Below the pieces are notes generated by a model. That model saw nothing but the letters and a program-made list of their open reading frames with translations. It was not told the DNA's origin and made no database searches. Positions 1-64,000 of a DNA stretch of 64,000 nucleotides are shown here, in pieces. The stretch is from Flectonema sp. DT1601. Its lineage: Eukaryota. The position numbers and the translations under genes were made by a program. Each line of letters starts with the position of its first letter. The first letter of the stretch is position 1. The stretch is taken from positions 310,001-374,000 of the forward strand of contig OZ025786.1 in NCBI GenBank assembly GCA_964019425.1, read 5' to 3'.

Positions 1-217
1 CCGTCGTTCATGCTTCAAGCAGGACACCCTTATTAAGAAGGATGCTAACTTACCTCCTCCAGAGCAGTGCAGCGACAAGATGTACGATATTCTTATTAAG
101 ATTCTTGTTACTGGTTTCGTTCCAAGAAAAAGCAGAACAATTGTTCGTCAGGCTCTCTTTGGTTTATTCTTATGTCTTGGATTTTATGTTATTAAGAACG
201 TTGTTCTTCGCGTATGA
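1..217 (+). CDS. 3' end of an upstream gene; C-terminal hydrophobic segment suggests a tail-anchored protein
   Basis: Frame starting at base 2 is open from the window edge to TGA 215-217: RRSCFKQDTLIKKDANLPPPEQCSDKMYDILIKILVTGFVPRKSRTIVRQALFGLFLCLGFYVIKNVVLRV*. Not in the ORF track because the start lies outside the window. Confidence 0.6.
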   Translation, partial: RRSCFKQDTLIKKDANLPPPEQCSDKMYDILIKILVTGFVPRKSRTIVRQALFGLFLCLGFYVIKNVVLRV

Positions 218-1160
218 TGTTCATATTGATTTTTACGGATTGTCTGCGGCTAGGTTTTAGCTGTGATTTACTTATAAAACAAAGGAAGTATACAAAAGCA
301 ATAACCCGCAATGACAAAAGATCAAGTCACCTTTAAGTTTCAAAAATAAGAGTGCTATATTTCGTGTTTGTCTGCGACTGTGTGACTGTTTTTTTTTTCT
401 TCCCCCATTCTCCTCTCTGCCATGGTTTCTGACAGCTACATCGTTCCCGTGTAGACTGCACTGGTGGGTTCATGCTTTGTTGTGGTTGTTATTGCCCACT
501 CTTTTTATTTTCCTTCCCTCCCTTTTCTCCCGATTTTATTCTTTCATCTTGCCACAGTTATTGGATCGTATTCCCACTACTGAGCCCCAGCAATTTGTCC
601 GCCAATTGGCAAAAACAGAAAAAAATGACTTGCTTTTATTGTTTGTTTCCCACTAAAGGTAGGCAAACAATAGGAATTGGTATCCTTCGTGAAGTCGTAT
701 GCAAGGTGTGTTTGAATTACACACACTACGGTCGTATTTTCCCCCCCCTTTTTTTTTTAAAACCTCACACGGAGGCAAAGGTATCACAGCAAAATGAGAA
801 CATAAAAAAACAAAAAAGAAAAAAAAAAACTCTTGGGTCTTGTCCCTTGGGGTCTCGTCTTTGTATTGTTTGAGATTAGTGCCTTTTCCCGTTTCCCCTC
901 TCTCTTCACATTTAAGGAAGAAAACCACTTCTAACACCTACACCAGGGTGTAGATCTGCAATGTCATTGTATGCATGAACAAGTGGATCAAAAAACCAAA
1001 CATACAATTTAAAAAAAAAAAAAAAAAAAGAAGAAGGGAAGAAAAAAAATTATAAATAAAAAAGGATAGTAAAAGCGCAATAATCAAACGATTGCATTGA
1101 ATTCATTTTATTTATTTTATTTTATTTTATTTTAAATCTTTTCCTCCCTACCTGACAGAG

Positions 1161-2369
1161 ATGTTGGAATTACAACTTAATAAGACAGGGAAGTATGAGA
1201 GCAAAGATAAGAACGGAGTCTGGTGGGTGGTAACCCTTACGAAAAACTTAGGTAGTGGAACATATCAGGCGAAAGTTCATGATGGAGTTGGAAGGATATG
1301 GCCTAAGGTTTACGAAAGCAATATAAGAGAAGCGCGGTCGCGAACACCTCCAATTATGCCAGACGTTGTGTGGGATTGTGATAAACCAGAAATTATTATT
1401 AATAAATCGTTGAAAAATCCGGTGAGGATATCTCAACCTGATAACGGCAGTGTAGGAGTCTTGGTAACAACAACTTCTCTTCCGGAACCTCAGACGTTCT
1501 CAAATGTTTTTAAAATTACTCCAACTAAGTCAAGAGCGTATCTAATATTCCAAGACGAGGAGATGCCTGAAGACGTCGAAGATGATGACTTCGTCCCATC
1601 TGAACTTCATTTTAAATTAGCAATGCCTGTCCCACAACATAGTATTTATCCAATCCTACGTCAGATGGCAGATGTTTGCGAAGCAGGACACAATTTCGGT
1701 GATGAACTACCGGACGTCTTAGAAGTATGGGAAAAACAAAAGTCTAAACAAGGACTATACTACTGGCATAACACTGAAACTAAAATGAACGCTTGGAAAG
1801 AGCCTTCTGAAGAGTTTAAAGAAGCTGTTTTTGAACGACAACTCCAACGAGCCATGGATGCCTCAGTAGCAAATGGATTACCTCGTGACGCTTCGGAAAC
1901 AGCTGCTGAACGTAATCGGCTTTTAGAAAAATTAAAGCAAACGGGATACAAAGAGGTTGAAGTAGGTGGTGATGGGAACTGTCAGTTTCGTTCTCTTGCG
2001 TATTTTCTAAAAGGAGATGAGGATAATTACGAAGTAGTTCGCAAAGAAGTTGTTGAGTACTTAAAAGATCATCAGGACACTTATTGTAATTTCGTAGATG
2101 AGGACTTCGACGTCTACTGCGACGACATGTCATCAACAAACAGATGGGGGGATCACGTCACCCTTGACGCAGCAGCAAATTTATACGATCACTCCTGTCA
2201 CTTGGTATCGTCTAGCAGTGAGCCGACTAAAACAATTAAGCCAAGAGATTCAAAGAGTGACACAGTCACTTCTCTTTACTTTTCGTACTTAAAAGAACCA
2301 AATGCCGAACACTACAATCCAGCTATTCCGATTACATCACCAGAGAATGGTATCTCTGACAAGTCATAA
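1161..2369 (+). CDS. OTU-family deubiquitinase with a WW domain
   Basis: 402 aa ORF. WW motif WEKQKSKQGLYYWHNTETKMNAWKEP; OTU catalytic motifs VGGDGNCQFRSLA, WGDHVTLDAAA and EHYN; pyrimidine tract plus AG just upstream of the ATG. Confidence 0.92.
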   Translation: MLELQLNKTGKYESKDKNGVWWVVTLTKNLGSGTYQAKVHDGVGRIWPKVYESNIREARSRTPPIMPDVVWDCDKPEIIINKSLKNPVRISQPDNGSVGVLVTTTSLPEPQTFSNVFKITPTKSRAYLIFQDEEMPEDVEDDDFVPSELHFKLAMPVPQHSIYPILRQMADVCEAGHNFGDELPDVLEVWEKQKSKQGLYYWHNTETKMNAWKEPSEEFKEAVFERQLQRAMDASVANGLPRDASETAAERNRLLEKLKQTGYKEVEVGGDGNCQFRSLAYFLKGDEDNYEVVRKEVVEYLKDHQDTYCNFVDEDFDVYCDDMSSTNRWGDHVTLDAAANLYDHSCHLVSSSSEPTKTIKPRDSKSDTVTSLYFSYLKEPNAEHYNPAIPITSPENGISDKS

Positions 2370-2685
2370 TGTTAGCGATAAACTGGATTAGATGCTGAAT
2401 TTCTTGTAGATTGAAGAAAATTAATGAATTTTTTGTTTTTTTGTTTTTGTTGTTTCATCATTGTTGTGCCATCTAGAATTCATTGGCACACTATGTATGT
2501 GTATGTGTATGTGTGTGAGATTTGTACCTTAGTTGAGATTTGATTTTTTTTGTTTAATTTTTATTTTATTTTGTTTTTTTAATAATGTAAGTTAATACTT
2601 GGGTGATTCCAGTGAGATTTTCCTTTTTTTTTTTTTTCCTATTTTTCCATTTACAGATAGAAAAATAGAACGAAAAAAAAAAAAA

Positions 2686-2805
2686 CCATTCAGATAAGCC
2701 TTTTTTTTCGTTGAAAGCAGACAGAACTGTCGCACGGGGAAATATGTCATGACCGTAAGAAATAACGGCTTTCAATCTGAATAGTTTCTCCGACTACGTC
2801 GGTAC
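2686..2805 (+). mobile_element. Dispersed ~120-140 bp element, family A, copy 1 (asymmetric inverted repeats plus terminal hairpin)
   Basis: ccattcagataagcc ... ggctttcaatctgaatag, then hairpin ccgac-tac-gtcgg (2790-2802), embedded in poly(A). Its reverse complement aligns with the copies at 17152, 19400 and 23661. Confidence 0.7.
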
Positions 2806-3322
2806 AAAAAAAAAAAAAAAAAAAACCGATGCGACTTTTTTAAAGTATTTATTGTTTGGAGTAATAAACTTCGACTATGAGCATACAATTGCTCTGTAAC
2901 TCTCTCTTTTTTTTTTGAAATCTTAACATTGGGATGTTACAAATGCTTTTATGGGTCTTAACTGTTAAACTTGTGTTGGATTTATTTTTTCTTTCTTCTT
3001 ACTCTTAACAATGTTACAGTTGGAAATTGTGCTGCTGACTCTTTTCTCTAAATGAAAAGTTTGAGGAGGTAACCAACTTCTTATTGAGCCCTATTATCGA
3101 AACCATTTCTTGATTCTTTCCAGTACCCTCATATCAATTGAATCCAAGTTTCCTTTTTTTTTATTAGAGAACGACTCTATTTGATTTCCCTAAAACTACT
3201 ACGTTGTAGCAATTGCGTACAATCATATCATCTAAATGGGAGTTGTAGTTGGCTTTTAAAAGTACTATTAAAAAAAAAAAAAAAAAAGTTGTTGTGTTGT
3301 ATAAGTAGTTGGGAAAATCCAT

Positions 3323-3353
<31 letters not shown>

Positions 3354-3913
3354 GTTTGTCAGATACATTTATAGTTTTTTTCATCATGCATTTGCTTCGT
3401 TTAAAATTTTTTTTTCATGAATTTTGCGTGAAGTAGTATGAGGAAAAAAAAAAAAAAAAAAAAAAGTTGCCAAAGAAAAAAAATCTTTTTGTATGGCAAC
3501 GGGCGATACAAGTCACGAACAAAAAAACTTTTTTTTTGTTTCTTTTTTTTTCTAAAAAACAGGCTTTGTAATTTCCCTAAATCCCACAATCTCTGATACC
3601 CAGTTGGAACGAAAGGAGATAAAATTGTAATTATTCTTAACTTGAGACAATGGGCTGTAACTACTAATTCATATATTTTTTTTCCCCTTTTTTCTTTGGT
3701 TTCTGAGAAAGAAGTTGAACGGAAACACACCAAAAAAAAAAAAAAGAAACTAAAAAAAAAGAAAAGAAAGTGTCTTTGTTTGCCTCCTACGCTAGCGGAT
3801 GGCATTCGTGTTTTGTGAAAACTAATTTAGTTTTTTTTTTAGATACCGTTTTTGAGTGTAATTTATCTATCATCACACAGGCGTGGGGGTGGTTGACAAG
3901 GTAGGGGCAACAG

Positions 3914-6433
3914 ATGGACCCTACTACTGTTACACTAATAGAGAACCTGCGCAAAGGATTCGAAGAACGTCTTCTCAACCTCAGCAGAGAGCTTCAAAAC
4001 CAGATAGAAAAGCTTCAATCTGATCCGATCCTACTACAGCTTGCCAGAGACTGTGATTCAGCTATTCATATAAGTGCTCATATTGAGGATGTTGTCAGGA
4101 CTTGTCTCAGGCGTGAGCAAGAGCAAAGTGCTCAAAAAGCAATTCAAGGAGAAGCATCTGCAAGAGCTAAGTATGCAATGGCTGATATGACGATCTCTAA
4201 ATTAAAAGAAGAAAACTTGAGAATAAATCAAAGAAGTGAAGACCTCGAACATCAACTTCAACAACAACATCATAGACTAACTCAGATAGCCGTTTCTCCA
4301 CCAAAACTATCGTCTGAAACGGAACAGCAAGTTAGAGAGTTAGAAATGTTAAGACAGCAAAATCAAAATCTCATTTCTAAGGCAATGCAACAGTCTAAAC
4401 TTCAAGAAGAAAGTTTGATCAAAGTGAGTGAAACACACAACAGAGATCAGACTGATCTTTCAATCTTGAGATCTGAAAGACAACAACTAACTACGAAATA
4501 CAAGCAACTCGCAGTTAAACTTCAAAATGTTATAATTCAGAAAAATTCTGCTGATGAAGAAATGAAACAAACGATTGATAGTCTTTCAGTAAACAATCAG
4601 AAGCTACATAATGTAAACGATGAACTAACCAGAGGTGTTGGTAGCAAGCTTCAGATAATATCGGAATTGGAAGCAGAACTAACGCTTCAAAAACAAGTCA
4701 TAGCCCAACTACAGTCTCAACATAAACATGAATTATCAACCAGGGATAGTAATGATGCGAATGTACTTCAGACTTTCAGAACACAAATTAATCAAATAAA
4801 ATCATCTTTGGAGGAGAAGGATCGAAAGATTCAAGATTATCACCTAAAAGAGACGATGGAAATAAAAATGAAGGAACTCTTGCATGCGGCAGAACTGCAA
4901 AAGCAACAACACCAACAGCAACAACAACAACAACAACAGCAACAGCAACAACAGGTACCTTACCATGACTATGCTCGCATAGAGCATTTGCAAGAGCAGC
5001 TAAGCACATCGAAAAGTCATTGTGAGTCACTGGAGAAGAGAATCACAAATCTGACTAGTCAGTTGGATGTTGTTTCCGAACAATCAAAGTCAGACATTGT
5101 TCAAATATCAGAACATATGCGAAATACGTCTGAGAAATTACATGAATCGGAATGTTTGCGTCAAGATTTGACTGTTAGAAACACTGAATTAAAGAAAACA
5201 GTTGAAAATATTGAAGCAAATCTCCGACAGTCAGAAGAAACATCAAAACTGAGAGAAGAAACTATTTCATTGAGACTCCAACTGCAATCACAACAGTCAG
5301 ATCCAGACAAGGAAGTTATCGATTCACTCAGACACCAAATTACTGCACAGCAACAACAGATTAGTGATATGAATATGGAAAAGGATGGTCTTATTCAGGT
5401 GAAGAATGCTGCTGAACAACACTTAGAACAATTGCAGAGTAGATGTAAACAGAGTGAAGAGGATTTAGCTATCAGAACGCATGAGGTGAATAGACTTCAG
5501 GCGATGATAAAGGTTTTGGAATCCGCTTTAACAGAAGAGAAAGAGAATAGAATCGAATTAGAAAAACAACTTCAAATAATAACATCCGATAAGGAATCAT
5601 CCGACAGCGTCATCTTAGCTGAGCAACGTATTTGGCAAGCAGAACATGACGAGCTTATTGAACTTCGTGCGATGAGAACTGTTCATTTAAATAACGAACG
5701 TCGTCTCAAAGATGCTGATGTTCATTTGCTTGAAACTCAAAGAGAGTTGCAGTCAACCAGAACTGATCTCGCAAAATTTTTAAAACGTTCTAAGCTGACT
5801 GACTCCTCTGAAGAAGAAGTGACAGCACTGAAGCTTCGACTGGATGAACAAAACTCTCTAATTAACAACATGAATGAAGAAGTTACTTCACTTCGAAAAC
5901 AACGTTCCGCAGCAGAACAAAACCTAACGGCTCTTCAAAGAGACGTCGATGACGACAGTTCTCAGAGAGATGAAGAGCAGCGGGCTCTTCAAAAGTTGAA
6001 TGAAGCACACCAAAGAGACACTGACCGCTTGAAAGGAAGACTTGCAGAAGAGAAGATAAAAACTAGCGAACTGGAACATGAAATATCAGAACTAACATCC
6101 CAACTGGTGGATTATAAAAAGATAACTCCAGCGAATCTCTCACAACTATCAAGAGACGCGTTAATAACAGACATTAGAGATAGAGTCTTACATGATATTC
6201 ATTCTGATATTGCATCTGATACGACTATTTCAGAACCTGATCTCGGTCTTCGACGTGATTTAGATAATCTCCGTCGTCGGTTCAGCAGCAGTCAGCAATC
6301 TCTTCAAACGACATCTCAGACTGATTTTACTAATATTTCACCACCTGGAACTACGTCTTCGGTTGCCTCCTCCAGCAGAAGGGTTTCAAGGAACCCATCG
6401 ACGTCATCACTTAAAGGAGCTTTTATTCGATGA
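3914..6433 (+). CDS. Long coiled-coil protein with poly-Gln tract, function unknown
   Basis: 839 aa ORF with E/Q/L/K-rich heptad pattern, (CAA/CAG)n poly-Q near 4903-4953 and a Ser-rich tail. Confidence 0.88.
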   Translation: MDPTTVTLIENLRKGFEERLLNLSRELQNQIEKLQSDPILLQLARDCDSAIHISAHIEDVVRTCLRREQEQSAQKAIQGEASARAKYAMADMTISKLKEENLRINQRSEDLEHQLQQQHHRLTQIAVSPPKLSSETEQQVRELEMLRQQNQNLISKAMQQSKLQEESLIKVSETHNRDQTDLSILRSERQQLTTKYKQLAVKLQNVIIQKNSADEEMKQTIDSLSVNNQKLHNVNDELTRGVGSKLQIISELEAELTLQKQVIAQLQSQHKHELSTRDSNDANVLQTFRTQINQIKSSLEEKDRKIQDYHLKETMEIKMKELLHAAELQKQQHQQQQQQQQQQQQQQVPYHDYARIEHLQEQLSTSKSHCESLEKRITNLTSQLDVVSEQSKSDIVQISEHMRNTSEKLHESECLRQDLTVRNTELKKTVENIEANLRQSEETSKLREETISLRLQLQSQQSDPDKEVIDSLRHQITAQQQQISDMNMEKDGLIQVKNAAEQHLEQLQSRCKQSEEDLAIRTHEVNRLQAMIKVLESALTEEKENRIELEKQLQIITSDKESSDSVILAEQRIWQAEHDELIELRAMRTVHLNNERRLKDADVHLLETQRELQSTRTDLAKFLKRSKLTDSSEEEVTALKLRLDEQNSLINNMNEEVTSLRKQRSAAEQNLTALQRDVDDDSSQRDEEQRALQKLNEAHQRDTDRLKGRLAEEKIKTSELEHEISELTSQLVDYKKITPANLSQLSRDALITDIRDRVLHDIHSDIASDTTISEPDLGLRRDLDNLRRRFSSSQQSLQTTSQTDFTNISPPGTTSSVASSSRRVSRNPSTSSLKGAFIR

Positions 6434-6614
6434 AACCAAATAGTGTTGTTTTACTGTATTTCCACTGTGGTGATAGAATTTGTTGTACCTTTGCTTTTAT
6501 AGATACAAAAAAAAAATTAGAAAATATATACTTCAATAAAAAGCTGATGCATGTAGATTTTTAGATTACTTTTTCCTTATTTATGTCTTTTCTTTCTTAA
6601 AAGGTAGTTAACAA

Positions 6615-7119
6615 ATGGAAAATGAATTGCAGTTGGAAGCATCAGCAGTCGTACCTCCACTGGAATCCATCGCATTAGAATCTACGAGTGATCTGCAAGA
6701 CGGCGCTACTCCTGTTGAAATAGAAATAAACGAAGCATCGACGAGATCTTTTGGAACGCTGTTAGAAAAAAATGATTTCTGTAGCAGATTGACAATCAGT
6801 TCAAAACAATACAAAAAATCATTTATTTTAGCCGTGCTGTTGTTTTTTACTGGTACCATATTATTAGGTATCGGTATCCATTGCCTCCTTGCATGCACTC
6901 CGGAACGACACGGAATAATATTTCTGGTCTCAGGATGTATGTTTTTTTTTTTTTAATATTTTTTATTTTTTTTTAAAATCCTGCCATCAATAAATAAACA
7001 ACAAAACAGCGTTAGCATTTATGCCTGGATTCTATGGTACGTTAGTTTTTATTCAACATGCTCGTAGAGTTAGGGGATACGATCCTCAAGACTTAGAAAG
7101 AAAATGGCAAGGGATTTAA
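6615..7119 (+). CDS. TMEM230: TMEM230/TMEM134-family two-TM membrane protein; exons 6615-6936 and 7010-7119
   Basis: Removing the GTATGT...AAACAG intron 6937-7009 gives ...IFLVSGSLAFMPGFYGTLVFIQHARRVRGYDPQDLERKWQGI*. The FxPGFY...RGY signature follows two TM helices. Confidence 0.8.
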
Positions 7120-8263
7120 TAGAGTAATCTAAACCCGTGTTCGATTGTGGAGTTATCTTCTTTAGTACTCGCGCATTGAAGCGTCCGTACTTTGATAATA
7201 AATAAATTACCAGACTGACAGTCTGTGGCTCTGATTCATCCACGCGACTCTTAGAAAAAAAATTGGTCAGGTCATCTAACATTCAATTTAGTTATGTTTG
7301 TTGTGTACTTTAGTGGAATGGTTTTGTTGGAAATAATAGGATTCGGTAGAAAGGTAAGGAGTATTGTTTTTTTTTTTTTTTTTTTTCTGTCACCCCCCCC
7401 CCCGTTCTTTCCTTTTTCCGTTACCGTTTTTCAGACTGCACAGAGAGTTGAGGAAAATTCCCTTCCGTGACACAAAATGCTCAAAAATACAATTTTTTTT
7501 TTTTTTTTTTTTTTTTCCCCCTTCGAGACAATGTGTACCCCTGTACCAAAAGTTACAGGTACAAACCACTGAAGTATATCCCTATCCCAGTTGTGAGAAC
7601 TCTACAGTTCCAGGAATAGAAGGTCACGAATGACAATGTTGTTTCGATAAGCCTCTCCCCATTCTGGACTTTAACAATAAGCAATCCTACTTCGGACTCG
7701 TACGATGCCCCAACTCTATCCGATGAACTATGCAGCCCCCCTCACGTTTTTTTTTAATCAAGTAATTAAATAGATGAAAAATTACACTCTGCCGTATTGG
7801 TTTTGGTTTCTCAGGGCTCACGAGTATTTAAGTAATTTGAATAACTCGATTCCGACGTGTCGGAGATAAGTTACAAATATATATTATCGTGTGGAGTCTT
7901 TTACGACATTTGCGGAGTATTGACCTATAATGGCATTGCTTTTAGTTGTTAACTCCTGTTCGAGCTCAACTTCGTTCTCTTTTGAGAATTTAATAAAAAG
8001 TTTTTGCATGTTTTTTTTTTTTCCATTTCCACCCTCTCCCGTTTTTTTTTTATTTTTTATTTATTTTGAAAAATTACGTTTATCTGTCTCTTATTTAAAA
8101 AAACAAACAAAAAAAAAAAAAAAAATAACTCTGGCATCTTATTTACTGATTTTATAGCAATTATTTAGCGTTAATTAACTAAAGTGAAGTGTTGTTCGTT
8201 TCTAGGAAATATCTTACCATCTATTTTTTTTTAAAAAAAAGTGAAGCCCCTATCAAATAGACA

Positions 8264-9127
8264 ATGTCACGCAGAGTATATGTCGGAGGAATACCAAATG
8301 AAATGACTTTAGAAGATGTAAAGCAGGAAATTATGATGCAGACGAGAGGTGTTCAAGATGTTGTGGTTATGATGGGAGAACAAGCAAAGAACAAAGGAAT
8401 TGGTTTTATAACTTACTCAAGTGTAGAGATGGCAGAGGTAGCGACAAGAACAAATGTAATACTGGGAAATAAAAAGATTACAATGTCAGTGACTGACAAT
8501 GATGCTGGAAAGGAAAAACGACCTTCGGAATCAGCCAACACCAACACAAAGAGATCGAAAAACGAAGAATCACCTGCGAATACTTCGAAAGTTCTTCTTG
8601 TGTCCGGATATCCAACTGATGTGACGGAAGAGGAATTGAAGACGCAGTTTGAAATTCATGGCGAGGTAGAAACAGTTGAACTTCACCACGAACCAAACAA
8701 ACCTCCATTTAGTCTTATTCACATGGCTCATCAGTATTGTGCTTCTCGTGCTAAGAGAGAGTTAGCTGACAATCTTTGGAAGGGGAATTCACTCAGAGTA
8801 GAATACACATATGAAGACCTTCCTGATAATCCAGTAACCACAAATACTGTTACTGTTTCTTTAGACCCAAAGTCTGCTGGAAATGAAGAAATCTCAATTG
8901 GTCAACTTCTCCTTGTCATTGCCAAGAGTATTGTAGACAAACCAGAGAAGGAAGCTGGTATCTTTGTTGATCCAAATGGTATGTAAATTATTATAATGTT
9001 ATCCAAAACAATCCTTACACAAATACCAATAGGACATGTCGTAATTCCAGTTTCTGCTTTTGACGGTGACGAAGATGGAGCAGAAGAGGAAGTTGAAGAG
9101 AATGAAGAAGACGAGGAAGATGAATAG
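8264..9127 (+). CDS. RNA-binding protein with two RRM domains and an acidic tail; exons 8264-8978 and 9033-9127
   Basis: RNP2 VYVGGI and RNP1 KGIGFITY; second RRM LLVSGYP...LRVEY. The GTATGT...CAATAG intron 8979-9032 joins in frame to GHVVIPVSAFDGDEDGAEEEVEENEEDEEDE*. Confidence 0.88.
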
Positions 9128-9437
9128 ACAAGATTACTATATTGGTCAGGTCCAATCGTTCTTTAAGGATTCGACGTGTAAGTTCCTCGAATTCATAATA
9201 ATCTTTCGTTGTGTAGAGTTAGTCCCCTTTCGTTGCGGTCAGTATCAAGCACAGTACCCATCGTTATTTGCGATGTCAAGAAACTCGCAGTGTCAGTAAT
9301 ATCCGTTCAGCGCAATCTAGTGGGCGCGAACAACATATTCTAAAAACGCAGCTTTTTTTAAATTTTTTTATTTTTATTTTTTTTTTTAAATTTAATTTCT
9401 TTTTGTTTTAGGTTTTTCATTGTTTCAAAAAATCATG

Positions 9438-9513
9438 AAAGCAGCCTGTCGCACAAGGGGAGAAGGTTAAAAAGTCTGCTTTTTCAAATCTGAATAGTTC
9501 CTTCACCGACCAC
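9438..9513 (+). repeat. Degenerate partial copy of element family A
   Basis: gaaagcag-cctgtcgcac-aagggga...aatctgaatagtt...ccgac resembles 2713-2794. Confidence 0.45.
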
Positions 9514-9567
9514 ATGGATAAAAAAACAACCTTTATTATTATTTTTCATAACAGACCCTGCAATGTA

Positions 9568-11523
9568 ATGCGTCGGGTTAAAGAATCCCCAGCAAGGGGA
9601 TCGTTGATTAAAAAAATAAATGAAATTAGAAATTCTTACGAGCATCCGTTTGGAAAGCGGAAGAAACTACTAGCATTCACTGAAGAAACCATCAGAAGAA
9701 GTGAAGCTGGAAGTCTAACAAATAATGAGAGATGTGACATACTAATGACGTTTTCTGAGGTACGTGTGAGCAAAGAATCGAACATATTTCGATATATAGC
9801 AGACGACTTGATTACCTCTGCGAAGAACATTTCAAAACAACAATACATTAATAGTTCATGGTCGTTGGTTAGGTCTCAACATTCTGATCACCAACTCTGT
9901 TTGAAGACATTATCAGTTTTATCATCCGATTTGAGTGGCATTACTCCAATTGATTTGAGAAAGTTGGTATTTATTAACAAATCAGTCGATCAATTTCACT
10001 CTGAGTCACTATCAGCAAAACTATCTTCTGAACTACCAAATATATTCCAAGACACAACATCTCAGAGACTGTCACTTCCTGAAGTAGAAGAGCTTTTAGT
10101 ATGCATGTCAGCAGTTTCGACAACATCAGTAAAGCAGTATGAAATAATCTCACCAATGGTGTCTCAGCTACTAACTAAAAATCAATTTCGAGATCCGGTG
10201 AACGTGTCGTCTTTTATAAAAATTTATACTTTAGTTAAAAACAGAATTCCAAAATTAGCAACCAACTTGTTATCTTCAGCGATGAACAATCTCCCTGAAG
10301 GTGTTAGTGGGATACGTGTCGGACTATTATTTGCTCCACTATGTGAAGACACTCAAAGAGAATTATTAGTACAATATTTAACAACGTGTTCTAACGTCGG
10401 GTTGACTGATGACGTGCTTGCTGCTGCTGTTTTGAAGGAAGTCATAAAATCGGATAAAACTATCACGTTACCATCAGTACAAGAATTTATAACAGCTTCC
10501 ATAAGTAAGTGTATTGAGAATTCAAAAACATCTGTATCATCTTTTGCTGTTACTGTTTTGTGGTGTTCGATCATAACACAAAGACATGATGTGATAAAAC
10601 AACTGTTAACTAGTATTGATGTAAGACAGTGCACGCCAACTGAAATATCAAGTGTCTTAACAACTGCATCGATCGTTGGAATTCCTGACCCGGATTCTCA
10701 ACTACTATTAGAAAGATTATCCGCGCAGTTCATCGCACGTGCTCAGCTATTACCTTATCCTTTAGGAACTTTCGCTGTTCGTTCCGGAATGGATCCGGAA
10801 AAGCAATCATTTTCTCTCTTTTTAAATTGTTTGCTGTTATCTACTACAATAGAAAATCCGAGTACCCTCCTAGATAGTCACTTTGTGGTTGAGATATTAA
10901 GGAGATTTGATTCTTTTGTTGAATGTCACGTTGGAAATGATATGAACAAGTGTATTCTATTACTGTCGGTAATCCTATCAAGGTCTGATGTTGAACCGTT
11001 TGAAAAATCTATTTGCGTTTTGATTGACAGGATTCGTGATATGGAAAATTATAACATCGACGTCAAAGTTAGTATTCTGTGGTGTTGTTCAAGGATTTTG
11101 TTGGATTTTTGCGAAAGTAATAGCCTTCGTCGAACCAAAGTATTAGTAATAATGAGCAACCTAATCAGTAATATGTCGTCAGGCAACATTAATAACATAA
11201 CACCTATTGGAGCCTGTATAGCTGCATGGTCTGTATTGATGGTCTCGGATGAAGTTGGGTTTCCTGCTTTGTTAGTTAACAATCTGGTAAAGGAAGTGGT
11301 ATCAAATGTTGAATTATTACCTGTTGAACCACTTATTCACTTGACTTGGAGACTTAAAGAATCAGGTGTGGTGACGCCTAATGTATTTCAAACAAGGATA
11401 CGGTCTGCAATTTATGAGAGTTCAGCAACTGAAATCGATTGGATGTTTCTAATTATGAGTGGAAAACAATGGCCTGTTCCACCAGTGATAACGCATTGGA
11501 CTGGAGGCATGGGAGAAACATAA
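9568..11523 (+). CDS. Hypothetical, probably alpha-helical-repeat protein (start uncertain: ATG 9514 or 9568)
   Basis: 669 aa ORF, Leu/Ser/Ile-rich. An AG acceptor-like site (cataacag, ending 9554) lies between the two ATGs and favours 9568 or an upstream exon. Confidence 0.8.
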   Translation: MRRVKESPARGSLIKKINEIRNSYEHPFGKRKKLLAFTEETIRRSEAGSLTNNERCDILMTFSEVRVSKESNIFRYIADDLITSAKNISKQQYINSSWSLVRSQHSDHQLCLKTLSVLSSDLSGITPIDLRKLVFINKSVDQFHSESLSAKLSSELPNIFQDTTSQRLSLPEVEELLVCMSAVSTTSVKQYEIISPMVSQLLTKNQFRDPVNVSSFIKIYTLVKNRIPKLATNLLSSAMNNLPEGVSGIRVGLLFAPLCEDTQRELLVQYLTTCSNVGLTDDVLAAAVLKEVIKSDKTITLPSVQEFITASISKCIENSKTSVSSFAVTVLWCSIITQRHDVIKQLLTSIDVRQCTPTEISSVLTTASIVGIPDPDSQLLLERLSAQFIARAQLLPYPLGTFAVRSGMDPEKQSFSLFLNCLLLSTTIENPSTLLDSHFVVEILRRFDSFVECHVGNDMNKCILLLSVILSRSDVEPFEKSICVLIDRIRDMENYNIDVKVSILWCCSRILLDFCESNSLRRTKVLVIMSNLISNMSSGNINNITPIGACIAAWSVLMVSDEVGFPALLVNNLVKEVVSNVELLPVEPLIHLTWRLKESGVVTPNVFQTRIRSAIYESSATEIDWMFLIMSGKQWPVPPVITHWTGGMGET

Positions 11524-11648
11524 TTTTTTTTTTTTTTTAAAACATCGCGTCGCTTTGATACAACCCGAGTCATTATAGTGATTACTTTATTGTGATATTC
11601 TTGTTTTCTCCTCCTTCAGCTGTTTAATAACCCTTTAACTTAATTAAT

Positions 11649-13061
11649 ATGGTACAACAGCCTTCTGCTGTAGTAGTCACAGACATAACCGACTCTACCG
11701 AAAGGAACAATCAAAAAAGTGTCACCAGAACAGATAGATCTTCTCCGTCCTGCACACACAACTCATGGGACAACGTTAGAGTAATTAAGGGACAGGTGAC
11801 ATTAAGGTGTAGAGAGTGTCAATCACAATGGAGGACACATGTTGATGCAGTGTGGAGGAAGAAGAAGTGTATGTTCTTTAACACTCCAGAAGGATGTAGT
11901 TCGGGAAAAGACTGTACAAAATTGCACCTTCATTCAAGAAAAGAATCATGGCAGAAGAGAGCAGGAAAACATGGAAGTGAAGTACTGGTTCACGTACCTG
12001 CTGATGTTGCAAACACACCACAAGTTGATGAAACTCAAAGTGTAGCGCCTACTGAAGGCTCATCAGATTGTGGAAGTGTTTCCCCATCAACGAGAGGTAA
12101 ACGTCCATGTTCTCACAACAGCTGGGATAATGTCAGAGTTAAAAAAGGATGTGTCACCCTTCGTTGTCGACAGTGTCAAGCTCAGTGGAGACGAGCCCTC
12201 GAAAATCTCCCTCGCTGTCCAATTTTCACTCAAAGTAGCACCTGTCCACATGGTGATTCTTGCGAGTTACTTCATCTGCACACGTTTAAGTTATCTCTTT
12301 CTCAAAGAATGGATAGCCACGGTTCACGTGTCTTACACAGAATTCCTCCAATTATTTGGATGGATCAGAAAACAGAACCTAACTTAGTAACTGTCCACTG
12401 CAATGGAATGCCAACAAACTGGCAAACATCACCAATGGCTTGTGGAGCTCCTGTGTGGTCAGACAGTCCTCAGTATTTCAGTAGAATTCCAAGTCATTTA
12501 GTAGGAACTAGTTTTGTTCACATTCCTGTTAGAGATATTTCACCTGGGACATCATTGTCTGTTGTGGTGAGTCATGATGCTGATGTTTATTTATTTCATG
12601 ATATTGGTCCGAACTGTGATGGAGGATTCCCACAAACATTAGGATATGGATGGCGTCCTGAAAGAGAAGGACCAGCCTACATGATGCCAGGTCAGAGTAT
12701 TTGGAGTGAAATGATGATGCACAGTACTGTTGTGAGTGGTGAGAGTCAATTAGTAATTCCAACTACGATTGATAGAGCGAGTATGGGAATTGTTATAAAG
12801 TTTAGAATGTCGTCATCACTGACACCTTCAAGTTCTGAAGTTGCATTGAGTTCAGAATGCATATCGAATCCTTCAACAATTGATGTCTCAGAGGAGTTTG
12901 AGGTTCCATCAACTCCAACATCAAGTAGACTGAGTCATACCTGTTCACAACGATCATCAACACCTCCGAGATCACGTTCAGATAGACGTTTTATTTATAG
13001 TGATAGTTCTCATCGAAGAAATGCTTCTTGTCCACCTGTTTACAATGACTCGGTTTGTTAG
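11649..13061 (+). CDS. Zinc-finger protein with two tandem (CxH...CxxC + CCCH) modules
   Basis: Two copies of CxHNSWDNVRVxKGxVTLRCRxCQxQWR, each followed by canonical C-x8-C-x5-C-x3-H (CMFFNTPEGCSSGKDCTKLH; CPIFTQSSTCPHGDSCELLH). Confidence 0.9.
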   Translation: MVQQPSAVVVTDITDSTERNNQKSVTRTDRSSPSCTHNSWDNVRVIKGQVTLRCRECQSQWRTHVDAVWRKKKCMFFNTPEGCSSGKDCTKLHLHSRKESWQKRAGKHGSEVLVHVPADVANTPQVDETQSVAPTEGSSDCGSVSPSTRGKRPCSHNSWDNVRVKKGCVTLRCRQCQAQWRRALENLPRCPIFTQSSTCPHGDSCELLHLHTFKLSLSQRMDSHGSRVLHRIPPIIWMDQKTEPNLVTVHCNGMPTNWQTSPMACGAPVWSDSPQYFSRIPSHLVGTSFVHIPVRDISPGTSLSVVVSHDADVYLFHDIGPNCDGGFPQTLGYGWRPEREGPAYMMPGQSIWSEMMMHSTVVSGESQLVIPTTIDRASMGIVIKFRMSSSLTPSSSEVALSSECISNPSTIDVSEEFEVPSTPTSSRLSHTCSQRSSTPPRSRSDRRFIYSDSSHRRNASCPPVYNDSVC

Positions 13062-16000
13062 CGTAGCAGCTGAAGGTGATTAGTCTTTTTTATTTATTTT
13101 TTGCATTTCTCTTCTCAGTTGTTCATCTGCGACTGCCTGCTCTGTTTCTTGTTTTGACGGTTTTTCTTTTGCAGGTTTCATTTTCTTTTCGCTTTTGAAA
13201 ACTTCACTTGGTTAGAGAATTATTATTTTTTCTTTCAAATTTTTTCCTTTAAAAAAAAAGTGATTGAGAATTGCAGAGCATTTATTTTTTGTTATTTCTT
13301 TTTTATATTATTCATGATATGCTTTTTCTCTAATTTCTTTTTCCTCTCTTCGCAATTCAAAACATATTGCTAAAATCCTTTTACAAAAACAAATTACAAA
13401 ATAATAATAATAATAAGGCGTACGTTCGCTGTATCTTCCGCTTTCTCTCAAAATATTTCGGTTCATCCCCCAGCCACGTTTTATTTTATTTTATAAAATA
13501 GTTATTTTTGGCTTGTTTCATTCTTTTTAAAAACGGGGGAGAAGGGGGAAAAAAAAAAAAAAAAAAAAACGTTTTATGTTGAAAGCTGCGGAAGAAAGAA
13601 AAAAAAAAGAAAATTACCCAAACTGGTTACTGCATAACCCCTCTTGCTGTTATTATAGCAATAGGCCTGAGTGACCTACTTGTGTAATTGTTACTGCTGT
13701 TATATTGTGAAGAAAAATAGCACAAAGCCCCTTGGTGAACTTCATATTTTTTTTTTTATTTTTTATTTTTACTCAGGGTTTGTACCTGTTTATATGTGAG
13801 GACGTAGTCCGTTCTCTTGGAATACTTGTTGCAAATCTCTTCAAAAGGACACTTTTTTTTTTTTTTTTTGTCCGTAAGCGAGACTACCTTGTTGTCTCAG
13901 ATTGTTTGTGGAAATAACTACCTACTGGTTCATGTCCTTGTTATGCGATGAAGACTTGTTCTTCTATCTGCAGCCGTTCTAGCGGCCGAAGTCCCTGAAA
14001 AGTTATTTCCAAACTTCACTTAATCAACTCAGAGCCGTCAGGATCACATTGAGACATCAATATACTCCCCTGATAGTTTCTGTTTCTGTTTTCAACCTGT
14101 TAGTCTATGGGCAAAGTGGAACCGAAAGCTATAAAACGATCTCTGTTTGATTGGGTTTTTTTCTACTAATAAAAGGTTATTCAGATCACCTGCAGTCATC
14201 AGTTCAAGACTTGCTAACTCTAAGTCAGGATCACATTAAAACATTAATTCCGTTCTGGGATTCTCTTTTTTTGTGATGGTGAGCAGCGTGTTCTGATGAA
14301 GCCTTCCAATTCTAATCTATTAAAGCGACCCCTAATTTTATTTTTTTTGATTCTAAGAACAACAAACGTATTCGTGCATCTTGGTGATTTTCACCTTGCC
14401 ACGTCGCGAACATATTAAGGAAGCGAAACTAGTTTTTGAGGGAGAAAAGACAATAATTCTCTCTGTCATTTTCAGTTTGATCGTCGCTTATACGGATTTA
14501 AGCGAAGCTTGAAATAAAAAAAAAAAAAAAAAAAAAAAGGTATACAAAATTGTCAAATAGTAATAGAAATCGAAGGATGTGACCGACCCGACCCCTCGGC
14601 AGTTCCTCGTCACTCAGAGGAACTGCTTTTGCAAAAGGAACAAAGAAAAAAAAAAAAAAAAAAAAAAAGAAATATTTTGACGAACTTGGAAATACTCGTT
14701 CTTGGTGCCGAAGTTCCCTCCGATTCATGGGATCTGGAAAGTTTTGTTTTCCCTCTTGTCTTGGTAGCTCCTTCAGCTATGGGAATGGTTGCCCTCCGGA
14801 AAATCTTCCGCAAAAAGGAAGATATTTTGTGAGGTGCCAACAAGCGAATTGTTTTTTTTTTTGTTGTTTTTTTTAGGTGTTTCCTTTTTTTTTTTCCTTC
14901 ACGGAATGACCTTTTTATTTACCCGTTTGCGATTTATTCTCAAAATGGATTGACGTATTTTTTACTACTCAGACAAAAATCGGGAAAAAAAAAAAAAAAA
15001 AAGGAAACTGGGGAAAAAAAAAAAAAAAAAAGAGAGAGAGTTGTAATTTAATTCGTAGCATGCTGTTAAAGAGTGGTCAAAACTCTCTTTTCTTGTATTC
15101 AGCTGTTCCTTAGTGAAGAAGCAAGTGCATCACAGGTTCTTATTTTTTTTTGTTTGTGTGGTATTCTAATAATAGTGCAGTGACTCACTTTCTTTTCTTC
15201 TTTCCTTTCCTTTTTTTTTCTTGCTGAGTTGCTTTACTACTAAGTTTATTCTCGCCAGTGAGAGTCTCACGGTTGTGGAGCCGAATAAATGGCGCCATGT
15301 GGGCTTCTCCTCTTGTCTTCAATATAATGTCATTACCATAAATAATGAGAACCAGCCGTCTTCACTAATCTGGCAGACAACTGGTTACATCGTATAAAAA
15401 ACCCCCCCCCCTTTTTTTTTTTCCTCTTTTTTCTCGCTTAACTAAAGTCTTGGTATCCCTACTAAGAAATTATATTAAAAAATAAAAAAATATAAAAATA
15501 AAAACTGATTGAATAGAAAATTTATGTCCAACTGCTTCTTTGCATCGGGGGGTTCACTCTTTGAGAATTTCCAAAGAAGCGATGAAGGCAAAAAAAGAAG
15601 AAAAATATACCGCCACTAGGGAGTTGAATGTAGCTGCAACGTCACGAATAGAGCACTGGTTTGTAGACTATCCTCGAATGGTTTGTGCGCACCGCCAGTT
15701 ATCTTGTCCTCATCACACAGAGAAAAGAAGTTAACCAGCTGGTCCGGACCTATCGCCAATAAGAGGCTACTTTGAGGATTGGTTGAATGCCAGTGTTTGG
15801 TTCGAGATTGACAGTGGTCACCCTTTTATTTAATTCAGTTGGTCTTCAGATTGAACGGAAACACAACCAGCGCCTTACCTCTTTTTGTTGGACATGTAAA
15901 AACTGCATCATATTATTGACTGTTTTAACCCTGATGATCAAAAAAAATCTTTTTGTGGCGGCGTGAGTGTATAATTACCCTTGCTACTGGTTATTGTGTA

Positions 16001-17151
16001 CAAACCAAAAAAAAAAAAAAAAAAAATATAAATAAAAAGTGTTGAAAAATTGGTGAGACACCCTTCCCCCCCTTGTTGTTGTTGTCGTTGTTGTTGTTCT
16101 TTTTATTATACTTTTCAACTCATTATTCCTTAACCTAAATACTTTTTTGAGACTGGGGTTATATCTTTTACCATGTCTCACAATGCTAATAGTCAACCTA
16201 CTTCTACACTAATACTGATAACGATAACTGGAAAATAGAATTATTTGGATCAATTTCAACAGTGATCCTCAGGTATCGTGGTAATGGTTAACTCTCTCTG
16301 CTTGCTTTGAAATTGAATTATTTTATGTTATCTTGGTCAAGCAATCACCCAATTCAATATTTCTTATTTTTTTTTGTTTGTTCTTGCCTTTTATTCAATC
16401 TTTCTCCCATATCTATCCTTCTGAGGTAAATGCCTCCTAACGTTTTAAAAAAAAAAAAAAAAAATACGGTTTATTTAAAAGTGTTTTTACATCGAATTCG
16501 GTGGCATCCCAGCAGATCAACTCTGTTGTGGGATTCAATTTATTTTTTTCTTTAGTTTCATTGTTGTGTTTTTTTTTTTTTCTTCTTTTTTCCTTATTGT
16601 GTGAGAGTTATGGTAACGAGAATCGCTGATGTTGGTAGCAATAAACACATTGCTTCTTTCGTTTTTATGCCTAAAATCATTTTTTATAAGGCGTCAGCGT
16701 ACTTTTTTTACGGTGTGAAAATGAGGCGTATCGATTTTCTCTACACGCCTCTGCACTATAATGTAGTAATCATTCTTACGGACATCAACAAACATTGTGT
16801 TTGTGTGTTGTAAAAACGTTTTTTTTTTTTTTTTTTTTTTTCCCGATCATTATTGGGAATTATTTCTGATTGTTATGCTTTTTTTTAAAATTGGTTCTCA
16901 ATGGACCACTCATCTTAACGTTGCTTGTGAGGTCGGTACGACATGACACAACCTTTATGAACGTTTTCGAATGTAAAGGTACAATTTGTCAGAAATCTGC
17001 CTCCAGCACACCTACCCGCCTCATATATTTATATAATTATAAATATGATGCAGCAGTTAACCCCCCCCTCCTCGTCGAACACGCGCAAAACAAGGAGAGT
17101 ATGTTCTCCCCTTTCTGCTACGTTTGTATTTTTTTTTTTTTTTTTTTTTTT

Positions 17152-17291
17152 GCATTGACGAAGTCGGAGAATAAACTATTCAGATTAAGAGCCGTTTTAA
17201 TTTCTTATGGTCAAAAAATGTTATCTATTTCCCCTGTGCGCTCAGTATTACTGTCTGCGATCAACAAAAATATAAAGGCTTATCCGAATGG
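17152..17291 (-). mobile_element. Element family A, copy 2
   Basis: gcattgacgaagtcggagaataaactattcagattaagagcc ... ggcttatccgaatgg, flanked by T tracts on the + strand. Confidence 0.7.
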
Positions 17292-18170
17292 TATTTTTTT
17301 CAAACTTGCTTTTACACGATATTTATGTCGTGGTACCTATTCTCACAAAAAGCGAGCTTAGTTCTTTCCCATTGTTTCTTGTATCCGCAGGCAGAAGAAA
17401 GTTCGTGTGTGCACATAACTTATCCAGTTATTTGATTTTTGGGAGGTTCTTTGTTGAAAAATTAGAATTTACATAGTGCACACAATTCTTTTTTTTCTGT
17501 TTCTTTTCGTTGGTTCCCACGAATATAAAAAAAAAAAAAAAAAAACCTGACGAAAGACAAATAGTTGTTTTGTTGTGACAAGTGTTCTCGTTATTCTCTT
17601 TTTTTTTTTCACAACCCGAACTAATATTCGAGTTGTACCTTCGTAAATAAATAAATAAATACTGTTATCAATAGTTGTGATGTTGTATTGGAAATCTTCT
17701 TAACTATTACTTCTGCTGTGGCATAGAAACGCTGCCTTTCACTACGAGCTTTGGTGATTTTGCAGATCTCTCCCTAGCCTGAGAATCTGTAACCTTGCCA
17801 TTTCCATCTTATTTTTCCGCCTCTTTTTTTTTTAAAAATGAGACCCCTTGGGATATTTGTACCGTCTTTTTTCGTATCTCCCAAATGAATATTTTTTATA
17901 GGTATTAAGTCTCTGAAGAGATTTAATCAAGTGATTTGCCTTTCTTTCGGGCGGGTGGCGACAAGCCCCCAAAATTCATTTTTGGTGTATATATTTTTTT
18001 CCACTGATCTTGTTAAGAATTTAGGTGTTTGTTGGTTCTCTCCTTTTTCTTGGGTTTCTTGTGCTCTTAAAAAAAGAGGCTACAAGTAGGACAAAAAAAA
18101 AAAAAATAAACGCATCTCTGGCGTCTTTATTTATTTATCATCACTGGAAAACCGTTTCCCCCCCCTTTTT

Positions 18171-18250
18171 TTTCGGTCAAGTACCTGATTTTAATTTTGT
18201 TTTTAATACCTAAAGTTGTTACTGTTTTTACATTGTCAAAGTTTCACCCC
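18171..18250 (+). repeat. Dispersed repeat family B, copy 1
   Basis: 39-nt core ctaaagttgttactgtttttacattgtcaaagtttcacc is identical in the copies at ~32188 and ~33797. Confidence 0.8.
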
Positions 18251-19399
18251 CTTTTTTTTCTCTTCTTTTCTCCCTTTGTTTTTTTTTTGTTGTGATTTTC
18301 TTGCGTCGCAATTGGAGAAAAAAAATAAAAAAAAATAAAAATGAATTGTCCAAAGTTATTAGATGCTGAAATAGTAGTTACATTATGAGTTTAAGAGTCT
18401 CGCGGTTGGTTGGTGGCGATCTAACTTGTGAGCTTTTCCTGATTTTGGCTTCCCAGGCTTCGTAAATAAATAAATAAACAACTATTCGTTAGCCGAAGTG
18501 AATATCTGGACGAGAAGGGGAAAAAAAAAAAAAAATTTAGTAAAACTTGAAAATCAAGTAATATTACGACTATTTCTTTTTTTTTTTGTAGCCTATCCTT
18601 TGAATGAAGAAACAACTATCGTGAATCAAATAAAAACGCACTACTTCCATTAATTTTAAAACCTGTTTACTTATTTTCCCTGTTCGCTATTCTTTTCTTC
18701 GTATTATGAAGTTCAAATCTAGTTTTCTGATGTCTTTTTTTTTTTCAATTAATTTACTCTCGATCAGAGAATTAAGTGCGCTCCTCCTTTGCGTTATATG
18801 TACTAAATACACTTCAAAAGCAATACTACGAAGTGTCGCTGTGGTTGATAGTCACTCCCTCTCATAGCACAGAGCTGGGAAGATTTGTTGTCATTTTTTT
18901 TTTTAACTTTAATTGACGTGTTAGCATACTGTTTTGGGACTATCTCCCTCCTCCCCTTCTTTTTTTTTTATTAGTAGCCATTGTGATTTATTTCTTTTTT
19001 CCGTGGGTTATTTGAAGCAAAGTAGTTGTTAGGATCCTAGTGACAGAGCAGCGTTGAAACAGAACTTTTGATTTTGTTGTTGTTACTTGTCGCTGATCTC
19101 TTTTATTCTGACTTGTTCAGCTGAATGGCTCAGCGCGTGTGACCCAGCAGCTGTAGATTTACGTGTGGGCCTTCAATTAGTGTGTTTCAACATTTTATCT
19201 TTATTTTACAATACCTTCCCTTCACCTTACTGTGCTCGTTTTTCTTTTTTTTTTCAACTACGTTGCACTATTTCCTCTTCTTAAACCTGTTTCTAGTTTT
19301 TTCTTTTTTTTTTCCTTAATAATACCTGCGGCGATGGCTACAATTTTTCCGTGAATAATAATCTTGTCGAGATAACGATTTTCTTTTTTTTTTTTTTTT

Positions 19400-19488
19400 G
19401 CACCGACGAAATCGGAGAAGAAACTATTCAGATTAAGAGCTGTTTTATTTATTATAAACAAAATATGAATTTTGGCTTATCTGAATGG
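19400..19488 (-). mobile_element. Element family A, copy 3 (internally deleted, both ends kept)
   Basis: gcaccgacgaaatcggagaagaaactattcagattaagagc ... ggcttatctgaatgg. Confidence 0.7.
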
Positions 19489-22400
19489 GTTTTCAAAAAA
19501 AAAAAAAAAAAAAATCCTTTTTAATTTATATGTCTTTATGTTGTTTCCTTCTTGGCTTTTCGCTAAGAGATGCACAACTTTGGATACTATTAACATCAGT
19601 CTCCGACTTTCTGTGAATAACGTTGTTAATTTAATCCCATTCTCCTATGTCCGATACCCGTGATTTGTTTTGTTATTGTTTTTTTTTTTTTTTGGAAGCG
19701 CAGCTTTATCTTTTTGTGTATTCAAAAAGAAAAAGAAAAGGAACCTTCCTGTGTCAGCTGTAGGTCGGATGTGTTTCTTAATTGAAATCCTATTTTCTTG
19801 TTTCTTTGGTTACCTTTGTTTAAGAAAATACCTTATTCCCTTTTTTTTTAGTTTCCAAAACAGTATGCTGGTCCACTTCTTTAGAGTGTCGCTATTGAAA
19901 AGAGAATTTTTACTCTCTTTTTTTTATTCTTAACTTGTAGACGAATTGCTTTAACCTTTGTTTTTATGAGTAAAAAGAGAAGTTTTTTCTTTTTTCCCCA
20001 CTCGAATTAAAGCGGTTCTTTTTTTTTTTTTTCCCTCTCTAAAACGTACCTTTTCATTGATTAACAACAGCTACAAATATATGTTTTTGTTCTTTTTTTA
20101 TTTATTTATTTTTTTTTTCCCCCCCTTACATATTTCTTTTTAGTATTAAATTTTATTTACTATTTTCTTCACATTTGTTAAACTTATGACCCCGAATTAA
20201 AAAAAACTGTCATCAAAATCTTAAGAACTGAAATGTTGAGCAATACTCCACGTGATGTGCTTGACGAGCATCGTAGATGACTTTCGTCTTTGTAGTAGTC
20301 GCTTTGATGAGCTTTCTTTAAGTCTAGAAATTCGTTATCACGGATGCCATCATCTTTGATGCGACTTACATTCTACGTACATCTTGATACTTGCTCTTCG
20401 CCATGCGCATCGTAGGTGCCGTTCGTCTTCCACTCGATTTGCGTTCGTTGTCGAGATCGTTTGCATAATAATATTCTTTTTTCCCCCCTCAAAAAATTGA
20501 CTTTTTCCCTCTATCGCAAAAGCAGTTTTCCCACCCCTCCTTGCTTTTTCCCTCCTTGCTTTAACCAAGCTTTACCCACGGCTTCAATTGTAAACGCAAA
20601 AAAAAAGGGAAGAAAAAAAAGCTACTATTCTGAAGTGAAGCTTTTAAAAAAAAAAAAAAAAATCTTCTGTCACCTTACTTATCTTTTACTTATCTTTGGG
20701 TATTCTATTACTGTTTTTTTCTACATTTGTCAAACTGTCCTTTCAAATGCAAAAAAAAAAGGGAAAAAGAGACTTTATTTTAATTTTTTTTTTTTATACT
20801 GGGTTTCCGGGACAGGCAGGCTTTGTTTGTAGCCCCTTCGATTACTTCCTCTGTATTTCAAGTTCTTATTTTATATTTTGATTCTTGGTTGTGTATTGTG
20901 GATATTACTCTGGTGAGTACTCCACGCCGTTATTATTACAACTTTGGAGCGATTTTGGTTTTTGCACCTTTCCTAAATTGCTAACCAACTGTCATCTTTT
21001 TGCAGAGCATTTGGGTCAGCAAAAAAAATATGAAACAGCTTTTTCATATTTTCAGAACATTTTTCCAAGGCAATGCTTTTTTTTGTCTCAGTGTGTTCGT
21101 TTTCAAAGAAAAAAAAAATTCCTCTCTTTTCGTTTGATTCTATTTTCTTTTGAGAGCATCTTTTCTCTGAGGTGGTCTCCGACTAGGATATCTGATCCAC
21201 TTGTGTTGTGTTTTGTCGCTAAGGAGCGGCACAAGTGCTTGACAGACACATTTCGTTATATTTTTTTTCCCCCACTTCCTTCGTTTGTCTTTCTCTTCAA
21301 AGTTGCAGCTTTCCCTTTTTTAAAAACCTTTTTTGGACTCATGCTGCACCTCAGTAGAACCTCAATTTTTTTTTTTTTTTTTTTGTAGATCGCCTTGTCG
21401 TCTTCTCTTGGAATGCATCTCTACTATTTATCCCTCGTTCAATTTTTTCTTGATTTTCTTAATTTTTTAAATAAACTGGCTATGCGGGGAATAAACCTGC
21501 GGCTGTCTGCAAGCGACAGTTGCGTATTTTCTGATTGCTTATTGTCATTGTGGCATGCTGGTATATCGCGTGGGTTTTATCTGATAAAAGAATAGATAGA
21601 ATATGTGACCTCGAGGGAGATTGTACAAGTACGGTCTTTTTTTTTTTTTTTTTTTTTTACACAATCATTATCAAAAAATAGTTTTTAATTTTTTTTAACT
21701 CACAAAAAAAACGCCATGCTGATTTAATGACTGAGTCTTTCGTCAGCAGAGGGATGACCCGATTCTCCAACAGGGTGATTTATTGTTTTTATTTTTATAT
21801 TTTATTGCCATACTAATTGCGTTTAGGTGATCATATATAATTATTTTTATATATTATTTCTCGTTTGTCTTTTTTTTTTTCTTTTTATCTCCTGAACTTT
21901 TTTCGTTGTTGTCAACTATGGGTTCTGCGATGTACTTTCATTCGTGGAAGTTGATGCGGCAATCCTTTTTTTTTTTTTTTTTGAATCTGCAAAAAAGCCA
22001 AAAAACAAAACGTTTTTTTTTTTTTTGAAAAGAAAAAGAAGAAATATGTTCTCTATTGTCTGCTGTGCGACACCCCTTGCATTAGTTTGCTAATGTAAAT
22101 GGATAGACTTGTTGGTCTTTCAGTCTAATTGGATGAAAAAAAAAAAAAAAAAAAAAAAGAAACTCGCAAAAGCAGCGAGTATCTGTTGTTTTCCTACAGT
22201 TTCACATTTGCTGCTTTTTTTTTTTTTTTTTTTTTTTTCAATCTGTGGCTTTTGCCTAGTGAACATGCATAATTTATAAGAGAAAAAATTAGGAAAAAAA
22301 AGAAAAAAAACAACAACAACAACAACGCTGAATGTGTAATTGAACCTTTTGACGAGGTGCTGCAACATGACGCAACGAAAATAATTTAGTTGTCCTGATG

Positions 22401-23660
22401 GCGGTATGTTAGTCATCTTATTCTCCTTTTTTTTAATGGACGATGAGGAGAGCGCTTCAAAATTTACTCTCAACCTATCCTGAAATAAAACTTTGCATTC
22501 TGGAGTATCAGCAATGCTGTGAACTTCTGGACATTGTTTCACCTCTCTCTTTCTTGTACTTGTTTGTTTCTTACATATCTTTTTATATTATTGAAACATA
22601 GAAACCCAACCACCATCACATCGTGACAAGACATTACGCACACACAATACTATTATACTATTGGTGCACGAAAATCCTAATCCTTTTAATTTAGACTTTG
22701 AGAGCTGGTCAGGATTACATGTGCTGCCGAATAATTCCTTTTTATGTAAAGGGTCGTTTTGGTATTAAATAAAGTATATTAAAAAGAAAAAAATCACTGC
22801 ATTGATACCTGGGGTGACGTTTTATCTACCTGGCGTTGATCTCTGTAGTTGGTTGGTGCGGATAAATAAAACGTGTCTAAGCGTACCACCAAAAACTGAT
22901 TAGCTTTGACCTAACAAGGTATCAGAATAGCACACACCACCGCCACTTAATTCTTTATCACTTCAGGGGTAGCAATATCAGGTTCAAAGATGTTGAATTG
23001 AATATCGATAATTTTCTTTAAAAAAAAAAAAAAAAAAAATCAGATCAGAAAAAAAAAAAAGTAGTTGTAAAGTCGACTAAAACGTTATTCCCTGAGTACA
23101 GTTAAGGTTATTTTTTTGCTTTCGCATTCTTGTTCCTTCTTGACTAATGTCAAGAAGGAACTCAATCATTGGGTACTTTAACGTTTGTTGACAAACTCAA
23201 AGATGAGTTTTAATCATCTGATTAGTATTAGTAAAGGGAAAAAAAAGAAAGAAAAAAAAAAAAAAAAAAAAAAAAAAGATACGTAATTCAAATAATTCGG
23301 ATTCCATAATATAGTGAAGGCAATTTATTGTTGTCAAAAGGTGAAGACTTTTTTTTTAATTATTAACTTACAGCCTGCTGTATCAATACCGCGCCACAAC
23401 AACTGTATTGAAGCTGTTATGGAAATGTATGGTCTCAGGCAGACAATTGATTTGCTGTTCTTTTTAAGTCATTTTTTTACTGGTTATTGATACCTGAAAA
23501 AAAAATACTTTGCAAAATATTCATGGTTGCACCTCTCTTTAATCTGACTTGCAATTTTCTTTTTTTTTTTTTTTTTTTGTTTGTTAACTAAGGGAAAAAA
23601 TAATATAAAAATATTGTGTGCATAAGAGCCACTTCTCTCCCTTCACTATGTTTTTTTTTT

Positions 23661-23787
23661 GCACCGACGAAGTCGGAGAAGAAACTATTCAGATTAAGGG
23701 CCGGTCTTTTTTATGTCATGTTATCTATTTCCCTGTGCGCCAGTAAAACTAGCTGCGATCAACAAAATATAAGGCTTATCTGAATGG
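23661..23787 (-). mobile_element. Element family A, copy 4
   Basis: gcaccgacgaagtcggagaagaaactattcagattaagggcc ... aaggcttatctgaatgg, between T tracts. Confidence 0.72.
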
Positions 23788-24496
23788 TTTTTTTTTTTGT
23801 TGGCTTTTGTCCCTGGTGTGTAGATGGTTTTTATAATAAAGGCATTGGATTTGTGCGGTGCAAAATACTAATAAAGAAAAGGTTAAGTCACGCTGCCGCG
23901 ATTCTCTTTCTACCGAACAAGATGTTTCCGTGATGTTAAACTATTACTATGACCACTTGTTTGTTTAATTTCTTATTGCCGTTACCTCCTTTATTTCCTT
24001 GTACTTGTTAATTTTTATCTTCTTGAAATCACCCTTGGCACTGGCAATATAAGGGTGGTATTGTTCTTTTCTTTTTTTGCTCTCACGACAATACTGAGGG
24101 TAAATAATAATAATAATAATAATGCTCTACTAATTGGCTTATTTCATCTGCGGGAGGGGTTTTCAGCTCGCACAATACTCTTATTTCTTTGATGAGTGTT
24201 TGTGTTGTGGCAACTTTGTCCCGTCCATACCCGACCGTTTTTCCAGCTATTTTTCACAGGTTGCTTTGCGACCCTTGTTTTGTTAGTTAGAAGTTGTGTT
24301 TTTTATTGTTTTGTTGGTACTCTTATAATCACATTTTATTACAGTTTGATGCAAAAAAAATTTAAAATAGGATTTCCAGAAAGCCAGATTGTCCTCCTTC
24401 AATATGATAAGGTTAGTTGAGGAGCCGTTTTTATGCGTTTTAATGTACTGAAAAAAAAACAAAAACAAAAAAAATCCTACTCACAACAACAGGTAA

Positions 24497-25138
24497 ATGA
24501 ATCGAAGACAGTGGAAGGGAGGAAAATCTCGAAATGGCCAATGGGCATACCTAATAATTCTATTAGTATGCTTCTGTGGTCTGTGGGTATTGTTTTCAGG
24601 GGACAGTGAGTCTGACATGCGGGGAAAACGTCAACGACTTGCAGAAGAAAGATTAAAGAACTTATCTCGGAATCCCTACAAGAGTTCGGAAGAAAATTTA
24701 AAAGAGAAAATAAGGTCAGCTGTCGCGAAACAAAAACAAAAATTACCAAAGAAATTAAAACACGTCCTGAAGGATGGTAGCGAAACAGGTGAAGCAGCCC
24801 TACAAGCATTAAGAGAGAATGTCAATACTAGAAAAAAAGCTCTTCATGACCTTACTCATTTTCGTCAATCTGACGAAACCAGAGATGACGACTACAACCT
24901 TCCAGTAAGAGGAAGAGCAGGTGCAATTGAACTTGGAGAAGAAGCAATAAATAAAGATAAGCAACAACTACAGGAGGAAGAATCAAAAATAAGAGGTCGT
25001 GGCAGACCTGAACTAAGCGACTCAAACGGCAACGCAGACTCTGCAAAATCTGAAGAGGACCTTCAGGAACAGGAAAAGGCTGCACTTCGACAATGGCAAG
25101 AGCAAAAACTCAGACAAAAGGCTCAACGTCGGACTTAG
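24497..25138 (+). CDS. Hypothetical type II single-pass membrane protein with a charged coiled-coil region
   Basis: 213 aa ORF: basic N-terminus, one TM (WAYLIILLVCFCGLWVLF), then K/E/Q/R-rich helices. Confidence 0.82.
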   Translation: MNRRQWKGGKSRNGQWAYLIILLVCFCGLWVLFSGDSESDMRGKRQRLAEERLKNLSRNPYKSSEENLKEKIRSAVAKQKQKLPKKLKHVLKDGSETGEAALQALRENVNTRKKALHDLTHFRQSDETRDDDYNLPVRGRAGAIELGEEAINKDKQQLQEEESKIRGRGRPELSDSNGNADSAKSEEDLQEQEKAALRQWQEQKLRQKAQRRT

Positions 25139-25611
25139 GAATTCAGAGCACTGGCTGAAATCACTGAACACTTATATCTTGTGTGTAATTACAAATGTAA
25201 CCTCTGACATCTGTTTTGAGGAATAGAGAGTTTTGTGGTCCTGATCAGCATAAAGAGAGTCAACCAAACTACTTAAACATTTGACACCAAAGATAAAACT
25301 ACTGAATTGACAAAAAGAAAAAGCAATTTGTTCACAAATTGCCTCCAAGTTATCTTATGTTAGACTCGCACTGATTTAAAATAAGAACCGGGGAAAAAAT
25401 AAATAAAAATAAATAAATAAATAACAGTAATAATAAATAATCTTACTTATGTACCTTTTTTTTTCTCCTTTTTTTTTTTTTTAAAAAAAAAAAAAAATTC
25501 TTATTATTATTTTATATTATTTATCTGTTCATAACTTAGTTTAACACGAGAATTTAAATTTGAAATTAGAAACAGTTATTATTATCCTTTCTAAACATCA
25601 GTTTTACAAGA

Positions 25612-28173
25612 ATGGGATGCATCCAGGACAAAGATCGTTTAAAAGTAACTGAAAAAGCAGTAGAAAGAGAGAAACTACTAAAACAAAAGAAACGATCAGC
25701 TCAAGAAGAATACGCGCAGTTGATAAGAGAAAAAAAAATAGCATTGGAGACTAAAAGGTTAGTGGAACGAGAACGAAAAAAAGCTGAAGAGCAAGCTGCA
25801 AGAGAGAGAGTGATAAGAGATGTAGAAAAATTAATAGACGTCGTTCCTCCTCCTCTGCTAAAACCTATCCATCCAATACCGTCAGCACCATTGTTAGAAA
25901 GGCTCTCGTCTTCAGTACTCGATGACGACAGCGAAGTTAAAGTCTCAAGAGAGTATACTATTCTGGTGGACCAATCAAGAACAATGAACACCAGACACAC
26001 ATCAGCTTTGGTTCGATTTATTTTTTGTCAGATGTTCGTTTGTGCCATTGTAATAATCTTATTGGTTGTTATTATTTCCACCCTTCGGTTCTTTGATGTT
26101 ACTCTGCTCAACGATGCCTTATCAAATTATAAAGAACTTCGAACACAACTATTGATTACCTCATTATGTGTCTGGGCCACAACCATTACATTACCCTTTA
26201 TAAGTACTCTAGAGCAAGGTGCTGGTTATGTTGTTCAAGTTGGACTTGCAATCGCTGCATTTGCGTGTTTACTGCGGCAGCTATTTTCGTCTTCAGCACC
26301 ATCGCCGTCGAGGACTACGGTTTTTTTGTCTGTGGTGTTGTCGGGATTGTTTTCCTGTACTCCTTCTCTCTCTGATAATCGATTATCTTCGAAACAGTTA
26401 ATCGCTACTTTGTCGCTGTGCTTTTTTCATTCAGTCACTTGTGTGTTTTTTACTGTAAACTGGACACCCATTCTAATTAGTGTTATACTACTACAGATGA
26501 AGTTAACGAGTAGCTATACACCTGAAATGGGTGAATGTCTTACTGCTGTTGGAGGTGTTTGTGTTGCTTGCTTAGCTCAAGACATTATAATGTCATTTTG
26601 CAACACCGAGTCTGATGCGTTTGTGGCAGCGGGGTTAATGGTAGGGGTGCTCACGGCGATATTATTTTCATGTTTCTTCGTTTTTAGTTCAAGGCGTTTT
26701 GACATCTGCAGAGACGTCGTCAGAGATATCGTTAAGCACACTGCTGCTTCGAATCCGCATGGTGTCACGCTTCATTTTTGTAGAGAGAGCAATAACAAAA
26801 AATTTGTAACCTACGAGAACGTTTCTTCAATGGAAATGGTGGAAGAAATCTCTGAGGGTAAATTATGTTATGGTGAAAGCACGTTGGACCCTGCATTTGT
26901 AACTGTGGTTCATGATTTCATGACAAAAAAAAGAAAGCCAGACTCTCCAGGACAATCAATAATTATTATAGCGGATTGCCCAATTTTATTTATGATTGAA
27001 CTTATGCGTACTGTCGCTCCTGTTTCGCGTGATTGCAAAGGTCCTGAGGAACTAACAGTTACAATGGTTCAGGTAGGTGACCTTAGAAACCTGCAACACG
27101 TATATAAAAACTCATCGAAATGTAAGTATGAGATTCTCAACTTCGTTCTGGCTTCGGATGTTCTTGCGGCAGAAACACATCAGCAATTTGCAAGCATAAC
27201 ATCTCCTTTTCATGGTAATAGTAAGGGTGCTGTGCCAAGTGCGCCACCACTCGCGTCACCATTGGGTGGTCCATCGTTAATTGTTCCTGCTGTTGGTGTG
27301 CAACCAGTTTATTCTCTTTTTGATAAAATCCCAAGAATGCCAGCATCCTTTCAAATACGATCACCTCTTAAGAAGATTCCCGTAGAGTATTTAAAGAGAA
27401 AATATGTTCTAATTGTAGACAGCAGTCATTCTATGCAAACGGCATCAAGAAATCAACTTCTTTACAAATTCTCTCTTCTGTTGGTGTGTCTGATGTGGCT
27501 CTCCACTGGATGCATACTGGTCAGTCTTTTTGCATATCTTGTTGGAAGTAAGGGAATCATTAGTAGACATGCTGAGGTTGCTAAATTCTGGGTTTGTGGG
27601 TTATTTTTCTTCTTGCTTGTTCACTGGGTTGTGGTTGAAATGCCGAAGACGAAAGGAGCAGTTGCCAGACAAGTTGCTCGTCGAATGATCAATCACATTT
27701 TCGACAAAAAGAGTGGAGGTTCTGGACTGTGTGATCTCCATTATGGAGTTGCTTTATACGATATAACTAAGACGGGAGCACTCGGAAAACTAGGTAAGCG
27801 TTCGTCGTTACAGAGTCGAATGTCTTTTATAATAGAGCAGTATGAAAATAAGTTTAGATACGACAGCAGTGCTCCAACTTCGTTTATAATAATAACCGAT
27901 TTTAGTAATTCTTCTGATTTGGTTTCGTTGTGTCAGCGAATGTCTCAAAAAGCTACTTCTCCTGATGCTTTATCATTTACGTTTGTACATTGTCATGGGA
28001 ATTTGTTTATCAAGTCAGCTCACGTAAGAGAAGTCCTTAGTAAGAATCCAAGTACGAAATGTAAATATAAAATATCTAGTGTCGTTGATGCTCGTGATAT
28101 CAACGACAAGATGACGTTTTCTCAATTTATTCAAATGCAAATGCCAAGTGAGAGGATGATAGTTAGTCAATAG
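25612..28173 (+). CDS. Multi-pass membrane protein with two vWA-like domains
   Basis: 853 aa. MIDAS-like strands EYTILVDQSRTM and KYVLIVDSSHSM; later vWA strands SIIIIAD/SFIIITD and ELTVTMVQVGD/ALSFTFVHC; hydrophobic helices in between. Confidence 0.8.
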   Translation: MGCIQDKDRLKVTEKAVEREKLLKQKKRSAQEEYAQLIREKKIALETKRLVERERKKAEEQAARERVIRDVEKLIDVVPPPLLKPIHPIPSAPLLERLSSSVLDDDSEVKVSREYTILVDQSRTMNTRHTSALVRFIFCQMFVCAIVIILLVVIISTLRFFDVTLLNDALSNYKELRTQLLITSLCVWATTITLPFISTLEQGAGYVVQVGLAIAAFACLLRQLFSSSAPSPSRTTVFLSVVLSGLFSCTPSLSDNRLSSKQLIATLSLCFFHSVTCVFFTVNWTPILISVILLQMKLTSSYTPEMGECLTAVGGVCVACLAQDIIMSFCNTESDAFVAAGLMVGVLTAILFSCFFVFSSRRFDICRDVVRDIVKHTAASNPHGVTLHFCRESNNKKFVTYENVSSMEMVEEISEGKLCYGESTLDPAFVTVVHDFMTKKRKPDSPGQSIIIIADCPILFMIELMRTVAPVSRDCKGPEELTVTMVQVGDLRNLQHVYKNSSKCKYEILNFVLASDVLAAETHQQFASITSPFHGNSKGAVPSAPPLASPLGGPSLIVPAVGVQPVYSLFDKIPRMPASFQIRSPLKKIPVEYLKRKYVLIVDSSHSMQTASRNQLLYKFSLLLVCLMWLSTGCILVSLFAYLVGSKGIISRHAEVAKFWVCGLFFFLLVHWVVVEMPKTKGAVARQVARRMINHIFDKKSGGSGLCDLHYGVALYDITKTGALGKLGKRSSLQSRMSFIIEQYENKFRYDSSAPTSFIIITDFSNSSDLVSLCQRMSQKATSPDALSFTFVHCHGNLFIKSAHVREVLSKNPSTKCKYKISSVVDARDINDKMTFSQFIQMQMPSERMIVSQ

Positions 28174-28571
28174 AACTTATTTTTTGCCTAGTATTTTTAT
28201 TTCACTTTTTTTATTACTATTATTACTTATTTTACACACATCTCTTGCTCGTTTTCGTTGTAGTTTTCCACTTGATCTTCTCAGGATTGCTCTAATCACT
28301 ATTAACTACTTAGTAGTCAACTGAAAGCAATTGCTTACTAACATATAATCCTAACTATTATTTCTTGTCTTCACTCTCCCAAAGGGATTTTGTCCTCTCT
28401 GAGGAATCGCTCTATCGAGAGAAAGACAGCAAAAAAAAGAAAATCGTGAAGTCATTCACGATTACTTCTCCCATAGCAAGTATTCGTTTATTTCTGTAGT
28501 GTATTTATATTGGAGTATGGAATTGAGTTGGTTTTGTTAGTAATTATTCACATAACAGGACACCCGATACG

Positions 28572-29954
28572 ATGGTCGCAGCAGAGAAGTCGGGAGTTGA
28601 ATGGGAAAGTTTATTAAGGGAGAGCGACTATGCCGGGTTGGTTTCGATATTTCGAACAATTGTTGTGAATTTGCTTCGTACCAAACCAGCTAATCCGATA
28701 AAGTATGTCACTGAACATATTGATTGCTGGTTTAGCGACTATGAAGACGCTCAAATGGATTTTGGAAACTATGATTGGAGGCAACCAAGTTCAGACCTGT
28801 ATACAACACCAGGTCAAGGAGACTCTGTTGGAGAGTACGCTGATGTTAGACAAAATCTCGATTATACTTATCATGGATCATACATACCTAACAGACAGAG
28901 ATTACAAGATGTTAGAGTCAAAGATGTAACTGGAGCAGGTGTTCCTAAAGAACATCCTTGGCTTGTCTTTACTGCAGGTGCCATGGGAGCCGGAAAATCA
29001 CATTGCGTACGTTGGATGTGCGACAACGGCTACTTCCCCCTTCCTGATATTGTACAAATAGATCCTGATCGCTTTAAGGAACGTCTTCCAGAATGGGAAG
29101 GTTACCTCCAACATGATCCCTTATCGGCTGGTTCAATGCTCCGTAAGGAATCTGGTTATCTTGTTGAAATAGCACAAGAAGTAGCACTTAGTATGAAAAA
29201 GAACACTTGGGTTGATGGATCTTTAAGAGATGGAGAGTGGTACAAACAACAGTTTGATAGAATAAAATTAGAGCATCCAGATTACAGAATTGCGATAATT
29301 CACGTAACAGCTCCGATGGAAACAGTTCTACAGAGGGCTCTCTCTAGAGGGGAATCGACGGGGAGATATGTTCCAGAATCCGAAATTAGAGATTCCTTCG
29401 ACAGAGTACCACGAGTAGTGGATGCACTGACACCACAGTGTGACTTTGTAGCTCACATTAACAACAATGATGATGGTGATCCTACTCTGATCAAGTATGT
29501 TGATGAGCTCGGTAACACTGTCATAGACAGTAATTGGTCTTCTGTAAAGTCTAGATTCACAACAGATCCAGAACTAGCATCAATCAGAGTCGATGACTGG
29601 ACCACTCAAGTAGCACAGATGTTAAGAACAAATCGACTTGTCTTGTTTACAAAGAGCTACTGTTCTTTTTGTAAAACACTAACAAGTTTTCTCAGCAAGC
29701 TTGGGATTAAATACTATCTCGTGGAGCTTGACACGATGGGTCCTGGTGGTCTTGCGATTCAATTGGTACTAGGAAGAATGACAAGTGTGAGAACTGTTCC
29801 TCTCTTATTTCATCGCGGTATCTTACTCGGTACATGCGAGTCAATTATGCAAATGCATAAAGACGGTAAGCTGCTGTCTATTCTGAACGACGAAATTTCC
29901 GTTGATTGCAAGACAAGCATGCAGCAACCAGTATTGGTAGATAATCTTAGTTAG
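28572..29954 (+). CDS. Fusion protein: RIIa/Dpy-30-like docking helix + zeta-toxin-like P-loop kinase + glutaredoxin
   Basis: N-terminal LVSIFRTIVVNLLRTKPANPIKYVTEHI; Walker A AGAMGAGKS, QIDPDRFK and WVDGSLRD; C-terminal LVLFTKSYCSFC...RTVPLLF...LGTC. Confidence 0.88.
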   Translation: MVAAEKSGVEWESLLRESDYAGLVSIFRTIVVNLLRTKPANPIKYVTEHIDCWFSDYEDAQMDFGNYDWRQPSSDLYTTPGQGDSVGEYADVRQNLDYTYHGSYIPNRQRLQDVRVKDVTGAGVPKEHPWLVFTAGAMGAGKSHCVRWMCDNGYFPLPDIVQIDPDRFKERLPEWEGYLQHDPLSAGSMLRKESGYLVEIAQEVALSMKKNTWVDGSLRDGEWYKQQFDRIKLEHPDYRIAIIHVTAPMETVLQRALSRGESTGRYVPESEIRDSFDRVPRVVDALTPQCDFVAHINNNDDGDPTLIKYVDELGNTVIDSNWSSVKSRFTTDPELASIRVDDWTTQVAQMLRTNRLVLFTKSYCSFCKTLTSFLSKLGIKYYLVELDTMGPGGLAIQLVLGRMTSVRTVPLLFHRGILLGTCESIMQMHKDGKLLSILNDEISVDCKTSMQQPVLVDNLS

Positions 29955-30500
29955 GGACAAGGGAACAAAAAAAAAAAAAAAAAAAAGCGTGCTGTCGACA
30001 GATTTTTTATTCTTTTTTAAACGATGACAGCCGTTTCGTTGTTTTGTATTTTAAAAAAAAAAAAAAGGGGGAAGAAGAAGGGGGAAAAAAAATATTATAA
30101 TGCCCAGTGATAATAAATAAACTTGTGTAGCCATCGCGCTACGACTTTTCAAGTTTTTTTTAAAATTTCTTTTTCTTTTTCTTTTTTTTTAAATCTTGAT
30201 ACAAAACTCGTATTCACGGAACAGTACAAAAGAACTGAATACCATCATCCAATCTTTTTTTTTTTTTTTTTTTTTTTTAAATATTTTCTCATCTACTAGT
30301 TAGAATGCTGCATTTTCCACGGAATGCCACGAGAATAGGTACTTATGTGAACAGGCAGGGTTTTTTTTTTAAATTATTTTTTTAAATCCTAAAATTCGTG
30401 TAAGGATTCGGATTAGTGAAAAGCTGATTCCTTAGTTGGGTGGCATGGTTGCTTTTCTGTCATTGATTTATGCTTTTCATCCTCTATTATTTCTCTCATT

Positions 30501-30532
<32 letters not shown>

Positions 30533-30669
30533 CTTCCCTTCAGAGAAAATACGAAAACTATTACAGAAAAATAAAAAAATCATTTTTTGCCGTGTGAGTA
30601 TATTACTCTTCTTTCTCTGGGTGCGTACTGTTCCCAGCACAATGTTTTTTTATTAAAGTTGAGAGTTTC

Positions 30670-30709
<40 letters not shown>

Positions 30710-32176
30710 TGTGTTTCTCTTTAACTTCCTTAAGGAGATTGCATACACACCCAGAAGATATGTTTTTTATATTGGTTAAACTCACATACGAATGAAATAA
30801 GCGATAGAAGTATATTCTTCTCTCTTTTCATTTTTTTTTTTTTTTTTTTTTAAATTCAGAAGAATTAATTGATGCGAGAAGTGCTTGGGAATCACACTCT
30901 TTTCAAAAAAAAAAAATTCAGATTAAAAGAGTAGCATTTTGATTAAGGTTGTCTTGTGACCTATGACAAAGGAGTTTTAGTTAAAAAAGGACATCTCTTT
31001 GTATTAGCAGTAGCACTTTTTTAGTTGCATTTTTCGTTGCAAACAACCAAATCAATATGCAGAAAAATTTCATTTTTTTAGAATCGTTGCAACAACAGCG
31101 AATTCGCTTTCTTTTTTTTTTTTTTTAAAATTATTACTGATGAGGTACCTTCATTCGCCACTCTAGTTTGAGTGGTGTTGCCAAGTTCCTTGTAGGTGTC
31201 TGCCGCGGGGTGGGGAGGGGAAATAAAATAAAAAACTGAAAGAAAAGAAAAACTCCTTTTTTATTGTCAACCTTAGCAACAACAACGCACACACACACAA
31301 AACAAAAATAAAAATTTAGTTGTGTGAGATTCATAGTCAACCGTCTGATTCCTGATATCGAAACGTGTTTTGTTACCTCGGAGAGACAACGGATATTTGA
31401 TAACAGTGTCACTACAAGAATGATTCTTACATTAATATTTTCTCCTTAGCGCTGGTAGTATGTGCATCAAGTGTTGATGCTGAGTTTCATTTGATTTTTC
31501 TTATGTAACTTGCCTTGCGCCCCTAATAAAAAGCAAAAAAAAATAAAATAAAAATAAACAAAAACGAGAGTACACCTCCGTTTTGTTATTCTATTCTTCC
31601 ACTGCATTTTTCTGTTAAATTACCAAATCCAGTCTCTTCTTATCATTGTAAGCGATCAGAGATGAAATCGTTATTATAGCATTAAAGAAGAGTTGGAACT
31701 TAATCTGTAAGACAAGTGTTTGAATGGAGCTTGATAACTAACAAGCAAACAAAGCTGCTCCTCGGTTCATTGCGAATTGATAACTTGTGCGAATAAATAA
31801 CATACGTTATCTGAGTGTTGAAACAGTACGGCGATAGGTCACTTCTATATTTCTCGCGCAATCCTTTTTTTTTTTTTTTTTTTCTTCTTTCTTCTAATCA
31901 TTCTTTTTCGTCTGTTTTGGAAAGCAAGCAAATCAAAGTCATGTTATTATGTGTTGTTCTTTGCTTATTACTGAAGGTGTCCTTAATAAACAAGAACGAG
32001 TGTGCGGGATCAAAAAAGAAAAGGAAAAAAGAAAAATATGATCCGATACCGCCGAATAGATCAAAAATTGATTATTTTTATTTGTTTATTTTTATTTTTT
32101 TTCCCCCCGGCTTTTGCAGACGAAAAAGGATGTTCTTGAAATTCGGAACATCGCCACTTTTGTTTTCTTCTTCGGA

Positions 32177-32226
32177 GTTTTTAATACCTAAAGTTGTTAC
32201 TGTTTTTACATTGTCAAAGTTTCACC
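32177..32226 (+). repeat. Dispersed repeat family B, copy 2
   Basis: Identical 39-nt core. Confidence 0.8.
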
Positions 32227-33548
32227 TCCCAGACTTCCCCTTTGTTTACCTGTGTTAATTTTATGTTGTTTCCGGTCCTCAACTCTGCTTGCATGTGTTT
32301 CCACCCCCCTTTTTTTTTTTAATTTATTATTTTGAACCATGTTGTTCTCGCTAAGGTTAAGAGAGTCGCACGGAACCCTTTTCAGTTTATTGGTCACACC
32401 TCCGAACTGATGTCCCCTAAGTACCGTTACTATTGTTTATATTAGTTTGATACGAATCCATATATTTATATCATTATAAATATGCTCAGGCAATTACGCA
32501 AGGTATTTTTTAAAAAAAAAAAAAAAGAAGAAGAGTATTAATTTGACCACCTTTCTCCCTCCCAGTCCGTGCGCAAACTTCTTAAATCTTTTCTTCAATA
32601 TTTTTGTTTCTTGTCAGTCGATATTAGGTTCGTTTTTTAACTCGTTTTCCATTCTCGCTCTCTCCCCTTTCTCTCCCTGTTTACTGAGCGGGATTGGTGG
32701 TAAGTCGCTGTAGGTCGCTGTACTACTTTTAAATTGAATTTTTTTCAAAAACTTAACCCCCCAAATACGGGGGATGAAGTTAATCTTAGGCAGTACGTGA
32801 ATAACTTTTTTTTCTTTAACTTGTTGGTTCTCGTCTCTGTTTTTTTTTTTTAATAATTTTTATTTTGAGACGAATGTTTTAAAAAATAAAAATAAAAAAA
32901 CGTCAATGGGCCTATCAGCGCAACTTCGTGAGTGGGATGGGATGCCTCAGTACTTTGTGATTAGGTGTGCAGGTTGCACTCAATATTGTGTTAGTGTCCT
33001 CAGACTGGGAGTAATGTGCCTGTAGCCAAGTGTACAATGTAAGTGGATTGCTGCTTTGATTTTTTTTTTTCGTTCTATTTTTTTCCCACTACCGAAAACA
33101 GTAATTGTATTTATTGCGTGTGTTTAATAACACAGAATACGTGTTTCTCGCTGTTTCGTTTTCTTCTTCATTTTTTTCCCTCTCCCTTCCCCAAGAGATA
33201 TCGCAATCACCCCATTATACTACCTATTCCTTCTTTCTTCGTTCCCGTTCCGTCTTTCTTCGTTCCCGTTCCTTCGACAAAGCGCCGTTTCGCTGACTTG
33301 TCGCCGGCTTTGGTTCTCTTTTCCGTAACAGGAAGATAAGACAGGGGGTTTTGTCCTTTCTCAGGCAGTTCCATTTTTCCGGCTGCTACCCCCTGGGTTC
33401 AACTATCTTGCTGTCATGTTTTTTTTCAATTCAAAAAAAATAAATAAAATAAAGAAAGAAAAAGAGGTAACCTGTTTTGCTGGTTCGAAGTGTACGGAAT
33501 TGTTAGCGAGGATGGAGGGGTAGGGATATTTCCCTTTCGTTAAAGCGG

Positions 33549-33584
<36 letters not shown>

Positions 33585-33753
33585 TCCTCTATTGGCTTTT
33601 TATTTACGTTTAAAGAGAAAACACGCTGACGACTAGTAATGTAACTCACACGTTTTTCAAAGACAGGATAGAGAACGTCGTCCTGAATACCATTACACCG
33701 CCGTCCATATATGGTCTAAAGGTAATTTTCTTTGATTAACAACTACAAATATT

Positions 33754-33837
33754 TTTCAGTCAAGTACTTGATATTAATTTTGTTTTTCTTTAATATCTAA
33801 AGTTGTTACTGTTTTTACATTGTCAAAGTTTCACCCC
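33754..33837 (+). repeat. Dispersed repeat family B, copy 3
   Basis: Identical 39-nt core, plus an upstream gtcaagtac..tgat..taattttgttttt segment shared with copy 1. Confidence 0.8.
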
Positions 33838-34068
33838 CAAAAGGCACTGTATCCAGATTGTTAAATTATCGTTTACGTTAATATGATAAAATACAGTTGT
33901 ATTTTCACAAATATAAATATTGAATTTCCCCCCGAAAATCGAGATTAATTTAAAACAAAAAAAAAAGTAGCATATTTTTCAACAACAGCGTCAATAATAA
34001 CGATTAGGAATGATCTCATCTCAATTGGCCAAAATGCGAGAATCGGTAATCCAAAAAAAAAAAAAAGA

Positions 34069-34102
<34 letters not shown>

Positions 34103-36413
34103 TATGGATACCATGTACGATCTTTTTATTTTCAGATTTCATGTTGCCAACGTGTGGTTTTTTTTGCAAAACCCATGTAGGACAGATAAACCTTTGATTC
34201 TCACTTTAGCTAAGTAATTGTAAGCTAAAGACGGTGTTTTCGTTAAGCTTACAAAATTTTCTTCCTACAATGAGTAAAAACAAGACTGATACCGAACTGA
34301 TATAGGTGGTATTGTCTGAATAAAGATTTTTATAATTTTTCATCCAGAAAAAAAAAAAAAAACCCCCCCCCCCAAAGCCATTATTTGTTTGATGTTCTTA
34401 CGATTTATTTAATTTGGATTATTTAAAAAAAAATTTATTTATTTATTTGTGATAGACTGCTATTTATGGTCTATATTTTTCCCAAAAAAAAATATAATTG
34501 AGCCTTTGTGATCTTGTTCTGTAATTCCTGAGAGGTAAAGTATAATGGGGTTAAAGAATCAGTTGCATAAGGTTTTGCGCTGCTACTAAGAAATCAGAAA
34601 ACCCTTTACAAAAACACACACAAAACGTTTTTGCATTTTCGCAGTCGCTGAGACCGGCTTTAACCTAAACGTAAGAAGTTGGTTTGGTTTAATTTCAGCG
34701 ACGCAACTAGAGAAAAGGAAAAGGGGGAAAACATGGATGGCAAAACGGAGAACGGAATTGTGAACTGTGATCTATCAGGTCAATACTTCCTTCCATACAA
34801 AAGTGTGGGTGCAAAAAAAAAAAAAACGTTTTATTTTTGATGACTTTGTTCTGCAACGAGCGTCAGCTTTCACAATCAAAACTGTTAGTGACGAGCAACT
34901 TGATTTTTTAAAAAAAAGGGTCAAACAAGATCAAACACCAACCATAACGCTTTCACTAATACTGGTTATGATTGACCTCAAGGTTATCTTGGTTTGGTGT
35001 TGTTGTGTTATTGGTTAGTCAACAAAAAAAAAAAAAAAAAAAAAAAAAAAAACGTAATAATACGCTACAGCTATTAGTGAAGTTCCTCTTTTTTTTGAAG
35101 CATTCTTTTTTTTCTTCTTTTCTTCTTTCTTTTGCGTGAAAAAACGATTACTGCACATTGAAAATGTTTCTTATGTGTCACTTTAAGGCAAAATAAAAAT
35201 AGATAAAAGAAATCACCGGCTTTCACGAAAATAAAAATTTTTTTTTTTTCGTGAACTGTGTTCACAATTAATTGTTTTTTTTGTTTGTGTGCAATCATAA
35301 AATACTAACACAGGAAAAAAAAAGAAAAAAAAAATAAAGCTAAATTGCTCTGTAAAGATTTTCTTATAACCGAATACGTTTTGTAGGTACAATCCTTTTT
35401 TATTTTAAATATTTTCCGTTGGGTTGGTAGCAACTCAAAAAAGATAGATACATGTAGTGATTAGCTATATGTGCTTCACATAGCCACAACATAACATCGA
35501 AGGATTGTCGAATTAAATAAGAATAGGTGACACCATCATCGTTTGGTAACACACCTTACTATTGTCAAATCCAAGTAGCTTGCTCATTTTCTCATTTTCT
35601 TATTTTTCTTTTTTTTTTTTTTCCCCCCCCCATACTAGCATTACCGTTTTTTTAGTCAAATTGTATCATAAATTATTATTATTATTATTATTTATTTTTT
35701 TGAAATTAAACTTGTGATACAAATCAATTTATTTATATCAGGTAATATTTCCATGTCCCTTCCCAGTAAGGCTAGGTTTGAGGCACTTCTGTACTACTGT
35801 AGGGTCACTGTCCTGTCACAGATGTCTATATTATCGTTTTATTATGATTCAATAACAGCTTGTATTTTTTACAAACAAAAAATCAATGAACCCCCTCAAT
35901 AACATTTTAGTCACTTGTGTCGTGAGTTTTTTTTAATTTTATTATTGAGTTCTGATACAATACAAGAGATTTATATTCGGTATGAACCTAATCAAACAGT
36001 CTTTTCCCCCTTTAATCTTCAAATAAGAACCCAGAAAAAAAAAAAAAAAACAACCAGATTTTTGTTCGTTTTATTTGTTTATTTATTTATTTTTTTTTTT
36101 TTCAGTACCGAAGAGAAGACAATAAAATATAAATTGTAATTTATTTCCCAGTTGGACAAAATGTATGAGATGGGCGTATCATGGTCCACTAACTGATGGG
36201 TTCGCTAACAAAACTCAAAAGACTTACTTGATGCTCAATCAAGGCAATAAATCCTACAATATCACAGTAGGCGATACGAAGACGATTGACTGTGGCTTTT
36301 GATGAGTTTCTCAGGTGGAAACTATCAACCACAAAAGCTCAACCTTACATTCATTAGACAAACGATATTCTCACATCAATAATCTGGAGAAGGTCTACCT
36401 TAACAGCTACAAA

Positions 36414-36768
36414 ATGATTATCAGCATTGTTTTTTCGCCCGGCCATAGTTGCAGGTGTCGGAAGCAGTGCCACGGCTTTTGCCGCACCCACCCTTCAAGT
36501 GAGAACCGCAAAGAAAGTTGCGGATTAACCTGTCAACAACTAAACAACTCCGAAAAATAACAACGGGGGCGTCGTCCACCCGTACAACTTATTTATCGAA
36601 AAGTATTTAGTCAAGCGGAGTCTTAAGAAGAAGCCGTCGAAGTACGCTCTTTTTACGAAGAAGAACTTTGCCTCCGCCTTCGCGGATGCGAAGAAGACGA
36701 ACTCTAACATCAAGGCAGCTTTCAAAGTTGCATCCGCGGCTGTTTCAAAGACCTACAAGAGCCAGTAG
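36414..36768 (+). pseudogene. Deleted, frameshifted relic of the H1-like/HMG (KAP-like) gene family
   Basis: Contains VAGVGSSATAFAAPTLQVRTAKKVAD* out of frame with ATG 36414, then PYNLFIEK fused directly to SLKKKPSKYALFTKKNFASAFADAKKTNSNIKAAFKVASAAVSKTYKSQ*. Confidence 0.8.
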
Positions 36769-37190
36769 CGTCTGTTTGTTGCTTCAACTCGTTCATGGGA
36801 TTCTTAAGAATAGTTCTCTGGTTTTTTAAAATTGGGAATGCACAGGTAACTTCGAATTATTATTTTCCCGTCATCATTGCATACAGAATACACATTACAT
36901 TTTGTCTATTGTTTCTGAAAAAAAGCAATCCTACAAGCACTGCAGTCAACGTTGATTACTTATTACACATACCTTTCTTTTTCACGATTCTCTTCCACAG
37001 CCTTTTTGTATTTTTTAGTACTCGTGTTGTTTTTAGTTAATCAAATAAACTACTCCTTCGTTAGGCTTTCTTTTTTCAATTTTACTCGCAGAGTATCTGT
37101 TGAAGGCTGGAGATGTTCAAACTTTGTTTAGTTTAATGAATCTATATGTCTTGCATTTACGACTTGTTCTTCAAGCTTCCAACCCCCAAA

Positions 37191-38010
37191 ATGAACACCC
37201 TCCGCATTGTGTCTCGTCAGGTGAGAGCGCTGACTATTATTGCAGGTGTCATAAGCAGCGCTACCCTTCAGGTGAGAACTGCAAAAAAGAGGGTTATTGT
37301 GAAGCCTGTTGGTGAAGTAGTATTAGAGAAAGATGTTACCAAAAAGGAAGATGCGATGCTATTCACACCAGATTGGAAGACCACAGGTGTCAAGACAGCT
37401 GTTACTACAAAAGAGACGCCTGCCATACCAGCTGAAAGTGCAACTACTGAGAATACAAAGATAATTGCTCAAATGAGAAAAAATCTTTGGAAGTCTGTTC
37501 GGAAGAAGAGAAGCGATCTCAAGCAGAAAGCTGCTGAGAAGAGGGCCGCTGTTCGGAAAAACAAGGAAATTGAGAAAACTATCAAGTCCTCTGGTGCCGT
37601 AAACCCGTACACCTTATTCGTCCAGAGGTCTATTTCTGGAAATGTGAAAACTAATTTAAGGTGCGTGGCTGCAGCATGGAAGGTGTGTTGTGTAGTACTT
37701 TTGAATAGGTCGACAGAACAATGCGATTAATCAACAACAGGCTTTGAGTGAGGGACAGAAGAAGACTTACCGTGACCAAGCGAAGAAGAACCTCGCCGCA
37801 AGAAATGTCATCAAGCAGAGTCTTAAGAGTAACCCTTCACAGTACGCTCTATTTATGAAAAAGCATTTTGCTGCCGCCTTCACAGAGGCACAGAAGACGA
37901 ACCCTGACTCAAAGGCAGCTTTCAAGGTTGCATCTGAGGCTGTTGCAAAGAAGTACAAAGTGCTGAAAGGAAAAGTTGTTATGAAGATACATGAAGAAGG
38001 CTATCAATAA
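37191..38010 (+). CDS. Diverged KAP-like HMG-box paralog lacking the Lys/Ala repeats (~253 aa); exons 37191-37682 and 37741-38010
   Basis: Same MNTLRIVSRQVRALT presequence. The 58-nt GTGTGT...CAACAG intron sits at the same phase-0 position (AAWK|ALSEGQKKTY). Confidence 0.85.
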
Positions 38011-38049
38011 TTAAACTCATACAACTCACATTTCGCCAATAGACCACTG

Positions 38050-38110
38050 TAAAAACTACCTTAAAGCACGTTGCTGCTGAATGGAAGGTATGTGCTTTGT
38101 AATTGTTACT
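38050..38110 (+). pseudogene. Small relic of the exon-1 end and intron donor of the same family
   Basis: aaaactaccttaaagcacgttgctgctgaatggaag-gtatgt encodes KTTLKHVAAEWK followed by the donor; array spacer sequence follows from ~38115. Confidence 0.6.
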
Positions 38111-38511
38111 CCGAATTTCGCAAGCCGCGACTGAGATAGTTCTCGGAAGCTGTAATCGGGTTTATTCTTCGCAAATTGGGTGTCGCAGAACGGCGAGGTA
38201 ATTGAAAACCTGCGTAGAACGAACGATTAAAGTACAACCAGTTAGATTGTGTGTAGGCTAACATTGGTTCTTAGAAACCTTTCCCTATCTTTGTGTATTG
38301 TTTCTTAAAGGATTTTATCTAAACGATACTTTGTAATTTAAATGATGACACTCTCGTTTCTGAACATAGTTGGCACAGCTGCTGCAATGATTGTTGAGAA
38401 TCTTGTTCGGAAGCACCTTACTACTGTTGTCTTTCTTGAACCATTGATTACAGAGTGTCCCTCGCCGTCAGCTTCTTCCCACAGATTCAAACACCCGTTT
38501 TCTTTCAAAAA

Positions 38512-39789
38512 ATGAACACCCTCCGCATTGTGTCTCGTCAGGTGAGAGCGCTGACTGTTGTTGCAGGTGTCAGAAGCAGCGCCCCGGCATTTGCCGCGCC
38601 CACCCTTCAAGTGAGAACCGCAAAGAAGGTTGCGAAGAAGCCAGTGAAGAAGGTTAAGAAGGTTGTGGCAAAGAAGGTGAAGAAGGCCGCTTCCAAGAAG
38701 CCGGTGAAGAAGGTTAAGTCTGTCTCCCTTAAGAAAAACGCCGCAAAGAAGGTTGCTGCTGCTAAGAAGGCCGTCGCTTTGAAGAAGGCAGCAGCTGCTA
38801 AGAAGGCCGTCGTTTTGAAGAAGGCAGCAGCTGCTAAGAAGGCCGTCGCTTTGAAAAAGGCAGCAGCTGCTAAGAAGGCCGTCGCTTTGAAGAAGGCAGC
38901 TGTTGCTAGAGCAGCGAAGAAGGCGGGAATTGCCAAGAAAGCAAAGAGAGTTGCTGAATTGAAGGCAAAGAAGACAGCGAAGAAGGAGAGACTTGCAAAG
39001 AAGGCTGTTGCGTTGAGAAAGAAGACTGCTGCACAGACAGCCAGAGTTGCGAAGAAGAATGCCGCGGTGAAGGCTGTGAAGGCTGCTAGAAGAGCAAGAA
39101 TCGCAAAGAGGAAGGCCGCTCTTAAGGCTAAGGCTGCTGGTAAGAGAGCAAGAATCGCAAAGAAGAAGGCCGCTCTTAAGGCTAAGGCTGCTGGTAAGAG
39201 AGCAAGAATCGCAAAGAAGAAAGCTGCGGTGAAGGCTGTGAAGGCTGCTAGAAGAGCAAGAATCGCAAAGAAGAGAGACGCAAAGAGAGAGAAGCTTGCC
39301 AAGAAGAGAGCCGCTGTTCAGAAGAAGAGGGACGCGAAAAAAGCCATTAAGGCTTCTGGAGCCGTAAGCCCTTACTCCTTATTTGTGCAGAAGACTACTT
39401 CCGGCAAGAAGGTTATGACTGACTTAAAATCTGTAGCTGCCGAATGGAATGTATGTATTGCGTAGTAATTACGAGTAAAGTTTATATTTCTTGCTGTTTT
39501 AATTCGGAATTACAAGTTCCTTTCTGAGTTTGAAATCAGAGATTTGATAATTCAACAACAGGCATTGAGTGAGGGACAGAAGAAGACTTACCGTGACCAA
39601 GCGAAGAAGAACCTCGCCGCAAGAAATGCCACCAGGCAGAGTCTTAAGAAGAAGCCGACGAAGTACGCTGTCTTTGTGAAGAAGAACTTTGCCGCCGCCT
39701 TCGCGGATGCGAAGAAGACTAACTCTAACATCAAGGCAGCTTTCAAAGTTGCATCCGCGGCTGTTGCAAAGAAGTACAAGAGCCAGTAA
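38512..39789 (+). CDS. Mitochondrial-type H1-like/HMG-box DNA-binding protein (KAP-like), copy 1, 388 aa; exons 38512-39450 and 39562-39789
   Basis: Arg-rich acid-free N-terminus and K/A repeats. Removing the 111-nt GTATGT...CAACAG intron restores the HMG-like PYSLFVQ...KSVAAEWN|ALSEGQKKTYRDQA. Confidence 0.9.
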
Positions 39790-40467
39790 AGGATGAATAT
39801 TTGGACAAGATCCTCCCAGTAGTAACTTAGTGTTATTACTCTGCCCCAACCCCAGTTGTTTATTTCCCTCAGTTTCTCCCCCCCTCTGTATTTCGCAAGC
39901 CGCGACTGAGATAGTTCTCGGAAGCTGTAATCGGGTTTATTCTTCGCATATTGGGTGTCGAGAAAAGGCGAGGTAATTGAAAACCTGCGTAGAACGAACG
40001 ATTAAAGTACAACCAGTTAGATTGTGTGTAGGCTAACATTGGTTCTTAGAATCTCTTTTTAGACATTTCTTTTTTTTTTTTCATTTTCTTCCATTTCATC
40101 GGTATAACAATTCGAGGTGTCTCTTGTTCTCTGTGTCTGTGTTGACTGTGTGAATTGAGAGCCTTTCGTATTTGTTATTCATTTCAAACGATAACAAGTA
40201 ATTGTGATTATTGTGAATTCGTAAAACTCATTTTCTTCAAGGGAAAGCAAGATGATGTCATTTTGAAGGGCGATGGTTGTGTAAGTAGAGATGGCTCTTC
40301 ACCATTTTCACTAACTGTGTACATTGTGACACAGCTGCTGCAATGATTGTTGAGAATCTTGTTCGGAAGCACCTTACTACTGTTGTCTTTCTTGAACCAT
40401 TGATTACAGAGTGTCCCTCGCCGTCAGCTTCTTCCCACAGATTCAAACACCCGTTTTCTTTCAAAAA

Positions 40468-41691
40468 ATGAACACCCTCCGCATTGTATCTCGTCAGGTG
40501 AGAGCGCTGACTGTTGTTGCAGGTGTCAGAAGCAGCGCCCCGGCATTTGCCACGCCCACCCTTCAAGTGAGAACCGCAAAGAAGGTTGCGAAGAAGCCAG
40601 TGAAGAAGGTTAAGAAGGTTGTGGCAAAGAAGGTGAAGAAGGCCGCTTCCAAGAAGCCGGTGAAGAAGGTTAAGTCTGTCTCCCTTAAGAAAAACGCCGC
40701 AAAGAAGGTTGCTGCTGCTAAGAAGGCCGTTGCTTTGAAGAAGGCAGCAGCTGCTAAGAAGGCCGTCGTTTTGAAGAAGGCAGCAGCTGCTAAGAAGGCC
40801 GTCGCTTTGAAAAAGGCAGCAGCTGCTAAGAAGGCCGTCGCTTTGAAGAAGGCAGCTGTTGCTAGAGCAGCGAAGAAGGCGGGAATTGCCAAGAAAGCAA
40901 AGAGAGTTGCTGAATTGAAGGCAAAGAAGACAGCGAAGAAGGAGAGACTTGCAAAGAAGGCTGTTGCGTTGAGAAAGAAGACTGCTGCACAGAGAGCCAG
41001 AGTTGCGAAGAAGAATGCCGCGGTGAAGGCTGTGAAGGCTGCTAGAAGAGCAAGAATCGCAAAGAGGAAGGCCGCTCTTAAGGCTAAGGCTGCTGGTAAG
41101 AGAGCAAGAATCGCAAAGAAGAAAGCTGCGGTGAAGGCTGTGAAGGCTGCTAGAAAAGCAAGAATCGTAAAGAAGAGAGACGCAAAGAGAGAGAAGCTTG
41201 CCAAGAAGAGAGCCGCTGTTCAGAAGAAGAGGGACGCGAAGAAAGCCATTAAGGCTTCTGGAGCCGTAAGCCCTTTCACCTTATTTGTGCAGAAATCTAC
41301 TTCCGGCATGAAGGTTAAGACTGACTTAAAATCTGTAGCTGCCGAATGGAATGTATGTATTGCGTAGTAATTACGAGTAAAGTTTATATTTCTTGCTGTT
41401 TTAATTCGGAATTACAAGTTCCTTTCTGAGTTTGAAATCAGAGATTTGATAATTCAACAACAGGCATTGAGTGAGGGACAGAAGAAGACTTACCGTGACC
41501 AAGCGAAGAAGAACCTCGCCGCAAGAAATGCCACCAGGCAGAGTCTTAAGAAGAAGCCGACGAAGTACGCTGTCTTTGTGAAGAAGAACTTTGCCGCCGC
41601 CTTCGCGGATGCGAAGAAGACTAACTCTAACATCAAGGCAGCTTTCAAAGTTGCATCCGCGGCTGTTGCAAAGAAGTACAAGAGCCAGTAA
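40468..41691 (+). CDS. KAP-like H1/HMG protein, copy 2, 370 aa; exons 40468-41352 and 41464-41691
   Basis: Same structure as copy 1. Confidence 0.9.
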
Positions 41692-42367
41692 AGGATGAAT
41701 ATTTGGACAAGATCCTCCCAGTAGTAACTTAGTGTTATTACTCTGCCCCAACCCCAGTTGTTTATTTCCCTCAGTTTCTCCCCCCTCTGTATTTCGCAAG
41801 CCGCGACTGAGATAGTTCTCGGAAGCTGTAATCGGGTTTATTCTTCGCATATTGGGTGTCGAGAAAAGGCGAGGTAATTGAAAACCTGCGTAGAACGAAC
41901 GATTAAAGTACAACCAGTTAGATTGTGTGTAGGCTAACATTGGTTCTTAGAATCTCTTTTTAGACATTTCTTTTTTTTTTTCATTTTCTTCCATTTCATC
42001 GGTATAACAATTCGAGGTGTCTCTTGTTCTCTGTGTCTGTGTTGACTGTGTGAATTGAGAGCCTTTCGTATTTGTTATTCATTTCAAACGATAACAAGTA
42101 ATTGTGATTATTGTTAATTTGTAAAACTCATTTTCTTCAAGGGAAAGCAAGATGATGTCATTTTGAAGGGCGATGGTTGTGTAAGTAGAGATGGCTCTTC
42201 ACCATTTTCACTAACTGTGTACATTGTGACACAGCTGCTGCAATGATTGTTGAGAATCTTGTTCGGAAGCACCTTACTACTGTTGTCTTTCTTGAACCAT
42301 TGATTACAGAGTGTCCCTCGCCGTCAGCTTCTTCCCACAGATTCAAACACCCGTTTTCTTTCAAAAA

Positions 42368-43582
42368 ATGAACACCCTCCGCATTGTGTCTCGTCAGGTG
42401 AGAGCGCTGACTGTTGTTGCAGGTGTCAGAAGCAGCGCCCCGGCATTTGCCGCGCCCACCCTTCAAGTGAGAACCGCAAAGAAGGTTGCGAAGAAGCCAG
42501 TGAAGAAGGTTAAGAAGGTTGTGGCAAAGAAGGTGAAGAAGGCCGCTTCCAAGAAGCCGGTGAAGAAGGTTAAATCTGTCTCCCTTAAGAAAAACGCCGC
42601 AAAGAAGGTTGCTGCTGCTAAGAAGGCCGTTGCTTTGAAGAAGGCAGCAGCTGCTAAGAAGGCCGTCGCTTTGAAGAAGGCAGCTGTTGCTAGAGCATCG
42701 AAGAAGGCGGGAATTGCCAAGAAAGCAAAGAGAGCTGCTGAATTGAAGGTAAAGAAGACAGCGAAGAAGGAGAGAATTGCAAAGAAGGCTGTTGCGTTGA
42801 GAAAGAAGACTGCTGCACATAGAGCCAGAATTGCGAAGAAGAATGCTGCGGTGAAGGCGGTGAAGGCTGTGAAGGCTGCTAGAAAAGCAAGAATCGCAAA
42901 GAGGAAGGCCGCTCTTAAGGCTAAGGCTGCTGGTAAGAGAGCAAGAATCGCAAAGAGGAAGGCCGCTCTTAAGGCTAAGGCAGCTGGTAAGAGAGCAGGA
43001 ATTGCAAAGAAGAAAGCTGCGGTGAAGGCTGTGAAGGCTGCTAGAAGTGCAAGAATCGCAAAGAAGAGAGACGCAAAGAGAGAGAAGCTTGCCAAGAAGA
43101 GAGCCGCTGTTCAGAAGAAGAGGGACGCGAAGAAAGCCATTAAGGCTTCTGGAGCCGTAAGCCCTTTCACATTATTTGTGCAGAAATCTACTTCCGGCAT
43201 GAAGGTTAAGACTGACTTAAAATCTGTAGCTGCCGAATGGAATGTATGTATTGCGGAGTAATTACGAGTAAAGTTTATATTTCTTGCTGTTTTAATTCGG
43301 AATTACAAGTTCCTTTCTGAGTTTGAAATCAGAGATTTGATAATTCAACAACAGGCATTGAGTGAGGGACAGAAGAAGACTTACCGTGACCAAGCGAAGA
43401 AGAACCTCGCCGCAAGAAATGCCACCAGGCAGAGTCTTAAGAAGAAGCCGACGAAGTACGCTGTCTTTGTGAAGAAGAACTTTGCCGCCGCCTTCGCGGA
43501 TGCGAAGAAGACTAACTCTAACATCAAGGCAGCTTTCAAAGTTGCATCCGCGGCTGTTGCAAAGAAGTACAAGAGCCAGTAA
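42368..43582 (+). CDS. KAP-like H1/HMG protein, copy 3, 367 aa; exons 42368-43243 and 43355-43582
   Basis: Same structure as copy 1. Confidence 0.9.
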
Positions 43583-44260
43583 AGGATGAATATTTGGACA
43601 AGATCCTCCCAGTAGTAACTTAGTGTTATTACTCTGCCCCAACCCCAGTTGTTTATTTCCCTCAGTTTCTCCCCCCCTCTGTATTTCGCAAGCCGCGACT
43701 GAGATAGTTCTCGGAAGCTGTAATCGGGTTTATTCTTCGCATATTGGGTGTCGAGAAAAGGCGAGGTAATTGAAAACCTGCGTAGAACGAACGATTAAAG
43801 TACAACCAGTTAGATTGTGTGTAGGCTAACATTGGTTCTTAGAAACTCTTTTTAGACATTTCTTTTTTTTTTTTCATTTTCTTCCATTTCATCGGTATAA
43901 CAATTCGAGGTGTCTCTTGTTCTCTGTGTCTGTGTTGACTGTGAGAATTGAGAGCCTTTCGTATTTGTTATTCATTTCAAACGATAACAAGTAATTGTGA
44001 TTATTGTGAATTCGTAAAACTCATTTTCTTCAAGGGAAAACAAGATGATGTCATTTTGAAGGGCGATGGTTGTGTAAGTAGAGATGGCTCTTCACCATTT
44101 TCACTAACTGTGTACATTGTGACACAGCTTCTGCAATGATTGTTGAGAATCTTGTTCGGAAGCACCTTACTACTGTTGTCTTTCTTGAACCATTGATTAC
44201 AGAGTGTCCCTCGCCGTCAGCTTCTTCCCACAGATTCAAACACCCGTTTTCTTTCAAAAA

Positions 44261-45592
44261 ATGAACACCCTCCGCATTGTGTCTCGTCAGGTGAGAGCGC
44301 TGACTGTTGTTGCAGGTGTCAGAAGCAGCGTCCCGGCATTTGCCGCGCCCACCCTTCAAGTGAGAACCGCAAAGAAGGTTGCGAAGAAGCCAGTGAAGAA
44401 GGTTAAGAAGGTTGTGGCAAAGAAGGTGAAGAAGGCCGCTTCCAAGAAGCCGGTGAAGAAGGTTAAGTCTGTCTCCCTTAAGAAAAACGCCGCAAAGAAG
44501 GTTGCTGCTGCTAAGAAGGCCGTTGCTTTGAAGAAGGCAGCAGCTGCTAAGAAGGCCGTCGTTTTGAAGAAGGCAGCAGCTGCTAAGAAGGCCGTCGCTT
44601 TGAAAAAGGCAGCAGCTGCTAAGAAGGCCGTCGCTTTGAAGAAGGCAGCTGTTGCTAGAGCAGCGAAGAAGGCGGGAATTGCCAAGAAAGCAAAGAGAGT
44701 TGCTGAATTGAAGGCAAAGAAGACAGCGAAGAAGGAGAGACTTGCAAAGAAGGCTGTTGCGTTGAGAAAGAAGACTGCTGCACAGAGAGCCAGAGTTGCA
44801 AAGAAGAATGCCGCGGTGAAGGCTGTGAAGGCTGCTAGAAAAGCAAGAATCGCAAAGAGGAAGGCCGCTCTTAAGGCTAAGGCTGCTGGTAAGAGAGCAA
44901 GAATCGTAATGAAGAAGGCCGCTCTTAAGGCTAAGGCTGCTGGTAAGAGAGCAAGAATCGTAATGAAGAAGGCCGCTCTTAAGGCTAAGGCTGCTGGTAA
45001 GAGAGCAAGAATCGTAAAGAAGAAGGCAGCTCTTAAGGCTAAGGCTGCTGGTAAGAGAGCAAGAATCGCAAAGAAGAGAGACGCAAAGAGAGAGAAGCTT
45101 GCCAAGAAGAGAGCCGCTGTTCAGAAAAAGAGGGACTCGAAGAAAGCCATTAAGGCCTCTGGAGCAGTAGGCCCTTACTCCTTATTTGTGCAGAAGACTA
45201 CTTCCGGCAAGAAGGGTATGACTGACTTAAAATCTGTAGCTGCCGAATGGAATGTATGTATTGCGTAGTAATTACGAGTAAAGTTTATATTTCTTGCTGT
45301 TTTAATTCGGAATTACAAGTTCCTTTCTGAATTTGAAATCAGAGATTTGATAATTCAACAACAGGCATTGAGTGAGGGACAGAAGAAGACTTACCGTGAC
45401 CAAGCGAAGAAGAACCTCGCCGCAAGAAATGCCACCAGGCAGAGTCTTAAGAAGAAGCCGACGAAGTACGCTGTCTTTGTGAAGAAGAACTTTGCCGCCG
45501 CCTTCGCGGATGCGAAGAAGACTAACTCTAACATCAAGGCAGCTTTCAAAGTTGCATCCGCGGCTGTTGCAAAGAAGTACAAGAGCCAGTAA
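44261..45592 (+). CDS. KAP-like H1/HMG protein, copy 4, 406 aa; exons 44261-45253 and 45365-45592
   Basis: Same structure as copy 1; longest repeat region. Confidence 0.9.
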
Positions 45593-46270
45593 AGGATGAA
45601 TATTTGGACAAGATCCTCCCAGTAGTAACTTAGTGTTATTACTCTGCCCCAACCCCAGTTGTTTATTTCCCTCAGTTTCTCCCCCCCTCTGTATTTCGCA
45701 AGCCGCGACTGAGATAGTTCTCGGAAGCTGTAATCGGGTTTATTCTTCGCATATTGGGTGTCGAGAAAAGGCGAGGTAATTGAAAACCTGCGTAGAACGA
45801 ACGATTAAAGTACAACCAGTTAGATTGTGTGTAGGCTAACATTGGTTCTTAGAATCTCTTTTTAGACATTTCTTTTTTTTTTTTCATTTTCTTCCATTTC
45901 ATCGGTATAACAATTCGAGGTGTCTCTTGTTCTCTGTGTCTGTGTTGACTGTGTGAATTGAGAGCCTTTCGTATTTGTTATTCATTTCAAACGATAACAA
46001 GTAATTGTGATTATTGTGAATTCGTAAAACTCATTTTCTTCAAGGGAAAGCAAGATGATGTCATTTTGAAGGGCGATGGTTGTGTAAGTAGAGATGGCTC
46101 TTCACCATTTTCACTAACTGTGTACATTGTGACACAGCTGCTGCAATGATTGTTGAGAATCTTGTTCGGAAGCACCTTACTACTGTTGTCTTTCTTGAAC
46201 CATTGATTACAGAGTGTCCCTCGCCGTCAGCTTCTTCCCACAGATTCAAACACCCGTTTTCTTTCAAAAA

Positions 46271-47449
46271 ATGAACACCCTCCGCATTGTGTCTCGTCAG
46301 GTGAGAGCGCTGACTGTTGTTGCAGGTGTCAGAAGCAGCGCCCCGGCATTTGCCGCGCCCACCCTTCAAGTGAGAACCGCAAAGAAGGTTGCGAAGAAGC
46401 CAGTGAAGAAGGTTAAGAAGGTTGTGGCAAAGAAGGTGAAGAAGGCCGCTTCCAAGAAGCCGGTGAAGAAGGTTAAGTCTGTCTCCCTTAAGAAAAACGC
46501 CGCAAAGAAGGTTGCTGCTGCTAAGAAGGCCGTTGCTTTGAAGAAGGCAGCAGCTGCTAAGAAGGCCGTCGTTTTGAAGAAGGCAGCAGCTGCTAAGAAG
46601 GCCGTCGCTTTGAAAAAGGCAGCAGCTGCTAAGAAGGCCGTCGCTTTGAAGAAGGCAGCTGTTGCTAGAGCAGCGAAGAAGGCGGGAATTGCCAAGAAAG
46701 CAAAGAGAGCTGCTGAATTGAAGGCAAAGAAGACAGCGAAGAAGGAGAGACTTGCAAAGAAGGCTGTTGCGTTGAGAAAGAAGACTGCTGCACAGAGAGC
46801 CAGAGTTGCGAAGAAGAATGCCGCGGTGAAGGCGGTGAAGGCTGTGAAGGCTGCTAGAAGAGCAAGAATCGCAAAGAGGAAGGCCGCTCTTAAGGCTAAG
46901 GCTGCTGGCAAGAGAGCAAGAATCGCAAAGAAGAGAGACGCAAAGAGAGAGAAGCTTGCCAAAAAGAGAGCCGCTGTTCAGAAGAAGAGGGACGCGAAGA
47001 AAGCCATTAAGGCCTCTGGAGCCGTAAGCCCTTTCACCTTATTTGTGCAGAAATCTACTTCCGGCAAGAAGGTTAAGACTGACTTAAAATCTGTAGCTGC
47101 CGAATGGAATGTATGTATTGCGTAGTAATTACGAGTAAAGTTTATATTTCTTGCTGTTTTAATTCGGAATTACAAGTTCCTTTCTGAATTTGAAATCAGA
47201 GATTTGATAATTCAACGACAGGCATTGAGTGAGGGACAGAAGAAGACTTACCGTGACCAAGCGAAGAAGAACCTCGCCGCAAGAAATGCCACCAAGCAGA
47301 GTCTTAAGAAGAAACCGACGAAGTACGCTCTTTTCACGAAGAAGAACTTTGCCGCCGCCTTCGCGGATGCGAAGAAGACTAACTCTAACATCAAGGCAGC
47401 TTTCAAAGTTGCATCCGCGGCTGTTGCAAAGAAGTACAAGAGCCAGTAA
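46271..47449 (+). CDS. KAP-like H1/HMG protein, copy 5, 355 aa; exons 46271-47110 and 47222-47449
   Basis: Same structure as copy 1. Confidence 0.9.
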
Positions 47450-48128
47450 AGGATGAATATTTGGACAAGATCCTCCCAGTAGTAACTTAGTGTTATTACT
47501 CTGCCCCAACCCCAGTTGTTTATTTCCCTCAGTTTCTCCCCCCCTCTGTATTTCGCAAGCCGCGACTGAGATAGTTCTCGGAAGCTGTAATCGGGTTTAT
47601 TCTTCGCATATTGGGTGTCGAGAAAAGGCGAGGTAATTGAAAACCTGCGTAGAACGAACGATTAAAGTACAACCAGTTAGATTGTGTGTAGGCTAACATT
47701 GGTTCTTAGAAACTCTTTTTAGACATTTCTTTTTTTTTTTTTCATTTTCTTCCATTTCATCGGTATAACAATTCGAGGTGTCTCTTGTTCTCTGTGTCTG
47801 TGTTGACTGTGAGAATTGAGAGCCTTTCGTATTTGTTATTCATTTCAAACGATAACAAGTAATTGTGATTATTGTGAATTCGTAAAACCCATTTTCTTCA
47901 AGGGAAAGCAAGATGATGTCATTTTGAAGGGCGATGGTTGTGTAACTAGAGATGGCTCTTCACCATTTTCACTAACTGTGTACATTGTGACACAGCTGCT
48001 GCAATGATTGTTGAGAATCTTGTTCGGAAGCACCTTACTACTGTTGTCTTTCTTGAACCATTGATTACAGAGTGTCCCTCGCCGTCAGCTTCTTCCCACA
48101 GATTTAAACACCCGTTTTCTTTCAAAAA

Positions 48129-49334
48129 ATGAACACTCTCCGCATTGTGTCTCGTCAGGTGAGAGCGCTGACTGTTGTTGCAGGTGTCAGAAGCAGCGCC
48201 CCGGCATTTGCCACGCCCACCCTTCAAGTGAGAACCGCAAAGAAGGTTGCGAAGAAGCCAGTGAAGAAGGTTAAGAAGGTTGTGGCAAAGAAGGTGAAGA
48301 AGGCCGCTTCCAAGAAGCCGGTGAAGAAGGTTAAGTCTGTCTCCCTTAAGAAAAACGCCGCAAAGAAGGTTGCTGCTGCTAAGAAGGCCGTTGCTTTGAA
48401 GAAGGCAGCAGCTGCTAAGAAGGCCGTCGCTTTGAAGAAGGCAGCTGTTGCTAGAGCATCGAAGAAGGCGGGAATTGCCAAGAAAGCAAAGAGAGTTGCT
48501 GAATTGAAGGCAAAGAAGACAGCGAAGAAGGAGAGACTTGCAAAGAAGGCTGTTGCGTTGAGAAAGAAGACTGCTGCACAGAGAGCCAGAGTTGCAAAGA
48601 AGAATACCGCGGTGAAGGCTGTGAAGGCTGCTAGAAAAGCAAGAATCGCAAAGAGGAAGGCCGCTCTTAAGGCTAAGGCTGCTGGTAAGAGAGCAAGAAT
48701 CGCAAAGAAGAAGGCCGCTCTTAAGGCTAAGGCTGCTGGTAAGAGAGCAAGAATCGCAAAGAAGAAAGCTGCGGTGAAGGCTGTGAAGGATGCTAGAAGA
48801 GCAAGAATCGCAAAGAAGAGAGACGCAAAGAGAGAGAAGCTTGCCAAGAAGAGAGCCGCTGTTCAGAAAAAGAGGGACGCGAAGAAAGCCATTAAGGCCT
48901 CTGGAGCAGTAGGCCCTTACTCCTTATTTGTGCAGAAGACTACTTCCGGCAAGAAGGGTATGACTGACTTAAAATCTGTAGCTGCCGAATGGAATGTATG
49001 TATTGCGTAGTAATTACGAGTAAAGTTTATATTTCTTGCTGTTTTAATTCGGAATTACAAGTTCCTTTCTGAATTTGAAATCAGAGATTTGATAATTCAA
49101 CAACAGGCATTGAGTGAGGGACAGAAGAAGACTTACCGTGACCAAGCGAAGAAGAACCTCGCCGCAAGAAATGCCACCAGGCAGAGTCTTAAGAAGAAGC
49201 CGACGAAGTACGCTGTCTTTGTGAAGAAGAACTTTGCCGCCGCCTTCGCGGATGCGAAGAAGACGAACTCTAACATCAAGGCAGCTTTCAAAGTTGCATC
49301 CGCGGCTGTTGCAAAGAAGTACAAGAGCCAGTAA
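48129..49334 (+). CDS. KAP-like H1/HMG protein, copy 6, 364 aa; exons 48129-48995 and 49107-49334
   Basis: Same structure as copy 1. An in-frame TAA upstream of this ATG supports MNTLR as the true start in all copies. Confidence 0.9.
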
Positions 49335-50012
49335 AGGATGAATATTTGGACAAGATCCTCCCAGTAGTAACTTAGTGTTATTACTCTGCCCCAACCCCAG
49401 TTGTTTATTTCCCTCAGTTTCTCCCCCCCTCTGTATTTCGCAAGCCGCGACTGAGATAGTTCTCGGAAGCTGTAATCGGGTTTATTCTTCGCATATTGGG
49501 TGTCGAGAAAAGGCGAGGTAATTGAAAACCTGCGTATAACGAACGATTAAAGTACAACCAGTTAGATTGTGTGTAGGCTAACATTGGTTCTTAGAAACTC
49601 TTTTTAGACATTTCTTTTTTTTTTTTCATTTTCTTCCATTTCATCGGTATAACAATTCGAGGTGTCTCTTGTTCTCTGTGTCTGTGTTGACTGTGAGAAT
49701 TGAGAGCCTTTCGTATTTGTTATTCATTTCAAACGATTATAAGTAATTGTGATTATTGTGAATTCGTAAAACTCATTTTCTTCAAGGGAAAACAAGATGA
49801 TGTCATTTTGAAGGGCGATGGTTGTGTAAGTAGAGATGGCTCTTCACCATTTTCACTAACTGTGTACATTGTGACACAGCTGCTGCAATGATTGTTGAGA
49901 ATCTTGTTCGGAAGCACCTTACTACTGTTGTCTTTCTTGAACCATTGATTACAGAGTGTCCCTCGCCGTCAGCTTCTTCCCACAGATTCAAACACCCGTT
50001 TTCTTTCAAAAA

Positions 50013-51236
50013 ATGAACACCCTCCGCATTGTGTCTCGTCAGGTGAGAGCGCTGACTGTTGTTGCAGGTGTCAGAAGCAGCGCCCCGGCATTTGCCACGC
50101 CCACCCTTCAAGTGAGAACCGCAAAGAAGGTTGCGAAGAAGCCAGTGAAGAAGGTTAAGAAGGTTGTGGCAAAGAAGGTGAAGAAGGCCGCTTCCAAGAA
50201 GCCGGTGAAGAAGGTTAAGTCTGTCTCCCTTAAGAAAAACGCCGCAAAGAAGGTTGCTGCTGCTAAGAAGGCCGTCGCTTTGAAGAAGGCAGCTGTTGCT
50301 AGAGCAGCGAAGAAGGCGGGAATTGCCAAGAAAGCAAAGAGAGTTGCTGAATTGAAGGCAAAGAAGACAGCGAAGAAGGAGAGACTTGCAAAGAAGGCTG
50401 TTGCGTTGAGAAAGAAGACTGCTGCACAGAGAGCCAGAGTTGCGAAGAAGAATGCTGCGGTGAAGGCTGTGAAGGCTGCTAGAAGAGCAAGAATCGCAAA
50501 GAGGAAGGCCGCTCTTAAGGCTAAGGCTGCTGGCAAGAGAGCAAGAATCGCAAAGAAGAAGGCCGCCCTTAAGGCTAAGGCAGCTGGTAAGAGAGCAAGA
50601 ATTGCAAAGAAGAAGGCCGCCCTTAAGACTAAGGCAGCTGGTAAGAGAGCAAGAATTGCAAAGAAGAATGCTGCGGTAAAGGCTGTGAAGGCTGCTAGAA
50701 GAGCAAGAATCGTAAAGAAGAGAGACGCAAAGAGAGAGAAGCTTGCCAAGAAGAGAGCCGCTGTTCAGAAGAAGAGGGACGCGAAGAAAGCCATTAAGGC
50801 CTCTGGAGCAGTAGGCCCTTACTCCTTATTTGTGCAGAAGACTACTTCCGGCAAGAAGGTTAAGACTGACTTAAAATCTGTAGCTGCCGAATGGAATGTA
50901 TGTATTGCGTAGTAATTACGAGTAAAGTTTATATTTCTTACTGTTTTAATTCGGAATTACAAGTTCCTTTCTGAATTTGAAATCAGAGATTTAATTAATC
51001 AACAACAGGCATTGAGTGAGGGACAGAAGAAGACTTACCGTGACCAAGCGAAGAAGAACCTCGCCGCAAGAAATGCCACCAGGCAGAGTCTTAAGAAGAA
51101 GCCGACGAAGTACGCTGTCTTTGTGAAGAAGAACTTTGCCGCCGCCTTCGCGGATGCGAAGAAGACTAACTCTAACATCAAGGCAGCTTTCAAAGTTGCA
51201 TCCGCGGCTGTTGCAAAGAAGTACAAGAGCCAGTAA
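50013..51236 (+). CDS. KAP-like H1/HMG protein, copy 7, 370 aa; exons 50013-50897 and 51009-51236
   Basis: Same structure as copy 1. Confidence 0.9.
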
Positions 51237-51912
51237 AGGATGAATATTTGGACAAGATCCTCCCAGTAGTAACTTAGTGTTATTACTCTGCCCCATCCCC
51301 AGTTGTTTATTTCCCTCAGTTTCTCCCCCCTCTGTATTTCGCAAGCCGCGACTGAGATAGTTCTCGGAAGCTGTAATCGGGTTTATTCTTCGCATATTGG
51401 GTGTCGAGAAAAGGCGAGGTAATTGAAAACCTGCGTAGAACGAACGATTAAAGTACAACCAGTTAGATTGTGTGTAGTCTAAAATTGGTTCTTATAAATT
51501 CTTTTTAGACATTTCTTTTTTTTATTCATTTTCTTCCATTTCCTCGGTATAACAATTCGAGGTGTCTCTTGTTCTCTGTGTCTGTGTTGACTGTGTGAAT
51601 TGAGAGCCTTTCGTATTTGTTATTCATTTCAAACGATAACAAGTAATTGTGATTATTGTGAATTCGTAAAACGCATTTTCTTCAAGGGAAAGCAAGATGA
51701 TGTCATTTTGAAGGGCGATGGTTGTGTAAGTAGAGATGGCTCTTCATCATTTTCACTAACTGTGTACATTGTGACACAGCTGCTGCAATGATTGTTGAGA
51801 ATCTTGTTCGGAAGCACCTTACTACTGTTGTCTTTCTTGAACCATTGATTACAGAGTGTCCCTCGCCGTCAGCTTCTTCCCACAGATTCAAACACCCGTT
51901 TTCTTTCAAAAA

Positions 51913-53073
51913 ATGAACACCCTCCGCATTGTGTCTCGTCAGGTGAGAGCGCTGACTGTTGTTGCAGGTGTCAGAAGCAGCGCCCCGGCATTTGCCACGC
52001 CCACCCTTCAAGTGAGAACCGCAAAGAAGGTTGCGAAGAAGCCAGTGAAGAAGGTTAAGAAGGTTGTGGCAAAGAAGGTGAAGAAGGCCGCTTCCAAGAA
52101 GCCGGTGAAGAAGGTTAAATCTGTCTCCCTTAAGAAAAACGCCGCAAAGAAGGTTGCTGCTGCTAAGAAGGCCGTCGCTTTGAAGAAGGCAGCAGCTGCT
52201 AAGAAGGCCGTCGCTTTGAAGAAGGCAGCTGTTGCTAGAGCAGCGAAGAAGGCGGGAATTGCCAAGAAAGCAAAGAGAGCTGCTGAATTGAAGGCAAAGA
52301 AGACAGCGAAGAAGGAGAGACTTGCAAAGAAGGCTGTTGCGTTAAGAAAGAAGACTGCTGCACAGAGAGCCAGAGTTGCGAAGAAGAATGCTGCGGTGAA
52401 GGCGGTGAAGGCTGTGAAGGCTGCTAGAAGAGCAAGAATCGCAAAGAAGAAGGCCGCTCTTAAGGCTAAGGCTGCTGGTAAGAGAGCAAGAATCGCAAAG
52501 AAGAAAGCTGCGGTGAAGGCTGTGAAGGCTGCTAGAAAAGCAAGAATCGTAAAGAAGAGAGACGCAAAGAGAGAGAAGCTTGCCAAGAAGAGAGCCGCTG
52601 TTCAGAAAAAGAGGGACGCGAAGAAAGCCATTAAGGCCTCTGGAGCAGTAGGCCCTTACTCCTTATTTGTGCAGAAGACTACTTCCGGCAAGAAGGTTAA
52701 GACTGACTTAAAATCTGTAGCTGCCGAATGGAATGTATGTATTGCGTAGTAATTACGAGTAAAGTTTATATTTCTTGCTGTTTTAATTCGGAATTACAAG
52801 TTCCTTTCTGAGTTTGAAATCAGAGATTTGATAATTCAACAACAGGCATTGAGTGAGGGACAGAAGAAGACTTACCGTGACCAAGCGAAGAAGAACCTCG
52901 CCGCAAGAAATGCCACCAGGCAGAGTCTTAAGAAGAAGCCGACGAAGTACGCTGTCTTTGTGAAGAAGAACTTTGCCGCCGCCTTCGCGGATGCGAAGAA
53001 AACGAACTCTAACATCAAGGCAGCTTTCAAAGTTGCATCCGCGGCTGTTGCAAAGAAGTACAAGAGCCAGTAA
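51913..53073 (+). CDS. KAP-like H1/HMG protein, copy 8, 349 aa; exons 51913-52734 and 52846-53073
   Basis: Same structure as copy 1. Confidence 0.9.
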
Positions 53074-53752
53074 AGGATGAATATTTGGACAAGATCCTCC
53101 CAGTAGTAACTTAGTGTTATTACTCTGCCCCAACCCCAGTTGTTTATTTCCCTCAGTTTCTCCCCCCCTCTGTATTTCGCAAGCCGCGACTGAGATAGTT
53201 CTCGGAAGCTGTAATCGGGTTTATTCTTCGCATATTGGGTGTCGAGAAAAGGCGAGGTAATTGAAAACCTGCGTAGAACGAACGATTAAAGTACAACCAG
53301 TTAGATTGTGTGTAGGCTAACATTGGTTCTTAGAATCTCTTTTTAGACATTTCTTTTTTTTTTTTTCATTTTCTTCCATTTCCTCGGTGTAACAATTCGA
53401 GGTGTCTCTTGTTCTCTGTGTCTGTGTTGACTGTGTGAATTGAGAGCCTTTCGTATTTGTTATTCATTTCAAACGATAACAAGTAATTGTGATTATTGTG
53501 AATTCGTAAAACTCATTTTCTTCAAGGGAAAGCAAGATGATGTCATTTTGAAGGGCGATGGTTGTGTAAGTAGAGATGGCTCTTCACCATTTTAACTAAC
53601 TGTGTACATTGTGACACAGCTGCTGCAATGATTGTTGAGAATCTTGTTCGGAAGCACCTTACTACTGTTGTCTTTCTTGAACCATTGATTACAGAGTGTC
53701 CCTCGCCGTCAGCTTCTTCCCACAGATTCAAACACCCGTTTTCTTTCAAAAA

Positions 53753-54982
53753 ATGAACACCCTCCGCATTGTATCTCGTCAGGTGAGAGCGCTGACTGTT
53801 GTTGCAGGTGTCAGAAGCAGCGCCCCGGCATTTGCCGCGCCCACCCTTCAAGTGAGAACCGCAAAGAAGGTTGCGAAGAAGCCAGTGAAGAAGGTTAAGA
53901 AGGTTGTGGCAAAGAAGGTGAGGAAGGCCGCTTCCACGAAGCCGGTGAAGAAGGTTAAGTCTGTCTCCCTTAAGAAAAACGCCGCAAAGAAGGTTGCTGC
54001 TGCAAAGAAGGCCGTCGCTTTGAAGAAGGCAGCAGCTGCCAAGAAGGCCGTCGCTTTGAAGAAGGCAGCTGTTGCTAAGAAGGCCGTCGCTTTGAAGAAG
54101 GCAGCTGTTGCTAGAGCATCGATGAAGGCGGGAATTGCCAAGAAAGCAAAGAGAGCTGCTGAATTGAAGGCAAAGAAGACAGCGAAGAAGGAGGATAAGG
54201 CTGCGCTTAGCTCCAAGGCTGCGAGTAAGAGATCAAAACTCTCAATAAAGAAGGCCGCTGTGAATGATGCGATGAAAGCAAGGCTCGCAAGTACGAATAC
54301 TGCGCTTGGGGCTAAGGCTGCAAGAATCGCAAAGAAGAGGGCCGCTGTGGCCAAAGCAAGACTCACAAGGAAGAGGATCGCTGTGATGTTGAAGGCTTCC
54401 AGGAAGAGAGCTGCTCTGAAGGCCAAAGCTTCCAGGAAGAGAGCAGTACTCGCAAAGAAGAGTGCCGCTCTGAAGCGCAAGATTACCGAAAAGCAGGCCG
54501 CTGTTCAGAAGAAGAGAGAAGTTAACAAAGACATCAAGGCATCTGGTGCCGTAAGACCATACTCCTTGTTTATCCAGAAGACTACTTCGGGAACTAAAGT
54601 GAAACCTAATTTAATGTCCATAGCTGCCGAATGGAATGTATGTATTGCGTAGTAATTACGAGTAAAGTTTATATTTCTTGCTGTTTTAATTCGGAATTAC
54701 AAGTTCCTTTCTGAGTTTGAAATCAGAGATTTGATAATTCAACAACAGGCATTGAGTGAGGGACAGAAGAAGACTTACCGTGACCAAGCGAAGAAGAACC
54801 TCGCCGCAAGAAATGCCACCAGGCAGAGTCTTAAGAAGAAGCCGACGAAGTACGCTCTTTTTACGAAGAAGAACTTTGCCGCCGCCTTCGCGGATGCGAA
54901 GAAGACGAACTCTAACATCAAGGAAGCTTTCAAAGTTGCATCCGCGGCTGTTGCAAAGAAGTACAGAGCCAGTAAAGGATGA
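53753..54982 (+). CDS. KAP-like H1/HMG protein, copy 9, variant, 372 aa; exons 53753-54637 and 54749-54982
   Basis: Diverged middle (EDKAALSSKAASKRS...NLMSIAAEWN); a 1-nt deletion changes the C-terminus to KYRASKG*. Confidence 0.85.
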
Positions 54983-55927
54983 ATATTTGGACAAGATCCT
55001 CCCAGTAGTAACTTAGTGAAAGGATGCATTTGTGGCATATGATAAAAGTAGAGAATGTCTTGCATCAGGTAATGGGATAACTGTTTTTGTGAATTCTGAC
55101 TGTGAAATTTAACAAGCCATTCGGTATTTTCATGTTAATAAGTGAAAGACTGCTTAAATTAGGAGTGACGGAAAATGAATAACAAAATAATTCATCATTC
55201 TCCCAGTGGTGACTTATTCGTCACTAATGCTAAATGCGTATGATTCTTTTTTAAATTCTTTTTACTTTGTATAAAAAAACAAGAATTTAAAAAGTTATGA
55301 CGGCCTCAATTTAGTAGGGCTACTGACTCATACTTACCTGTAGCTGATTTGACCGAACCCTATTTTAGTTTTTTCTTTTTATTTTTTAAGTTCAAGTTGC
55401 GTTGCATTTAATTGCAGTATCAAGTTACCACTTTGCGCAAGGGTAATTGAAAACCTGCGTAGAACGAACGATTAAAGTACAACCAGTTAGATTGTGTGTA
55501 GGCTAACATTGGTTCTTAGAATCTCTTTTTAGACATTTCTTTTTCGATTGCATTCCGCGTTTCCACGGTATTGGAATTCGCAGTCTCTTGTTCTTGATAT
55601 CTGTGTTGTGAGATTTGAGAGTCTTACGTATTTGTTATTCATTTCAAACGATAACAAGTATTTTTGATTATTGTGAATTCGTAAAACTCATTTTCTTCAA
55701 GGGAAAGCAAGATGATGTCATTTTGAAGGGCGATGGTTGTGTAAGTAGAGATGGCTCTTCACCATTTTCACTAACTGTGTACATTGTGACACAGCTGCTG
55801 CAATGATTGTTGAGAATCTTGTTCGGAAGCACCTTACTACTGTTGTCTTTCTTGAACCATTGATTACAGAGTGTCCCTCGCCGTCAGCTTCTTCCCACAG
55901 ATTCAAACACCCGTTTTCTTTCAAAAA

Positions 55928-57079
55928 ATGAACACCCTCCGCATTGTGTCTCGTCAGGTGAGAGCGCTGACTGTTGTTGCAGGTGTCAGAAGCAGCGTCC
56001 CGGCATTTGCCGCGCCCACCCTTCAAGTGAGAACCGCAAAGAAGGTTGCGAAGAAGCCAGTGAAGAAGGTTAAGAAGGTTGTGGCAAAGAAGGTGAAGAA
56101 GGCCGCTTCCAAGAAGCCGGTGAAGAAGGTTAAGTCTGTCTCCCTTAAGAAAAACGCCGCAAAGAAGGTTGCTGCTGCTAAGAAGGCCGTCGCTTTGAAG
56201 AAGGCAGCAGCTGCTAAGAAGGCCGTCGCTTTGAAGAAGGCAGCTGTTGCTAGAGCATCGAAGAAGGCGGGAATTGCCAAGAAAGCAAAGAGAGTTGCTG
56301 AATTGAAGGCAAAGAAGACAGCGAAGAAGGAGAGACTTGCAAAGAAGGCTGTTGCGTTGAGAAAGAAGACTGCTGCACAGAGAGCCAGAGTTGCGAAGAA
56401 GAAGGCCGCTCTTAAGGCTAAGGCTGCTGGTGTTAGAGCAGGAATCGCAAAGAAGAATGCTGCGGTGCAGGCTGTGAAGGCTGCTAGAAGAGCAAGAATC
56501 GCAAAGAAGAAGGCAGCTCTTAAGGCTAAGGCTGCTGGTAAGAGAGCAAGAATCGCAAAGAAGAGAGACGCAAAGAGAGAGAAACTTGCCAAGAAGAGAG
56601 CCACTGTTCAGAAGAAGAGGGATGCGAAGAAAGCCATTAAGGCCTCTGGTCCCGTAAGCCCTTACTCCTTATTTGTGCAGAAATCTACTTCCGGCAAGAA
56701 AGGAATGGCTAACTTGAAGTCTGTAGCTGCCGAATGGAATGTATGTATTGCGTAGTAATTACGAGTAAAGTTTATATTTCTTGCTGTTTTAATTCGGAAT
56801 TACAAGTTCCTTTCTGAATTTGAAATCAGAGATTTAATTAATCAACAACAGGCATTGAGTGAGGGACAGAAGAAGACTTACCGTGACCAAGCGAAGAAGA
56901 ACCTCGCCGCAAGAAATGCCACCAGGCAGAGTCTTAAGAAGAAGCCGACGAAGTACGCTCTTTTTACGAAGAAGAACTTTGCCGCCGCCTTCGCGGATGC
57001 GAAGAAGACGAACTCTAACATCAAGGCAGCTTTCAAAGTTGCATCCGCGGCTGTTTCAAAGAAGTACAAGAGCCAGTAA
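55928..57079 (+). CDS. KAP-like H1/HMG protein, copy 10, 346 aa; exons 55928-56740 and 56852-57079
   Basis: Same structure as copy 1; unique 3' flank marks the end of the array. Confidence 0.9.
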
Positions 57080-57831
57080 AGCGAGTGAAACGATTTCTAT
57101 TTCTTAATAATGTCATTCCCTAGCGACTGTTTACTATAACACCTCTTACTTGATTGTTGCTTTTCTTGTCCCCTACTTAGATATTCCTTTCATTTTTTAT
57201 TTTTATTTTAGTTTTTTTTTTATTTCTTACTGAAAATTTAATTCTTACATTTTTTTTTCTTTTTTTTTGAAAAAAACAATCCTCGACTTTGTTTGTAGAA
57301 CAGTGAAGTCTTGTCAAAAAGGAAAAAAAAAAAGATGAAAAAAAAACAAAAAAATAAATAAATAAATACTAATGTAAGTTAAAGAAACTACAAAAGCATT
57401 CGTCGAATATAAATGTAAAAAACTGTTTAGTTTTTTTTCTCTCTCTTTTTTATTGTAGTTTGCAATTGCAACTTGTGACAGTTAACTATTTCTTTTTATT
57501 CTTTTTAGCATTTTTGATGTGAAGTACGGTGAATACGACAATGTATAATAACGGTTGATGGTAAGGGAAAGAAAAAACTTACCTGGTACGCTCAAATGTT
57601 ATTATCAAAGTGCTTCTTTTCACTTGTTTACAGAGTCTTTTTTCGATCTCAGATGCAACGCGAAGGCTTTTGAAGCTTGTCAGTCAGTGGTTTAGCTTCT
57701 GAAAGCTAAAGCCATAATGACATTTATCTTATGTTCAGATGGAAACCATGCAAAGTCCATTCTCAATTATTATTGTTATGCATTTGAGAATGCAAGTATT
57801 TTGACGTTAACTATAATACAGTAAAGCAGTT

Positions 57832-58572
57832 ATGGAGCATCTACCGGAGAGTTGGAGATGTGAGAAATTGATATGGCTGACTGAATCATTTTGTTTTATG
57901 GATGGTGGTGGGCTATGGATAGTCTCACAAGTCTGTAAGGAATGGAGAACTGCAGCAACTAGTGATGACAATATTTGGATAACAGCACTATCACAACTGT
58001 ACAATAAACTTCTTGGGAGATACTTAATAGGCAGCTTTCACAGATCTAAAGCTGTCGAAAATTATGGATGGAGGCAGAGATGGGCGATAGAACTTCGAGA
58101 AATTCGTAAATATAACAAGTCAGCTAGGCTGATTGATAATGTTCCTAGTGCGGTGTTGGTGTCAATGTTTTCATTGCTTCCTGGTTGGTTTGATAACAAA
58201 TCGTTTAATCCCAAAGATGCTGTCAGATTGGTAGAGAACTATTTATCTGTAGCCAGAACCCTTTCGGTTATAGGTTGCGTTAGTATAAGTGATGTTGTTC
58301 ATAAGCTGGATACTGATTCTCAAACAGTTGAAAACATATTGGAATCTCTAGCAGAATACAGTCCTCATACACATATCTCTTGCTATCGTCAAATAATAAA
58401 ATCTGCAATGCAATCATTGCATTGTTTTTTTCTTGCAGCATCAACTAGTTTTGGTCTTGACGATACCGAAGACAAATTTGATTGTGCGCATGATATCCAG
58501 GTATTTTATATGGTGACACCTCTGAGAGTGATACGGTTCATAATAGATGATGTTTCCTTTGATAATCCTTAA
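57832..58572 (+). CDS. F-box domain protein
   Basis: N-terminal LPES...FCFMD...LWIVSQVCKEWRTAATSDDNIW matches the F-box pattern (LP...L..vs.VCk.Wr....d..lW). Confidence 0.75.
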   Translation: MEHLPESWRCEKLIWLTESFCFMDGGGLWIVSQVCKEWRTAATSDDNIWITALSQLYNKLLGRYLIGSFHRSKAVENYGWRQRWAIELREIRKYNKSARLIDNVPSAVLVSMFSLLPGWFDNKSFNPKDAVRLVENYLSVARTLSVIGCVSISDVVHKLDTDSQTVENILESLAEYSPHTHISCYRQIIKSAMQSLHCFFLAASTSFGLDDTEDKFDCAHDIQVFYMVTPLRVIRFIIDDVSFDNP

Positions 58573-58672
58573 TCCTCTTGTGAGTGTTATTCTAGCATTT
58601 TTAATACACGAAAGAGATCTAAACCGAATACCTTTATTGTTATTGTTGTTCAGCTATACCAATGTACACATT

Positions 58673-59953
58673 ATGAACGACTTAATAGTATCAAGTGAGT
58701 ACTTTGATGATTGTATTGGTGAAGACATAGACGATGAGATGAATGAAGACATCCAAGAGGAAGAATACAACTCTTCAGGGTCGGAACATTTAATAGAGAA
58801 AGAGATTGAAGCGGATGAAGAACTCTGCGATCCAGAGTCAAGTTGTCAGCAGAGCCCTCACAGCAATGATGAAAAACATAGTGATGCTGGGTACGTTGAA
58901 GAAGATGAACCAAAGGATCAAAAAATACCAAATCAATCAAACAGTGGCAGCAGTAACGAAGACCCTATCCATCATCGTCAGTCAACAACTCAGGACGATG
59001 ATAATTTCAAAGAAAACAGTCAGAGTTTATCAAATCATGAGAATGAAGAACTTGAACATATTTCTGAAGAAGATGACTCCGTGGCGATACCACAACGAGT
59101 TCAGAGTTCAGAAAATCAACAATCTAAAGAGACAGAATTACTATTGTCAGCTACAATCACAGCTGGTGACACTAATCAATGCTGTGATAGTAATGTTCTT
59201 GAAGAACGTGATGATGTTTTAGAAAATTGTGTTTCGGATTCTGTGACGTCGTCGTTTCACGACTACCAAGAAGTCGAACAACGGGAACAGCAATTGGACG
59301 AGTTTGAACATCGAACTGAATCTGATCTTATCGAAGAGGATCAGAAAGAAGAAGAAATGATTGATGTCGATGACGCTTACGACGATGAACCAACTCCGCA
59401 AGTTGCTTCAGAAGCAACGAGAGAAAAACGAATATCAAATTCTAGCAGTCAAGGCCAACAAGAACATAACACTGTTGGTGAAATACTAATACGGAGTCAA
59501 TCACTTAGTGCGGTGAACTCAGATACTGTTGAGCCATCTTTCCCATCCTCTGATAGTAATCGTTTGCAAAGCTCTCATGAAATTACTGAAGAAACTTATG
59601 CTGTTGAGATACAGCCTCTCCCTGCAAGTCAGCTTCGCAGAGGACTTGTGTTGTGTAAGAGAAATGTTCCGTCAGTACAGTCGAAGTTCAGAAAATATAA
59701 AAAAACAGTCGGTTCCAACAGGACTTTTGGTATCTCTCCTCAGTCTCAAATTAGTCGTTTGCTTGACCACACAGTGTCTACAATGAAAGTTTATTTGAGG
59801 CCTTCTCCTCCTCGAATTCAGCAACAGCAGCAATATTCTCGAAAAATAGTTCCGAGACCTCCTCCGAGACCTCAGCAGTCTGTTGGTTTTCCGCGACAAC
59901 GAAATTCAATATTTCTGAACTGGCAAATAGATCCCGGCTCTCTATTACTTTGA
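58673..59953 (+). CDS. Acidic low-complexity (probably disordered) hypothetical protein with a basic C-terminus
   Basis: Long D/E/S/Q-rich ORF. ATG 58673 is preferred because ATG 58547 overlaps the F-box gene and an acceptor-like ttgttgttcag ends at 58653. Confidence 0.8.
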   Translation: MNDLIVSSEYFDDCIGEDIDDEMNEDIQEEEYNSSGSEHLIEKEIEADEELCDPESSCQQSPHSNDEKHSDAGYVEEDEPKDQKIPNQSNSGSSNEDPIHHRQSTTQDDDNFKENSQSLSNHENEELEHISEEDDSVAIPQRVQSSENQQSKETELLLSATITAGDTNQCCDSNVLEERDDVLENCVSDSVTSSFHDYQEVEQREQQLDEFEHRTESDLIEEDQKEEEMIDVDDAYDDEPTPQVASEATREKRISNSSSQGQQEHNTVGEILIRSQSLSAVNSDTVEPSFPSSDSNRLQSSHEITEETYAVEIQPLPASQLRRGLVLCKRNVPSVQSKFRKYKKTVGSNRTFGISPQSQISRLLDHTVSTMKVYLRPSPPRIQQQQQYSRKIVPRPPPRPQQSVGFPRQRNSIFLNWQIDPGSLLL

Positions 59954-60227
59954 AAAGCTTTTCTTTATCAATTCTTTTAGACTTTCTTATTAGAGGTAAA
60001 GGTTCTTTTCAGAATCTTTTTTTTTTTTTTATAGAAAAAAAAAAAATCTTCTCCGCCTCAAAATAAAATTTACACAACTCTGTTTGGAAAATTAGTTTCG
60101 ATCTTTACATTTTTAAGTGAAAATCTTTTTACTTAGAAAATTAGTAACGGCTTCTTAGTAACAATATAGTCACTCAGGTTAACTGATAGATAAAATAAAA
60201 AAATAAAACACATGACAAGGTTATTAG

Positions 60228-61574
60228 ATGGCTAGTTCTCGAAGCCCATGTTGCAGTGTTGCTGTTGCTGCTTTATCAAGAATTTCAGAACCACCTTCCT
60301 CAGATGAATTTCCAAGACTATCAAGCCATCCAGTTCTAAAGAAATGCCGTGAGATTAATCATCTTGGCCTCTACTATGTTATTGAGGTGCTAAAATTGGG
60401 ATCAAATTTGAACCCGAGGAGGAATGTCTTTCTGGGAGTCACATCCTCTCATCTAGTGATGGTAACAATGATGGGTGTTTTAAGTAGAGCATTGAAACTT
60501 GATGAAATTAATAAAATAATTATCGATCAAAGGGACAGCTATGATCAAATTCTTATAGTTCCGGCACAGGTATCAGGTGATAGAGCTTGGGGAGTTCAAC
60601 TTGTGACATGTGGTAACGCAGGTACCAGACTTTTATCTGCGATTAACCACGTAAGGAAACCACTGACGGAAGGAACGTCGCTTTCATTTTTGTGGAGGAG
60701 GATAAAAAATTCTGAACAAATGAGTATGAAGAAGATTAGGTCGCAACAAAAAACAATTCAACATCGAATTCGTGAGCTTAGGTTGTACGGACCAGAACAC
60801 GTGACACACTATGAGAAATTAGCTATGGACTACGCGAGTGCTCTACGAGCTGATCTTCAAGACGTTGAAGAAACAAACATTATGGCAACTGAACTATCAG
60901 CCCGTCGATTAGAATCACAAATCGTTTCCGTCATAATAGCCTCTGTGCCTGCAGCATTAGAGAGTTTCTTCATGGCTCACGTTGCGACCTTGAGTGCTGA
61001 AGTACAGCGGATGAAGACACAAGACGATTTGATAGTTCAAGAAATTGAGAAAATAAAACACGTCCACGACTCTGTAAGGAAGCAACACAGTGTTTCTGTA
61101 GCAGTTTTGTCATCACAAATGCCAACCTTTACCCGACCTAAAACGAGACCTTATCAGAATAAGTGCAGGGAATGCCATATCGACCCATGGAAACCACCTG
61201 ATCTGGAGCCTAGTTTTGCAGAGGAAGAAGAAGTTGTCAAACCAACTTTTGATCGTTCATTTTTGAAAAAAAAAGATACAACTCAGGAAGCTGGTGTGCG
61301 AAAGCATTTTATTCCCACAGAATTAAATACGTCATTCACTCTCACCTCCTCATTATGGAACACTCCTTGTGATACCGAAACAGCTGTTGTTGTAGCGCAA
61401 AACCTGTCTCATTCTGGAATTCAAATTCAGTCATTTGCCTGGTGTCTTGGTGGATCTCTTGCTATTCTACTGCATCCAACCTCTCCACTTCCGAATGCAA
61501 TTTCAGCAGCTCAGACTCTTGGGTATAAATGTTTTACTTTAGACGGCTTTGAATTAGATATCCAAAGCCTGTAG
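60228..61574 (+). CDS. Hypothetical protein with a possible PH-like (myosin TH1-like) N-terminal domain and a coiled coil
   Basis: 448 aa ORF. VLKLGSNLNPRRNVFLGVTSSHLVMV...LSRALKLDEINKIII has a PH-fold-like strand pattern; the domain call is tentative. Confidence 0.75.
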   Translation: MASSRSPCCSVAVAALSRISEPPSSDEFPRLSSHPVLKKCREINHLGLYYVIEVLKLGSNLNPRRNVFLGVTSSHLVMVTMMGVLSRALKLDEINKIIIDQRDSYDQILIVPAQVSGDRAWGVQLVTCGNAGTRLLSAINHVRKPLTEGTSLSFLWRRIKNSEQMSMKKIRSQQKTIQHRIRELRLYGPEHVTHYEKLAMDYASALRADLQDVEETNIMATELSARRLESQIVSVIIASVPAALESFFMAHVATLSAEVQRMKTQDDLIVQEIEKIKHVHDSVRKQHSVSVAVLSSQMPTFTRPKTRPYQNKCRECHIDPWKPPDLEPSFAEEEEVVKPTFDRSFLKKKDTTQEAGVRKHFIPTELNTSFTLTSSLWNTPCDTETAVVVAQNLSHSGIQIQSFAWCLGGSLAILLHPTSPLPNAISAAQTLGYKCFTLDGFELDIQSL

Positions 61575-61723
61575 TGATACGCTAACCTACTTTTTAGTTG
61601 AGGATTTTATTTAGATTTGTTGCGTTGCTTTTGATGTTAAAGAAAAATGTGTGGCCCCCACTAACATAAATATAACATATCCCAAACAGCTATATATATA
61701 AAAAAAAAAAAAGCAACTATAAT

Positions 61724-62371
61724 ATGCCGAGAGACAGGGATGCTAATCAAGGGAGGGACCGAAGAAGAAATGATGTAAATGAAAAAGAAAATCGAGACAG
61801 AGATGAAAAAACAAGAAGCGAACGAGATGCTGAGAAATGGGGAAAGCGAGTAGCGCAAAGGGAAGAATCAAGTAGTGATTCAGAGTCAGAAGTTGATAAG
61901 GAGAGAGCTAATTTTAAAACAACGGGTCTACTAGCCGAAGACGAAGGAGAAACTTACAAAGGAAGAAAGATAAAATGGAACGTTCCCGACGACATGAAAG
62001 AACCAAAGCGAAGATGGACTATGCTAACGTTTAAGAATGGAGCACCAATGGAAGGTAGCGATTCCCTTTTAGAACTTGACAGGTCTCCTGCGTACATGTT
62101 TGGAAGAGACTCTGCTATTGTTGATATTCCTGTTCATCATCCAAGTATTAGTATGCAGCATGCTGTTATTGTTTTTAGACTAACCCGAACAGATGATGAA
62201 AATCGTCCGACCTCAAAACCTTATATCATCGACCTCGACTCTACTAACGGTACTTTCATAAATGGAAAACAACTAACCGGTAATCGCTATCAGCTTCTAC
62301 ATACAAAAGATAGTATTAAATTGGGACAATCGACGAGAGAATATATGCTTATAGATTCCACAGGTGTATGA
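61724..62371 (+). CDS. SNIP1: FHA-domain splicing factor, SNIP1/Pml1/DAWDLE homolog
   Basis: R/D/E-rich N-terminus; ANFKTTGLLAED; YMFGRD...HPSISMQHAVIVFR...KPYIIDLDSTNGTFING...GQSTREY. Confidence 0.92.
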   Translation: MPRDRDANQGRDRRRNDVNEKENRDRDEKTRSERDAEKWGKRVAQREESSSDSESEVDKERANFKTTGLLAEDEGETYKGRKIKWNVPDDMKEPKRRWTMLTFKNGAPMEGSDSLLELDRSPAYMFGRDSAIVDIPVHHPSISMQHAVIVFRLTRTDDENRPTSKPYIIDLDSTNGTFINGKQLTGNRYQLLHTKDSIKLGQSTREYMLIDSTGV

Positions 62372-62510
62372 CGAGTTTTTTCTTGTTTTCTTAATTCGAC
62401 TGCTTGGCCGACCAACATAACTGTTGGTATTGCCGTCTTCTGTTGTCTTGTTGTTAGAATTACGTGATTTTGTTCTCATCAGGAAAAAAAAAAAAAAAAA
62501 AAACTCCAAA

Positions 62511-64000
62511 ATGGGAAACTCTATTTCCACAATGAGCCCTCCAAAGGCGGTGACCAGAGTTGTCAGCGTTTATATTTTATTTTTGGTATACAAATGGTCG
62601 AAGAGAGCTGCAACTAGAAACATGTTGCAAGAAAGAGCAACAAAGAAGAGAGGGGAGAGAGATGCGAAGAGAAAGAACGAATTTGGGGAGTTGAACTTTG
62701 CAAAGTGCGCTGATAATTTGAAAATTATTAATATGACTGCCGGAGAGCTACTTGAAGCGATGAACAAGAGCGAGCTTTCATCAGAACAGATTGTTACCGC
62801 TATTTGCGCTCGTGCAAAGCAAGCTGGTGAAGAATTGGACCTCTGCGCTGAAGAAAACTACACAAACGCCATCAAAGAGGCTCGTCTATGCGACGAAGAA
62901 CGCAAAGCTGGTAAGCTCAGAGGTCTTCTACACGGTCTTCCTATTTCTATAAAAGATCAAATCCACTTAAAGGGATTTGACAGCACTTGCGGACTAGCAT
63001 GCAGAGTTGGAAAACCTCTCACATACACATCATGTTTAATTCAATTGTTATTAAATGAAGGAGCTATTCCTTACGTCAGATCAAATATCCCACAGTCTTT
63101 AATGTTACCAGAATCATTTAATGCTATTTGGGGTGTTGCTAAGAACCCATACGACAAGACAAGAACTCCTGGAGGAAGTAGTGGAGGAGAAGGTGGTTTA
63201 GTAGCTTGTGGAGCATCTCCGTTAGGTATCGGAACTGATATCGGAGGTTCAATTAGAATTCCTGCAGCTTTCTGTGGTGTTTGTGGATTCAAACCAACAC
63301 CTCAAAGAGTATCAGGACATGGTTGTGGTGTACCTCGTCCTGGTGATTCAACTGGTCAGAATGGAATTCCTTCTGTCGCTGGTCCACTTGCCAGATCAGT
63401 GTCTGACTTAGAACTTGTTATGCAGATCTGGTGTGGCGCTACTAACGACTCTCCTTCGATGAGTGATTTCGATACAACAGTTCCGAGATCTCCTTGGATC
63501 CCTCACACTGAAAAGATGAAATTTGGATATTTCATCAATGACGGTTTCTTCCCACCCAGCCCTTGCTACGAACGTGCCGTAGAAGCGACTGTAGCTGCGG
63601 TAAGAGCTGCTGGTTATGAAGTTGTTCCTATTAAGTTTGACTTAAGCGAGGAAGCTTTTAGCTATATTAAGTTAAGTGCTGCTGAGGGAAACATGCGAGG
63701 ATTTATTGACGGATTAGAAGGTGAAAAGCTCCACGAGTACTACAGTTTCTTGTACAACGTATCAAACATGCCAACTATGGTGCGTAATGCTGTAGTTTCT
63801 ATTCAAAAGATTATGGGAAAGAACAGAATGTCTTCTCTTGTCAACTGTGGTAGAAAACTAGACACTTACCAGTACTGGGCAGCTATTAATGTCAGAAACA
63901 AACAGAAGAATGCTTTCACTGAGTACATGCAACAGAATGGTATCTCTGCTGTATTATCTCCAGGGATGGGGATGTCGGCATTTAAACACGGAGGGTCAAC
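62511..64000 (+). CDS. Amidase-signature enzyme (FAAH-like), 3'-truncated by the window end
   Basis: Translated by hand from ATG 62511: MGNSIST..., a hydrophobic segment, LHGLPISIKDQ (catalytic Lys), then NPYDKTRTPGGSSGGEGG...GIGTDIGGSIRIPAAFCGVCGFKPT. Absent from the ORF track because it is open at the edge. Confidence 0.93.
   Translation, partial: MGNSISTMSPPKAVTRVVSVYILFLVYKWSKRAATRNMLQERATKKRGERDAKRKNEFGELNFAKCADNLKIINMTAGELLEAMNKSELSSEQIVTAICARAKQAGEELDLCAEENYTNAIKEARLCDEERKAGKLRGLLHGLPISIKDQIHLKGFDSTCGLACRVGKPLTYTSCLIQLLLNEGAIPYVRSNIPQSLMLPESFNAIWGVAKNPYDKTRTPGGSSGGEGGLVACGASPLGIGTDIGGSIRIPAAFCGVCGFKPTPQRVSGHGCGVPRPGDSTGQNGIPSVAGPLARSVSDLELVMQIWCGATNDSPSMSDFDTTVPRSPWIPHTEKMKFGYFINDGFFPPSPCYERAVEATVAAVRAAGYEVVPIKFDLSEEAFSYIKLSAAEGNMRGFIDGLEGEKLHEYYSFLYNVSNMPTMVRNAVVSIQKIMGKNRMSSLVNCGRKLDTYQYWAAINVRNKQKNAFTEYMQQNGISAVLSPGMGMSAFKHGGS

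What the first reader, a model, noticed from the sequence alone, without database searches (positions are those of the whole stretch)
37191..57079. Amplified array of candidate mitochondrial DNA-packaging proteins: presequence + histone-H1-like tail + two HMG-like boxes
Seen in sequence: ten tandem two-exon genes plus one diverged paralog. After splicing, each encodes (i) an Arg-rich, acid-free leader, MNTLRIVSRQVRALTVVAGVRSSAPAFAAPTLQVRTA; (ii) about 200-260 aa of almost pure Lys/Ala/Arg repeats; (iii) an HMG-box-like unit (PYSLFVQ...LKSVAAEWNALSEGQKKTYRDQA) and a second, truncated one (PTKYAVFVKKNFA...ASAAVAKKYK). Established: TFAM/Abf2 are twin-HMG mtDNA packagers; kinetoplastid KAPs are small basic H1-like/HMG-like mtDNA-binding proteins; diplonemids and kinetoplastids hold very large amounts of mtDNA. 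Inference: this is a dosage-amplified 'mitochondrial histone' locus, arrayed the way nuclear histone genes are, with a much longer H1-like arm than typical KAPs. ORF callers split it in two and hide the HMG box.
Basis: partly seen in the sequence, partly recalled or inferred. Interest (0 to 1): 0.9.

Follow-up and report, generated by a model that had tools for sequence, protein, structure and literature searches.

The report
Tandem diplonemid mitochondrial DNA-packing gene array
A marine protist carries ten nearly identical, head-to-tail genes for a very positively charged protein of a family already listed in diplonemids; it is predicted to enter the mitochondrion and likely packs its unusually large amount of DNA.

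Summary
The array is real: ten two-exon copies (346-406 aa), one diverged paralog and two gene remnants. Public contigs show the 111-nt intron removed and a euglenozoan spliced leader 28 nt before the ATG. The protein family is already published: Gray et al. 2025 (PMC12699882) list a 21-member mitochondrion-targeted Ala/Lys-rich HMG family in Diplonema papillatum; one member is 55% identical over our C-terminal 111 residues. Box 1 is a shortened HMG box by sequence profile and predicted fold; box 2 is only weakly HMG-like. The arm is H1-like in composition only and is predicted as one long helix. The layout matches Physarum Glom. KAP membership was not shown. Best reading: a bulk mtDNA-condensing protein, amplified for dosage (0.65; untested). 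Not found in print in my searches: the homogenised array, and a shared intron position that explains three D. papillatum 'linker histone H1/H5' entries as probable read-through models. The family bears on a preprint's claim that diplonemids lack mtDNA-bending proteins. Verdict: new member of a known kind.

The parts
36440..36769 (+). Gene remnant: end of leader, in-frame stops, part of box 1 and an intact box 2 reading; no arm
   Evidence: blastn of the unit and translation
37191..38010 (+). Diverged paralog g0, 253 aa; exons 37191-37682 and 37741-38010; 58-nt intron; short mixed-charge arm (net charge +34)
   Evidence: no contig covered it, so expression is untested
38030..38088 (+). Remnant of an exon-1 end (box 1 helix 2) followed by a GT donor
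38512..39789 (+). Copy 1, 388 aa; exons 38512-39450 and 39562-39789
   Evidence: junction in contigs of X1 and X3
38512..38622 (+). Predicted mitochondrial presequence of copy 1 (37 aa, 5 Arg, no Asp/Glu, ends in a Q-x-R motif shared with homologues)
   Evidence: homologues score as mitochondrial transit peptides in PMC12699882 supplement 1
38623..39354 (+). Lys/Ala/Arg-rich arm of copy 1 (244 aa) built from 36-nt and 54-nt internal repeats whose number varies between copies
   Evidence: predicted long helix in a homologue
39355..39640 (+). Box 1: shortened three-helix HMG box, split by the intron (approximate limits)
   Evidence: models of homologues
39451..39561 (+). 111-nt GT-AG phase-0 intron of copy 1
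39646..39786 (+). Box 2: two-helix unit that shares the helix-1 motif with box 1 and lacks a third helix (approximate limits)
40468..41691 (+). Copy 2, 370 aa; exons 40468-41352 and 41464-41691
41692..42081 (+). Probable 3' UTR (at least 390 nt), continuous with exon 2 in a spliced contig
   Evidence: X2 record 11
42339..42340 (+). Trans-splice acceptor AG, 28 nt before the ATG of copy 3; the same site precedes all ten copies
   Evidence: loose end matching the euglenozoan spliced leader; upstream sequences
42368..43582 (+). Copy 3, 367 aa; exons 42368-43243 and 43355-43582
44261..45592 (+). Copy 4, 406 aa; exons 44261-45253 and 45365-45592
46271..47449 (+). Copy 5, 355 aa; exons 46271-47110 and 47222-47449
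48129..49334 (+). Copy 6, 364 aa; exons 48129-48995 and 49107-49334
50013..51236 (+). Copy 7, 370 aa; exons 50013-50897 and 51009-51236
51913..53073 (+). Copy 8, 349 aa; exons 51913-52734 and 52846-53073
53753..54982 (+). Copy 9, 372 aa; exons 53753-54637 and 54749-54982; diverged distal arm and box 1, altered C-terminus, different downstream spacer
55928..57079 (+). Copy 10, 346 aa; exons 55928-56740 and 56852-57079

Best explanation
This is a homogenised tandem array of ten spliced genes of the diplonemid Ala/Lys-rich HMG family, whose products are predicted to be imported into the mitochondrion and likely condense its DNA in bulk. Shown: the array, cis-splicing, spliced-leader addition, and family membership. 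Inferred: the 37-aa leader is cleaved on import; box 1 binds and bends the minor groove with little sequence preference; box 2 acts as a second, weaker contact; the 200-260 aa arm (mature net charge +95 to +123) neutralises and bridges DNA segments, as the lysine-rich half of Physarum Glom does; and the tandem copies raise output under polycistronic transcription to match a very large mtDNA load.
For: Junction and spliced leader in public contigs. 55% identity over 111 aa to DIPPA_15346 and 70% over 112 aa to a Flectonema protein. All 20 D. papillatum family rows seen are predicted mitochondrial, and 7 of them carry the 'proteomics' mark. HMG-box proteins are 36 of 37 profile hits in the PDB (best E 0.005), 45 of 46 Foldseek rows shown and the first 17 VIA-align rows (Z 6.6-7.7); Abf2 aligns over both units (Z 7.1, rmsd 7.2, 112 residues). 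Glom has a lysine-rich N-half plus two C-terminal HMG boxes, and its lysine-rich part alone condenses mtDNA (review PMC7463775). KAP3 and poly-lysine condense kDNA (PMC7810991). Lys codons are AAG:AAA 878:84 in the array against 95:168 in nine other ORFs, with the intron at 30% GC, which fits high expression. D. papillatum holds about 256 Mbp of mtDNA (PMC6334171); neutralising it at +110 per protein would take about 4.7 million molecules, the same order as core histones for 280 Mb.
Against: No DNA-binding, compaction or localisation experiment exists for this organism. No protein reaches Pfam's HMG cut-off (best 22.1 of 25.4 bits), no Foldseek row reaches E 0.001, and Z stays under 8 with the first unrelated row at 6.5. 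Models are of two homologues, not the window's spliced protein. Box 2 has two helices and matches box 1 over 14 columns only (probability 4.7%). The leader's amphipathicity is not above shuffles (p 0.12). The 'proteomics' mark also covers proteins found with mitoribosome or respirasome preparations. No abundance values were found in the supplements. The mtDNA content of this organism is unknown, and contig depth cannot measure expression.
Confidence: 0.65

Rival explanations
1. The proteins are mitochondrial DNA maintenance factors (replication, recombination intermediates or segregation of the many circle classes) rather than bulk packagers.
For: Gray et al. suggest 'replication and/or maintenance'. 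TbKAP6 acts in kDNA replication, and yeast mtHMG proteins prefer junctions and forks over intact DNA.
Against: The arm is about two thirds of the mature protein and strongly cationic. The copy number and codon bias suggest a stoichiometric role. The two roles are not exclusive.
Confidence: 0.15
2. The proteins are mitochondrial RNA-binding chaperones that serve module trans-splicing, editing or the mitoribosome.
For: Polycationic arms bind RNA as well as DNA (established knowledge). The proteomics mark can come from mitoribosome preparations. Diplonemid mitochondria need many RNA-processing factors.
Against: The folded part matches DNA-binding HMG boxes. The paper files the family under DNA metabolism and not among its RNA-specificity candidates.
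Confidence: 0.1
3. The protein packs mtDNA, but the ten copies result from unselected unequal crossing-over, or the assembly inflates the copy number; dosage is not what is selected.
For: Units are about 98-99% identical in intron, leader, exon 2 and spacer and are recombinant mosaics (124 of 253 informative site pairs fail the four-gamete test). Remnants flank the array. D. papillatum has many tandem repeats of gene ends (PMC10161547). No long read was laid across the array.
Against: All ten genes are distinct, in frame and differ by whole repeat units. D. papillatum has about 21 members. Five close paralogs in another assembly share one contig length and form one clade, 100/99. So the family is amplified in several lineages.
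Confidence: 0.07
4. The proteins are nuclear or cytosolic linker-histone-like proteins and the leader is not a targeting signal.
For: H1-like composition; InterPro H1/H5 labels on some D. papillatum members; leader amphipathicity not above shuffles.
Against: Homologues score as mitochondrial in several predictors and some are marked as detected by proteomics. The leader is acid-free and conserved (62% over 42 columns to Flectonema). No Pfam H1 match appeared.
Confidence: 0.03

Closest known systems
Diplonema papillatum mitochondrial Ala,Lys-rich HMG-box family (Gray et al. 2025, PMC12699882; e.g. DIPPA_15346, DIPPA_11126, DIPPA_11176)
   Same: Leader ending in Q-x-R, long Ala/Lys arm, the same two-unit C-terminus (55% over 111 aa to DIPPA_15346), many near-identical members.
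   Different: Another species; arm richer in Arg and built from different repeats. The parts of the paper I read describe no tandem array, intron, fold model or packaging role ('nucleoid' and 'compaction' occur 0 times in its main text).
Glom of Physarum polycephalum
   Same: Mitochondrial protein with a lysine-rich N-terminal half and two C-terminal HMG boxes; condenses mtDNA (review).
   Different: Glom has a proline-rich domain that keeps DNA accessible; this arm has two prolines, and box 2 is truncated. No sequence comparison was possible, so the likeness may be convergent.
Kinetoplast-associated proteins (CfKAP1-4, TbKAP6)
   Same: Basic, Ala/Lys-rich, N-terminal presequence, H1-like or HMG-containing, act on mitochondrial DNA in the sister group.
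   Different: KAPs are small with a nine-residue presequence; these are 346-406 aa with a 37-aa leader. No kinetoplastid was among the named hits, and KAP1-4 queries found no diplonemid homologue in PMC11703244.
Abf2 / TFAM / Gcf1 twin-HMG mtDNA packagers
   Same: Box 1 aligns with TFAM box B (Z 7.3, rmsd 2.6, 61 residues); Abf2 spans both units.
   Different: Box 1 is shortened between helices 1 and 2 (alignment), box 2 lacks helix 3, and a very long cationic arm precedes them.
Linker histone H1/H5
   Same: Lys/Ala-rich composition.
   Different: No H1 globular domain match, no S/T-P-x-K motifs, predicted continuous helix.

Membership tests
Diplonemid mitochondrial Ala,Lys-rich HMG family (Gray et al. 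2025) | C-terminal ~80-100 aa motif like DIPPA_32963/DIPPA_15346 | tested here: met
   55% identity over 111 aa to P0005 = DIPPA_15346
Diplonemid mitochondrial Ala,Lys-rich HMG family (Gray et al. 2025) | Ala+Lys-rich composition (paper says >60%; listed members range from about 48% to 64%) | tested here: met
   Ala+Lys is 48-54% of the whole spliced proteins (counts), inside the range of the listed members though under the 60% quoted
Diplonemid mitochondrial Ala,Lys-rich HMG family (Gray et al. 2025) | Mitochondrial targeting peptide | tested here: inconclusive
   Arg-rich, acid-free 37-aa leader homologous to named members' leaders; amphipathicity p 0.12; no targeting predictor on hand
Diplonemid mitochondrial Ala,Lys-rich HMG family (Gray et al. 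2025) | Diplonemid host | tested here: met
   Euglenozoan spliced leader plus a cis intron; all named hits are diplonemids; nearest named rows in the tree are Flectonema
HMG-box superfamily | Three-helix L-shaped fold in box 1 | tested here: met
   Three helices at high pLDDT in two homologue models; first 17 VIA rows are HMG boxes, Z 6.6-7.7; scores are modest
HMG-box superfamily | Pfam HMG_box gathering score | tested here: not met
   Best 22.1 bits against 25.4; weak hits in 6 of 15 and 2 of 3 homologues; none for either exon of copy 1 alone
Twin-HMG mtDNA packagers (Abf2/TFAM type) | A second complete HMG box | tested here: not met
   Box 2 has two helices and ends at the C-terminus; only its helix-1 motif matches box 1
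Twin-HMG mtDNA packagers (Abf2/TFAM type) | Binds, bends and compacts mtDNA | not testable with these tools
   Needs biochemistry
Kinetoplast-associated proteins (KAPs) | Sequence homology to KAP1-7 | tested here: inconclusive
   No kinetoplastid among the 8 named of 20 hits from a single 75-aa query; no KAP sequence was available for a profile comparison
Kinetoplast-associated proteins (KAPs) | Small size with a short (nine-residue) presequence | tested here: not met
   346-406 aa with a 37-aa leader against the description in PMC5683618
Linker histone H1/H5 | Winged-helix globular domain | tested here: not met
   No such Pfam match; the folded part is HMG-like
Linker histone H1/H5 | Proline-rich tail with S/T-P-x-K motifs (feature recalled) | tested here: not met
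   0 motifs and 2 prolines in each of the ten arms

The most novel reading that the evidence does not exclude
Diplonemids have a true bulk 'mitochondrial chromatin' protein, amplified separately in each lineage in step with mtDNA load. Its long cationic helix would bridge the thousands of non-catenated circles, doing with protein what catenation does in kinetoplasts, and the unusually variable first half of box 1 would give the copies different DNA preferences.
Probability: 0.2. Interest if true: 0.7.

Novelty: new member of a known kind. Interest (0 to 1): 0.4.

Why it matters
Diplonemids hold some of the largest amounts of organellar DNA known (about 256 Mbp in D. papillatum), and how it is packed is open. 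A 2024 preprint found no mtDNA-binding proteins in diplonemids and proposed that DNA sequence mechanics replaces them; a 2025 paper lists this family without testing it. The array, codon bias and Glom-like layout make this family the obvious packaging candidate and give a direct test. The shared intron also indicates that three published 'linker histone H1/H5' entries are unspliced models of the same family, so genome annotation undercounts it.

Tried and rejected
No whole genome is held, so other copies in this genome and nuclear histone arrays could not be compared. Pfam on the separate exons of copy 1 gave nothing. Single-sequence PDB search with P0003 gave only low-complexity ribosomal hits. 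ESM Atlas: HMG clusters at 0.82, a lead only; nothing useful with HMG families skipped. Search for short relatives such as KAP-sized proteins: 0 of 22 candidates at E 1. Metagenome contig scan: 595 pattern matches, none confirmed; a second scan could not be built from the wider alignment. Rfam found no RNA family in the window, so the conserved spacer is not a known ncRNA; it is mostly UTR. The full-length model's fold search was filled by long helices and says nothing about the arm. P0020, 1 of 20 hits, is an unrelated repeat protein and was dropped. For the tree I used 17 stored proteins and left out P0004, P0010, P0014, P0020-P0023, P0025 and P0026 (fragments, duplicates or atypical). No contig covered 36000-38465, which is not evidence that g0 is silent. 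Read support for copies 9 and 10 remains untested. Earlier findings of the scan: none. The original Glom paper is not held and the KAP paper's supplements were unreadable. Pure assembly artefact rejected as unlikely because all copies are distinct and in frame. Positive selection on box 1 not claimed: synonymous and non-synonymous codon changes are both raised (11 and 12).
Full report
Observation. The array is there as described. Eleven related starts lie between 37191 and 55928 on the + strand, 1.3-2.2 kb apart. Each gene has one phase-0 GT-AG intron at the same place: 111 nt in ten copies and 58 nt in the diverged first gene. Spliced in a script, the ten copies give 346-406 aa proteins: a 37-aa leader, a 202-262 aa arm that is 65-75% Lys+Ala+Arg, and a C-terminal region of about 110 aa. 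All ten genes and proteins are distinct. Two remnants lie at about 36440-36769 and 38030-38088. Copy 9 is partly diverged and is followed by a different spacer.

Transcripts. Three public runs hold part of the unit; all are contigs. X3 skips 39451-39561 exactly with no other letters. X1, an RNA metatranscriptome, skips the same 111 nt in a contig with 31 other letters over 394, probably a relative or another copy. X2 joins the exon-1 end of copy 3 to an exon 2 placed at copy 2; exon 2 is identical in copies 1-4, so the simplest reading is the same splice. X2 also has a 20-letter loose end at 42340 that matches the 3' end of euglenozoan spliced leaders listed in PMC3795323 (one passage seen). 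It sits on an AG 28 nt before the ATG, and the same site precedes all ten copies. So the leader peptide is the real N-terminus, and X2 and X3 are probably RNA although their kind is not on record. Contigs cannot rank expression.

Family. Exon 2 finds 3 proteins at 65-68% and 20 representatives among 1.84 billion: one is the window's own g0 exon 2 and one is an unrelated repeat protein. The 8 named hits are from Diplonema papillatum, D. japonicum, D. ambulator and Flectonema neradi. One is DIPPA_15346, 55% identical over 111 C-terminal residues of spliced copy 1. Gray et al. 2025 (PMC12699882; abstract, passages, sections 26, 40 and 46, supplement 2 parts 13-14 and rows of supplement 1 seen) describe a 21-member mitochondrion-targeted Ala/Lys-rich family with a C-terminal HMG motif, find a comparable number across diplonemids, and suggest a role in mtDNA replication or maintenance. 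The listed sequences have the same layout. All 20 family rows I saw are predicted mitochondrial and 7 carry the proteomics mark; that mark includes proteins found with mitoribosome or respirasome preparations. The protein family is therefore known.

A correction to that list. Three of the four entries filed as 'linker histone H1/H5' (DIPPA_11093, 11161, 11158) are near-identical to the HMG members up to the aromatic residue and Lys of box 1 helix 2, then continue Val-Cys and stop. The window's unspliced frames do the same at the same place, because the donor reads Val-Cys. I infer a conserved intron and read-through gene models; I could not see the D. papillatum DNA. Fourteen of the 23 identifiers fall between 11093 and 11176, which hints at a cluster, but an unrelated gene carries 11099, so this is weak.

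Fold. I modelled two Flectonema homologues, P0001 (70% identical over 112 aa) and P0011 (45%). Both give three helices for box 1 and two for box 2 at high confidence; the arm of P0001 is one 113-residue helix. Long helices are an easy prediction for Ala/Lys sequences, so the arm may fold only on DNA (inference). HMG-box proteins make up 36 of 37 profile hits in the PDB (best E 0.005), 45 of 46 Foldseek rows shown (none at E 0.001) and the first 17 VIA-align rows (Z 6.6-7.7; first unrelated row 6.5). Each score is modest, and no protein reaches Pfam's cut-off, but the methods agree for box 1. Box 2 shares a 14-column helix-1 motif with box 1, which beats 60 of 60 column shuffles at only 4.7% probability. 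Abf2 aligns over both units with rmsd 7.2. Box 2 is best called a possible truncated HMG box. The arm has no S/T-P-x-K motif and two prolines, so it is H1-like in composition only.

Array evolution. Leaving out copy 9, diversity is 0.7% in the exon-1 head, 2.2% in the intron, 1.4% in exon 2 and 1.0% in the spacer, and 124 of 253 informative site pairs fail the four-gamete test: the copies are recombining mosaics. The last 99 nt of exon 1 (first half of box 1) are at 7.2%, with 19 variable sites (p 2e-8 against the other parts, region chosen after looking). The distal arm is also variable, and synonymous changes are raised with non-synonymous ones, so incomplete homogenisation explains it as well as selection does. 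In a 28-row tree the window's copies fall together with moderate support (80/83, along with one long Flectonema branch), and five paralogs from another assembly that share one contig length form their own clade (100/99). This fits separate amplification in different lineages. Tandem arrays are a common route to higher dosage under polycistronic transcription (recalled for trypanosomatids), so the arrangement is not in itself histone-specific.

Mechanism. Best reading (0.65): import, leader cleavage, HMG binding and bending, and charge neutralisation and bridging by the arm. The mature proteins carry +95 to +123. Physarum Glom has the same layout and its lysine-rich part alone condenses mtDNA (review PMC7463775, passages). 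KAP3 and poly-lysine condense kDNA (PMC7810991, passages). Codon use is strongly biased while the intron stays AT-rich. D. papillatum has about 256 Mbp of mtDNA (PMC6334171, passages), which would need about 4.7 million such molecules for full neutralisation; this organism's mtDNA content is unknown. Rivals are a maintenance factor, an RNA chaperone, unselected amplification and a non-mitochondrial protein.

KAPs. It likely works like a KAP or Glom, but KAP membership is not shown. No named hit is a kinetoplastid, size and leader length differ (PMC5683618, passages; PMC12395728, passages), and no KAP sequence was on hand. The preprint PMC11703244 (passages and section 7 read) found no KAP1-4 homologues in diplonemids and proposed that cyclizable DNA replaces bending proteins. 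This family is a counter-candidate, though I saw no named hemistasiid hit, which is where that claim centres.

Novelty. Seven paper searches found one paper on the family. In its main text 'tandem' occurs three times, and the places shown were in a reference title (12 of 32 places shown). I found no description of the array, the intron or a packaging test, but most subscription papers are not searched and supplement 2 was cut when stored. PMC10161547 (passages) gave general context on introns and repeats. Verdict: a new member of a known kind with useful added anatomy; interest 0.4.

Noticed in passing
window 39352-39450 and the matching part of each copy: The first half of box 1 is the most variable ungapped part of the unit; a Tyr-Ser versus Phe-Thr pair in helix 1 also differs between stored homologues P0001 and P0014.
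   Followed up: partly
PMC12699882 supplement 2: DIPPA_11093, DIPPA_11158, DIPPA_11161: Listed as linker histone H1/H5 proteins, but they end in Val-Cys at the position of this intron; probably read-through models of the HMG family.
   Followed up: partly
stored proteins P0012, P0013, P0015, P0016, P0024: Five close paralogs with arms of very different length share one contig length in another assembly; P0013 repeats box 1 and P0010 (Flectonema) repeats box 2.
   Followed up: partly
window 37191-38010: Diverged paralog keeps leader and boxes but has a short mixed-charge arm and a Trp-containing segment; may have a different role. Expression not seen in the three runs.
   Followed up: partly
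window 38109-38276 and 55442-55537: Pieces of the unit's spacer are kept at over 95% identity beyond the regular repeats; no Rfam match; lies within the probable 3' UTR.
   Followed up: partly
window 28572-29954: ORF joining a zeta-toxin-like P-loop kinase domain (E 5.5e-26) to a glutaredoxin domain (E 2.8e-9).
   Followed up: no
window 1161-2369, 8264-8986, 11649-13061, 57832-58572, 61724-62371: Neighbours: WW plus OTU protease, twin RRM, repeated Cys/His zinc-finger-like protein, F-box-like, FHA protein. All long ORFs are on the + strand, as expected for a polycistronic cluster.
   Followed up: no
window 13100-24400 and 30000-36400: Long AT-rich stretches with poly-T tracts and almost no ORF of 100 aa or more; may hold introns or small exons.
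   Followed up: no
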